From Mytilus edulis (taxonomy: Eukaryota): a stretch of 64,000 nt of DNA. A model generated the notes under the pieces. The model had not been told where the DNA came from. It did not search any database and saw nothing but the letters and a program-made list of their open reading frames with translations. The position numbers were made by a program, and so were the translations under genes. Of this stretch, positions 1-64,000 are shown piece by piece. The DNA is taken from positions 6,820,001 to 6,884,000 of the forward strand of contig NC_092352.1 in assembly GCF_963676685.1 (NCBI RefSeq), given 5' to 3'. How positions within the stretch are numbered: position 1 is the stretch's first letter; every line of letters begins with the position of its first letter.

Positions 1-423
1 AATTTCCAACTACAACGTCGAAACTTACCACATGTAATTTTTAACTAAAGTTTAAGTTGTTCGTGTGTATCAATAAAACATATATAAATTAATCCGGACA
101 ATTGATCAACAAGCTTCAACGGTTTTCATCAATAAGGTTAAAGGTCAACGATCATAAAGTTTTAATCTTTAGAAACAAAACCGGACAAAACTGTACACTT
201 TCCGTAATTATGAAACAATATAGTTTGTAAAATGTATGTAATAACCATGAACTGTAAAACTAACAAACTATGATCTTATATATTAATTCACTGAATAAAT
301 TCCCTGGTTATCCAGTGACTAATTCACAGGGATACTCGGCCAACTGCTGTAGGTCGAGTAATTTGTTACAACAGCAAAGAAAAGTGCAATAAAGACATTA
401 TTTTATTAAAAAAAAAAAAAAAG
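1..423 (+). mobile_element. 3' end of a polyadenylated retroposed insertion (probable LINE 3' UTR) interrupting TRIM copy 1
   Basis: 9-bp hairpin TACTCGGCC..GGTCGAGTA (333-360), AATAAA (388-393), A-run ending ~422. Homology with copy 2 (11659 onward) starts abruptly at 424, where copy 2 has uninterrupted coiled-coil coding sequence upstream. Confidence 0.65.
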
Positions 424-1074
424 AAAGAAAAATCAAAAGCATCAGATTTTATTACTGAACTTGAAGAAAAAAAAGAACAACTGGATAAAATAAAAGACTA
501 TATCCCTACAGTAATGACACATAGTTCAAAACTGCTATCATTCCTAGGTGTACATCAGATTAAACAACAAGTACATCAATGTCAACAATATGTTGATGAT
601 CTGGAGGATGATGAGAGGACCAAAGAAGTTGACATCAAAATGAAGCAAAATAATGAAATAGAAGAGACCATTAACAAAATAGGATCGCTTGGATCCCTAG
701 GAGACGTGATAGTTGTTAAAACGCATATACCAATGAATAGAGAAACAGATGTGAAGAGGGAAGCACAAGTAGAAACACGAGAACGATCCAACATAAATAT
801 TATGTCCATGAAGATTGAAACAAAGAGAGAGATCAACATTGGGAAGTGGATTAGGAACATGCTATGTCTGAGGGATGGTAGAGTTATAGCTATTAAATAG
901 TTTGGTACAGTTAACTTATTTTCTTTTACTAGCAAAATTCAGAAACATTTTGTAATACCTGGTGAGGCCTACAGTGTTACACAGATCAATCAGTTTACCA
1001 TTGCCTTAACTTATCCTGGCGAGAAAGCCATTAAGATCTTTAATATGGAGAAAACAAAAGTTACTAAAGTTATC

Positions 1075-1251
1075 GATAAAATTAACGGTACCAATTTTCT
1101 TGCACCAGATGCGCATTTCGACAATACATGTCTCTTCAGTGATGCTCGTGGCCAAAATATTTGAAATCCAAAGCTTATATAAAAGATGAAGAGCTATAAT
1201 CAAAAAGGTCCAAAAAGTATAGCCAAATCCGTGAAAGGAATCAGAGCTTTG
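1075..1251 (-). mobile_element. 177-bp hammerhead-carrying insertion (probable Penelope-like/retrozyme fragment)
   Basis: Absent from the paralogue (GTTATC|AAATTAGAC at ~41920); flanked by TATC (1071-1074 and 1252-1255). Confidence 0.85.
1102..1145 (-). ncRNA. Minimal type I hammerhead ribozyme
   Basis: Minus strand GCAUCA-CUGAAGA-GACA(UGUAU)UGUC-GAAA-U(GCGC)A-UC^UGGUGC: helix I 6 bp, CUGANGA and GAAA core, helix II 4 bp, palindromic short helix III, AUC cleavage triplet. Confidence 0.88.
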
Positions 1252-2270
1252 TATCAAAGTAGACAGAGTATGCAGGGGTTTGTCATTCGCCAATAATTCT
1301 CTGGCTGTAGGTTTAGATAGAGATGACATCCGCATTATAGACCTGGAAGGTAATACACTGAAGTCAATACAAGTTTGGAGTCAGTCATACCTGTTTCATC
1401 TTGTTTACTGTAAACAGAGTAACCTATAGTGATAGTGATGGTAAGGTGGTATGCTCTGTTGATGATTCAGGAAAACAGATCTGGCAATATAAACAGGATT
1501 TAACAGGACCAAGAGGACTTTGTACAGATACTTATGGTAACATTATAGCAGCAGACGGTAAATCGAGGAGAATAATAGTAATATCAAAAGATGGACAGGG
1601 TAGTAAAGTTCTGATTAATCAAGAGAAAAACGGACAGGGTAGTAAAGTACTGATTAATGAAGAGGATGGACTAATGTTTCCTCAGTGTATTAGTAAACAT
1701 AATGAGTCATCAGGTTTTATTGGTGATTACTTAGACAAATACTTGGTAAAATTCAATTTATCATATGAATAAGAAAAACACTGAAGAATATTTTCTATCA
1801 AATGATAAAAGGTGTTAGATTCATCACAAGTAAAGAATTTTGGTGTGTGCCTGAATATATTGCGAGAGGAAATTTAGACCAGTGTCAAGTTAAAAATAAA
1901 GTGTAAAGTTCAAACAACTAATCAGAACATTTACGTATATAAAACTATAGATGGAATATGTCTACTATTATGTTTTTATTGGTAACATAATACTCTCTCT
2001 AATGATATTATTGTATTCATTTGTACTTCAGATTTCAACTTAATATTTTTTATACAGCATATAGTTATATATTATACAGCTTTAGCTATCTTCGATGGCT
2101 ACTTGTAGTAGAGCATACATTTAGACTCTCTTTTCCGAATTATATGTCATTCTCTCCTTTTCTTGTTCAAATTGCTGTTTATACTGTTTATTGCCACACA
2201 GGGTTTGTTATTGTGTGATTTGCGTTTTCTACAATTCGTCTAGTACACCAAAGAAAGTATATCTGCACAT

Positions 2271-3566
2271 AAAATGACCAGATGCTCCGCAGGGCGCAGT
2301 TTTATACGACCGCAGAGATCGAACCCTGAACAGTTGGTGCAAGTATGGACACAACATTTAACTTTGATACAGCTCTGAATTTGGATTGTGATTAAATAGT
2401 TGACACAACATAGGTTTCTGACACAGAATGAATGTGGTCTAAGAACTAAAACTTAAAAACTTAAAATGTTTAAATTGGACATTTACCTATTATGGTCCAA
2501 TATCCAAAATCTAAATACATGGTTAGATGCAGCATATCATAGAACCCTAAGAATTCAATTTTTGATGAAATCAAATAATGTTCAATTTTAGACCCTTTAG
2601 ACCTCAATGTGGACCAATTTGATAACCAGGCCCAAATATTAAAAATCTAAATACATGGTTAGATTCAGCATATTGAAGAACCCCAAGAATTCAATTTTTG
2701 TTAAAATCAAACGAAGTTTAATTTTGGACCCCGATTTGGACCAACTTGAAAACTGGGCCCATAATAAAAAATCTAAGTACATGTTTAGATTCAGCATATC
2801 AAAGAACCCCAAGAATTAAATTTTTGTTAAAATCAAACTAAGTTTAATTTTGGACCCTTTGGAACTTAATGTAGACCAATTTGAAAACAGGACCCAAAAA
2901 TTAAAAATCTAAATACACGGTTAGATTAAGCATATCAAAGAACCCCAATTGTTCAATTGTTTATGAAATCAAACGAAGATTAATTTTGGACCCTTTTGGC
3001 CCCTTATTCCTAAACTGTTGGGACCAAAACTCCCAAAATCAATCCAAACATTCCTTTTGTGGTCATAAACCTTGTGTTAAAATTTAATAGATTTCTATTT
3101 ACTTATACTAAAGTTATTGTGCAAAAACCAAATAAAATGCTTATTCGGGACCTTTTTTGGCCCCTAATTCCTACACTATTGGGACCAAAACTCCCAAAAT
3201 CAATCCAAACATTCCTTTTGTGGTCATAAACCTTGTGTTAAAATTTAATAGATTTCTATTTACTTATACTAAAGTTATTGTGCAAAAACCAAATAAAATG
3301 CTTATTTGGGCCCTTTTTGGCCCCTTATTCTTACAAAAGAGGGACGAAAGATACCAAAGCGACAGTCAAACTCATAAAATTAAACTGTTGGGACTTAAAC
3401 TCCCAAAATCAATCCCAACCTCCCTTATACGGTCATAAACCTTGTGTTTAAATTTCATAGATTTCTATTTACTTATACTAAAGTTAAACCAAATGTCTTT
3501 GGACGACGACGATGTCATACCAATATTCGACCCAAAAAATTTCAATTTTTGAGGTCATACAAAAAT
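2271..3566. mobile_element. Non-autonomous Helentron/HINE-like element with internal tandem arrays (~125-bp and ~160-bp units)
   Basis: TATACGACCGCA motif near one end; GAC microsatellite and CGACC..GGTC hairpin at the other; internal tandem units; A-rich flanks. Related ends at 53760-54030 and 56400-56540. Confidence 0.65.
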
Positions 3567-4169
3567 AAGATGTGACAAGATTGTCGAAGAGACGATGAAA
3601 CAAAATTCCACCCTCGACCAAATGATGTAGAAATTAGCAAATATAAGTCACTGTAAGCCTTTACCAATGATCAAAACCTGACGAAAATGTTACACAATTC
3701 TAAAGAAAAAAATAATTGCCTGATTCATCTACAAACAATGAATAAAAAACAAATATTATGCTTAATTTTCAACTATAGAAGCATGTAACCATCCACAACA
3801 CAAGCACATTAAAACACACAGCCGAATTAGCCAAAGCCAGTTCAACGCATAAAGTGATGTCACAAATGATTTCGCAAAAAATAAGATAGAATTAGGATGG
3901 AATTCAAGATTAGATTTGTAAGACTTATATAACATTTATTAATAACAATGAAAATTTCATTACTAATTATTATAAAGTAATTAGTATCAAATTGTGGTAG
4001 TAATTAGATAATTATTTGTATAATCTTGCAATGTCGGTGTTTCTTCGGGAACAATCTGTGAACCAAATATATCGTATAAATTTCGTTGATCCAAACTAAA
4101 ATTTAATAAATAAACTGTTTTTATCTTAACACACTAATACAACAGAAAAAAATAAGATTTACAACTACA

Positions 4170-6125
4170 TACGACATTCTTATTAAAGACTGGATATTTG
4201 AAATTTTTAAAGTTTCAGTGATTGACAAGTCGGGTGACGGAGTTCTCGGACTTAAACTAGAAAGTCGTTCTACAAATTTTAATTTCTTAGTGTTCTCATG
4301 CTATTTACCTTCAGAAAATTCTAATAGAGGACGTGACGCCCAGAGCTTTTTTGCATATTTGCTTACTCAAATGTATATGAACTGCGATAGTGATGGTATT
4401 TTCCTACTTGGTGATTTTAATTCGCGGATCGGATCCATGTCTGAAATGCTGTTTGAAGCCGACGAAATTACAAAAAGGAACCAAATAGATAATTGTGTAA
4501 ACCAGCATGGCCACGAACTTATAGAATTTCTAAATGAATCAAAAAGTGGTGTACTGAACGGTAGATTTGCCGACGGGGATATTTATAATTCTATATCGAA
4601 GAAAAGGTAAAGCGGTAGTTGACTTTATATGTGTCCCCACCAGGACATGTTTACAGATGTTATATACTTTCGAGTGTTAACGGTCCAATCAATTGTCGAT
4701 GACTTTAAATTACATGATCTTATAGGAAGCAAATCAAAATTACCTGATCATTCAGCTATTGTGTCGGAATTCAATATTACGCGTCACTGCCTCGCAACAC
4801 AGACAAAAGATACACGTAGATCTTGTTCTCGTTTTAAACTCAATCAGATCCCGTTAGATTTTATGACCAGTGATATTAAACACCGAATTGTGCTTAATTA
4901 TTTTTTCGGAAATGACAGACAAAATCCCGAAAGTTGAAATTAATGGATCAAAGAAACGCTTGAGGCAGAAAAAACCGTATTGGAATGGCCAATTAATGGA
5001 CCTCTGGAACAAAATGACAATCAAGGAGAAAAGTTTACTCGATGGAAAGGTACACATCGTAAAATTAGAGAGGGATTACGGAACAACTATATACAAGCAC
5101 GAGATATGTTTGATAAAACATTGCGGTGAACTGAGCGAGCTTAAAGGAGAATGAAAGCTGTAGATATTGAATCGATGACTACGAAGAATCCTGATGACTT
5201 TGGGAGAAAATTCGAAACCTTGGTCCGAGAAATTCGAAAAGTATACCAGTTGAAATTGTCGATGAATTGGGAAATATTGTAAAAGATGAACTGTTGGTGT
5301 TTGATAAATGACGAATAGACTTTGAAAATTTATACAACATACATCAGAAGCAACAGTGACGAGTTTGATGATGAACATTACGACCGTGTAAAGTCTCATA
5401 AGTACCAATTAGAATCTAATATGCAGGACCAACTATTTGCTCCGAATGAATATTTGAACCGCAACATTACTCTAGATGAAGTTAACAGTATCGTTATGCA
5501 CGCCAAATCAAAGTCTGCAAGTGGTTTCGATGAAATCCGATACAGTGTTCTGAGATTCCCTGTAGTGATTGAGACATTATTACAGCTGTTTCAGCTCATT
5601 TTGGACACTAGTCTTATACTATCAATTTTGAGGAAAGCTGTCATTTGTCCTATACTAAAGGATACTTCATCAAATACACGGCTGCCTATGAACAACAGAG
5701 GTGTTAGTCTGCTATCATGTATAAGCAAACTGTATAGTGCTTTCATTAACAAGCGAATTACGCATTATTTAGAAAATCAGGATATACTCGCAGACGAACA
5801 GAACGGCTTCAGAAAAAATCAATCTTGTGAGGATCACATTTACACGCCGAACAGTATTGTCCGTAACAATAAGTCTCTCCTTTGTGCGTTTATTGGTCTT
5901 AGAAAATGTTTTGACTCCATAGACAGTGATATGATGCTGTATAAACTACTCATTCACAACATTGATGGCAAACTGTACAACTCTGTGAAAAGCATCTATC
6001 AGAATTCTGAATCTTGTGTCCGATTCAATGGCAAACTTACACGCTGGTTTGACTGTAAATTCGGAGTGAAACAGGGGGACAATTTATCCCCGACACTTTT
6101 CTCAATATTTATCAATGATCTAGTA
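4170..6125 (+). mobile_element. Decayed LINE ORF2 fragment (APE endonuclease + N-terminal RT), CR1/L2-like, copy 1
   Basis: Motifs CYLPS, GDFNSR, DHSAI (APE) and QNGFR, F.xL.KCFDSI, GVKQGDNLSP (RT). Truncated before YxDD; frameshifts; 74-bp deletion relative to copy 2. Confidence 0.9.
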
Positions 6126-7393
6126 AATTTAGACAAAGTAATTTTTTTACTTGTGATTTTAATGTCCTCTTGTTATCTGATAATTTTATCTTTTAATGAG
6201 ACTCAATTTCAATAGACAAATTTCGAGTTCGATGCATTTCCGTCAAAAACTTCTTGCGATTAAGGGGGTCATCACTTCAATTCCAATGTTGAGCGAGTCG
6301 TTGGAAAACTATGATTTTATATAGCATGAATTATTCTTCAAATTGAATTCTCATAATTGACAATCAGCGCTACTGTCATTAGGGAATTGTGATTAAGTAC
6401 CTACAGAACAAACATTATTTCTAGTTTATCCTGCACAATGACAATCACTAAGACGCAGCGGCATGATAAACGTTAAAAATGTAGTGAAACAGGCGATCCC
6501 CTCTATCTGGTAAATGAAGTCATAAAAGCACGCATAATTGACGAGTTTTTTTCTGGTGACGGACAAACTCAAAAGTGGTCTATTGTTAAAGTGGTAATCA
6601 TATGATTATTTTGCTCCTTAAAAAATGCTCTTCTGAGTCGGACCAAGGCTTCCAAAATTTCCTGACGACAGCCAGACATTTTACAAAGAAATATTTTTGA
6701 CGGTCAATGATTAGCTGAATACTTAAATGTAACTGAGAGGATGCATAAGATATATGTGCATATTATCCTCGGTATTGTGTCATTTTTCTGTGTATCGTTA
6801 TACAGGAACCATCATTGCATCAGTCAGCTTCAGTACCGGGCTTTTCTCATGTTTTTGTTTTTGTTTAAATAATCTATCTTCTCTCTGTGAGTACTCCACA
6901 CTTTGTTAATTAAGGACATCTTATTTGAAACTGTTGATGACAACTGACTTTAACTGTAGTACAACTTGATACACGTGATACTTTTCTTTTTGTGTATTGA
7001 TTACCTGACCACGTGACTTTTACAACTGATGCGGTATTTATAGATAACATTGAGGAGGCCTAATGAAGGATATTGTTTTAAACCATGTAAAATCTACTGA
7101 ACAGTGTTTACATTTTTCTTTGTACACGTTTGCCCATGACGGCAGATTTATAAAGTTCAATTTCAAACAAGTCTTTATAAGAGTCACTTTTTTAATATTA
7201 AAACAAGAATATTCATAGGACAGGTCAGCTTGGTATACCCAAGCGAAGCTATTCTTCGTGTTTTTACTATATATTTCAATTAAATTTCCCCTTTAAAGTA
7301 CCCCAGTATTTAACACGATGTACAGTGTTAAATAAATAATACATATCTGATATCATACTTATTCATTTATAAATATACTTATTTGAAGAATAA

Positions 7394-7596
7394 CTTACCC
7401 TTCCGGATCACCTGAGATCACCCCTAGTTTTTGGTGGGGTTCGTGTTGTTTATTCTTTAGTTTTCTATGTTGTGTCATGTGTACTATTGTTTTTCTGTTT
7501 TTCTGTTTGTCTTTTTTCATTTTTAGCCCTGGCGTTGTCAGTTTGTTTTAGATTTATGAGTTTGACTGTCCCTTTGGTATCTTTCGTCCCTCTTTT
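7394..7596 (+). mobile_element. Short copy of the 3' terminus of the Penelope-like element (also 18676-18890; diverged copies 10484-10682 and ~21780-21980)
   Basis: Aligns with 25194-25387 (CTTACCCTTCCGGA..GGTGGGGTTCGTGTTG..TATCTTTCGTCCCTCT). Confidence 0.85.
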
Positions 7597-10500
7597 AAAT
7601 ATTAGGAAACTTTGTTAAACTGAATGCTAATTTGAAATAATATATATAAAGTGTAATTAAATAAGATGCTCCGTACACGCTTACATATTTGACCTCGTTA
7701 CCTGATCACCTTTATGTACATTGTTATGCATCATTAGTTCTATTGATAAAGACAAGCTAAGAACACCTCATCAAAGGTAACAAACATGTAATCAGTGAAT
7801 GATTTATGGCTTCAATATAACTTATTGAGGAATAATTGTTTGACAGCTTGTTGTTATTTAAATAAAAGAAAACTTGTTTTTTCTACTTTTTATTGATGTA
7901 CACAAGCTAAGGATCAAGCCCTACATGTATGTACCCAGATGATTAGACTTCTTGAGACACTTCAAAGTATCTTAAATATGCTGCATCTGTTGTAATAAAC
8001 CCAATTATGACCAAAATATCTTTCTGAAATAGTATGCCAAAGCGGACATGTCCAAAACCCAAACGGACAATTTTAATGATCGATAGTTGGTCAAAATTGA
8101 AATGACCGTTTTATGAAATATGCCTTGAATAACAAAAAGTGGCAAACCAATTCTATTTGACCGTTTGAGGCTGAGAGCAGCCGGACTTTTTATGAAAGTT
8201 TCGGTCATGTCTGGAATATATGACCGTTTTGGAAGCCTTATTTTTGACTTAAAGTAGCAATTTAAGATTCTAGATTAACCTAAGTACATCATTGACTATA
8301 ATATTGGTTTGAATGACTGATCAATTTTGCAGTTTTTATTTTCTCTATCTCTCTATTTTTATTTACAAGATTATAGCAAAAGGTAACACATGTGTCAAAA
8401 TAGATTTTCATAGGCAATTCTCCTATTAAATAAGAAGTATAATAACAATGACAGCTATGATGACTTATTTTTTAGAGTTTGTCTGGCTGATCAACTTTGC
8501 TGTTTTAAGAGTACCTTTTAGGGTCCTATCTGCAATATGGGATGCGTGGTTGCATGGGTGTTTTATTATAACAAAACAAAAGGTATTTATAGTACTTGTA
8601 TTCATCCCCTATGTTCTATTTTTAGAAATGCTGTCTGTGTTATTTTGCTGGCAAGTTCAAAACACATATCTTTAAACTAGATATTTCAAGAATGGTTAAG
8701 GGAAAGTTTAGTTGCAATCAGCATCACCTTCAATATATTGTAGTTATTGTTAATAAGTTATTGTCCTAAACATGAATGAAATATTTGCCACTGTATCAAC
8801 AATCGATCAATCAGTTCCTGTGATGTGAAGTTCTGACTTTGGTTTGTTTCATTTTTCTTTTTGCATCTATGCTCAGTGCCTTAATATTTTAAAGTTTCTA
8901 AATATTTGTTTATTAGTTTAACAGCAACAAAGATTAATGTAAACCTACCCACGGCTGGTCAATTAGGCCCATGTGCTCCACTAACCGTAAGATAACCAAA
9001 AAAAAAACAGTTAAAGGTAACACACAAACACACAATTGTTTAACTTTAGTTAGTTTTCATACTGACCATACATTTGGTGTTCTGGTAATTTTTTTTTTAA
9101 TTTTTCCTATGAATTTTCAAATGTAGTTTTGCACTGTGAATTGTTCTTTCATTCGGAAAAAGTCTGAAGAAATGAAAACCTGACTAATAACTTTATTTCA
9201 ACATGATGTTTAAAACTTGATGTTGCCGCTTATTTGCAATTTTCTAAAAGAAACAATCTATATATAACCTTCTGTCTGAAAGTGTAAAACATAAGAATAT
9301 CTAAACAAGGTATAATGTTGCTATCACATGAAATCAGTCATATATAACAATTACCTTTTTCATTTCAGCTTTATTCAGTGCTGTACCAATCATTATAGAC
9401 TTTCTACATGATGTAGAGGCAAACATCTGACGAACTCTGGATGGACGACACATAACACCCTAACAGTATGTGTTGCAAAAATTCTATACAGTGCATCTTC
9501 AAATTATCATACATTAAATGGGTAGTAGTGATAAGTTATAGTAACTAAGTCTTGTTAATATGGAAAAACAAGTAGAATCGGTACTATAACATCAATTCAC
9601 ATTTATTTATTGATTGACTAAGCAATGTATGATTAAGAAACATGAATTCTTTTGAGGCAATTTAAATGATGAAACAATTCAGAAATAAATATTCTATCAC
9701 TACCTTAGTAAGATTAGTCTCAAGAGAAGAATGGACTTCTAAGGTTAAATTAGGGATAAATTTAAGTCATTAGATAATTAATATATAATGGCAGCATATA
9801 TAACAAAGCGTGTTACTGACATCTTAATAATCCCTAAGCTGTTTATTTGTGTAGCAATTATAAATGTTCGTCTTTCCTATAATATATAGAAACAATAATC
9901 TATCTTAAAATATTTTGCAATTTTGTAAACAAATGTAAACTAAACATTAAAAGTATGTTATCCAGGTCTTATCTGGTATCAACTGATACAAGACAGGCAA
10001 AAAGCAAAATCACAAAAATACTGAACTTAGAGGAAAATCAATTCGGAAAGTCCATAATCACATGGCAAAATAAAATAACAAAACGCATTAAAAACGAATG
10101 GACAAGAACTGTCATATTCCTGACTTGGTACAGGCATTTTCAAATGTAGAAAATACATTGCAGGCCTAAGATAATAAAACTCATCAGTGAAATCGAACTG
10201 ACAATTTCATGGCAAAAAATCAAAAATAACTATACCAGTATGCAAAACAGATGATAGAAAACTAAAGACTTTGAGTCTAGTTAAGTGGTACCATATTTTA
10301 GTTTTTTTGTCAACAACAGAATATATATTTGATCAAAGCCATCACAAAATACATCAGCCTCTAGCCACCATCACTGACAGTGGCTAGGACAATTCTCTGG
10401 GCAAGAGCAAATGCACTGCAGTCTGGATCTCATGAGAAGTGATGGAAAATGTTTCGTTGTAGTCAATAGGACATGAATACACGTAGAGCAGGATATTCTT

Positions 10501-11339
10501 ACCCTTCCAGAGAACTCGAGATCATCACAGTTTATTGTAGGGTTCGTGTTGCTTAGTGTTTAGTTTTCTATCTTGTGTTTTATGAACTGTTATTTGTCTG
10601 TTTGCCCTTATATTTTTTAGCCATGGCATTGTCAGTTTATATTCAATTGATGAGATTGAATGTCCCTCTGGTATCTTTGATCCCTGTGTTCCCTTTTTAA
10701 TTAACCAATTGTATCTAAATTGAACATATACTCACATGTGAATCTGTTAGCATAAAGATCAGTTCCTCTATATCTGTAAATGATTACACTTGAAAAAACA
10801 ATATCTGTTGCAAGCTCTCATGTGTTTTTGATAATAAAAAAATAATTGGAACAAGAAACTCCAAGATTGCATGCATTATTCGACTATTGTCATTGCCTCA
10901 AATTTATAACCAAATCACAAAGATTGTCTTTAAAATTAACCACAAGTTTCTGTTCAATTCAACAACATATGGTCTGTATTGGCTCTCAAGGTTAAATAAA
11001 TAGCTAGGGTCATGCTAATTCTAAACAGTTGAAATGAAATATGGTTAGTCTTGTATGATCTTTAATTTAAGTTTCTTGTGATTAATTTGGAGTTCAGTAT
11101 GATGTCCAGTATCACTGAACTAATATACATATTTGTTCAGGGGCTAGCTGAAGGACTTCTCTGTGTGCAAGAGTGTCTCACTGCATTGAAGACCAATTGG
11201 TGGCCTTCGACTGCTATCTGCTCTTTGGTCGGGTGGTTGTCTCTTTGACACATTCCCCATTTCCATTCTCAATTTTATTTTATTTTTAAATTTATTGATT
11301 GCATTAATGAATACTGCTAAACATTATGTCATTATTATG

Positions 11340-12998
11340 GTCATGCCCTGGTCATTTAATGCCTTGCTGTGATGAATGTATTCTTAATTGTCATTCCAAA
11401 TGTACTGGGATAAAAAGTTTAGCTAGTGTAGTAGAAGCAAACATAATGGAAAAATCAAAAGAACCTTTAGAAAAATATATAAACTCCATCTTAGACATCT
11501 TGAATAAAATTGAGACCAACAAAATAGGAAATATCAAAAGAGGAGAACAACAGTGTTACAGCATCAGAGGCAGGATTGCAGAATTTCGAAATAAAATAAA
11601 TGAACATTTAGACGAACTAGAGAATAAGTTATGCCAAGAAGCAGAAACCGTCCTGAATAAAGAAAAATCAAAAGCATCAGATTTAATTACTGAACTCGAA
11701 GAAAAAAAAAGAACAACTGGATACAATAAAGACTATATCCCCACAGTAATGACACATAGTTCAAAACTGCTATCATTCCTAGGTGTACATCAGATTGAAC
11801 AACAAGTACATCAATGTCAACAATATGTTGATGATCTGGAGGATGATGAGAAGACCAAAGAAGTTGACATCAAAATGAAGCAAAATACTGAAATAGAAGA
11901 GACCATCAACAAAATAGGATAGCTTGAATCCCTAGGAGACGTAATAGTTGTTAAAACGCATATATATATACCAATGAATAGAAAAACAGATGTGAAGAGG
12001 GAAGCACAAGTATAAACACGAGAACGATCCAACATAAATATTATGTCCATGAAGATTGAAACAAAGAGAGAGATCAACATTGGGAAGTGGATTAGGAACA
12101 TGCTATGTCTGAGGGATGGTAGAGTTATAGCTATTAAATAGTTTGGTACAGTTAACTTATTTTCTGTTACTAGCAAAATTCAGAAACATTTTGTAATACC
12201 TGGTGAGGCCTACAGTGTTACACAGATCAATCAGTTTACCATTGCCTTAACTTATCCTGGCGAGAAAGCCATTAAGATCTTTAATATGGAGAAAACAAAA
12301 GTTACTAAAGTTATCGATAAAATTAACGGTACCAATTTTCTTGCACCAGATGCGCATTTCGACAAAACATGTCTCTTCAGTGATGCTCGTGGCCAAAATA
12401 TTTGAAATCCAAAGCTTATATAAAAGATGAAGAGCTATAATCAAAGAGGTCCAAAAAGTATAGCCAAATCCGTGAAAGGAATCAGAGCTTTGTATCAAAG
12501 TAGACAGAGTATGCAGGGGTTTGTCATTCGCCAATAATTCTCTGGCTGTAGGTTTAGATAGAGATGACATCCGCATTATAGACCTGGAAGGTAATACACT
12601 GAAGTCAATACAAGTTTGGAGTCAGTCATACCTGTTTCATCTTGTTTACTGTAAACAGAGTAACCTATAGTGATAGTGATGGTAAGGTGGTATGCTCTGT
12701 TGATGATTCAGGAAAACAGATCTTTTTAACAGGACCAAGAGGACTTTGTTCAGATACTTATGGTAACAATATAGTAGCAGACGGTAGATCGAGGAGAATA
12801 ATAGTAATATCAAAAGATGGACAGGGTAGTAAAGTTCTGATTAATCAAGAGAAAAACGGACAGGGTAGTAAAGTACTGATTAATGAAGAGGATGGACTAA
12901 TGTTTCCTCAGTGTATTAGTAAACATAATGAGTCATCAGGTTTTATTGGTGATTACTTAGACAAATACTTGGTAAAATTCAATTTATCATATGAATAA
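11340..12998 (+). pseudogene. TRIM/NHL-like pseudogene, copy 2 (starts mid B-box 2 at the duplication junction)
   Basis: CPGHLMPCCDEC..HSKC half B-box, coiled coil and propeller. Shares copy 1's lesions and adds TAG at 11920, an AT-repeat expansion and a ~15-bp deletion near 12723. Confidence 0.9.
12343..12386 (-). ncRNA. Minimal type I hammerhead ribozyme (duplicate, inside insertion 12316-12492)
   Basis: Identical to 1102-1145 except one substitution in the helix II loop. Confidence 0.88.
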
Positions 12999-13496
12999 GA
13001 AAAACACTGAAGAATATTTTCTATCAAATGATAAAAGGTGTTAGATTCATCACAAGTAAAGAATTTTGGTGTGTGCCTGAATATATTGCGAGAGGAAATT
13101 TAGACCAGTGTCAAGTTAAAAATAAAGTGTAAAGTTCAAACAACTAATCAGAACATTTACGTATATAAAACTATAGATGGAATATGTCTACTATTATGTT
13201 TTTATTGGTAACATAATACTCTCTCTAATGATATTATTGTATTCATTTGTACTTCAGATTTCAACTTAATATTTTTTATACAGCATATAGTTATATATTC
13301 TACAGCTTAAGCTACCTTCAATGGCTACTTGTAGTAGAGCATACATTTAGACTCTCTTTTCCGAATTATATGTCATTCTCTCCTTTTCTTGTTCAAATTG
13401 CTGTTTATACTGTTTATTGCCACACAGGGTTTGTTATTGTGTGATTTGCGTTTTCTACAATTCGTCTAGTACACCAAAGAAAGTATATCTGCACAT

Positions 13497-14792
13497 AAAA
13501 TGACCAGATGCTCCGCAGGTCGCAGTTTTATACGACCGCAGAGATCGAACCCTGAACAGTTGGTGCAAGTATGGACACAACATTTAACTTTGATACAGCT
13601 CTGAATTTGGATTGTGATTAAATAGTTGACACAACATAGGTTTCTGACACAGAATGAATGTGGTCTAAGAACTAAAACTTAAAAACTTAAAATGTTTAAA
13701 TTGGACATTTACCTATTATGGTCCAATATCCAAAATCTAAATACATGGTTAGATGCAGCATATCATAGAACCCTAAGAATTCAATTTTTGATGAAATCAA
13801 ATAATGTTCAATTTTAGACCCTTTAGACCTCAATGTGGACCAATTTGATAACCAGGCCCAAATATTAAAAATCTAAATACATGGTTAGATTCAGCATATT
13901 GAAGAACCTCAAGAATTCAATTTTTGTTAAAATCAAACGAAGTTTAATTTTGGACCCCGATTTGGACCAACTTGAAAACTGGGCCCATAATAAAAAATCT
14001 AAGTACATGTTTAGATTCAGCATATCAAAGGACCCCAAGAATTAAATTTTTGTTAAAATCAAACTAAGTTTAATTTTGGACCCTTTGGAACTTAATGTAG
14101 ACCAATTTGAAAACAGGACCCAAAAATTAAAAATCTAAATACACGGTTAGATTTAGCATATCAAAGAACTCCAATTGTTCAATTGTTTATGAAATCAAAC
14201 GAAGATTAATTTTGGACCCTTTTGGCCCCTTATTCCTAAACTGTTGGGACCAAAACTCCCAAAATCAATCCAAACATTCCTTTTGTGGTCATAAACCTTG
14301 TGTTAAAATTTAATAGATTTCTATTTACTTATACTAAAGTTATTGTGCAAAAACCAAATAAAATGCTTATTCGGGACCTTTTTTGGCCCCTAATTCCTAC
14401 ACTATTGGGACCAAAACTCCCAAAATCAATCCAAACATTCCTTTTGTGGTCATAAACCTTGTGTTAAAATTTAATAGATTTCTATTTACTTATACTAAAG
14501 TTATTGTGCAAAAACCAAATAAAATGCTTATTTGGGCCCTTTTTGGCCCCTTATTCTTACAAAAGAGGGACGAAAGATACCAAAGCGACAGTCAAACTCA
14601 TAAAATTAAACTGTTGGGACTTAAACTCCCAAAATCAATCCCAACCTCCCTTATACGGTCATAAACCTTGTGTTTAAATTTCATAGATTTCTATTTACTT
14701 ATACTAAAGTTAAACCAAATGTCTTCGGACGACGACGACGTCATACCAATATTCGACCCAAAAAATTTCAATTTTTGAGGTCATACAAAAAT
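13497..14792. mobile_element. HINE-like satellite-carrying element, duplicate copy
   Basis: Near-identical to 2271-3566. Confidence 0.65.
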
Positions 14793-15405
14793 AAGATGTG
14801 GCAAGATTGTCGAAGAGACGATGAAACAAAATTCCACCCTCGACCAAATGATGTAGAAATTAGCAAATATAAGTCACTGTAAGCCTTTACCAATGATCAA
14901 AACCTGACGAAAATGTTACACAATTCTAAAGAAAAAAATAATTGCCTGATTCATCTACAAACAATGAATAAAAAACAAATATTATGCTTAATTTTCAACT
15001 ATAGAAGCATGTAACCATCCACAACACAAGCACATTAAAACACACAGCCGAATTAGCCAAAGCCAGTTCAACGCATAAAGTGATGTCACAAATGATTTCG
15101 CAAAAAATAAGATAGAATTAGGATGGAATTCAAGATTAGATTTGTAAGACTTATATAACATTTATTAATAACAATGAAAATTTCATTACTAATTATTTAT
15201 ACTAAAAATAAAGTAATTAGTATCAAATTGTGGTAGTAATTAGATAATTATTTGTATAATCTTGCAATGTCGGTGTTTCTTCGGGAACAATCTGTGAACC
15301 AAATATATCGTATAAATTTCGTTGATCCAAACTAAAATTTAATAAATAAACTGTTTTTATCTTAACACACTAATACAACAGAAAAAAATAAGATTTACAA
15401 CTACA

Positions 15406-17436
15406 TACGACATTCTTATTAAAGACTGGATATTTGAAATTTTTAAAGTTTCAGTGATTGACAAGTCGGGTGACGGAGTTCTCGGACTTAAACTAGAAAG
15501 TCGTTCTACAAATTTTAATTTCTTAGTGTTCTCATGCTATTTACCTTCAGAAAATTCTAATAGAGGACGTGACGCCCAGAGCTTTTTTGCACATTTGCTT
15601 ACTCAAATGTATATGAACTGCGATAGTGATGGTATTTTCCTACTTGGTGATTTTAATTCGCGGATCGGATCCATGTCTGAAATGCTGTTTGAAGCCGACG
15701 AAATTACAAAAAGGAACCAAATAGATAATTGTGTAAACCAGCATGGCCACGAACTTATAGAATTTCTAAATGAATCAAAAAGTGGTGTACTGAACGGTAG
15801 ATTTGCCGACGGGGATATTTATAATTCTATATCGAAGAAAAGGTAAAGCGGTAGTTGACTTTATATGTGTCCCCACCAGGACATGTTTACAGATGTTATA
15901 TACTTTCGAGTGTTAACGGTCCAATCAATTGTCGATGACTTTAAATTACATGATCTTATAGGAAGCAAATCAAAATTACCTGATCATTCAGCTATTGTGT
16001 CGGAATTCAATATTACGCGTCACTGCCTCGCAACACAGACAAAAGATACACGTAGATCTTGTTCTCGTTTTAAACTCAATCAGATCCCGTTAGATTTTAT
16101 GACCAGTGATATTAAACGTACTGCCTTATTGAATTTAATAGAAAAGATTGAACGTTGCAGAGAAACTCAGGACAATGTTGATAAAATTTACACCGAATTG
16201 TGCTCAATTATTTTTTCGGAAATGACAGACAAAATCCCGAAAGTTGAAATTAATGGATCAAAGAAACGCTTTAAGCAGAAAAAACCGTATTGGAATGGCC
16301 AATTAATGGACCTCTGGAACAAAATGACAATCAAGGAGAAAAGTTTACTCGATGGAAAGGTACAAATCGTAAAATTAGAGAGGGATTACGGAACAACTAT
16401 ATACAAGCACGAGATATGTTTGATAAAACATTGCGGTGAACTGAGCGAGCTTAAAGGAGAATGAAAGCTGTAGATATTGAATCGATGACTACGAAGAATC
16501 CTGATGACTTTTGGGAGAAAATTCGAAACCTTGGTCCGAGAAATTCGAAAAGTATACCAGTTGAAATTGTCGATGAATTGGGAAATATTGTAAAAGATGA
16601 ACTGTTGGTGTTTGATAAATGACGAATAGACTTTGAAAATTTATACAACATACATCAGAAGCAACAGTGACGAGTTTGATGATGAACATTAGGACCGTGT
16701 AAAGTCTCATAAGTACCAATTAGAATCTAATATGCAGGACCAACTATTTGCTCCGAATGAATATTTGAATCGCAACATTACTCTAGATGAAGTTAACAGT
16801 ATCGTTATGCACGCCAAATCAAAGTCTGCGAGTGGTTTCGATGAAATCCGATACAGTGTTATGAGATTCCCTGTAGTGATTGAGACATTATTACAGCTGT
16901 TTCAGCTCATTTTGGACACTAGTCTTATACTATCAATTTTGAGGAAAGCTGTCATTTGTCCTATACTAAAGGATACTTCATCAAATACACGGCTGCCTAT
17001 GAACTACAGAGGTGTTAGTCTGCTATCATGTATAAGCAAACTGTATAGTGCTTTCATTAACAAGCGAATTACGCATTATTTAGAAAATCAGGATATACTC
17101 GCAGACGAACAGAACGGCTTCAGAAAAAATCAATCTAGTGAGGATCACATTTACACGCCGAACAGTATTGTCCGTAACAATAAGTCTCTTCTTTGTGCGT
17201 TTATTGATCTTAGAAAATGTTTTGACTCCATAGACAGTGATATGATGCTGTATAAACTACTCATTCACAACATTGACGGCAAACTGTACAACTCTGTGAA
17301 AAGCATCTATCAGAATTCTGAATCTTGTGTCCGATTCAATGGCAAACTTACACGCTGGTTTGACTGTAAATTCGGAGTGAAACAGGGGGACAATTTATCC
17401 CCGACACTTTTCTCAATATTTATCAATGATCTAGTA
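15406..17436 (+). mobile_element. Decayed LINE ORF2 fragment (APE + RT), copy 2
   Basis: Same motifs as copy 1, including NYRGVSLL and FIDLRKCFDSI; retains 16118-16191, which copy 1 lacks. Confidence 0.9.
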
Positions 17437-20400
17437 AATTTAGACAAAGTAATTTTTTTACTTGTGATTTTAATGTCCTCTTGTTATCTGATAATTTTAT
17501 CTTTTAATGAGACTCAATTTCAATAGACAAATTTCGAGTTCGATGCATTTCCGTCAAAAACTTAAGGGGGTCATCACTTCAATTCCAATGTTGAGCGAGT
17601 CGTTGGAAAACTATAATTTTATATAGCATGAATTATTCTTCAAATTGAATTCTCATAATTGACAATCAGCGCTACTGTCATTAGGGAATTGTGATTAAGT
17701 ACCTACAGAACAAACATTATTTCTAGTTTATCCTGCACAATGACAATCACTAAGACGCAGCGGCATGATAAACGTTAAAAATGTAGTGAAACAGGCGATC
17801 CCCTCTATCTGGTAAATGAAGTCATAAAAGCACGCATAATTGACGAGTTTTTTTCTGGTGACGGACAAACTCAAAAGTGGTCTATTGTTAAAGTGGTAAT
17901 CATATGATTATTTTGCTCCTTAAAAAATGCTCTTCTGAGTCGGACCAAGGCTTCCAAAATTTCCTGACGACAGCCAGACATTTTACAAAGAAATATTTTT
18001 GACGGTCAATGATTAGCTGAATACTTAAATGTAACTGAGAGGATGCATAAGATATATGTGCATATTATCCTCGGTATTGTGTCATTTTTCTGTGTATCGT
18101 TATACAGGAACCATCATTGCATCAGTCAGCTTCAGTACCGGGCTTTTCTCATGTTTTTGTTTTTGTTTAAATAATCTATCTTCTCTCTGTGAGTACTCCA
18201 CACTTTGTTAATTAAGGCCATCTTATTTGAAACTGTTGATGACAACTGGCTTTAAATGTAGTACAACTTGATACACGTGATACTTTTCTTTTTGTGTATT
18301 GATTACCTGACCACGTGACTTTTACAACTGATGCGGTATTTATAGATAACATTGAGGAGGCCTAATGAAGGATATTGTTTTAAACCATGTAAAATCTACT
18401 GAACAGTGTTTACATTTTTCTTTGTACACGTTTGCCCATGACGGCAGATTTATAAAGTTCAATTTCAAACAAGTCTTTATAAGAGTCATTTTTTTAATAT
18501 TAAAACAAGAATATTCATAGGACAAGTCAGCTTGGTATACCCAAGCGAAGCTATTCTTGGTGTTTTTACTATATATTTCAATTAAATTTCCCCTTTAAAG
18601 TGCCCCAGTATTTAACACGATGTACAGTGTTAAATAAATAATACATATCTGATATCATACTTATTCATTTATAAATATACTTATTTGAAGAATAACTTAC
18701 CCTTCCGGATCACCTGAGATCACCCCTAGTTTTTGGTGGGGTTCGTGTTGTTTATTCTTTAGTTTTCTATGTTGTGTCATGTGTACTATTGTTTTTCTGT
18801 TTGTCTTTTTTCATTTTTAGCCCTGGCGTTGTCAGTTTGTTTTAGATTTATGAGTTTGACTGTCCCTTTGGTATCTTTCGTCCCTCTTTTAAATATTAGG
18901 AAACTTTGTTAAACTGATTGCTAATTTGAAATAATATATATAAAGTGTAATTAAATAAGATGCTCCGTACACGCTTACATATTTGACCTCGTTACCTGAT
19001 CACCTTTATGTACATTGTTATGCATCATTAGTTCTATTGATAAAGACAAGCTAAGAACACCTCATCAAAGGTAACAAACATGTAATCAGTGAATGATTTA
19101 TGGCTTCAATATAACTTATTGAGGGATAATTGTTTGACAGCTTGTTGTTATTTAAATAAAAGAAAACTTGTTTTTTCTACTTTTTATTGATGTACACAAG
19201 CTAAGGATCAAGCCGTACATTTATGTACCCAGATGATTAGACTTCTTGAGACACTTCAAAGTATCTTAAATATGCTGCATCTGTTGTAATAAACCCAATT
19301 ATGACCAAAATATCTTTCTGAAATAGTATGCCAAAGCGGACATGTCCAAAACCCAAACGAACAATTTTAATGATCGATAGTTGGTCAAAATTGAAATGAC
19401 CGTTTTATGAAATATGCCTTGAATAACAAAAAGTGGCAAACCAATTCTATCTGACCGTTTGAGGCTGAGAGCAGCCGGACTTTTTATGAAAGTTTCGATC
19501 ATGTCTGGAATATATGACCGTTTTGGAAGCCTTATTTTTGACTTAAAGTAGCAATTTAAGATTCTAGATTAACCTAAGTACATCATTGACTATAATATTG
19601 GTTTGAATGACTGATCAATTTTGCAGTTTTTATTTTCTCTATCTCTCTATTTTTATTTACAAGATTATAGCAAAAGGTAACACATGTGTCAAAATAGATT
19701 TTCATAGGCAATTCTCCTATTAAATAAGAAGTATAATAACAATGACAGCTATGATGACTTATTTCTTAGAGTTTGTCTGGCTGATCAACTTTGCTGTTTT
19801 AAGAGTACCTTTTAGGGTCCTATCTGCAATATGGGATGCGTGGTTGCATGGGTGTTTTATTATAACAAAACAAAAGGTATTTATAGTACTTGTATTCATC
19901 CCCTATGTTCTATTTTTAGAAATGCTGTCTGTGTTATTTTGCTGGCAAGTTCAAAACACATATCTTTAACTAGATATTTCAAGAATGGTTAAGGGAAAGT
20001 TTAGTTGCAATCAGCATCACCTTCAATATATTGTAGTTATTGTTAATAAGTTATTGTCCTAAACATGAATGAAATATTTGCCACTGTATCAACAATCGAT
20101 CAATCAGTTCCTGTGATGTGAAGTTCTGACTTTGGTTTGTTTCATTTTTCTTTTTGCACCTATGCTCAGTGCCTTAATATTTTAAAGTTTCTAAATATTT
20201 GTTTATTAGTTTAACAGCAACAAAGATTAATGTAAGCCTACCCACGGCTGGTCAATTAGGCCCATGTGCTCCACTAACTGTAAGATAACCAAAAAAAAAC
20301 CAGTTAAAGGTAACACACAAACACACAATTGTTTAACTTTAGTTAGTTTTCATACTGACCATACATTTGGTGTTCTGGTAATTTTTTTTAAATTTTTCCT

Positions 20401-23400
20401 ATGAATTTTCAAATGTAGTTTTGCACTGTGAATTGTTCTTTCATTCTGAAAAAGTCTGAAGAAATGAAAACCTGGCTAATAACTTTATTTCAACATGATG
20501 TTTAAAACTTGATGTTGCCGCTTATTTGCAATTTTCTAAAAGAAACAATCTGTATATAACCTTCTGTCTGAAAGTGTAAAACATAAGAATATCTAAACAA
20601 GGTATAATGTTGCTATCACATGAAATCAGTCATATATAACAATTACCTTTTTCATTTCAGCTTTATTCAGTGCTGTACCAATCATTATAGACTTTCTACA
20701 TGATGTAGAGGCAAACATCTGACGAACTCTGGATGGACGACACATAACACCCTAACAGTATGTGTTGCAAAAATTCTATACAGTGCATCTTCAAATTATC
20801 ATACATTAAATGGGTAGTAGTGATAAGTTATAGTAACTAAGTCTTGTTAATATGGAAAAACAAGTAGAATCGGTACTATAACATCAATTCACATTTATTT
20901 ATTGATTGACTAAGCAATGTATGATTAAGAAACATGAATTCTTTTGAGGCAATTTAAATGATGAAACAATTCAGAAATAAATATTCTATCACTACCTTAG
21001 TAAGATTAGTCTCAAGAGAAGAATGGACTTCTAAGGTTAAATTAGGGATAAATTTAAGTCATTAGATAATTAATATATAATGGCAGCATATATAACAAAG
21101 CGTGTTACTGACATCTTAATAATCCCTAAGCTGTTTATTTGTGTAGCAATTATAAATGTTCGTCTTTCCTATAACATAATATATAGAAACAATAATCTAT
21201 CTTAAAATATTTTGCAATTTTGTAAACAAATGTAAACTAAACATTAAAAGTATGTTATCCAGGTCTTATCTGGTATCAACTGATACAAGACAGGCAAAAA
21301 GCAAAATCACAAAAATACTGAACTTAGAGGAAAATCAATTCGGAAAGTCCATAATCACATGGCAAAATAAAATAACAAAACGCATTAAAAACGAATGGAC
21401 AAGAACTGTCATATTCCTGACTTGGTACAGGCATTTTCAAATGTAGAAAATACACTGCAGGCCTAAGATAATAAAACTCATCAGTGAAATCGAACTGACA
21501 ATTTCATGGCAAAAAATCAAAAATAACTATACCAGTATGCAAAACAGATGATAGAAAACTAAAGACTTTGAGTCTAGTTAAGTGGTACCATATTTTAGTT
21601 TTTTTGTCAACAACAGAATATACATTTGATCAAAGCCATCACAAAATACATCAGCCTCTAGCCACCATCACTGACAGTGGCTAGGACAATTCTCTGGGCA
21701 AGAGCAAATGCACTGCAGTCTGGATCTCATGAGAAGTGATGGAAAATGTTTCGTTGTAGTCAATAGGACATGAATACACGTAGAGCAGGATATTCTTACC
21801 CTTCCAGAGAACTCGAGATCATGACAGTTTATTGTAGGGTTCGTGTTGCTTAGTGTTTAGTTTTCTATCTTGTGTTTTATGAACTGTTATTTGTCTGTTT
21901 GCCCTTATCTTTTTTAGCCATGGCATTGTCAGTTTATATTCAATTGATGAGATTGAATGTCCCTCTGGTATCTTTGATCCCTGTGTTCCCTTTTTAATTA
22001 ACCAATTGTATCTAAATTGAACATATACTCACATGTGAATCTGTTAGCATAAAGATCAGTTCCTCTATATCTGTAAATGATTACACTTGAAAAAACAATA
22101 TCTGTTGCAAGCTCTCATGTGTTTTTGATAATAAAAAAATAATTGGAACAAGAAACTCCAAGATTGCATGCATTATTCGACTATTGTCATTGCCTCAAAT
22201 TTATAACCAAATCACAAAGATTGTTTTTAAAATTAACCACAAGTTTCTGTTCAATTCAACAACATATGGTCTGTATTGGCTCTCAAGGTTAAATAAATAG
22301 CTAGGGTCATGCTAATTCTAAACAGTTGAAATGAAATATGGTTAGTCTTGTATGATCTTTAATTTAAGTTTCTTGTGATTAATTTGGAGTTCAGTATGAT
22401 GTCCAGTATCACTGAACTAATATACATATTTGTTCAGGGGCTAGCTGAAGGACTTCTCTGTGTGCAGGAGTGTCTCACTGCATTGAACCAATTGGTGGCC
22501 TTCGACTGCTATCTGCTCTTTGGTCGGGTGGTTGTCTCTTTGACACATTCCCCATTTCCATTCTCAATTTTATTTTATTTTTAAATTTATTGATTGCAAT
22601 AATGAACACTGCTAAACATTATGTCATTATTATGTAAAGATACTCATTGAATTTTTTTTGCAAAACTCGGAATAAGACAATAATGAAAAACTGTTTGATT
22701 TTTTATCTATAAGTTTTTAAGATTGATGTTTTTGCAAAAAAATATACTCCTATTAAACCAGATGTCAAATCAACCAATAATTCGCATTTAAAGTTAAGAT
22801 ACATTGCAGTTACATGATTGTGCAAAAATATATAGAATTGTCCACTAAATAATAAGGGACTGCTCAAACATTTCTAAAACCAATAAGCAATTACTAATGG
22901 GCTGGTCAAAAGCAGCCTCAATACAAATGGAATGCACCAATGTTAAATCTACAGAAAAATTATATGCATTCATTGAAGACATTGAAATCAACATCTTATT
23001 AACTGACTAGTCTAACTTTCTTTTGTTGTTGTAAAATAATATTTTCAAATAGAATACTTTTAACAACATGTAAAATATTACTGACTATAAACCATCTTTT
23101 CCAAATGTCACTACCTGGTGTAGAAATTAACTTTACTCTCTATGTAGGATCACCTGTCAACACAATTATATATCTATACTTATCTGTGATCAATGATAAA
23201 AATATCATTTTTGTTTTTTACAAAATGTCTCAAGTCTTTGAATACATCAAAGTAGAAAAATATACAAGGTTATATTTTGAGAGTACAATTTATTTTTGTA
23301 ATGTGGAAAAAGTAAAGTTTTCATACTGCTGTATTGAATTCTTGAGGGATTATTAACACAATAATAATAAGGACATACAAACAAATATTTTGTAACCTTG

Positions 23401-23778
23401 AACTTTTTAAATACAGAATACTTTTACTTTTATTATACATGTCCATCCAACGCTCAGTAATTCTAGCATTTGTTGTATTTATTTGTTTTTAATAAACCAG
23501 ACTTACTGTCAATAAAACAAATTATCGGAATTGATTATAACCTTGTTCATCCACAATAAAATAAAATCCATTCTTTCTGAAAACCTCTATACTCTCCATT
23601 AGTATAATCTCATTACTGGATGTCAGCTCTAGACTCTATGGACTACAACACGAAGAATAAGGTAAATTATTTGTGAACTCTTTTATCCAGAATTTACTAT
23701 AACATTTTCAATTCATTTAAAAAGCACTAGTTGATAGAAATTATATAAATCAAAGCACATAACATATATAATGTTTAA

Positions 23779-25387
23779 GATAAAGCCCTAGACAATATCG
23801 TTTTTGTGTGTAAAACTCATTACATTAACTGCTTGATAAACAAATTAGGTATTGACACTTCACTTGGAAACTCAACATATACCCTCACGACACTTACCAG
23901 GAGGAAATCCTGGATAATCATAGGTCTGTTCTGTGTTCCTTTGGAATTTTAACCAAAGATGACGAACTGGATCTTCTATCACTGTATTGGATACCTAAAC
24001 TACATAAGTGTTTTTACAAAAAACGGTATATTGCTGAGTCTTCCAACTGCTGCACGAAACCTCTTTCTAAATTATTAACATCTATTGTATCAGCAATCAA
24101 AGACGAGCTTCAAAGTTATTGTGAAACGGCCTATGCTAGAGGTGGTGTGAATCAGATGTGGATACTTAAAAATTCCAAAGACCTTTTAGAGAACATGCAA
24201 TCTTACTCTCTTTCATCTTGCAATAGTATTAAAACTTTTGACTTTTCTACACTTTTCACAAGTACTCCACATTCAAAACTAAAAGACAAATTGAAAGAGT
24301 TGGTATTACTTTGTTTCATAAAAAAGAATGGCCAACGTAGATACTAGTATCTTGTCTTAGGGAGGGATACATTGTTCTTTGTTAAGGATCACTCTGATTC
24401 AAACAATAATATCTCTGAAACTGACACTATCAAGATGCTTCATTTTTTGACTGACAGCATATTTGTTACGTTCGGAGGACGTGTTTTTCAACAGACTGTC
24501 GGCGTTCCAATGGTAACCAGTTGTGCTCCTTTTCCTATCGACTTGTTTCTTTATTATGATGAGGCTGACTTCATACAGAAACTTCTTTGGAAGAAAGGTA
24601 AGAAATTAGCAATATCCTTTAACTCCACTGTCCGCTATATAGATGACGTTCTTTCACTAAATAATTCAAAATTTGGTGAACGCATCTATCCAATTGAACT
24701 AGAGATAAAGAATACAACATATACAGTTAAGTCGGCCTAATATATTGACATACATCTGGAAATTGACAGTTAAGGTCGGTTGAAAACAAAACTTTACGAC
24801 AAAAGAGATGATTTCAGCTTTCCAATTGTGAACTTTCCATTTCTACGTAGCAACTTTACAGCAGCACCTGCATACGTGGTATATATCTCCCAATTGGTAC
24901 GATATTCCCGTGCTTGCATCTCCTATCATGCTTTTGCTGCTCACAAGGAAGCTATTAAACCAAGAGTTCCATATGGTGAAGTTAGAATCATCCCTTCGTA
25001 AATTTTACGGACGCCATCATGAGTTAGTTGACCGTTATGGAATAACCGTTTTACAAATAATATCAGATATTTTCCTTATGTCGTAACTACAATCCCCTTC
25101 CCTTTCATGAATGTGACCTACCGAATAAGACGATTTACCGGGTTTGTAACAACATATGCAACACGACGGGTGCCACATGTGGAGCCGGATCTGCTTACCC
25201 TTCCGGAGCACTTAAAATCACCCCTAGTTTTTGGTGGGGTTCGTGTTGCTTATTCTTTAGTTTTCTATGTTGTGGCATGTGTTCTATTGTTTGTCTGTTT
25301 GTCTTCTTTCATTTTTAACCAGGCGTTGTCAGTTTATTTTCCATTTATTAGTTTGACTGTCCCTCTAGTATCTTTCGTCCCTCTCTT
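23779..25387 (+). mobile_element. 5'-truncated, decayed Penelope-like retroelement (RT; Naiad-like because no C-terminal GIY-YIG follows)
   Basis: Starts at DKALDNIVFVCK; contains YWIPKLHK, KTFDFSTLFT, FQQTVGVPM, RYIDDVL and LYDKRDDF.FPIVNFPF. Stops and frameshifts; its 3' non-coding end is repeated elsewhere in the window. Confidence 0.88.
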
Positions 25388-25399
25388 ATATATAAACTA

Positions 25400-25805
25400 T
25401 TACTTTTTTTGATTGAGTTAAGCGATTCCAATTGATATTTTATAGTGTCTTTCTATGTTGTGATGTTACACTATTGTTTCTGAAGGGTGAAGGTTGGTAT
25501 CTATTAAAACGTTCAATCCCAAAGCAAATGTTTGCACCTGTCCTAAGTCAGGAATCAGATGTTCTGTAGTTGTCGTTTGTTGATGTGGTTCATACGTGTT
25601 TCTTGTTTCTTGTTTTTTTTTTTATCGATTAGTATGAATGGTTTTACACTAGTAAATTTTTGAATGCCCTTTATAGCTTGCTGTTCCGTGTCAGCCAATG
25701 CTCCGTGTTGAAGACCGTACCTTGACTTATAGCGGCTTACTTTTATAAATTGTGACTTGGATGGAGAGTTTTCTCATTGACACTCATACCACATCTTCCT
25801 TTATC
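25400..25805 (+). mobile_element. Short interspersed non-coding element with a degenerate twister-P5-like fold (25479-25559)
   Basis: Collinear with 26150-26600: shared CCTGTCCYAAGTCAGGA, GTTGTCGTTTG, TTGAAG(A/G)CCGTAC and CATACCACATCTTC end. Confidence 0.75.
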
Positions 25806-26149
25806 TATATAAAGTATGCTGGAAAGGAAGAGTTAGGTACTCAGTTGGTGCATATATTTAAAAGCAAGCACACAAGTTGTTTTTATTGCAATGGAAATAA
25901 AATAAGGGGTCACTATACCATAAGAGGTAGATAACTTTGTTGCCCTAGGATTCTTACTTCACTTCACAAATTTCAGTAAAATTCCCAAAGGTGCCTCCTT
26001 CACCCCGTTAATTGACATATTTAATTCACACCTTACCATTGAAATAAGTCTTTTCTCCAAAATTAAAATAGATAAATAGAGTATTGATTATATCTGGTAA
26101 CAAGTAAGAAACGGGCAAAGTGAGGTCATGGTCATATGAACCTTACCAG

Positions 26150-26600
26150 TACCCGGCCACATCCACATGTATTTTTGTCCATCTGATGAGTTTAACCTTT
26201 TTCAACTGATTTTTATAGCTCTTTCTTATGTTGTACTGTTATACCACTGTCACAGGTTAGGGGAAGGGTTAGGATCCCGCTAACATGTTTAACCCCGCCA
26301 CATTATTTATGTATGTGCCTGTCCCAAGTCAGGAGCCTGTAATTCAGTGGTTGTCGTTTGTGTATGTGTTACATATTTGTTTTTCGCTCATTTGTTTTTT
26401 ATATAAATAAGGCTGTTAGTTTTCTCGTTTCAATTGTTTTACATTGTCATTTCGGGGCCTTTTATATCTGACTATGCGGTATGGGCTTTGCTCATTGTTG
26501 AAGGCCGTACGGTGACCCATAGTTGTTAATGTCTGTGTCATTTTGGTCTCTTGTGGACAGTTGTCTCATTGGCAATTATACCACATCTTCTTTTTTATAC
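26150..26600 (+). mobile_element. Short interspersed non-coding element containing a twister-P5-like ribozyme fold
   Basis: Related decayed copies in reverse orientation at ~46790-47110 and ~3565-3760. Confidence 0.75.
26244..26350 (+). ncRNA. Type-P5 twister ribozyme-like fold (catalytic G position appears to be A in this copy)
   Basis: U^AA-CCCC-GC-P3(CACAU/AUGUG)-P4(CCUG-UCCCAAGU-CAGG)-A-P5(GCCUGU pairing ACAGGU); upstream GGGG-A-A-GGG supplies P2' and the CCC/GGG pseudoknot. Confidence 0.72.
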
Positions 26601-26809
26601 TTAAGTTTGCCAAACAGATATGTACACCTTTCATTTATTCAATACACCAAATATAAATCACTTTATGTTCACATGTTCAGTATCCGATAAATGGAAAAGA
26701 AAACATTAAAAACTTTACATTGACCAATGAAACATGACAATGAGGTTATGGTCATATGAAAACTGCCCAATAAACTCATCAATGATATCAGGATTAAAAT
26801 TTTATATTT

Positions 26810-26853
26810 ACGCAAGACGCGCGTTTCGTCTACAAAAGACTCATCAGTGACGT
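26810..26853 (-). ncRNA. Minimal type I hammerhead ribozyme (second family)
   Basis: Minus strand ACGUCA-CUGAUGA-GUC(UUUUGUA)GAC-GAAA-C(GCGC)G-UC^UUGCGU; one mismatch in helix I. Confidence 0.82.
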
Positions 26854-28649
26854 TCGAATCAAAACATGTTAAAGACATGTCACAATCATCCAATACACCA
26901 AAAGTAAAGGCCAAATTTCTCAGAGTATTTGCAAATAAGAAAACATAACCTTAATAAAAAGCTGCGCCATTAGCGCATGATATGCCTGTCGCATTTTAAA
27001 GAATAAAGTTCAGTTACTTCTCAATGTTATATCAGAAATTTATTAAAAAATAAAACTAAAGGAAGCTTATACAAACATATATAAATCAGTTGCCAAAGTT
27101 TATTGAAAACTACTGAAAGCACTTTAGGGATATTGTATGAAAACTGGAAAATCACCCCTTTTTTTGTATAATATCACATAATTCGGAAAAGTAAAATCTA
27201 AAATTCCTAATCAAAGAGCTTGAAAGCACTGAAAGTTTAAGTTTGCTTTAATTTATCAGTGGAAGACAAAATTAAGCATTGCATAGTATACAGCATTTAT
27301 TGTAGTTCATTTAGCTATAATCATTGACAATGGAAGATAACTCAAATTTTAAAAATGACTTCAACAATGACATCATTGATATCTTTAGAACAAATATTAG
27401 ATTCCTGCACCATCCACACATTATGTAATATTCTTGAAAAGTATACCGTTATTTTGTATCATGAGTATCTGATCAAATATTTCATCGATAAACTTCTTGA
27501 AATGTTCATGGATAGGATGTATAGAATGTGACTAGTATTGCACTATATTTTGTGTATATCAAAAGTAGTGATGATCCTTGGAAGATTTATATACCAAGTC
27601 AGTAACATAGGATTTTAATTGCATTTCATGCAATCTTTACCCAAAAATCAAAAGGGAGCTCATGTCAACAGATATAAACAATTTACCTGTTACATGAAAA
27701 ATGCTCATTAAATGAGTTGGAGGTCAGATAATTTTTGTCTGACATACATTTAAACCTTTCAAGGAAACATATTTATCAAATTGTTATCCTGTCACTCATA
27801 GTTACTAGCGAGTTTCACATGACAAAATCTTTTTAAGCAGTTGCTGAACCACCAAATGAGCATCATGGTCTACTATCCAACAAAATATAAAGCGTATGCA
27901 AATATTTTAGGTCACCTGGCAGTGTCTGTGGATTGAAATTACTATATCGCATATTTTGTGACTTTAATTGCTATAGACGAGACAAAATTCATTATAAGCT
28001 TTTATGTTATGTCAAGGTCAGATGAACCCTGGATTGATATAAAAAAAAATCCCCAAAACATTACAGATTTGTCGGACTATTAAAGCGGTTCTGTGTTATT
28101 GATGAGTAGAAACTACCACCATTACAAATTGTAAGAGAACCTGGAGTTAATGAATGAGCTGAAATGACAACAAAAAGACCATGTACCCAACATCATTGCA
28201 TTGGTAATACATATAAGATTCAGACCAAAGGGTGTAATCACTAAGTTATCTTTTTTTGTTACTATCATTATTAATGGTGCAGATGACTGAGGAAGAGAAA
28301 GATTGAAATGTAACGAAGCCTACACTTTACATTAGTGATCATATGCGTTTAATAAAGAGATAAAACAAGAATTATTTCACAATTACCATAATAAATACTA
28401 TAAATAGATCTGATCTGAAAAATAGATTAAATGTAATTATCAATATATTGTAGTTCATTATAAGATACAAGGTAGGTCATTTAAATATTTATTGATCACC
28501 TGAATTGAAATGTTTACCTGAATCAGGTATAAACATGTTCTAACTAACTTCCTTGTAGGACGACATTTTGAACAACAGTAAAAGTGTCATAAGAACCGAA
28601 AGGATTTTTCCTGACACCAAAAGGTATCTAGTTAGTATATATTATTCAT

Positions 28650-29060
28650 TACTAAGAGAAATGTTGGGAATATTGCAATTATGATTTAAAGGGTTGAATG
28701 AAACTTGGGTTATATAACAATTATGACTAAAAGGACAAGGTTGGGTATATAGCACATATGATTTAAAAGAAACGTGCAGTATATAGTAATTTTGGCTAAC
28801 AGAAAATGTGGGGTACATACATGTAGCAACTATGACTAAACAAATGTTTTTAGGTATAAAACAAATGACTAGAACGAAATGTTTATAGCAGTAATGATTC
28901 AAAGGAAATGTGAGATATACAGTAATTTTGAATAAAAGGAAACATGGGTATTTAGCAATTATGATTAAACAGAAATGGTATAAAGCAAATGACTAAAAAG
29001 AAATGTGGGGTTTATAGCTGTTGAGGCTTAAAAAGAAAAGTGGGGTAAAACAAATGCAAA
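28650..29060. repeat. Degenerate ~33-bp minisatellite, about 12 units
   Basis: Recurrent AAAAGAAATGTGGGTATATAGCAATTATGACT-like units. Confidence 0.75.
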
Positions 29061-29300
29061 GAGAACACAACAGCGCGAAAACCAGAAGACATTTCATCAA
29101 CATATATAGGTTCCGATGAAACAGACACACGCTAGCAAAATCTTGGCAATCAAAATTCTCATAAACTGTTATCACAGAGATATGTCTCGTTTTTTTGTAA
29201 TTTCAATATGACAAATGTTGAAATTAATGAAATGGCAACGCTTTAATATGTAAGTTTTGCAAATATTCGAAGTCATTGAACCATGACTCAAGGTACAAGG

Positions 29301-29922
29301 TGAAGTGCCAACCGTTATTGTAAATAGTTGGCAGATATCAATTATAAAGTCCAAAGTTATAAAACTGTTTTAAAGCCAAAACTTTGAATAATCAAGAATA
29401 AAACTTGTTTGAATTAAATAAAAGCAGCTTTATTAAAATCTAATATCATTAATCATAGTTATGAATCAATTACAATATATGTGAAAGAATTACAGTGTGT
29501 GCTAAAACTGAAAATACCTGAATAGTAAAATCTAGGTCACTTGCTAAAAATCAGCTGTTCTGTCTGGGATCTAATTTGAAACTGACTATACTTTTCTCCA
29601 AACGTTTAAAAGATCAAGTTAATCAATACATCTAAAAATAGTACGTGTGTACACAATATGAAAGTAACCAAAAATGGCCATAAAGTTGACAAGTTCTCTT
29701 TGGGATAATTCTAACATTATGAAAGGATAAATATGGATTACATAGGATGCATTAATAACTTCTGAATAAGGTAATTATGTTGTAACTTTAGAAAATCATT
29801 CCGCATAACAAGCAAGTGTACAAAAGTGAAAGTATGTATGACCTAGTTTCGCGGAAAATACGAATGAATGAAAGTTATTATCAGATTATTAAAAGAATAC
29901 TGCAAATAATCGTGGCACAACA
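29301..29922 (-). repeat. 3' LTR (622 bp)
   Basis: Direct repeat of 37042-37686 with about 20 substitutions and a few indels. Purine tract AAGAGGAGCAG (minus strand, 29923-29933) abuts it. Confidence 0.95.
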
Positions 29923-30100
29923 CTGCTCCTCTTAAAGAAAAAATAATTCTGTCCCTAGAATTGACATAAAATAAATGAATATTCAAATTTCAACATAAGA
30001 GGTATACATACATGTAAAATGTATTTAAACAGTTAAACAATAATATATATATATATAAATCTCATTCGTTTAAAGTTCAATATGATTACAAAGTTCTTTC

Positions 30101-30690
30101 CTATTTTCTTGAATTAACAACACAAACGGAACTTCTGATCTTCTTATCGGGATTACATGTAGGTTGAGACTCTGTTAATTTATTTTTAAGTTTTCTGACT
30201 TCTTCTTTCAGATCTGTCTTTCTTTTTTCCAGTCGCTCAATAAAATTACCAAAACGAAGGCACTCATATCTATGTTTTTCTTCTAATTCTTTAAGTTGAT
30301 TTGCATGTGTTGAGCGTAACTCTATTAATTTATTTTCTAATTCTACAATTTGTTCATCGTTTGGATCAACCTTTACTTCTACAATTTCTATCTCTTCTTA
30401 TTGTATGAATATTTGATAATACATGTTGAGTCCTCAATTTCTGTAATGTCCTCACTTACTATCACCACATAAGGATTACTACTTTTCATACAAATGTGTT
30501 CTTTATTAACGTGAGGGTTTTTAGGATCTTTTATGTGTCTTTGCCACTTAGCATTGCTAATTGTCTTAAAATTACATGTTTTGCATAAAAATGGGACTCG
30601 GTCATCTGAAGCATGTTTAATAATAAAATTTTGAATGGTGTTTTTCGTATTTCCTCGGAAAGAACACTTGGAACATTGAAACAGTACCAT
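30101..30690 (-). pseudogene. Gypsy accessory ORF3: two C2H2/U1-like zinc fingers + coiled coil (~195 aa, disrupted near 30400)
   Basis: FQCSKC..H, linker HASDDRVPF, CKTC-x12-H-x7-H; then in another frame EEIEIVEVKVDPNDEQIVELENKLIELRSTHANQLKELEEKH..LKEEVRKLKNKL..RK*. Preceded by TTTTATTCTTACAG. Confidence 0.7.
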
Positions 30691-30834
30691 AATTCTGTAA
30701 GAATAAAATTAATCAATACTTAATACTTTATAACATTAACAAGTATAAAATATTATTTTTTGTTTTTAAAACAGGAATAAATACATGAAATAAATACATG
30801 TATAAAATATTTAGGTTTACTCTTAACATAACAT

Positions 30835-33800
30835 TTATTCTAATTGATTGAGTTTTCTATTAACCCAGTCTGGTATGTCATTTACATACGGTTTTAATTT
30901 ATCTATATGAACAACTTCAGTTCTAGATTTAAAACAGATTTCATAGACCACTGTGCTCAAAACTTTTGAAATTAAATACCAAGCCATGGGGATTTAAATT
31001 TTTGTCTTATAGTTTTGTCAAAATATACAAGATCCCCTTTCTTATATTTATATTTTGTTAGTCTAGTTTCATGATTCTTTTTAAGTCTTTCAGCATTTGT
31101 CTTGAAATGTTTCCTGGCAATCTGATATACATTTTGAAGATCTAGAGCATATTCATTTTGCCCTTCATATTTCTTGTCTGGTAGTGGATATATCAATTTT
31201 ATAGGAATACTTATTTCTCGGCCTAGCATAAGAAAAGAAGCCTGTAGCAGGATGTGGTGTACTACGATAAGCTGCCAATAGTAGATTGATGTTTACATCC
31301 CAGTCTGTAGCATTCTTGTTGATGAAACTTTTTATCATCCCTGCTAGGGTTCGATTAAACCTCTCAATAAGTCCATTTGAGGCAGGATGGTAAGGTGTTG
31401 TCCGGGTCTTTGTCATTTCAAAAATTCTACAGACAGCCTTAAACAATTCACTCTGGAAATTACTGCCTTGGTCACTTTGCAGTTCTAGAGGTATTCCAAA
31501 TCTTGTTATAAATTCCATTACAAATTTATGTGCCACAATATCAGCTTTTTGGTGTGGCAAAGGATAAACTTCCATCCATCGGGTGAAATTATCTCCTATT
31601 ACCAATAAATATTTATTTCTTCTCTGTGTTTGTGGTAAGGGTCCAATTACATCAATACTCACTCTGTCTAAAGGGTAACCCACTCTATAATCAACCAACC
31701 CAGCTTTTGACTTTCTACTTTTACTTTTAGTACAAATTACACAATTTTCTATGTGTATTCTGACGTCTTTTGTCATTTGATACCAAGTAAAATAATTTTT
31801 CATTTTCTGGACTGATTTCGTTATACCAAAATGACCAGAATATGCAGTACCGTGACAGCTGATTATTATTTCTTTCTTTATAACAGCTGTTACCAGAAGT
31901 TGTAAATGATCTAGTTCACTTATAACGTCTCTCCATTTTTGGTAATTTCTCCACCAATACGGACAAGATTACTCCAATTCAGCCAATAATGTCTTACTGC
32001 TGGGCTGAAACTGGCACATTTATCTCTATCTGGTGTTTCTCCAGCATCCATCCATTTATGTAAAAAGCTGTAATCTTGGTCTTCTTTCTGGAATGTACTC
32101 ATTTCTTTTTCTGTGTATTTAGTTAACCAACTGGAACAATTATCATCATTTGACTGTGTTACATTCCTCATCATAGATTTATCAGTTAAATTCTTTACAT
32201 TATCAACCTTTTTTTCTAAATTCTGACCATTCTTGTTTCCATTCAATGCATTCAGTCCAACTGGAATTAAGATTTCCCTCTTTCAAATGTATACAAAGAT
32301 CATTTTCATTAGAATTTCTAGACATTGCATTAGCATTAGAATGTTTTGTTCCTGGACGGTGTTGAATGTCAAAATTGTATTGACTAAGACTTTCAATCCA
32401 TCTTGGTTACTGTCCCTGAGGGTCTTTAAATGCAAATATCCATCGTAATGATCCATGGTCTGTTCTCAGCAAAAATTTTCTTCCAAGCAAAAAGTGTCGA
32501 AATTGCTGTATAAATGTGACAACTGCAAGTAATTCTCGTCTTGTGACACTATACCTCTGTTGTACCCTGTCTAGTTTCTTTGGTGCGTACGATATAACCT
32601 TTTCTTTGTTTTCCTGGATTTGAGACAGCACAGCGCCAATAGCTATATTAGATGCATCTGTGTCCAATATAAACATTCCGTCTGATAGTGGGTATGCCAA
32701 TATTGGTGATGTTGTCAGTGCGATTTTTAATTTTTTCAAAAGATTCTTGACAGGGCTGTGTCCATTCAAAAGGTACATCTTTTCTTGTAAGCTGACTGAG
32801 TGGAGCTGCAATGTCACTAAATTTGTATTTATAATGCCTGTAATAATTACATAGACCAAGGAATTGTTGTATTTCTTTTGCTGTTGATGGGGCTTTCCAG
32901 CTATCTACGGACTGTAATATCTTTGGATTTGGCTTAATTTCCTCTTTACCTACAACATGCCCTAGGTATAGTATAACTACTCTTAATATATCACATTTAG
33001 ATGGTTTAAGCTTTAATCCTACATTTATAAGTCTTAAAAAAACTTCATCTAGTCTTTTAAGATGTTTTTCTTCATCAGAACTAAAATTTATAATATCATC
33101 GAGTATATCAGGAGTGTTTGCCATTGAAGTCCTTTAAATATCAACTCCATGCATCTCTGGAAAGTGCTAGGGTCATTGCAGAGTCCAAAAGGCATCTTTG
33201 TATACTCATACAGACCATACTTGGTAATAAATGCTATCTTTGGATGGTCTGATTCTTCTACCATCAACTGCCAATAACCACTTTGAAGATCGGGACATGA
33301 AAATATGGACGCTGACACTAAACAATCAAGGCACATATCTATGCGGGGAATAGGGTAGGCATCTGTAATTGTAAGATCGTTGACTCTGCGAAAATCCACA
33401 AACCAGCGCATAGAGTTGTATTTCTTCCAAACAAGTACTACTGGTAAATCCCATGCTGATTTTGATGATTTGATAACTCCCGTCTTAAGTTGATCTTGTA
33501 AGTTTTCAAATTATTCATTCACAAATCCTATTGGTGTCCTTCTAAGTGGTTGTCTTACTGGTGCTGCACCAGCTGTATCTATTCTATGTTTTATAAAGGG
33601 ACATGTTCCAACATCAGTTTTAGAATGCCTTGCTGTTCTTGAGGAGCATATCTGCAAGCTTTCGTTTGGTTTCTTCATTTGCTATGTTTATGCTACTTCT
33701 TTCAAATAAATCCTTAAGATGATCTGGTAATGCAGGAATTTCGGTCTCATTTCTGCATTTATCATTCATCTCCCAGGAATTTTCTGCTTTACAGTTCTGA

Positions 33801-34903
33801 ATGGTGCTATTCCATTCATCAGGAATACGTACTGGTTCATCTGTAAGGTTTATATTCATCTTCAAATTGTGCAACTTGCAGATATTCTTGGTATTATCAT
33901 CCAAAGGTTGTATTGTTTTGGATGTCATCAAATTGTGTAATATTTGTAACCGGATGTAATTCTCCTATTAAGTAATTTCTTTTTAACTGTACAGGGTGGT
34001 CCTCCATATTCACCAGTCTAAAGGGAATGCCTTTTTAAAAGGGTCAACAAGGATTTGTGCAACCATAATTTTACGATTATCCTCAACCACTGGTTGTAGC
34101 ATGGTATATCTGGTATCTATAGCATTAGTATTATAACTCCCACCTAATAATATCATCTAAGAATTGGCTGGAACGGTTACATTTTCAGTTACAATCACTC
34201 TTGCTATCTTGTCATCCCTCTTCCTCTCAGTGTAACACTCTATCTACTTGCCGTCCACCTGCATTCCCTTCTTGGAGTTTATTGTAATGTCAAGTTCATC
34301 TACAATATCACATCCAAGAAGAATTATACTATCACCAATAGGGGCAATATACATATCCCAAGAAAATTCATGGTTCCCAAGTTTAACATTCATCATAGCT
34401 ATTCCATGGGTCTCTATACTTTTCCCTGACTCAGCTACTACTTAGTTTCTGGTCGCTTTCTTTAATATTGATCTCTTTTCCTCAGGAATCCCAAAATACA
34501 GACTGCTATTAAGAACCGTCACTTCCGCTCCTGTATCCATAACAGCTTTGGTCACCTGCCCATTAATACGTATGGGAACTTTAATTGTTGCTGACCTCAC
34601 TCTGTCTATCTGGATAACACAACTAGATTGCCGTCTGCTGTCCATCTTCTCCGTTTTCATCATAGGAGTCATTACAGATGTCGAGGTACTTTGTTCTGAC
34701 GTCAACTCAGACATTACCTCTACAATCTTTGTTTCTCATACAGGTGACAAAGGACTTAAATCCTTTTCTTGTTCTTTATTTCCCTTCTGCATCTTGGATT
34801 CTTTGAAAAGTATATCAATATTAAAATCTGCTGACTCAGCATCTTCATTTCTCATCTCTAAGGCTGACACTTGGCCGACAGTCCCAGCCTCTACTTGTTT
34901 AAA
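30835..34903 (-). pseudogene. Gypsy pol (protease, RT, RNase H, integrase), frameshifted
   Basis: AVMDTGAEVT, DLQSGYWQ, MPFGLCN, LDDII, DTDASNIAIGAVLSQ, HHCC remnants, SDQGSNF, YHPASNGLIERFNRTL, SPWLG, VVHIDKLKPY. No chromodomain seen. Confidence 0.93.
34861..34903 (-). promoter_or_regulatory. Putative -1 ribosomal frameshift signal (U_UUA_AAC + stem-loop) at the gag-pol junction
   Basis: Heptamer 34897-34903 in gag phase, gag TAG follows, 6-nt spacer, AGGCUG/CAGCCU stem. The -1 frame continues into the protease frame. Confidence 0.75.
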
Positions 34904-36546
34904 TAATTCTCTTCAGTGCTATTCTTATATACTGTTGTTTATCATTTTTTCTTATTTGGGCAGTCCCTGCTGTAATGCCCTGCTTGGTTGCATGAATAGC
35001 ATTTATTCGAGTTGGGTTTCTGTTGTTTTTCCCTAGGAATCCATTTATTACTTACTGCTCTCTTCTCTGGTGCTTGATTCATTAGCTTTTTATCTATCAT
35101 TTCTCCAACTGACTTAGTTATATCTTTTGTCATTGACTCTCTCATGTCCCGCCCAAACTGATTAAGTATCTCCTCAGTTATGAACCGCTGGCTGAGCTCC
35201 TGCTTTTCTGCAGGTGAGGTCTTCATAGTCATATTCTTCTTCTTCTTCCATTGTCTCCACCTGACGAATCTGAGTTTTGCCTTTCATTCCATTCTTACAT
35301 GTTAGATGCCAAGTCACCAGGTTTATCGTTTCTTCCATGGTTTTTGGTCGTTTAGTCAAATCATCATATGCCAGACTCTTATCAGGTTATCCAGACAACA
35401 TATATTCAACACTGATATTATTGAACAGCTGTTTGTGTATTCCGGGGTAAGCCTTTCTAACCATGCCTTCTATCCTAGCAGCATATTCATGGATGCTTTC
35501 TTTATATTGTTTCTTGATGGTCAGTAATTCACGTCTGTAGGTCTTTGGAAAATTGTTGTTTTCAAAACGTCTTTCCATTTCTGAATTAAATAGCATAAAG
35601 GAAGTGCGAACTTCTGGAGCTAACTCTGTGGCAAAAGTAAGGGCCTCATCCTTAAGGACTAGACGGATTTCTTCTGTTTGCTGTCTTGGACTCCAGTTAT
35701 TACGTTCTGCAATTATTTGGAACTGTACCATAAAAGTTTTCCAGTCTACTTTACCATTAAAAAAAGGAAGTCTTGACTTGCAAATGATTCTGTTCGATTT
35801 CGAATCGGATAGGCTGTCTCACTAAATCTAGTGTCAGGGTAGTATGTGGAATTTTGTTGATTCCATCTATATGGTTGTTGTTCACCGTTACCATGGTTAC
35901 CATAATTTCTATATTGTGACTGCATACTATGTGCTGAAGGTTGGGACTCTGTAGTCATTGTTTGCCTTGTATTAAATTCTTTCTCTCTTTCAAGTTCTTG
36001 TATCCTTCGTCTAAGTTCCATCACCTCATCTGGTTGATGATTCACGTGATATGTTGATTTGTTCAGATTGCTGTCACTCAGAGAAGATATTCTGGGCCGT
36101 GATAGGTTTTTCATGGTATTTGTCTGATTTGCAGTCATTGGTCGGGTCAAATTAGCATTACTATTTATTGGATTTGAATAAGTACTTACATTTATACTAT
36201 TATTACTAATATTTGTATGTAACCCCAAAGTAGGATATGACTGACTGTTTAATCTAGTTCTAGTTGATCTTATAGTATTAAAGTTTGAAATGCTGGGACC
36301 TGAAATGCTGGGACCAGACATTGAACTATTAAAATTATTAAAACTTGTAATTGAAGGGTAAGTATCAGAAATAATACCACTAGCCCCTGGTGCACTATTC
36401 GAAACAATCTGTGTTTCATTTTCTCTTGTTAAGTCCGAAAAATTGAAATTAACACTACATAAGGCAGCTCTTGGGGACCCTCCCCCTCCATTATTTAAAA
36501 ACATAGGAAGTGGTAGTTGTCTGTGTCTTAAATTCTTATTTAACAT
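34891..36546 (-). pseudogene. Gypsy gag, frameshifted
   Basis: Capsid-like QFQIIAERNNW and KQYKESIHEYAARIE; nucleocapsid knuckle CYSCNQAGHYSRDC. Confidence 0.88.
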
Positions 36547-36608
36547 ATACCAGCTGACTGACTTAATACTTAATTTCAGTTACCCTTAATGTTATTAAAA
36601 TATTTTAA

Positions 36609-36915
36609 GGAAAAGTACACCTTGAGTTTCAATAACTCTTAGTGCTCAATAATTTATTTATGGAAAAAATACACCTTGAATTTCAATAACTCTTGGTGTT
36701 CAATAATTTAGTTATGGAAAATACACCTTGAATTTCAATAACTCTTGGTGTTCAATATTTTATTTATGGAAAAATACACCATTGACTTTCAATAACTCTT
36801 AGTGCTCAATAATTTATTTATGGAAAATACACCTTGAATTTCAATAACTCTTGGTGTTCAATAATTTATTTATGGAAAATACACCTTGAGTTTCAATAAC
36901 TCTTGGTGCTCAATA
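36609..36915. repeat. Six tandem 52-54-bp units in the Gypsy 5' leader
   Basis: GGAAAATACACCTTGAATTTCAATAACTCTTGGTGTTCAATAATTTATTTAT repeated. Confidence 0.93.
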
Positions 36916-37026
36916 ATATCATATGTAAACCACAGTTTGAGTTTCAATATAAGCTTCTTTGTATGTTGTTGTTCTTTTTTGTTATGTATTACTTTTTTCC
37001 TTTTTTTTTTTTTAAATGTTCTTTTT

Positions 37027-37039
37027 ACCGCTGCCACCA
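37027..37039 (-). promoter_or_regulatory. Primer-binding site, tRNA-Leu type
   Basis: TGGTGGCAGCGGT 2 nt inside the 5' LTR; complementary to the ACCGCUGCCACCA 3' end of animal tRNA-Leu(AAG/UAG). Confidence 0.85.
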
Positions 37040-37041
37040 AT

Positions 37042-37686
37042 TGAAGTGCCAACCGTTATTGTAAATGGTTGGCAGATATTATACAAATATCAATTATAAA
37101 GTCCAAAGTTATAAAACTGTTTTGAAGCCCAATCTTTGAATAATCAAGAATAAGATTTGTTTGAATAAAATAAAAGCAGCTTTATTAAAAGCTAATATCA
37201 TTAATAATAGTTGAATCAATTACAATATATGTGAAAAGAATTGCAGTGTGTGCTAAAACTGAAAATACCTGAATAGTAAAATCTAGGTCACTTGCTAAAA
37301 ATCAGCTGTTCTGTCTGGGATATAATTTGAAACTGACTATACTTTTCTCCAAACGTTTAAAAGATCAAGTTAATCAATACACCTAAAAATAGTACGTGTG
37401 TACACAATATGAAAGTACCCAAAATGGCCATAAAGTTGACCAGTTCTATTTGGGATAATTCTAACATTATAAAAGGATAAATATGGATTACATAGGATGC
37501 ATTAATAACTTCTGAATAAGGTAATTATGTTGTAACTATAGAAAATCATTCCGCATAACAAGCAAGTGTACAAAAGTGAAAATATGTATGACCTAGTTTC
37601 GCGGAAAATATACGCCGGGAAATACGAAGGAATGAAAGTTATTATCAGATTATTAAAAGAATACTGCAAATAATCCTGGCACAACA
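37042..37686 (-). repeat. 5' LTR (645 bp)
   Basis: Direct repeat of 29301-29922. Confidence 0.95.
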
Positions 37687-37691
37687 CAAGG

Positions 37692-39090
37692 CTATACAAT
37701 CTCCATGGAAATGAGATGATGTTCCTATGCTAATACAACTGCATACCAAATAAAATTGACTTATCATAAGTATATCCCTTTAAGGTGGTACCTAACACTA
37801 CAGGGAGATAACTCTGTGAAATTAGCAGAACGTTTTAATGACGTTGTGTTCTTAAGGGAATATTAAGCTTCTCAATGATCAAAATGAGTGTTTTTCAAAC
37901 TGCTATATAACCAGTGTAATTTTTCTGATTAAACGGTTGGTTCAATTTTTTTTAATTTTTTTTATATTTTTGTCAAAGGATCAAAGTAAATACTTTGTCA
38001 AAATTTTAATAAAATTAAACGAGCCAAAATAATTTTAGTTCAGGTGTTAGGTACCACCTTAAGCAAACTTAAACACAAGCTTATACATGTAAACTAAGCA
38101 ACATATCAAAGACAATAGACCATAACTAAGGGGCCGGGGCAAGGTCAATTGATCCCTATGGCAATGAGATGTGCCAATGCTATTACTACTGCATACAAAA
38201 TATTATTGACCTATAACCAGTGATTCCCGATAAATTAACCGATCACAAACTTATACATGAAAACTAAGCAAAAGTGTCAATGTCAATAGACCATGACATA
38301 GGGGGCGGGGTAAAATAATCTCCATGGAAATAAGATATGCTGATGCTTATACAACTTCATACCAACTAGATATCATTGAGATGGGAGCCATCTCTGTGGG
38401 CCACCCTGTGAATAATGTGCATTAAAAAATTGTATCTTTACCATAGGACATGGGTTTGTCAACTGAAATCAAAGTTTATGACCTTGACCTTTGACCTAGG
38501 AAGTTGTAAATAAATTATGACACACCCTTTGGTGTTGGTTTATGAACATGTCAAGTATAAACTTTGAAATGATAACGGTTATCAAGATATAGAGCGGACA
38601 CGATCTTTACCATAGGACATGGGGTTGTCAACTGAAACCAAAGTTTTTTTACCTTGACCTTTGACTTAGGAAGTCGTTCATAAATTATGACACACCCTCT
38701 GGTGTTGGTTCATATACATGTCAAGTATAAACTTGGACGGACGGACAGACTGATCACTATAGGGCGACCCGCCTAAAGGCGGGGCCCTAATCACCATTAA
38801 CTCACCACTAGTGGTTCCCCATAAACTGAACTAATCCCAAACTTATACGTGAAGACTAAGAAAATCAAAGTCAATAGACCATGACTGAGGGGGCTGGGCC
38901 AAATAATCTCCATGGTAATGAGATGTGCCAATATTTATACAACTGCATACCAAATATCTTTGACTTACCACTACTGGTTCACCATAAACTAAACCTTGTC
39001 ACATACTAATACATTGTTGAAGGCGAAGCCGAAGCTGGACAGAGCTTACCTTTGTCTCTCTTTTTGACTCCATCAAGCGAGACAATCATA
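37692..39090. repeat. HINE-like array of ~170-bp units with nested insertions (Gypsy, TTAA MITE, second HINE at ~38378-38790)
   Basis: Unit GACCATGAC..AATCTCCATGGAAATGAGAT..CAACTGCATACCAAA recurs at ~37695, 38118, 38289 and 38877; the first unit begins left of the Gypsy at ~29280. Confidence 0.7.
37784..38058. mobile_element. 275-bp MITE with TTAA TSD (Kolobok-like)
   Basis: Perfect 15-bp TIR GGTGGTACCTAACAC, TTAA on both sides, purine termini. Confidence 0.88.
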
Positions 39091-39428
39091 AAAAAATGTG
39101 AGAATGAATCAAAACAAGAATCTGAATTCACTGACTGTTTTTAAATTTACAACAACAAAGGTTTTTTGTTATTTTTATATGTAAACATGTAGTTTGTCAT
39201 TGTTACAGCAATGAAGAGCAATAACTTGTCAATATTGTATGACACCCAATGTTTTCATCAGTACACCTAAGAACCAAATTAAGTTTTAAAAGCGCGCATA
39301 ACCGTATTGCATATTCTTATATTTATTTGCAGAAAATGTACAAGTTTTCAGATTTGTGCAATAAGCTTATGTAGTATAGGTGATTATATGCAGGTATGAA
39401 TAATATTACATAATTTATGAAAACATCG

Positions 39429-40004
39429 AAGGACAAGGTATGATAAGGCCCGTTTTATGGCTGCCCCCTCCGCTATTTTCTCATTTTTTAAAGTCTGGTT
39501 CGGAAAGCTACTTATTATGTTAAAATATTCCCTGAAGTTTGTTTGGATGAACTTTAAAACCACTAATATTTGCAACTGGGTGAGGTGAGGTGGGTAAGCT
39601 TTCTGTTATTATTCAAATACTGTAATTATTTTTCTCTTTAAAGGTATTCAGTACAAATAATTTAAGTTTTTAAGTGCCTGCGCTAACGTGACCCAGGATT
39701 TTTTTTATTCCACAGTCATGAGAACTGTTTATGCTGTCTCAATCGCAATAATTGTCCTCGGGTCATACAGGCGCACGCTATTAAATTTTAAGAAACAATG
39801 GCAAAAAATCTCTACTTTTGACGTTTTTGAAGCTCTTTTACCCCCTCCACTCACCCATTTTCTGAAATTAATGGTTTTGAAGTTCATCCAAACAAACTTC
39901 AAACTAAGGGATTATTTTAACGTGATAAGTAGCTTTCCAAAACAACATTTTAAAGATGCAAAAAATAGGGGGCCAAAAAACAGGACTTATCGTACCTTGT
40001 CCTT
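39429..40004. mobile_element. Old MITE with ~165-bp imperfect TIRs
   Basis: AAGGACAAGGTATGATAAG.. / ..CTTATCGTACCTTGTCCTT and GAAGTTTGTTTGGATGAACTT / AAGTTCATCCAAACAAACTTC. Confidence 0.8.
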
Positions 40005-40062
40005 TATACTAGTTCCTTCCTACATATTAGATACAATTCTTTACCTTTGTTTTCTCAAGATC

Positions 40063-42414
40063 ATGGCATCCAGTAAACCTATACCATGTGGGCCTTGTCA
40101 TGAAGGGCAATTAAACACAAAAGCTGAATTCTGGTGTTACAACTGTGATGAAGGATTATGCTCAGTATGTTCTGGTCATCACAAAAGATCTAAATCATCA
40201 CGTGATCATAAAACCATTGATATTAAAAGGTATAAACCATCCATACAGGCTATTAATACAGTATGTGACAAACATGGTCAACAGTTCAACTTGTATTGCC
40301 CCAGTCATTTAATTCCATGCTGTGATGAATGTATTCCTACTAGTCATTCAAAATGTACAGAAATAACAAGTTTATCTAGTGTAGTAGAGCAAACCAAAAT
40401 GGAAAAATCAAAAGAATCTTTATATAAAGATATAAATTCCATCTTACGCATCTTAAATAGAATAATAACCAACATATCAGGAAATATCAAAAGTGGTGAA
40501 CAACAACGGGACAGCATCAAGAGCATGATTGAAGAATATCGAAAGAAAATAGATAAACATTTAGACAAACTACAGAAGAAGTTATGCCAAGAAACAGACA
40601 CCATGTTGAATAAAGAAACATCAAATGCATCAGATTTAATTAATGAAATTGAAGAAGAAAAAGAAAAATTAGATGGAATGAAGGAATATCTCCAAACCGT
40701 CACAACATATAGGTCAAAACTACAAGCATTTCTAGGAGTACATCAGATTGAACAACAAGTACACCAATGTCAGCGATATGTTGATGATCTGGATGAAGAT
40801 GACAGGTGGAAAGAATTTGACATCAAAATGGAGCAAAATGATGAAATAGAAAAGACCATCAACAAATTAAAATCGCTCGAATCCCTAGGAGAAGTGACAG
40901 TTGTTAAAACAGAAATCCCTATGAATCGTGAAATAGGTATGAAAAGGGAAGCACAAGTAGAAACTCGAGAAAAAACAAATTTACACAACATGAACATCAA
41001 AATTGGCACAAATATAAATATCAACATTGGGAATTGGATAGTAGACACGATTTGTCTGATGGATGGTAGAATCTTAACAGCTAAACAGTATGGCACAGTT
41101 AGCAGTCAGAGCTCAGACATAAACAAGTCGATTTTTGTTTTTGACTTAAATAAGTCGAAACATGTATTTATTATAAAAATGTAGTTTCAATTTTAGACTT
41201 ATCTAAGTCAGAAAATGACAGACTTGTTTAGGTCTATTTATGTTGGTGAAAAAACTTAATGTTACTTTGTGGCCAAACTACACCACCTATGACAGCAAAA
41301 ACCTGTATGAGAGTTCACAAGGACTTGAGCTATCTATATCTAATAATTTAATTGAACATCCTTACTAAACACAGATGTTTTTCCTCATTAAGTGTGATTC
41401 CAGGTGGTTGCATTGTAAGGTTAATTAACATTATCTCCGATTTTTTAGACTCTCATTCATATTTTTCTTTAGAAGACAAAGCATTGGCTTTCAATGTTGT
41501 CATTATTTGATTTAGATGCATGACCTCCTTATAAGTATGCGTGGGTCTTGAAGTTAACCAATTTCGATCACTCATCGACTTGTAGGAGTCGATATTTGCA
41601 ACTTTTTGATTCTGGTCAATTATTTCTTGTTTAACAATATTGGACTTATTCAAGTCGTAATTTGTCTGACATTAAAGGGAGACAAATCCTAAAACTTACA
41701 AGTTTAGACCTCTATGAGTTAAAAGCAGATTCAGACTTATTTATGTCTGAGCTCTGACTGGTTAGTCTACTCTCTTTTGATGGCACGCTTAAGAAACATT
41801 TTGCAATATCTGGTAAAGCCTGGAATGTCACAGAGATCAACCGGGAAACTATTGCCATAACTTATCCTAAGGAGATGGCCATTAAGATCTTTAATATGGA
41901 GAACGAAACAGTTACCAAGGTTATCAAATTAGACAAAACATGCAAGGGTTTGTCATTCTCCAATAATTCGTTAGCTGTAGGTTTGGATACAGCAGAAGTC
42001 CGTATCATAGACGTTGAAGGAAATACACTAAAGTCAATACAAGTTAAGAGTAAATCACCACTGGATCACCTTATTTATTGTAATGGCAGAGTAATTTATA
42101 GTGACTGGAGAGGTAAAGCAGTATGCTGTGTTGCTGGATCAGGTGAACACATCTGGCAATATACACACGATTTATCAGAACCAAGAGGACATTGTATAGA
42201 TACGTATGGTAACATTATAGTAGCAGACAGAGCAACAAATAGAATGATAGCAATATCAAAAGATGGACAGAGTAGTAAAGTATTGATTAGTGGAAAAAAG
42301 GGTGGACTGGAATTTCCGGAGTGTATTTGTTTTAGTAAGGATAGTGAGTCATCAGGTTTTATTGGTGGTTACTTAGGCAGATACTTAATAGAATTCAGTT
42401 TGTCTTATGAATAA
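40063..42414 (+). pseudogene. RING-less TRIM/NHL-like gene (B-box1, B-box2, coiled coil, beta-propeller) interrupted by a MITE; 562 aa if restored
   Basis: MASSKPIPCGPC..WCYNCDEGLCSVCSGHH..DH and CDKH..YCPSH..CCDEC..HSKC. Splice acceptor TTTGTTTTCTCAAG just before the ATG. Joining 40063-41102 to 41766-42414 gives a 1689-nt open frame. Confidence 0.92.
41103..41760. mobile_element. 658-bp MITE, CAG-starting TIRs, 5-bp TSD GTTAG
   Basis: TIR CAGTCAGAGCTCAGACATAAA perfect for 21 bp; GTTAG at 41098-41102 and 41761-41765; repeated GACTT-N4-AAGTC subterminal palindromes. Confidence 0.93.
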
Positions 42415-44232
42415 GATACACTGAAGAATATTTTGTATCAAATATTTTAATATGACGTCATGGACGTGCTTTTTTCGCTTTGTAAACAACACCGTATGAA
42501 AATTCTCGATATATCTATACTTAGCGCAGACTCAGATATACATAATAATGGATGTTACAATATACCTCCCGCGTAAATCCACGTTGAACCTGTTTGCAAA
42601 CGCTTTGCCGATTTTATTGTATTCGAAATTGTAATAAAACAAGAGCAAAAGAACTATTATTCTTATTTGGATGCATAATAAAAAGAATAAATATACTGGA
42701 ACTAGTTGTGTTTATTTTTTAAATATATTAACACAGCTTTAGTTTGTTCAATGTCAATTTCATCATGGAATACTTTCTTCACAAGCAGGGGTTCATTAAG
42801 AGATGAAAATATTAAGCTTGATATTTGTTACGATTTTAAAAGCATTCAATATACTTATTTAAGTTGCAGAATAAAAACAATATTAAGTCAATGTCACAAA
42901 AATAAAAACTTGTTTTGTAACCATCGAAGTTCGTATAATATTGTATTAAAATTAAATTCTGAGGTAGGATTCAACATGGCAGCTCCTTCGTTGCGAAATG
43001 TCAATTTTGGATTTGACGGTAGCTTACGAGAAAACATGTAAATTAAAAATCGCAAATATTGGGTTATTTGGGTGAAATGTTTAGTGTATAAGTTTTAATT
43101 AAGGCGAAGTGTACGTAATTAAACTACACAATGGATTTTTTTTAAATTTCACATATGAATTCTGCTTGTAAAATTACACCAGAAAATAAAATAAAAAAAC
43201 GGGTAACCGTTTTCGTTTTTGAGATACGAGCCGTTGAAATTAACAGCATGACACTCCAAAAATACAAAGGATACATAGGGAAAATCATCAAAATTAGCAG
43301 ATATTTTTACATTATCAAGATTTTCTATTTTTTTGGTCAACAGATTTTTTTTTAAATTGATATACGATTCAAAAATGAAAGACGAATCCATCGGTGCAAA
43401 GAAAGTCCTTAGCAACCGTGCTAGTTTTTACGCTACTCCTTGTTAAAGTTTGTTTTTTTGGCCGGCACATTAAAATTATACGGCGACGTCATTGTCTACA
43501 GTAACGTCGTCAAAACATCTACGTCGTAACTCTATTATACCGTACAATGTCGTAGCAATGTTGTGCGTGTGTATAATTTATCTTCCTATGTTTTACAAAT
43601 GATCTAGCGTAATACATTGATAAGGAAATAAACTAACTAATTTTAAAGAATATTTCTGTCGCAAAAGGAAATACAAGTTTGTAAATAAATTTACCGCAAA
43701 TAAAAGAAATTTACCGTAGACTTTAATTTTATCTTTTCTATATTAGAATGATTTCCAAACCTTTTTTAATGCTTGCATAGATTGTTTAATTCTTTTATGA
43801 ATCAAATATCGAGTTTGAATTTGTCCCGATTAACACAGTGTTGTCAGAATGAATTTATCGGTTTTAATATTAGGATCGGGTATACACCTCGTTTTCAATC
43901 TTACTTCTGCATGTTTGTATTTAAAAAAGTAGAACTATTTTCTGCATATTTTCATGTTCGTCAATTTTGCATGTTGTTAATATGAGGATTTGCACACAAT
44001 ATAGTCTACATTATAAACTTATTTTATAAGTCTTGTTTACACACATGCTCATGACGCATCTCTGCCAAAACATATTTTATTTTACAAAATTTCCCGTCTC
44101 GATTACTTTCCCTTTTCTTTAACTAAATGACAAAGAATGATGTAATTTTTACTGAATGAAGTTTCAGTAACATAAGAAAATATTTGTTTGTTCCATGCAT
44201 TATTTGTTAAAAATCCACATACAAGGATTTAA

Positions 44233-44620
44233 ATTGATTGATTGATTGGTGGGTGCTTAACGTCCAGTGGCAAATATTTCATGCATGTTCAGGACGAGAA
44301 CAAGTTAACAATAAATAGAATAGGAAGTTTTGTTCATAACAGAGGCCATCTGGGATGATGGTCAGGGACATTTGGTGTGCCACTGGAAAATGAGGGTATA
44401 TTGGATAGGGACAGAAATTTTGCTATGCAACCCTCAAATTATAGTTGTTGCAATGGTTCTCTACACGAGGCGTCGGATTTAACGTCCCCATTCTTTCCGG
44501 ACGTGACTGCGATCTTAATACATCCCGCACAGCCAAACGGACGCCCCACTTCGGCAAGTGTTTTACTGCCGGTGGGGAGAAGTCCAAGTGACCATATTTC
44601 GTTTCCGCAATGAGGTTAAA
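44233..44620 (-). mobile_element. SINE-like remnants with (CAAT)n tail
   Basis: Minus strand GAAATATTTGCCACTGGACGTTAAG..CAATCAATCAAT, with a similar tail at ~8765-8812; GC-rich core GGGGACGTTAAATCCGACGCCTCGTGTAGAG. Confidence 0.5.
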
Positions 44621-45259
44621 AAGAAGGACTCGCTTATGTATACGTTTTAACAAAATAGAAAAGATCAGAGTATTTGGTATAACCTCCCGTCGCAGATATT
44701 TCATACATGTATGCAATAAGGACCGGAACATACCCAGTGTTATGCAATAAAATTTGTATAGGGAAATGCTTTAAATAGCAATGTATTTAGTGTAATGCCT
44801 TAAATTAACTGGTGTAGTGGCGTACGAATATAGCCTCTGCATAATGCAAATGCATAGCTTTCCTGTTTATATAATATAAAACAATAAGGAGATGTGGTAT
44901 GGCATCCAATGAGACAACTACCCGCCACTGGTTAAATGAAGTCGATGTAAGTAATAACTTTAAACAACCATACTGGTTTCCACAATTAAAGGGACAAAAG
45001 CATAATGTGTAGGCCATAAAATACTCCGACATGAAAAATGCGAAAAATGCGAAAAAAAAGATACGACAGTCCAGGGTTTGCGTTTCTTTTCATGATATCC
45101 TTTATAGTGTGTTGCTTCGTGCATTGAAGCTATATTGCAACAGGGGTAAGGTTGAATCAATCCTTTGGAAACTTTTTCAAATTCTGGTTCGGAAAGCTGA
45201 CATCCTTGCATAAACAGCGACAGAGGAAGCAAGAGAACTACCACCGGAAAATAACGTCA

Positions 45260-46620
45260 TAATACTGCAGGGACACTCCAGAAGAAAATGGTGAGGCATT
45301 TCAGGTGCTTTATAGTTGCATGACTCTATGGCGTTGGTTTGGCCTACTCGGTTATTGTAGTAGTTGAGTTCTGTATAGCCAGTTCTTAGTTGGGTGAATA
45401 TACTGAAATGTCTTTTTTTGGGGAAATTATACATAATTGAGTGTTTCGTAGTTGGTATTTTTTCATAAAGGTCCCTGCCTCTCTCAGATATTTCCCATCT
45501 TCTCTGCCATTTATTTCCTGTACTTTTATATGCTGCTTGTTTGACGTCCTGCAGTGTTGACGTTATTTTCCGGTGGTAGTTCTTTTGCTTCCTCTGTCGC
45601 TGTTTATGCAAGGATGTCAGCCTCGTCTTTGTCAGCTATGTTGGCATGTCCTGCTGGCCATGATATTATTACATTTAGTTCCTTTTGCCTAAGATGTTCA
45701 ATGTTTTCTTTTATTTCTCTTATTACGGAGATGTAGCTGTTTGGGGCCCAGTTCAGTGTAAGTAATTCCACGGCGCTTTGACTGTTACAGAAAATTTTGA
45801 TTTTTTTGTATTGCATTGTTCATATTTTTCTGTAATGCAGTATTCCAGGACCATGAGAATTGCTATGAGTTCCGCCAGAAGGATGGATCCTCTTTGTGCC
45901 ACAGGTTTAAGTAGTCTTGCAGCAGGTTTAATGTGTTCAGCATAGATAATTTCTCCTGCTCCTCAGGGTCCTGGGTTCCCTAAGCACGATCCATCTGTAA
46001 ACAATATTGCTTGTTCTTGTGTGCAATCTCCCACGACTTGGTTTATGGTTTCCTGGCAAAGTTCTTGTTGCTCATTTGTCCTTGATTTTGAGTTTCCTAG
46101 TCGACTCCAATATAAAGGTTTTGATTGAGTCATTTGAGTTTCTCCCAGGTTTGTAGGTAAACTCTGGTTCTATGAGATAGATGTTAATCTTCGTCTGTTT
46201 TTCCCTTTCTGCTGCTTGGCTTAATGCATTGGTGTTGGATACTTGTCATATGTGTCATGTTCTTCATACCTCACAAGTTGCTGTTTGGTGTGTTCCTGTA
46301 CGTGCAGATTTGGATTTAATCTTTGCTATCTCTTTTATGACTTTTTGTTCTAGCCTCAGGTCTATTGGCATAACTCCTGATTCTATCTCTAGTGCTTCTC
46401 TGCCAGATGTTGTAGGCATATCCATGCATAGGATCAGGGTTTTCTCTGTACTCTGTCAAGTTTTTTTTCGGTCTTTTGGTTCTGCTATTTGCCATGCTGG
46501 ACTACAATATTCCATGACTGATCCAACTAGACTGTAGTATAGTTGTAATAGCTTTTCTGTCCTTAATTTACTAATCTGTCTCACTTCTCTCAGAATAGTT
46601 AAATTCCGGTTTGCTTCTCT
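45260..46620 (-). mobile_element. Decayed non-LTR retrotransposon 3' part with RNase H and CCHC (I/Nimb/Ingi group)
   Basis: YYSLVGSVMEYCSPAWQ (RT C-terminus); FTDGSCLGNPG, AELIAI, WPAGHANI..DEADILA (RNase H); QLRTGY..HHFLLECP. Confidence 0.85.
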
Positions 46621-47006
46621 TAAGTTTGGTTACATGTGACCTAATGGTTTCAGTAGTTCAAAGGTACAGATTCAGAAAAGATTATTTTGACGACGAAATC
46701 GTAGGGGTCCTACGACAAAGACGGACGTCAAGTGATAAGAAAAGTCCAAATGGCCTTTTAGGCCAGGTGAATTGAAATTAAAACGATGATGTATTATTGT
46801 TGATGAGACAATAAGTAAAAGTTCCATCCAAGACCAAATGATTTTCAAATTACCAACTATAGGTCAATGTAATACTTGAACAATGAACAAAACCCATACT
46901 GCATATCAATCTAGCTATAAGAGGATCTGAAATGAAAAATGTAAAAAGATTCATTCTACGGCCTGATTTTCAAAACAATTAAAAAATAACAAATTCAGCA
47001 ACAAAT

Positions 47007-47069
47007 TCCTTACATTGGACAGACACAAACAGAAAATGGCGGGTTAAAACTTGTTAACTAAACCCTCCC
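47007..47069 (-). ncRNA. Degenerate twister-P5-like fold inside a decayed interspersed element (~46790-47110)
   Basis: Minus strand GGGAGGG..UUAACCCGCC..GUCUGUCCAAUGUAAGGA; keeps G-A-GGG and the UAA site, P4 is damaged. Confidence 0.5.
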
Positions 47070-48087
47070 AGTTGACTTTGGCAGTTGTACGGTGTATCAG
47101 TGCAACATAAAAACATGTGCCTTGTGTACGATTGAAACCATTAGGAAAAAATAATTGCGGCATATAGGAACTGTTAAACCACGAGGTTATCGGTTCATAT
47201 CAAGGTCAAACACATAAAGAATGTGACAGGGGCTTCATGATCATGAACAGAGGTGTTCTCCATACACTAAACCACTCCAACAGATCAATGAGAAGAATGG
47301 ACGTCTGAAATCGACACTAAATAAATATTACGGTCACCATCACACCTGATTTGGTTGGCTGATACGATGTCGGTGTCTTCACATACTAGTCACATATTTT
47401 ACCTGTCTAAGATCTGAAGGTTCCAGCAGTCGTCTGATCTGTTATTTCACCAATTGTGTTTTGTTCCGGAATTTGCAATTTTGAGAGAAATCGCAAAACA
47501 GATGATGCTTGTACAGCTGTCAACACATTCGGTTTGTTAGATTCCCTGTTTATTTTTGTTATCTTGATTTGTCTCTTCTCAATCAATTAACGTGAATTAT
47601 CATCGGTGAACTACTTAATATGGTTTCATTATTATTCGTGGAACCAATTTGTTCGTGTATTTCGTATACGTATGTATGCGAATCAAATACTAGTATCCAC
47701 GTAAACGCAAGCTTTTCTCAATCCGAGAAAATTGGCAATTAAAATCAATCAGCAAATATCAAATATTTACAGTGTAAAGACAGTAGTCATAAACAGTCTG
47801 CGAAACAGCATGACCATACATGATGCCAAAATATGTATAAAAAAAGTATCAATAGGACACAGGACAAGTTGTTGTCATGGCTGTATAGCAATACATATTA
47901 TCTCAGAAATACTAAAAGCTAAGGCAAATCTTATATAAATTTACGGAAGATTATCGAAGGAAATTCAATTTAGAATGCTTCGAAATCTAGCTTAAAATAA
48001 GGCACTATTGTGATAATGGGTCCTGATATCTAATGAACCATTGAAATAACATTCCTTTTCATTCAATTAAAATGCATGATATTTAGA

Positions 48088-48968
48088 AACTGGAGGCTCT
48101 CAAGAGCCTGTATCGCTCACCTGACTCTAATTGGATTTTTGAAATCATATCAAAAAGATAAGGTTTTGCTACAAAGTACCAACACTTGGTAAGCATCTAA
48201 TAAGGAACGTTCATTCTATGTTTGGTCTCATTCCATTCTGTGGTTCTCTAAAAAAAAGTCATTTGTATGCATTTCCCATAGGGTCCTTTGTTAAACTAAG
48301 TCCCCATCTGGCGGTCATCTTGGTTGATGGATCGGCTACAAAGTAACAACACTTGGTCAGCACCTCATCAGGAACATTCATGCCATGGTTGGTTTCATTC
48401 CATTCTGTGGTTCTCTAAAAAAGTCATTTAAATGCATTTCCCGTAGGGTCCTATGTTAAACTTAGTCCCCAGCTGGCGGTGATCTTGGACTTTGGATCGG
48501 CAACAAAGTAACAACACTTGGTTAGCATTTCATTATGACTTTCATGCTATGTTTGGTTTCATTCCATTCAGTGGTTCTCTAAAAGAGGACATTTGTATGT
48601 ATTTTCCATAGGGTCCTATGTTAAAACCAGACCCCCGCTGGTGGCCATCTTCGATGGTGGATCGGCGACAAAGTAACAACACTTGGTCAGCATCCCATAA
48701 GGATCATTCATGCTATTTTTGACTTCATTCCATTCAGTGGTTCTCTAAAAGAAGTCATGTGTATGCATGTTCCATAGGGTTCTATGTTAAACTAAGTCCC
48801 CCGCTGGCGGTCATCTTGGTTGATGGATCGGCTACAAAGTAGCAGCACTTGGTCAACACCTCATTAGGAACATTCATGCCACGTTTGGTTTCATTCAATT
48901 TAGTGGTTCTCTAAAAGAAGTCATTTGTATGCATTTCTCATAGTCCTTCGGGCCAAATGAGCTAAAAA
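48088..48968. repeat. HINE-like element with ~5 tandem ~163-bp satellite units
   Basis: CCATAGGGTCCTATGTTAAAC..GGCGGTCATCTTGG..AACACTTGGTCAGC..GGTTCTCTAAAA repeated; short palindromes at both ends. Confidence 0.85.
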
Positions 48969-49077
48969 TGAAAAGATGCATAAAATTCTGAAGTAAAATT
49001 GTCTTTGATTTTTATTAAAAAAAATATTTCTATAAAATCAGAACACATCTGTGGTGGTGTCTAACGTTACACTGGAG

Positions 49078-49140
49078 TCATCTTGGAACCATATTCAGGT
49101 TAATTAAATGTCTCATTGTTGGTCTTCCATGTGGACAATT
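49078..49140 (-). CDS. PMS2: Terminal coding exon of mismatch-repair endonuclease PMS2 (NCPHGRPTMRHLINLNMVPR*)
   Basis: CPHGRPTMRH is the PMS2/MutL endonuclease C-terminal motif (MLH3 has CAHGRPS). Acceptor TTTTATTTACAG directly upstream, stop codon, AATAAA at 49011-49016. Upstream exons not found in the window. Confidence 0.85.
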   Translation of the reverse strand, partial: NCPHGRPTMRHLINLNMVPR

Positions 49141-49262
49141 CTGTAAATAAAATATTTTTTAACAGCCTTGAATTTTGAAGTTACAATTTAGTTTAAATGC
49201 ATATCAGTATCCAGTATTTATCTTAATATCTTCTATAAATCACCTAAAATTCGTTACATTTC

Positions 49263-50357
49263 TAACAAGAGTGCACACGCTGAAATGTCTCGCCTTCTTT
49301 ACTAATCATTGATATTATGTTGATAGTCCTAAATAGAAAGCTTTATTACAACTGTCTCTTAAACTTAACATTAACCAAGAAAACTTAACATTGACCAATG
49401 AATCATGAAAATGAGGTCAAAGTCAGATTAACTATGCCAGGCAGGCATTTACAGCTAACAATTCTTCCATACAACAAATATAGTTGTCCTATTTCTTATA
49501 GTTTTAGAAAAACAGACCAAAACACAAAACTCAACACTGAGCAATGAACCGTGAAAATGAGGTCAAGGTCGAATAAAACCTGCTCTGCTGACATATAGAT
49601 CATAAAATATTTCCTTACACCTAATATAGTTGACCTATTACATATAGTATTAGAAATTAAGACAGAAACTTCAAAACTTTGACCACTGAACCATGAAAAT
49701 GAGGTCAAGGTCGAATGACACCTGCCAGTTAGAAATGTACTCCTTACAATCATTTCATACACCAAAAATAGTAGACCTATTGTATATAGTATAAGAAAAA
49801 CAGACCAAAACACAAAAACTTAACTATTACCACTGAAAATGAGGTCAAGGTCAGATGACACCTTTCAGTTGGACGTGTACACCTAACAGTCTTCCCATAC
49901 ACCGAATATACTAGACCTATTGCTTATAGTATCTGAGATATGGACCTGACCATCAAAAGTTAACCTTATTCACTGATCCATGCAATGAGGTCGAGGTCAA
50001 TTGAAAACTGTATGACGGGCATGAGGTGCTTGCAAGGTATACATATAGTCACATACCATATATAGTTATCCTATTACTTATAATAAGAGAGAAGTTAACA
50101 TTACAAAAAAATTTAACTTTTTTTTTAAGTAGTCACTAGACCATGAAAATGAGGTCAAGGACATTTGACATGTGACGGACGGAAACTTCCTAACATGAGA
50201 CATTCATTTACAAAGTATGAAGCATCCAGGTCTTCCATGTTTGAAAATATAAAGCTTTTAAGAAGTTAACTAATGCCGCGGCGGCTGTAGCCACCGCCTT
50301 CAGATCACTATCCCTATGTCAAGCGTTCTAGGACAAAAAGCAAAGGCTCGACAAAAA
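49263..50357. repeat. HINE-like element with ~7 tandem ~130-170-bp units
   Basis: CCATGAAAATGAGGTCAAGGTC recurs at ~49403, 49550, 49691, 49834, 49977 and 50141; AACAAGAGTG start, GCC-rich stretch and hairpin end. Confidence 0.8.
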
Positions 50358-51129
50358 TGAAAAACACATGTTTACAGTTACTAAAACTTCAATGTGAATC
50401 CAGACTTTTGCTTATCCTTAACACTAGAAGTTGCACTAGAGCAATCTTAACCATACTCTACTGTACTGATTTGTATTTGACCCTAAACTTTGTCATTGAA
50501 ATAAAAGTTTGAACAAGTCCTCGACCAGTCTGAAACGGTCTTAAACTATTCGTGACAAATAATCGACCAGACCTTGACTAATTTTTGTCAGTCTGAACAA
50601 TACTCAACCAATTTCTACCATCTTTAATCTAATAATTGCTCCATTTGTGTTTTTTTTAAATTTAACTGTTAATATAAGTAAACTATTTTTTTAACTGACG
50701 GGTCAACAGTCAAAAAATTTTAAGTTTTATTCAAAGGATTTTACATTCTTACAAATCTATCGTGCAATAATGTGCAATAAATATTTCTTTTAAAAAATTT
50801 GGAAATTTTTTTTTAAAATCCCCCCTAACTTTCTGAACCCGTCTTGGAGTAATTACCCCCCCCCCCCACACACACACACACACTTGGTTCCAGCCTTTCC
50901 TTTGTAGTATGGAACCTCGTACAATTTCAGAGAGATCCATACACTAAAACACAAGTTATTGTAAGGAAACTAGAAAAATGCTTGTTTTTGGCCCTTTTTT
51001 GGCCCCTACTTCCTGCTAGACTGGAAAAATAATCCCCAAACTCAAACCCAGCCTTCCATTTGTGATATAGAACTATATGGTACAATGCCAGAGAGATCCA
51101 TAATCTTTTTGAAATGACAAACAGGAACG

Positions 51130-52060
51130 AATACGGTTTAGGAGTTGGTTTCTCAATCTTTTACAAGTTCTCAAAACACACATAAGAGGATGTGAGTGAC
51201 CCTAGGGACTATCCCTATTTTTCATTTGATTTTTTATATTGTCCCATACATGAATATATATGGTTTAGGGGTGGGGGACCCCAGTGACTTCCCCTATATT
51301 TCATTTGATTTGGTATATTGTCCAATATATGAATATATATGGTTGAGGGGTGGGGATCTCATATGTTTCCAAGTTATCAAACATGATTGGGTAGGGTGAC
51401 CCTTAGGACTCTCCCTATATTTCATTTGATTTGTTCTTTTGTCCCATTCATGAAAATATATGGTTTAATTTAAGGTTAGGATCTCGACTGTTTCGAAGTT
51501 GCCAAACAACAGGAGGGGTTGGGTGACCGCAGGGACTTCCCCTATATTTCATTTGATTTGTTATTTAGTCCCATACATGAGTATATATGGTAACGTGGTG
51601 AGGATCTCGACTGTTTTCAAGTTCTCAAACATGAGGGTGCAGTGACCCTAGGGACGCCCGCTATAATTCATTTGATTTGTTATATTTTTAAATACATGAA
51701 TATATATGATTTATGGAGGGGGTCTCAACCGTTTCCATGAGATCAAACAGGAAGGGGTAGCGTGGCCCCACGAACTCCACCTATATTTCGTATGATTTGT
51801 TATATTGTCCCATACATGAATACATATGGTTTAGGGGTGGGGATCTCGACCGTTTCCAAGTTCTCAAACAGGAGGGGTGGGATGACCCACAGGGACTCCC
51901 CCTATATTTCATTTGATTTATTATATTGTCCAATACATGAATATATATGGTTTAGGAGTGGGGATCTCGACTGTTTCAAAGTTCCCAAACAGGAGTGGTG
52001 GATCTCATCCGTTTCAAAGTTATCAAACAGGAGGGGGTAGAGTGCCCCAAAGGACTTCAC
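51130..52060. repeat. Tandem ~120-bp satellite, about 7-8 units
   Basis: GTGACCC.AGGGAC..CCCTATATTTCATTTGATTTG..CATGAATATATATGGTTTAGGGGTGGGGATCTC repeated. Confidence 0.9.
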
Positions 52061-52872
52061 ATACATATAGTTTGCTTACATTCAGGTATCATATAATCTA
52101 GTTGCACTATATGTGTAAAATAAGAAACTTCCAGCTATTTTAACTGACCCATCAAAATTGAGAAAAAAATACCTATTTAGTAATATATTTACACTTTAAA
52201 AGCATCTAACTTGCTTTACCAACATTTATTACTGATAAAGAAAATTTATACTGTCACCAGGACCATATATATTGTTAGATATACTGTTCCCAGCTGACAC
52301 AAAGACTCATATTGTTTTGGATTTTGACATTAAAATTTGTCAAAAAGTAATTTTGAGTTTCCTATGGATACCTATGGATCTTCAGAACGCTGGCACTGTT
52401 GCAACATTATATTCCGTTCTACTTCATCACCATTGTATTTAATTGTACTTTTCTCACATTTTCAGTACAAAATATTTTCTGTTTTTTTTCATTATTTTAC
52501 ATATATCTTTTGGTTTTCAATTCTAGTGTTTATATTTATTTACCATGCAAAGATGTATTTTGTCATCTGTCTGATTTTTTTAAAAGTTCAAAGATCGCCA
52601 AAATCCGGAATTACCCATATCCGCTTCCGGAATCGGATCCGATATTAGAATTTTCTTCTTATGTCAGATATTGATAGGGCCTAGATATTTTTACCTTTTA
52701 TCGCGTAAATTATTTTATCAGTCCTTAAATATTTTAGATTTTATCCGTGTACAGTGAATTTAAAATTTTTAAGTTGTTTGTGGAAAATATTTAGTGTATA
52801 AATTTTAATTAACTCCCGTCTGGATGATATCCGTTCTCAGGAGGTGTTCCATAATTTGAAGGATTTACGTAT

Positions 52873-52883
52873 AGAAGAAGAAG

Positions 52884-52913
<30 letters not shown>
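52873..52913. repeat. (GAA)13 microsatellite
   Basis: Perfect trinucleotide run. Confidence 0.95.
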
Positions 52914-52914
<1 letters not shown>

Positions 52915-55900
52915 CAGCCATTTTGTTTTCAATGTTGTTTTTGTCAGATACGATTTCACTCGAATTTACACACTATTTGTCGGCGATTTTCTGTATAAAG
53001 CTAGCGGTTGAACAAAATGAACATCGCTGTCATGAATAATAATGCTAAAAACAATTTTTGAGATCGTTTATTAGGAGACTTTGGTAAAAAGGTTTGCAAA
53101 GTTATGTTTTTATTTCCTCTGAAGTCGTGCATGTCGAACGTAGCAAGTATCCAAGTCGAAAGTCCGACTGCAAAAGTGGAAGTTTGCAGACCTCGAACAA
53201 CCGCTAATTGAACCCCTGCCTCCAAATTGAAAAGATACAAAAATTCGTCTTATAATTTAAAATTGCCGCCAACAGCATGAACAGTGGAACTTATTTTAAG
53301 ACTACTGACGTAGTCGACTACGTATTGACGACAAACAATATTCCTACGACTTTTGCCATTTGAGAAATCTAAACTACTTGTCTTTAGAAATTTTCGGCGA
53401 TTAAACATTTCATACATTTGTTCTTTGACAGCTTAGCCAAAATCTCAGGGGATAATAAACTACATAAAGATTCCTAATGTGCCCTACTTCCTATGTGCAA
53501 CTTCAAAACTTTTGGATAAATCGACGATCATTTAAGGTTTTTCTGATCATATTTTTTGTAATCAAGAATTAAAAGTATGAAAAAACTGTCCAATTAGTTA
53601 TGAATAACATAATATCCAGCTAGATAATAACAATGGCACATATTTCAGCATTTATTGGGTAGAACACAAATCTAGGGTGCTCGCATAAGGCAGCTTAACT
53701 GCCTAAAAATGAATCCAAACCGTCTCTTTGAGGTATTTAAAAACATTTTGGTACGATTACAGAGCAATTGCAAAACTAATACACAAGTTATTATCCTCAA
53801 GTAGAAAAATGCTTGTTTTGGGCCTCTTTTGAGTCCCTAATTCCTGAAAGGTTGGAACCATGATCCCCAAAATCAATCCCAACCTTCATTTTGTGGTACT
53901 GAACCTTATTACTCCATTTCAATGAGATTCATTCACAAGAACTAAAGTTATTGTCCGGAAATCAGTTGTGTCTTCGGACGAAAACAACGACGACACAGAC
54001 AGCATCATAAAATGTTTGCGGTCATATAAAAACAACATAGGTTTCATGGTAACATACAATGTTTTTTTTTTATAATTATTATTTTAACAGCCAACAAAAT
54101 CCCTGAAATAGTTAAATTATATCTGATATATATATTTCTATTCTTCTTATTATTTAGTATCTGTATAAATATGTACATATCTTTAAAGGATAACAAATTA
54201 AAATAATGCAATGGGAACATGATCATGTATACAAAAACATCATTCAACAGGTTTAACTGAAAACAAAATTTATTACATGCTATTATTTTTTTTATTCCTT
54301 TGATTGTCTTGATTTTATTTTTGTTTTAGAGGATTTCTATCAATATTCAAACCTTGGTTCACCATATGTAATAAAATAGATCTTATAAATTTAATATATA
54401 TATATATTATATAAGAGGGTTTGGCTAGGGGTTTACAGAATAAAGAATAATGGACAAAAAAATTAATAGTGAGTATTGAGGCTCAAAATGTCCTGTACCA
54501 AGTCAGGAAAATTGCCATAGTTTGTTTTTGTGTGTGTGACATTCTAGTGTTGTATTTCTGTTGTGTCGTAGTTCTCTTATATTTGATGTGTTTTCCTCAG
54601 TTTTAGGGGGTCATTATACCGCATGGTATTTTGAACCCCAGTGTCATATGGTATTTTTTAACCCCATAAAAAGTGAAACCGGGGTAAAAATACGATGCAG
54701 TAAAATTACTGCATGGTATTTTGACCTCGGGTTCACTGTTTAGGGGTTCAAATACCATACGACACCGGATTTGTTTTTTCTTTATTTCAATTTATGAATT
54801 TCGAACAGCAGTATACTACTGTTGCCTTTATTTAATATATGGAATAATGGTTTTTGGAAATAGAATACAGAATAGGAAATCAATTCAAAGAGCTGATAGC
54901 TCTGAGGTGGAAGAAGGTGAATAAAATGTAACCTGAATTACCACAAAAGCAGCCCCACTAACCCAGGCTGCTTTGTTCCATTATCATTATGATGTTTTTT
55001 TTTCTTCAAACAAGAAAAGGTCATAAGTACATGGATTTCCCATCCGTACAATCATTTTCTATGTTCAGTGGACTGTGAAAATTAGGTAAAATCTTTAAAT
55101 TGGCAGTAAAATTAAGAAGATCATATCATAAGGAACACATGTGCACTAAGTTGCAAGTTGATTGGATTTCAACTTCATCAAAAACTACCTCGACCATAAA
55201 CTTTATAACCAGAAGCAGGACGAACGGACAGACCAGAAAACATAATGCCCATAAATTGAGCATAAAAATAGTAAGGCTTGTTACATACCCGCCAACTTTT
55301 GAAAGTTCCCATAGGGGTTTTTAGTGCACAACAACAATTTTAAGGTTACAATTTTAAGCGGAGTATTTTGCACGATCTGGATTGTCTAGAAAAAGTGTCA
55401 TATTTGTATGATGAACTTACATGTCTTTTTCTTAAGTCTGTTTGCATGATTCTAGTTATTAAATCGGTAGAAGAGATGAAGCTAGCAGATAGGTTGGGAA
55501 CAACACTCCAAATAAGGGGTAACCTTATTGGAAGAACATTACAACCCACTGTAAAATCAAAGTGCTGGATAGCACCTCTGGAAAGTTTGCAACTGTAGCT
55601 GTGTATTATTCCAAAAAGGTTATAGACGTGTATTATTTCAAATATGTATTTCATCACAGCTTTGATGTTTTAAACTAATCCATTGTCTCGTCAGTAATTA
55701 TCAAAAATCACTTTTTTTATGTTTATCATAAAAAGTTTTGATATTTTCTTATGATTGCAACCTTAAACTGTAGATCTAAAATAATGAAATATACATGCAG
55801 AAAGCTCTGTGTTAATTTTTTTAAGTACCCATGCCATGTCAACTTCAAGGGCCTGTGAATTAGTATTTTTCTATTGGTTTAGGGCCTTCATATTTGTTTT

Positions 55901-58900
55901 TAGTAAATTAACACGCAAGTTTTTTTTGTTTGAATTGTTCCACATGTTTCATATCGGGGCCTTTTAAAGCTTTCTACATGTATATGGTACAAACATTTCT
56001 CATTATTGACAACCTTTCATTATGGACTATAGTTATGAATACATTTTCATTCTTTGAACTCTTTTGGATAGCATTGGTTCTTTGCAAACAATACTGCATC
56101 CTTACTTATAAATAAGACAGTTACAGTAACTTAAAGCAATACAACTGTAAAGAAAGTGAATTTATATTAAAGGCTTTTATAAAAAAAAAAAATAGGGAAC
56201 ATGTCCATGGGTCTCAAATGATGCCCTCGCTAGCATTAACGTTATAAACTCAAGAACTGTAAATGTGACACTACCAAAATTTAATTTTACTTGATATGAG
56301 TAATGGGTTAATAAACATTGTGTATTCATTCTAATTATAAGTGTAGTATTGCGCAATAGAATTGTAAGATCTTGACATTTGTTTTGTGTCAGAAAACAAT
56401 ATGTTATGTCAACAATTTGATCGCAATCCAAAGTCAGAGCTGTATCAAGCTTGAATATTGTGGCCATACTTGTCCCAAATGTTCAGGGTTTCGACTTCTG
56501 TGGTCGTATAAAGCTTTGCCCTGCAGAGCATCTGGTTTCATTTGTAACACGGCACAACCCTAGAGCAGTAAAAATAAATCCACCCAAATTCAAACTTGAT
56601 CAGTGTTTGTGGTAATGAGAATTGTATATAAGTTTCATAACATTTGGTTAAGACAAACTATACTTAGAGAACAGAAACCTAAATTTACAGCAACTTTTCT
56701 CTTTGGTAAAGTAGCATTAAACGCTAAAATGGTAAAAGTTACGCAACTAAAATTCAAACTTGACTTGTGAATTGTGGTTATAAGCATTGCGTATCAGTTT
56801 CATACAATTTGGTTCAGGCAAACTAAAGTAAGAGAACAGAAACGAATTTTGGGATACATACGGAGGTACTTATAAGTAAGGGAAGAATGTACATACTTAC
56901 AGAAGAACAAGGATAAAACTCAATACGGTGGGAGCATAACAACAGCAGTATGACCACAGGAATAAAAAGTTTATATACGCTAGATTCATAATTTTTGTTG
57001 TTGTAAGCCATTCGTTTGATATATTATGGTAATCATTGCCTCTGTGTTTGGATGACAAAGCAATAACATTTCTATTTAAATAGGGCATACTATGCACGTG
57101 TTTGTCTGTAATCTATATAAATTTTGAGGTGAAAATGCAGCCATTTTAGCCAAAGGGTACACATCATCATAATTTCATGAAACTTAATCATTTCTACAGC
57201 ACTTTTCTTCATATCCTGAGCTATGTTATTCTAAGAAGTAGATGCTGACTCGGTTGTTTTTAATATGGATGCTATATGATACGAATTTGCGAGAATACAC
57301 CAGAGGTGGTATGATGTAAATTATTGGAAGAAGACTGAAGAAGAATTGACGTTGGGTCAATGTTTTTCTGCTGTCAGTTTGATCCACTTGAGCATGCTGA
57401 ACGAGCGAAGGCTCTTATATCCACATTGGAATGTATTTAAATAACGGAATTAAAAGTTTTCAAATGATTTTTGCCGGCATCAAAACCTTTCGATCGAAGT
57501 TTAGACAAACACAATGTATTTTAAAACTATTTTTTTTTATGAAAGCCCGTACCGTATTTACCTGTACTCGTCTATTACTGAGACATTAGACATATAATTA
57601 TCGAGTATTTTATATTCTATCACCTGTGTTTTGTTATAACAAACCATTATCACTTGTCAATTATCCGACGGCTTGGTCACTTCATTCCCGATTTTTTCGA
57701 TACTCTCGGGCTTTTACCACGTTTACGTACGTACATAGTAAACAGGTAAAAGTAGAGCGAAAAATGTTCATTCATGAAATTTTCATGAATGAAACTGACG
57801 CAATCTGGCGTAGATTTCTTGTGATTTTCTCTTCAGCGTATGGCAGATCCGCGAAGTAGTGTTTGAGATACTCATTTTCAAAATGAAGTTAAATTCATCT
57901 GAATCGTCGGTGAACATTCAATTCTTTTTTATTAAAGCTGTAATCTTTTCAGTCAAATGAAAAGTTACTCAAAATTTTAAAAGAACCTTCCAAGAATCAG
58001 AAATCAAACACTAGTACTAGTACTAAATTATCTCGGATCAGAATAAATGGCGATAATCTGTCACCATAAGTTTGAGGCCGATGGCTATGGAAAGTAGCAA
58101 TAGCAAGCTATAGCAAACTTTCCAAAAATGAGCACATTTTTATTCATATTACTTGATGAAACTTTCCCCCAAGAACTATGCATATATTAAGTACTAAATG
58201 GTCAAAATATGTCAAAAGAATTTTCTGTTGTTTCTAAACTTATATCTTCTTTATTAATTTGACCCCTCATTTAGAAAAGTTGTTGCAATTATAAGAATTT
58301 TCCGACATTTGAGTTTAATAAAAATCTTTAAAATGTTCTTTCTTTTCTTTTCAACAGTAAAATGAAATGTTATTTCTTTATTTTCAACAGTAAAATGACC
58401 CCTTGTTTTAGGAACAGTCCCTTATTTAAGGGACACCACTCATACTTGGGGGAAAAAGGGGGGGGGGGGGGGTCCCAACCTGAATACAAAAATAAAATAT
58501 GTTACAACCAGTGTCAATAAATTAGTGAAAAAAAATACTTTTTTCTATTTTTATCATGTTTATGGTAGTACAGTAGACTCCGGACAATCGGATACCCAAA
58601 ATGTCAGCTAAAAATATCCGATTATACGATATATTCAATTAGACGATGAATGTATATTAAATGAATATTCTACAATAATAAGTATATCTATTGCTTAATA
58701 TGTGAAAGGGCTGGAGGATTGATGGAGTGATTTTTATCAGTTACATCACCACGATGTTTGCGAGAAAAATTATTAGCTGATTATGTAGCTAATGATTAAA
58801 TTTGTTTCCACTTGCAGTTTTTAAATCCTATATTTATTAAAATCAATCAAATGTCCTGAAATATTTATGTAAATTATTATCTTCCATCCATAGTTTGTCT

Positions 58901-61392
58901 TTACTTGTTTAGTAAACAAATTATTTACATTTTTACACAGGTAAACTAATTTGGCTATAAATAGATCAAAGCATGTCTGAGTAGAATCTCTAATCTAAAA
59001 TCGTAATTGTTATAATTTATTTCTTTAAATAATAAAATTTAAAGAGGTAGGGCCAATATGCCGACGATTTTTTTCACAGAAGGGCCAATTTCAAAAAGTG
59101 CCAACAGAGTAAAATTTCCTATAAAAACCAAAAAAAAATGCTTTTTGATCAATATCTCGATTTACATATAGTATGATATGTGTGATCAATAGTTAATTTA
59201 ACCCTAAAAAAGGATGAAAGTCCAATATCCGGATTTTCGGGTGTTTTTATGTGGAAAAAACAGGGAATCCCCCAAGAAGGACATTTCAAACCAAAGAAAA
59301 GTTATGCTTTTTATGACTGTTGTTATTCATACTACTTTTTACTTCAAAAATGAAATTGGTTTAGTGTGTCCTTATTACATAAAAAACAACTTTTTAAAGA
59401 AAAAATTGTAACATCGATAAATTGTACCAATATAGTTTCTAAATAAGAGTCATAATGATAAGAATCGCCGTAGCTCCACCAGTAGAGCACAGAACTACTC
59501 ATAAATGACGGTTTTGAAGAAAGGGTTCGAACCTCGCTTAGAACTTTTGCATTTTTTTGTGTTGTTATATTAAATTTTAAAGTTTCTATCATATTTTTTC
59601 GGTTGTTTGCTTGATTCATAGAGTCATTTTGGTTCATTTTGACTATTCAGTTAGTGTACTAGTAAATAATTTTACGTGTATCAAAGAAAAAACAATGTAT
59701 CGCTTATTGTGTGCAATCCTATGACTGTCCATACTCTTGAATTACTTTCTATTCATGTGTTTACGTTATTACATATATCCAAGGGACAACTGCCGTCAAA
59801 CTGATGTAGGTGCCTGTACATAACCAATAACACGAGAATTAATTCTATAGAAATTAAGCCTACATGTTGCGGGTGTAATATACACATAACTTAAAATAAG
59901 GCCATTGTATACAATTTTTATAACAACAAAACACATTTCGTCGAAACCTTTTTTGAACATGGTATTATATGTAACAAATGCAGTCAACAACAATTTTGGC
60001 GCCAAATCACAAACTGTAAAGATACTAGTACTGAAATTTTTACCACCGTCTATACACGGGTACATAACTCATCAGAAAAATAAAACAACATAACAGAACA
60101 AATCAATTACACTACAAATCGTGATTGTAGGTAAAACATCAAGAAGCTGTTGCATCTGTATCACAACGAAGGGCCGATTTGTTAAAATTACAGAAAAGGC
60201 AATACAACATGAAGTAGTAACACAGGGTGATCTATGACCAACTGATGTAAGATGTTCTGCGGTTAAAATACATACATGCACATGTATTTTCTTGTCTAAT
60301 CTTATAGACGATAAAACCTTTAAAGACCAGGACAAATACTGTGTAACAGATATACATATTCAGAATGAGAAAATCACGATTTGAATTAGTTCGATATCAT
60401 TTGGCTCCTTGAGAAGTTACATGGTATGGCACCTTGCATAAAGGATGTTAATAATAAAATAAAATCAATATTAAAAAATCAATAGTCATGGCCTTGTTTT
60501 TGTAGGAATACCTGTTCAAGGTATGAAAATAAATGATGTGACGTATTTTTATGTACTATAAATAGCATCTATCGGGCTATTTAAAACATTATTTACCTAT
60601 CTTATCGAATGAAACAAATTGCCGACAAATTGTCCCTACCTCTTTATGAAAATAATCATGATTGATGAATAGTATTGCATAAAGTTTACGCTTTCAGAAA
60701 CTATTTATGTTTAGGACATGGTTCTAGAGGCTTCTTCACATATTTGTAAACAAACCAATATGGCCGCTACACGTGATTACCTTTGCACATGTGAAAAAAT
60801 AAATCTGACAAAAGTCAGATTTCTCTTGTCAAAAGGGATTTATATTTATATTGCAATAAATTATTCAGAAGGAGGTACATTCAGTTTCAATTATATTTCT
60901 TATTCTATGAGCATTTAGAGTTTAATCAAATTCTCCCAACAGTAACGTACTGCTCTTATCAACTGAGTCTTGAATAATTTTATAAATAGATTCAAACCAT
61001 TTGAAGTAGAAAGGCATCTAATTCACATGACAAGGAAAACAATGAATAAAGACACCAATTTAATAAGAAATAGATCCTTTTTATTTATTAAAAACAAAAT
61101 CTTCTTGTCTGCAAGATTGCAAATTCGTAACTTCAAGGGCGAACTTGTAAACGGGGCGAGTTGTCCCGATACCAAATTCACGCATGCGTACTACAAATAT
61201 CTACAGTAAAAACATCCGGTTACAAGTAAACAAATAACGTTCATTGATTTCATGTGGATGAGATGAAATCTATTAATTTACATAAATAAAAAGGTCATAT
61301 TTACGATAGTGATTGTTTTTCAATCCTAATTTACAAATTAAATGATTCAGATGCTTAATCATGTGTAAAAATCGGTGTCAGGAATCTTAAGT

Positions 61393-61625
61393 TGTTATGA
61401 AAATCAAATTTTTAGAATTAAAATTTAGTTTTGTAAATTAAATACTCACCTTCATAAATTTAGATACCAGTCCACTCCTTAAAATGCTAGGCACTAAGTG
61501 AATGAAGGGGAGGGGGGAGGGACCTCTGATTTATGAAGGTGAGTATTTAATTTACAAAACTAAAATTTAAATCTAAAAATTTGATTTTTATTACATTAAA
61601 TACCTCACCTTCATAAATTTAGATA
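61393..61625. repeat. DIRS right terminal repeat and internal complementary region (ICR)
   Basis: 61393-61459 is the reverse complement of 61529-61595 (67 bp, few mismatches); 61596-61625 repeats ~61438-61466. Confidence 0.88.
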
Positions 61626-61632
61626 ACAGAAT

Positions 61633-62720
61633 TTAACAAAGCGCTGAATCCCCATCACTAGGAGGAGGGAAAACAACATGTTGAGCAGCAACTAAAGGCC
61701 CTAAAGAATAGAGGTTGTCACAATGAAGAGGCATTGAACGTAAATAATGGTTATAAAAGGCACTATCAGACCTCCAAAAACCAGCTGACATGATTTCCGA
61801 CATAGAGGAGGAATTAAAAATGTTCAAAGAAGAGGCTAAAGCTCTAACTTCATGTGCTTTAACTTGATGTTTAACTAAAACTTCAGAAGAAGCAGACTTA
61901 TAAGCCAAAATGACAATATTGCAAATCCAGGTAGAAATGATTTTAGCAGAAATTTCAGAAATTCCTTTTTTATAGGAATGAACAACCTAGAAGAACCAGC
62001 AGATCTTAATTTAGCTGAAGAAGCTAGGTAAACAAGCAAGGCTCTCACTGGACACAAAACCTGATTATCCGCCGTGGGAAGTAACGCAGGAATAGTAATT
62101 TGACCAGAACCTTTATCAGGTAACTGGTTCTTTGCTAAAAAAGATGGATCAGTGAGAAGAGTAACTGAAAACTTATCAGCCGCAAAGCGTAGACAAGACT
62201 CAGAAATTGACAAGGCATGAATCTCACTCCTTCTGCGACCCGTAGCCAAAGCTATCAGAAAACAACATTTATAAGATAAAAATTTCAAGGAAGCTGAATG
62301 TAAAGGTTCAAAAGGTGGGAACTGAAGAACCTTCAAAATTAAACCTAAGTCCCAAGAAGGAACCAAACGCCTTTGACGAGGTCTATTAAGGCAAAAGTTT
62401 TTTTATCAACAAAGACAAAAACTCATTGTCACCAAAATCAGAGCCTCCTGAAAGTGATATTGTTCTGGCTATGGCAGATCTATATCCCTTTATAATAGAA
62501 GGATAATAACCCTTTTCTTCAAAAAGATGAAGGAAAAAATCCGCTAACTGTTGGACAGTAACTGTGATGGGATCAATCTGTTTCGACAGACACCAAGTAC
62601 AGAAAATTGACCATTTGGAGTCATACACTGCTCCTGTAGATTGTCTGACTGATCCTGAGATACGCTTGGTTGCTCCCTCAGAAAAGCCTCCCTTTCTGAG
62701 GGAATTCCTGACAGTAACCA
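61633..62720 (-). pseudogene. DIRS tyrosine recombinase, split by frameshifts
   Basis: STGAVYDSKWSIF, IKGYRSAI, VPSWDL..L..PPFEPL, LCPVRAL, AHEVRALASS, GFWRS..FYNHYL. Confidence 0.9.
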
Positions 62721-64000
62721 AGCGTGCAGATGGAGATTCTCTAGACCCTGATGCAGTTTTCTTCCTTTGAATTGAGACAGTAGATCCTCTCTTAGAGGAA
62801 GACGAAGAGGCTTCGCACAACACAGAAGTAGTAGTTCTGGGAACCAAGACTGTCGTGGCCAAGCCGGAGCAATAAGAATGGTCTTGCAAAGATCCCTCTG
62901 AATCTTGTGCAAGATCTTTGGAAGAAGACGAAAAGGAGGGAACATGTAACTGAACATTCCCTTCCAAGATAGGGTCATAGCATCTACTGCCCAGGCTTTC
63001 TCGTCTGGAATGGGAGAAACGTAAGTCTCCAACTTGTGATTCAGACTGGTGGCAAAAAGATCTATATGAGGACGATCCCAACAAAGAATGATCTCCTGAA
63101 ACACTGATGGATGAATTTCCCATTCTGTGTTCACTGGAACACGGGAACGGGAGAGAGCATCCGCCAGAAGATTTTGACTGCCTGGAACATGTCTCACTGA
63201 CAGAATTATATCGAGACTGACACAGAAGAAGAATTTCCTTGCTCAGATGATTCAGAGAAAAGGAATGGGTCCCTCCTTGATTCTGAAGATAAGTCACTAC
63301 TGTGGAGTTGTCCGTGGCAACCAGTAGTGACTGACCCTGAACCACAGCCTGAAACTGATGGAGAGAAAGGAACACAGCTCTCATCTCTAGCAGATTGATG
63401 TGTTCCTCCAACTGAACACCTGACCAAAGGCCTGATGCTGTCCTGCCCTCCAGATAAGCTCCCAAACCCATCAGACTTGCATCTGTGAACAGAGTTAGGC
63501 TGGGGTCTGGAGGATCCAACAAAACTCCCTTCCGAAGATGTTTTTCCTGAAGCCACCATTGAAGATGAGGTAACAACCGAGGAAAAATTGGAACAGGTGC
63601 CTCCCACAACTGAGAAATTGGGTGCAAAAACTCCGACAGATACCACTGGATTGGACGAATATGTAGACGTCCTAGTGGAATGACGTCCATGATCGAAATC
63701 AAGAAACCAACCAGCTGAAGCAATTGACGAGCTGGGACAGATGAAAACTGAGTCAGAGCATTGACTAACTGACGTACCTTGACTACCTTCTCTTCTGGAG
63801 GAAGCACTAGACCCAAATCTGTCCAAAAATGTTCTCCCAGGAAATTGAAACTCTGACTGGGAATTATCTCTGATTTTTCCCATGAAATAAAAAAACCCAG
63901 TCTCAGGAGCAAAATGATAGACAAATTGGTGTGTTCCTCCAAAAGAGATCGGCAATGATTCTTGATAAGAGAATCGTCTAGGTAGGAGTGAATGAGTACT
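62544..64000 (-). pseudogene. DIRS RT-RNase H-methyltransferase-like ORF with one frameshift near 63205
   Basis: The RT/RH frame continues after the frameshift as HVPGSQNLLADALSR..IDLFAT..FPPF..APAWPRQSWF. Confidence 0.9.

Follow-up and report, generated by a model that had tools for sequence, protein, structure and literature searches.

What carried a complete hammerhead ribozyme into a TRIM-like coding exon of the mussel Mytilus edulis, on the strand opposite to the gene, and what has it done there? The locus lies in a stretch of 64,000 nucleotides of contig NC_092352.1 (RefSeq assembly GCF_963676685.1, positions 6,820,001 to 6,884,000), the whole of which we call the window (Table 1). The original prediction described an insert of 177 bp between duplicated TATC sites that contains a complete hammerhead on the minus strand, all of which was confirmed by the sequence and by an empty site in a paralog within the window (40063-42414, 80% identical), where TATC is single and the insert absent. 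The insert is also absent from 18/18 further paralogs examined. From sequence comparison we propose, with a probability of roughly 0.78, that the insert is a 5′-truncated, likely dead half-copy of a hammerhead retrozyme, likely inserted by the reverse transcriptase/endonuclease of a Naiad, a clade of Penelope-like elements (PLEs).

Table 1 Features of the locus and of its relatives in the window (window coordinates).
Feature	Position	Strand	Remark
3′ part of broken B-box/coiled-coil/beta-propeller (TRIM-like) coding exon, copy 1	421..1772	+	
In-frame TAG upstream of insert	898..900	+	common to both duplicates; CAG in window paralog
Target-site duplication TATC, left copy	1071..1074	+	sequence and paralog comparison
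Retrozyme family 1, 5′-truncated copy	1075..1251	-	177 of 350 bp; without Naiad-type leader
Stretch from cut site to the family's fixed RNA 3′ end	1076..1107	-	32 nt; 57/58 loci
Type I hammerhead motif	1102..1145	-	predicted cut between 1108 and 1107
Palindromic helix III, AUGCGCAU	1116-1109		2 bp and 4-nt loop as monomer; 8-bp duplex as dimer
In-frame TGA brought in by insert	1162..1164	+	
Target-site duplication TATC, right copy	1252..1255	+	sequence and paralog comparison
Partial gene copy 2	11344..12998	+	with further stops
Duplicate of insert	12316..12492	-	within 11.2-kb tandem duplication
Second hammerhead, retrozyme family 2a	26810..26853	-	short truncated insert with similar fixed end
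Empty site (single TATC) in paralog	41922..41925	+	

The insert matches unit positions 1-176 of a 350-bp array elsewhere in the genome (locus L012) and is 97-99% identical to its best genomic copies, many of which lie within 350-bp arrays. The suspected affinity with retrozymes and Penelope elements was thus borne out, the genomic search for a parent element having led to arrays of 350-bp hammerhead retrozymes, while the picture of a lone motif had to be completed: the hammerhead is whole but forms part of the 3′ half of a 350-bp tandem unit. An active retrozyme would hold a full unit and at least two tandem hammerheads; the insert is a half-copy and likely dead, because it lacks the leader described below and has one ribozyme only. 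By itself it is ordinary, one among thousands of broken copies of a published repeat. Its duplicate sits 11,241 bp downstream, with the hammerhead at 12343-12386. As predicted, the two ribozyme copies differ at 1125 alone, in the helix II loop; a further difference between the inserts, at 1205, falls outside it. That the ribozymes differ only in this loop does not point to selection, because a single change would fall in a 5-7-nt loop of a 44-nt motif by chance in about 11-16% of cases and the same variant is found in 14/131 family units.

The motif contains CUGANGA, GAAA and UH in order, with three helices and an open helix I, as expected of a type I hammerhead. On the minus strand, helix I pairs 1145-1140 with 1107-1102 (6 bp including one G-U), the CUGAAGA core occupies 1139-1133, helix II pairs 1132-1129 with 1123-1120, and the GAAA core lies at 1119-1116. 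It is not a chance match, because the core pattern has 4,601 exact matches genome-wide versus 0 for a reversed control and because helices I-III covary (6/13 pairs changed on both sides, 92% of cells paired in 10 sequences from four repeat families). A looser hammerhead pattern matched the window 28 times versus 8 expected, mostly without helices. An Rfam scan of the window returned 0 matches at the gathering score, and the predicted folding of the motif is not better than that of shuffled sequences (z 0.16, -0.77, 0.55); in three contexts its hammerhead fold lies 5-11 kcal/mol above the ensemble, and unconstrained folding does not pick it out. Among genomic copies, core and stems are the more conserved part: in 54 family-1 units from loci not selected by the core pattern, core and stems deviate at 21/1,944 cells versus 184/7,506 elsewhere (column permutation p 0.004), and the core is intact in 48 of the units. 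Two phrasings of the original prediction served less well. "Minimal" is loose, as a 6-bp helix I, a 4-bp helix II and a short palindromic helix III make up the ordinary metazoan type I form under the definitions in PMC4209133; and efficient cleavage only as a dimer is doubtful, since a single mussel retrozyme repeat, from one of two families, is reported to cleave co-transcriptionally at about 0.1/min (PMC7229834). Nor is this a hammerhead of a PLE pLTR (repeats flanking an RT-EN ORF, with helix III absent or reduced): family-1 units adjoin host DNA or other units, and helix III is present.

The parent repeat, here called family 1, consists of non-coding 350-bp tandem units of 37.7% GC without LTR structure, each feature within the description of metazoan non-LTR retrozymes (a hammerhead in 150-450-bp tandem units, GC <50%). 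By description, it fits the non-LTR retrozyme published from Mytilus galloprovincialis, for which about 5,000 hammerheads, 350-390-bp repeats, two families and abundant circles are reported (PMC7229834). Family 2 has 15,117 exact core matches in the genome, and a third hammerhead family of about 545-bp units has 724 matches to its own motif, bringing the exact motif counts of the three families to about 4,600, 15,100 and 700. Family 3 was considered as a possible autonomous partner and rejected, as it proved to be another non-coding repeat; the leader block is absent from it. Family 3 (L171-L185) has a ribozyme close to that of family 1, it is present in RNA reads, and some of its copies adjoin frames of PLEs with a C-terminal endonuclease (L187, L194, L203). 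Further hammerhead variants were seen in passing: the family 2a copy in the window (26770-26870) has two weakening changes in helix I, another variant carries a family-1-like tail (L199:6803-6877), and a different hammerhead-like motif occurs as two inverted copies beside a GIY-YIG frame (L137).

Family 1 is present in all four RNA runs searched (848-2,657 reads), which may come from a sister species. In three of the four the read skew fits the ribozyme strand, if the libraries were stranded in the usual way. In each run 61-327 reads wrap around with a period of 350 nt, as either circles or tandem transcripts would yield. Read ends do not accumulate at the cut site in these four runs, whose libraries are fragmented.

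Ends were mapped at 58 family-1 loci (the first 59 clusters among 100 listed core-match places, less L047, which is near-identical to L046). The RNA 3′ end falls within -10..+5 of unit position 1 in 57/58 loci (45 of them within -3..0), a fixed point 32 nt past the cut site. Insertion lengths run from 74 to 2,421 bp, with less than one unit in 32/58 loci, and the 5′ ends are scattered: those of 25 multi-unit loci are consistent with a uniform distribution (KS p 0.09), and only one lies near the cut site. Duplications of at least 4 nt flank 28/58 sites versus 14.5 expected from swapped flanks. A fixed 3′ end, variable 5′ truncation and partial tandems are the form of Penelope-type insertions. 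In family 2 the corresponding junction lies 41 or 47 nt past the cut and is where 19/26 loci end, while 5/26 have more of the repeat upstream and 2/26 end short. Because the distance from the cut differs in this way, the insertion end follows not the ribozyme but the leader, by which we mean the block most alike in families 1 and 2 (86% over 74 nt), immediately 3′ of the fixed end in the RNA.

A search of the genome for GIY-YIG endonucleases led to a locus that carries this same block. The locus (L186) has an open frame of 1,053 codons that combines an N-terminal GIY-YIG, CxC, GPKF and DKA motifs and a C-terminal RT in one ORF; an N-terminal GIY-YIG with CxC, GxKF, DKA and RT is diagnostic of Naiads (PMC8557442), and the element, our Naiad family A, is near-identical to the published Naiad_Mgal (supplement of PMC8557442). 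Two further Naiad families, B and C, have open frames of 1,007 and 1,000 codons, and the A and C proteins are 61% identical over 167 residues. In all three intact families a covarying hairpin of roughly 90 nt forms the 5′ leader and ends at the start codon, the block spanning from the tandem junction to the in-frame ATG. The retrozyme block beats all 100 shuffles in 13/14 Naiad loci (z 6.5-24), the closest leader being that of family C (85.5% over 69 nt, E 4.6e-18). It was found in only 1/18 loci of PLEs with a C-terminal endonuclease, weakly (z 4.4) and away from the junction, a comparison weakened because many of the 18 loci may lack true 5′ ends.

The likeness extends to structure and register. 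The same outer leader fold is predicted in five families, and 13/31 pairs change on both sides, with 96% of cells paired versus 37-47% in slid controls (10 related rows, from which the structure itself was derived); the inner helix follows the minimum-energy fold, which showed better covariation than an alternative pairing. The tandem units and the outer ends of Naiads fall at the same junction as the fixed end of the retrozymes, with TA the commonest preceding pair in both (12/24, 14/30 and 25/35 in the Naiads versus 37/56 in the retrozyme), although TA may reflect priming or target choice because it is also the template's next pair. Beyond the leader, we found no sequence common to the retrozyme and the Naiads, including Naiad 3′ ends. 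The retrozyme thus carries the same predicted signal at the same register as the Naiads, as a non-autonomous partner would, the signal function being putative. A search for permuted hammerheads in the Naiads, covering the terminal 1.3 kb of one copy from each of families A, B and C, found no exact CUGANGA. The link between retrozymes and Naiads at the level of families appears well supported, and because the same folded leader stands beside the same fixed end, the Naiad enzyme likely inserts the retrozymes.

Several features of these elements fall outside that comparison. Naiad family C has dozens of copies (L264, L265, L267, L274 and others) with open frames near 1,000 codons, identical scores and tandem units of 3,370 bp; because so many open copies score identically, the family is probably very young. 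Naiad family A holds an extra perfect hairpin inside its leader (L186:4956-4985), seen neither in B and C nor in the retrozymes, while in retrozyme families 1 and 2 an additional UUCG hairpin, which covaries, immediately precedes the leader ATG (region of L012:1406-1430). Fragments of the 3′ ends of Naiad families A, B and C lie in the window, at about 10000 and elsewhere.

These features suggest a route of mobilisation. Tandem source arrays would be transcribed, and the hammerhead would cut the transcripts into 350-nt monomers that would close into circles; circularisation of mussel retrozyme monomers is published, with circles as the dominant form (PMC7229834). A Naiad protein would bind the leader hairpin and nick AT-rich DNA, and cDNA would start 7 nt 5′ of the hairpin, inside the RNA, by internal initiation. 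Reverse transcription would then cross the cut/ligation site after 32 nt and run on for 0.2 to about 7 units. Because a cleaved linear monomer would give just 32 nt of cDNA, the template would be a circle, an uncut multimer or a series of template jumps. At the window locus, synthesis would have begun at 1075/1076 and stopped after 177 nt, before the leader, so that the resulting copy would be unable to recruit the enzyme or to release a monomer. We infer binding, nicking and priming by the Naiad protein from sequence; in vitro, the protein of a Poseidon PLE nicks AT-rich DNA, starts cDNA internally and needs RNA 3′ of the start (PMC11167929). In its fullest form, the proposal makes mussel retrozymes chimeras in which a hammerhead is joined to the 5′ leader of a Naiad, this leader being a portable signal 7 nt from which the Naiad RT starts and copies round the 350-nt circle, and to this we give even odds.

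Since units are identical within just 3/12 multi-unit arrays (4, 3 and 2 copies), a single circular template is not the sole reading. The enzyme might instead copy an uncut linear multimer from a source array, with circles as a side product, an account to which we give somewhat less than an even chance. The 1-22 differences among units in the other 9/12 arrays favour it, as do the finding that uncut RNA is the main in vitro substrate of the Poseidon PLE and the continued insertion of its ribozyme mutants (PMC11167929); Naiads, in whose last 1.3 kb no CUGANGA core was found, themselves insert in the same tandem form with a fixed end. The identical units of the three arrays, the dominance of circles in mussels and the conservation of the core among source elements speak against an uncut template.

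At the other end of the problem stands the gene, the 5′ part of whose copy 1 lies 7.1 kb upstream of the window. In the window paralog, B-box domains and a coiled-coil stretch were recognised, together with weak matches to a beta-propeller; no match to a RING was found in it. Insertion before the gene duplication, part of the original prediction, stands, because both copies carry the insert; that the insertion helped to inactivate the gene is unproven, as both copies share two other lesions. The duplicates are 0.4-0.7% apart in their flanks and 1.6% in the coding part. The gene's surroundings hold other repeats: a LINE of 7,109 bp (L090:3312-10000 plus window 1-420), which has long open frames of 441 and 1,272 codons and ends in poly(A), interrupts copy 1 but not copy 2, placing it later than the duplication; a separate insert of about 650 bp (window 41104-41766) sits in the paralog's coding exon; and tandem arrays with periods of about 53-166 bp occupy window 48168-48943, 49380-49932, 51267-52001 and 36569-36949.

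We consider it unlikely that the insertion was the first lesion to inactivate this gene. By adding 181 bp, it shifts the frame by +1 and introduces a stop at 1162-1164, and did so before the duplication; and because copy 1 retains an open frame in its N-terminal 188 codons and across 421-897, the decay is recent, all of which would suit an insertion at the start of it. Both copies also share the upstream in-frame TAG and a 2-bp deletion near 1413, however, and the insert had acquired no private change from its family before the duplication, so that it was itself young. Among 40 matches scored, no paralog was closer than 80%, and no empty allele was seen in two DNA runs, a result uninformative either way on the order of the lesions. 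What the insert does to the exon is what any insertion would do: its ribozyme lies on the opposite strand and, being antisense, cannot cut the gene's mRNA.

Returning to the enzyme, the leader could be a mere relic of Naiad descent, with another PLE of Neptune or Poseidon type now copying the retrozyme. Intact PLEs with a C-terminal endonuclease do exist in the genome, and Xenopus retrozymes are reported to resemble the pLTRs of annotated PLEs (bioRxiv 10.64898/2026.07.22.740005), yet we find this improbable for the mussel, as no other block is so well conserved from family 1 to family 2, compensatory changes preserve the leader's pairs, and wherever a family carries the leader, it fixes the register of the insertion end. 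Least credible of all, and in our judgement very improbable, is that the antisense ribozyme was co-opted to regulate the locus: its core is intact in both copies, but this is expected without co-option because the copies are young, their flanks being 0.4-0.7% apart, and almost no reads fall on the flanking exon outside the insert in two RNA runs, of each of which about 6% was covered.

Insertion by a Naiad enzyme is accordingly the reading we prefer for the window copy as for its family. Which enzyme copies animal retrozymes, and how it primes on an endless circle, has been an open question since 2020; if the proposal is true, it would name both the enzyme and the start site with which an animal circular RNA returns to the genome, and the leader would provide a minimal cis element for inserting any circular RNA. 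With the partner element intact, the RNA hairpin defined and the start point located to the base, all in one genome, the question becomes directly testable in vitro. Our literature search, with the supplements of PMC7229834 and of the Xenopus preprint, subscription papers and Repbase outside its scope, found no published link of mussel retrozymes to Naiads or to the leader.

The known systems each share part of this picture. Family 1 has in common with the M. galloprovincialis retrozyme the genus, a type I hammerhead, 350-bp tandem units, 38% GC, the same order of copy number, more than one family and the presence of RNA (PMC7229834), whereas the window copy is a half unit with one ribozyme; the accessible part of that report describes neither a fixed 3′ end, 5′ truncation nor a specific partner, and names PLEs only as candidates. 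The minimal PLE hammerheads are likewise of type I, with a palindromic helix III and a possible dimer, but in the mussel motif helix I is complete at 6 bp and helix III is closed, and the motif lies outside an ORF-flanking pLTR (compared with the forms described in PMC4209133). The PAc/Poseidon PLE of Anolis shows, as proposed here, an internal start downstream of the hammerhead, a need for 3′ RNA and AT-rich targets (PMC11167929); as described there it is autonomous, with a C-terminal endonuclease, and starts inside the ORF, 85-92 nt past the cut versus 32-47 nt in the mussel. Vertebrate retrozymes, presented as non-autonomous PLEs, also pair tandem hammerhead repeats with PLEs (bioRxiv 10.64898/2026.07.22.740005); there the link is pLTR similarity in Xenopus, whereas in the mussel it is the Naiad 5′ leader, and the arrays are ascribed to later local amplification, whereas mussel arrays end in fractional units at a fixed point. 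As far as the available text of that preprint goes, no mollusc was sampled and Naiads were found only in coral. Closest are the Naiads themselves, which share with the retrozyme the 5′ leader up to the start codon, the fixed 3′ end at the same junction, 5′ truncation, partial tandems and TA at the junction; they encode a GIY-YIG endonuclease and RT, reportedly without canonical hammerheads (PMC8557442), whereas the retrozyme encodes nothing.

Follow-up and report, generated by a model that had tools for sequence, protein, structure and literature searches.

A third ORF with zinc fingers and a coiled coil lies behind a splice acceptor in the env position of a mussel Gypsy clade

We report that a Ty3/Gypsy retrotransposon of the mussel Mytilus edulis carries, in the env position, a third ORF (ORF3) that encodes two C2H2-type zinc fingers and a coiled coil, and that this ORF3 is an accessory gene kept by selection in a clade of bivalve Gypsy elements. 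The splice acceptor just ahead of it works in RNA at the predicted base, with host donors. The window that was analysed is a stretch of 64,000 nucleotides (NCBI RefSeq assembly GCF_963676685.1, contig NC_092352.1, positions 6,820,001 to 6,884,000 of the forward strand), and positions below are those of this window unless a locus is named.

The window element and the ORF3 protein

The element lies on the minus strand; it is complete in layout but decayed, and the window copy itself is dead. Its assignment to Ty3/Gypsy follows from LTRs of the TG...CA form (5’ LTR, 37042..37686, from LTR alignment; 3’ LTR, 29301..29922; 92% identical as a pair), a 5-bp target duplication on their flanks (37687-37691 and 29296-29300), a primer-binding site (PBS) TGGTGGCAGCGGT (37027..37039, with its 5’ end at 37039) that we take to be of tRNA-Leu type, a polypurine tract (29923..29933), and gag followed by PR-RT-RH-IN in that order (Pfam on window fragments). 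The PBS sequence TGGTG(G/A)CAGC is common to those ORF3 families in which a PBS was located. Gag, PR, RT, RH and IN are broken, every one: gag (Retrotrans_gag and zf-CCHC by Pfam) spans 34942..36546, and pol, with many stops and frameshifts (Pfam and the ORF list), spans 30835..34900, where the start is approximate and the TAA stop lies at 30837-30835. ARAGORN finds no tRNA in the window. Elsewhere in the window we noted a tandem duplication of 11.2-11.3 kb (about 400-11000 and 11650-22000, 99-100% identity, with a third partial copy near 40600-42300), which is either a recent duplication or an assembly artefact, and a 507-codon frame on the plus strand (39661-41184) with B-box-like Cys/His clusters and a coiled coil that looks TRIM-like by eye.

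Between the pol stop at 30835 and the polypurine tract, the first-pass annotation of this DNA had described a sense ORF with two fingers and a coiled coil, and our reading of the ORFs, Pfam and AlphaFold all confirm it. The ORF runs on the minus strand from an ATG at 30690 to a stop at 30103-30101, a span of 590 nt; ahead of it, as annotated, a pyrimidine tract closes with AG at 30696-30695, 4 nt before the ATG (acceptor feature, 30695..30716). The window copy is read in two frames (30690-30388 and 30397-30101), so the annotated single disruption stands, although its position shifts slightly upstream, from near 30400 to about 30417, where comparison with a sister copy places one frameshifting deletion. 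The N-terminal domain (30424..30690; Pfam and structure model) comprises two C2H2-type fingers and two short strands, and matches Pfam zf-H2C2_5 (E 3e-7, 30.3 bits against a cut-off of 27); finger 1 of this copy has lost one His ligand by substitution. The part past the frameshift (30101..30397) holds an acidic linker, the coiled coil and a basic KKIRSSV tail; in Pfam this second half gives weak coiled-coil family matches alone. The same annotation held that ORF3, with neither signal peptide nor transmembrane segment, is not env, and we agree: it contains no hydrophobic segment (best 19-residue Kyte-Doolittle means of 0.83 and -0.15) and is therefore not env. Nor is there an F- or gB-type ectodomain, the ~190 residues being modelled as fingers plus one long helix and matched by Pfam to C2H2 fingers.

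An alignment of 30 relatives keeps C6, C9, H21, H26, P33, C36, C39 and H52, followed in order by an S-x-x-P-Y strand, the acidic linker, the coiled coil and the basic tail. We class the fingers as C2H2 on the grounds that C6, C9, H21, H26, C36, C39 and H52 are invariant or nearly so and that a beta-beta-alpha fold is modelled; finger 2 has an irregular final ligand in families A and B (the window copy and its closest sisters constitute family A; further families include B, C and D). In 21 of the 30 relatives the second finger is a long H-x6-H form and there is no canonical linker: the connection between the fingers reads xxxxVP[FY], as against the TGEKP type of classical arrays. The finger domain of a sister protein (its first 89 residues) is modelled as one compact unit (pLDDT 92, pTM 0.79), which, when fitted to DNA-bound tandem arrays, gives Z scores of 2.7-4.4 and rmsd values of 3.1-6.4 Å over both fingers. 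Its structural neighbours are C2H2 proteins, mostly DNA-binding, at Z of 5.5 or below (best VIA Z 5.5); Foldseek against PDB and BFVD returned nothing at E 0.001 or below. The Pfam matches of ORF3 are to ordinary C2H2 families, and none of the 25 listed is an RNA-binding finger family.

The coiled coil of the sister protein is an AlphaFold helix at residues 111-179, and in a homodimer model residues 110-177 of the two copies pair as a parallel coiled coil (score 0.48; best control 0.00; runs agree in at least 92% of contacts, with pLDDT of at least 61). The mark used for a homodimer is reached by 21/30 microbial pairs and 0/23 monomers, and by 17/29 eukaryotic pairs and 0/30 monomers, bearing in mind that a coiled coil may pass it by likeness to solved coiled coils. 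ORF3 is predicted by this modelling to dimerise via its coiled coil; the structure prediction suggested by the first-pass annotation has thus returned a compact two-finger domain and a parallel dimer. A basic tail of the K[IMV]KSVV type, which we take to be a nuclear localisation signal (NLS), is found in 21/30 relatives. There is also an [RK]xL-F end in 13/30, presumably a cyclin-docking motif, and a nearby [ST]P-basic site in 7/30, which we assume to be a CDK motif; the [RK]xL-F and SP motifs are absent from the window’s family. To judge from its sequence, the ORF3 protein is probably nuclear.

Conservation and selection

A DNA search of the 1.37-Gb genome gave at least 14 matches at 12 or more places, the window included. 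Both halves of ORF3 are present in nine sister copies, three of which hold it as a single open frame of 192 codons; among the remaining family places, one has just a diverged piece and one, with an internal deletion, has no ORF. Among internally deleted copies, two (L008 and L058) are without most of pol yet have ORF3 and the LTR end, and one (L013) is without ORF3. A protein search returned 49 matches to ORF3. Outside the window’s family, an integrase lies directly upstream of the homologue in 14 of 15 loci examined (two of which overlap), and ORF3 homologues stand behind integrase in six further families, at 27-46% identity. In families A, C and D, the ORF3 frame is open in copies whose LTRs are 99.0-100% identical; ORF3 therefore travels with recently mobile elements. 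Intact copies and linkage to this pol lineage had been named as a check on the gene, and both are found. In an integrase tree of 46 rows (a quick search with midpoint root, in which we assigned the ORF3-type labels), all nine finger plus coiled-coil rows, from seven families, fall in one clade (SH-aLRT 99) that also takes in one truncated copy and one long branch. By this quick tree ORF3 marks an old integrase clade, and is not the one-off captured host fragment that the annotation had weighed against its own reading.

A profile search of 1.84 billion proteins brought up many more full-length relatives of 200-300 aa; the named ones are from Mytilus and, where the finger domain carries a longer tail, from Haliotis. 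In a long-branch element (L129, 7961-9220) this finger domain precedes a long tail rich in proline, as in the Haliotis matches; the element may link ORF3 types. Scans of metagenomes and viruses yielded nothing of use on linkage of ORF3 to pol beyond Mytilus, a search for longer fused forms gave one protein, from Mytilus, and an atlas look-up with an ORF3 homologue gave unnamed clusters at 0.90-0.92 together with generic C2H2.

Purifying selection is evident in the substitutions. Of 22 ORF3 pairs, 18 have dS above 0.1, and in these the NG86 method gives dN/dS of 0.10-0.31; the other four are near-identical and so uninformative. We also made a conservative count, in which transitions have a weight of 4 and every multiply hit codon is taken as non-synonymous: this gives 0.19-0.43 in six of seven pairs (Fisher p 2e-9 to 0.021) and 1.07, not significant, in the family D pair. 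Third codon positions have the most changes in 7/7 ORF3 pairs. The frames are open across seven families, with synonymous sites saturated. The dN/dS check that the annotation had named therefore comes out well below 1, with one of seven pairs not significant by the conservative count. We reject both one-off capture and neutral passage on the homologue loci, the dN/dS values and the integrase clade. It is extremely improbable, according to these data, that ORF3 is a passively carried host fragment or a degenerate env: a host origin is plausible from the resemblance of the finger pair to host multi-finger proteins, and one of seven pairs is without constraint by the conservative count, but this reading is largely refuted by frames open in seven families at saturated synonymous sites with dN/dS well below 1, by the conserved acceptor, and by the lack of a signal or membrane segment.

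Another observation to emerge from these comparisons is that sister copies diverge more in ORF3 than in RT or the non-coding LTR in 9/10 pairs of families A and C (pairs that share a reference); in a family C example, ORF3 differs by 6-7% and RT/LTR by about 1-2%. This excess suggests that older ORF3 variants have been exchanged between subfamilies. The hint of module exchange spans ORF3 and the 3’ end of integrase in both families.

To view the same slot more widely, we surveyed 40 of 150 integrase matches (L101-L140), a sample that favours long frames and includes several near-duplicates. A long sense ORF follows integrase in 36 of these 40 related Gypsy loci, one of them fused to pol, and most have a Cys/His finger pair near the start, followed by a TatD, BTB, coiled-coil or low-complexity tail. 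Pfam on 20 survey frames found TatD in seven and BTB in four; further frames were labelled TatD from a visible motif or from close kinship. One Pfam-confirmed TatD frame is fused to an integrase with a PHD finger. The ORF3 types group by integrase lineage in the tree, and hhalign of the window-type finger pair against those of TatD-, BTB- and other ORF3s gives probabilities of 5-69%. A simple acceptor rule holds ahead of 23/37 first ATGs, versus 372/3785 ATGs inside pol. In databases such ORFs are entered as C2H2 or tatD genes of the host, or as fused to integrase; NCBI has one as a host tatD.

The ORF3 acceptor in RNA

In all 15 copies of families A-D with a located start, YAG lies 1-4 nt ahead of the ATG (4/19 starts were not located). 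The ORF3 stretch is present in 20 of 24 listed sequencing runs. We searched for splicing in seven runs from seven studies, as assembled contigs only, which drop rare forms, and with one run recorded as RNA. In four of the seven, a contig ends exactly at the acceptor (30695/30694), the very place at which spliced RNA had been expected to end, and three of these continue into at least 28 foreign letters. Two of the foreign ends map to single genomic sites at the ends of host exons, where the genome continues with GT (AG/GTTAGT and G/GTAAGT); the third has no match in the genome. Three long loose ends, compared with the element loci examined, gave no match, and two of them map to host exons. Unspliced read-through at the acceptor occurs in two runs, and in the sole run recorded as RNA the contig stops at the ATG, with no join.

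The host exons joined to the ORF3 acceptor in two runs are L065 (G000:C6:89365393) and L066 (G000:C2:79790830). The first encodes a Nudix-like peptide, which we take to be NUDT9-like; its reading frame would not match that of ORF3. This assembly has no family A copy in the 20 kb downstream of either exon, so the joins presumably stem from intronic insertions, absent from this assembly, that are carried by other individuals. On the opposite strand, an antisense donor AAG/GTAATT lies in the LTR (29771-29772 on the plus strand, with the same site in the 5’ LTR and at L045:741), and in all four runs checked, contigs leave the LTR at or near this donor into many different sequences, which suggests that antisense LTR exons are joined to host genes. 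A cyclic 88-nt contig in one run (X4) is without splice ends and was set aside.

The annotation had ORF3 expressed from a spliced subgenomic RNA: use of the acceptor is borne out, whereas the donors that could be mapped are host exons and none of the element’s own was seen. In the contigs of the seven runs there is no join from the element’s own LTR or leader to the acceptor, the reference for this donor search covering 36583 and an LTR copy and leaving out the stretch between PBS and repeat array. As to the candidate donor proposed at 36583 (AGG/GTAACT, 36578..36586 on the minus strand, cut after AGG), the window does contain G/GTAACT, and 5/5 copies examined have GGTAA(C/T)T, but no RNA join from the site was seen and we regard it as unsupported; the site also looks like a final, degenerate repeat unit of the leader. 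A donor-like TTA/GTAAGT in the LTR has GT in six, GC in four and is absent in one of the 11 LTR copies found. We infer that a spliced ORF3 message would arise from the element’s own 5’ end.

Leader hairpins, possible functions and known systems

In the leader, between PBS and gag, a 52-nt unit is repeated about 6.6 times to form an array (36572..36949); sisters have 10-16 units, and the number across family A is 6-16. Six 29-nt hairpin cores begin at 36909, 36857, 36805, 36751, 36699 and 36645, each laid out as 5 bp, an AA/AA loop, 5 bp and a 5-nt loop; one by one they fold weakly (z -0.6 to -1.7). Family-specific hairpin arrays occupy this interval in the window and in the leaders of L045, L051, L053, L057, L101 and L104. 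Family B has a related unit in which the loop-closing pair is swapped from the U-A of family A to G-C, the family D array has the same hairpin layout in unrelated sequence, and the family C leader has bulged hairpins (z -2.2 and -3.4). Pairing is kept in 60/69 variant cells in family A (56 units), 6/7 in D (12 units) and 2/5 in B (6 units), where chance would give 0.33-0.4 and, the units being related, cells are not independent events. Many of the pair-keeping changes use G.U, and this pattern of variation points to RNA structure; a reading of the repeats as DNA palindromes (TTGA...TCAA) fails across families. The array is, we infer, the best candidate target of the ORF3 protein. We found nothing that ties ORF3 to the hairpins, and Gag may bind them instead: arrays are present also in relatives with other ORF3 types, so the hairpins may be Gag packaging signals.

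Our leading reading, offered tentatively by analogy and at rather less than an even chance, is that ORF3 may be a nuclear, dimeric regulator of the element’s own RNA, of the CERV or Rev kind, with RNA binding and export or stabilisation of unspliced RNA as its putative activities. The protein would be made from a spliced message that uses the acceptor ahead of its ATG, would enter the nucleus and dimerise through the coiled coil, and would bind the element’s own RNA through its zinc fingers, with the leader array as the leading candidate target; it might then help unspliced genomic RNA to be exported, stabilised or packaged. We favour RNA as the ligand because the finger geometry departs from that of DNA-bound arrays, the H-x6-H finger comes without a canonical linker, and the hairpins vary in a pair-keeping manner.

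The nearest competitor, possible but on the unlikely side, is that ORF3 binds DNA as a dimer and serves as an activator or anti-silencing factor, which would act, like VANC, on the element’s own LTR or leader repeats as DNA and use the acidic linker as an activation region. A finger pair, an acidic stretch, a coiled-coil dimer and an NLS-like tail are a transcription-factor layout, the closest structures are DNA-binding C2H2 proteins, the leader repeats are near-palindromic and tandem like VANC targets (PMC5735166), and a protein that outpaces LTR and RT in 9/10 pairs under purifying selection fits an arms race; however, the repeats vary in favour of sense-strand G.U, which is relevant in RNA and not in DNA, and the fingers pack unlike tandem fingers that read DNA. 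Improbable, in our estimate, is a protein adaptor, in which the fingers would bind proteins and ORF3 would antagonise a host silencing factor or tie its element in with the cell cycle, nuclear import or integration sites. That 13/30 relatives have a cyclin-docking-like end and 7/30 a nearby [ST]P-basic site, and that sister clades fill the slot with finger plus BTB or finger plus TatD, as if with swappable effectors, speaks for it; the window’s family has neither the RxL-F nor the SP motif, and no partner is known.

Returning to the RNA regulator, a broader and doubtful extension is that a large, old invertebrate Gypsy lineage might consist of complex retroelements whose env slot holds a spliced, modular regulator (a finger pair with a swappable coiled-coil, BTB or TatD part), the finger-coiled-coil protein and hairpin array described here forming a family-specific, co-evolving Rev/RRE-like switch that subfamilies exchange with one another. 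A regulatory gene is known in few LTR retrotransposons, with CERV as the worked-out example. The third gene described here is conserved, under selection and not an env; it characterises an entire clade of mussel elements that have moved recently, comes with a candidate RNA target array, and offers several natural protein/hairpin pairs in which to study export of unspliced RNA, or evasion of silencing, by simple retroelements. For annotation, it matters that such ORF3s are mislisted as host genes and that the acceptor traps host splicing from intronic copies.

CERV, from the C. elegans Ty3/Gypsy element Cer1, is made from a spliced mRNA and needed for export of genomic RNA; it has 517 aa, gag-derived exons and a C4-type loop, with no homologue reported outside Caenorhabditis (PMC10309623). 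Like ORF3, it is a non-env ORF in the env position with a spliced message, and it has a candidate NLS, a leucine zipper and a cysteine-rich finger (PMC10309623); self-association of ORF3, from the homodimer model (0.48 versus 0.00), would extend the likeness. Compared by description, ORF3 differs in its 190-260 aa, its own ATG behind the acceptor and its two C2H2-type fingers. HIV Rev relies on an arginine-rich helix together with an export signal; ORF3 has zinc fingers, and its RNA binding and export are putative. Rev/RRE nonetheless resembles it as a small oligomerising protein from spliced RNA paired with a structured RNA in the unspliced RNA, the ORF3 target being a proposed one (PMC10309623).

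VANC of the Arabidopsis VANDAL elements is likewise a transposon-encoded accessory protein, associated with non-coding tandem repeats that differ between families; it belongs to a DNA transposon, has DNA targets and is of another protein family, whereas the mussel repeats vary like RNA hairpins (PMC5735166). Errantivirus env occupies the same Ty3/Gypsy slot, and ORF3 is without its signal peptide, transmembrane segment and F/gB ectodomain (PMC13524379). In the literature searched we found neither the ORF3 family nor the array described, nor any Gypsy ORF3 of the TatD or BTB type, although Repbase reports, subscription journals and supplements may mention them; the accessible text of a mollusc LTR survey (PMC6238403) has no match for ORF or zinc, that of a metazoan env survey (PMC13524379) none for zinc finger, ORF3 or C2H2, and the accessible main text of PMC5408684 lacks the words zinc, TatD and mollusc. 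The last of these describes Juno and Vesta, LTR retrotransposons of bdelloid rotifers, in which the env slot likewise holds third ORFs particular to each family, among them coiled-coil types and a nuclease; according to the paper such ORF3s are as a rule expressed by way of spliced RNA. They differ from the mussel protein in being DEDDy, GDSL, TM or CC proteins (PMC5408684). Non-env third ORFs are thus already known, and the mussel finger plus coiled-coil ORF3 adds a further form to them.
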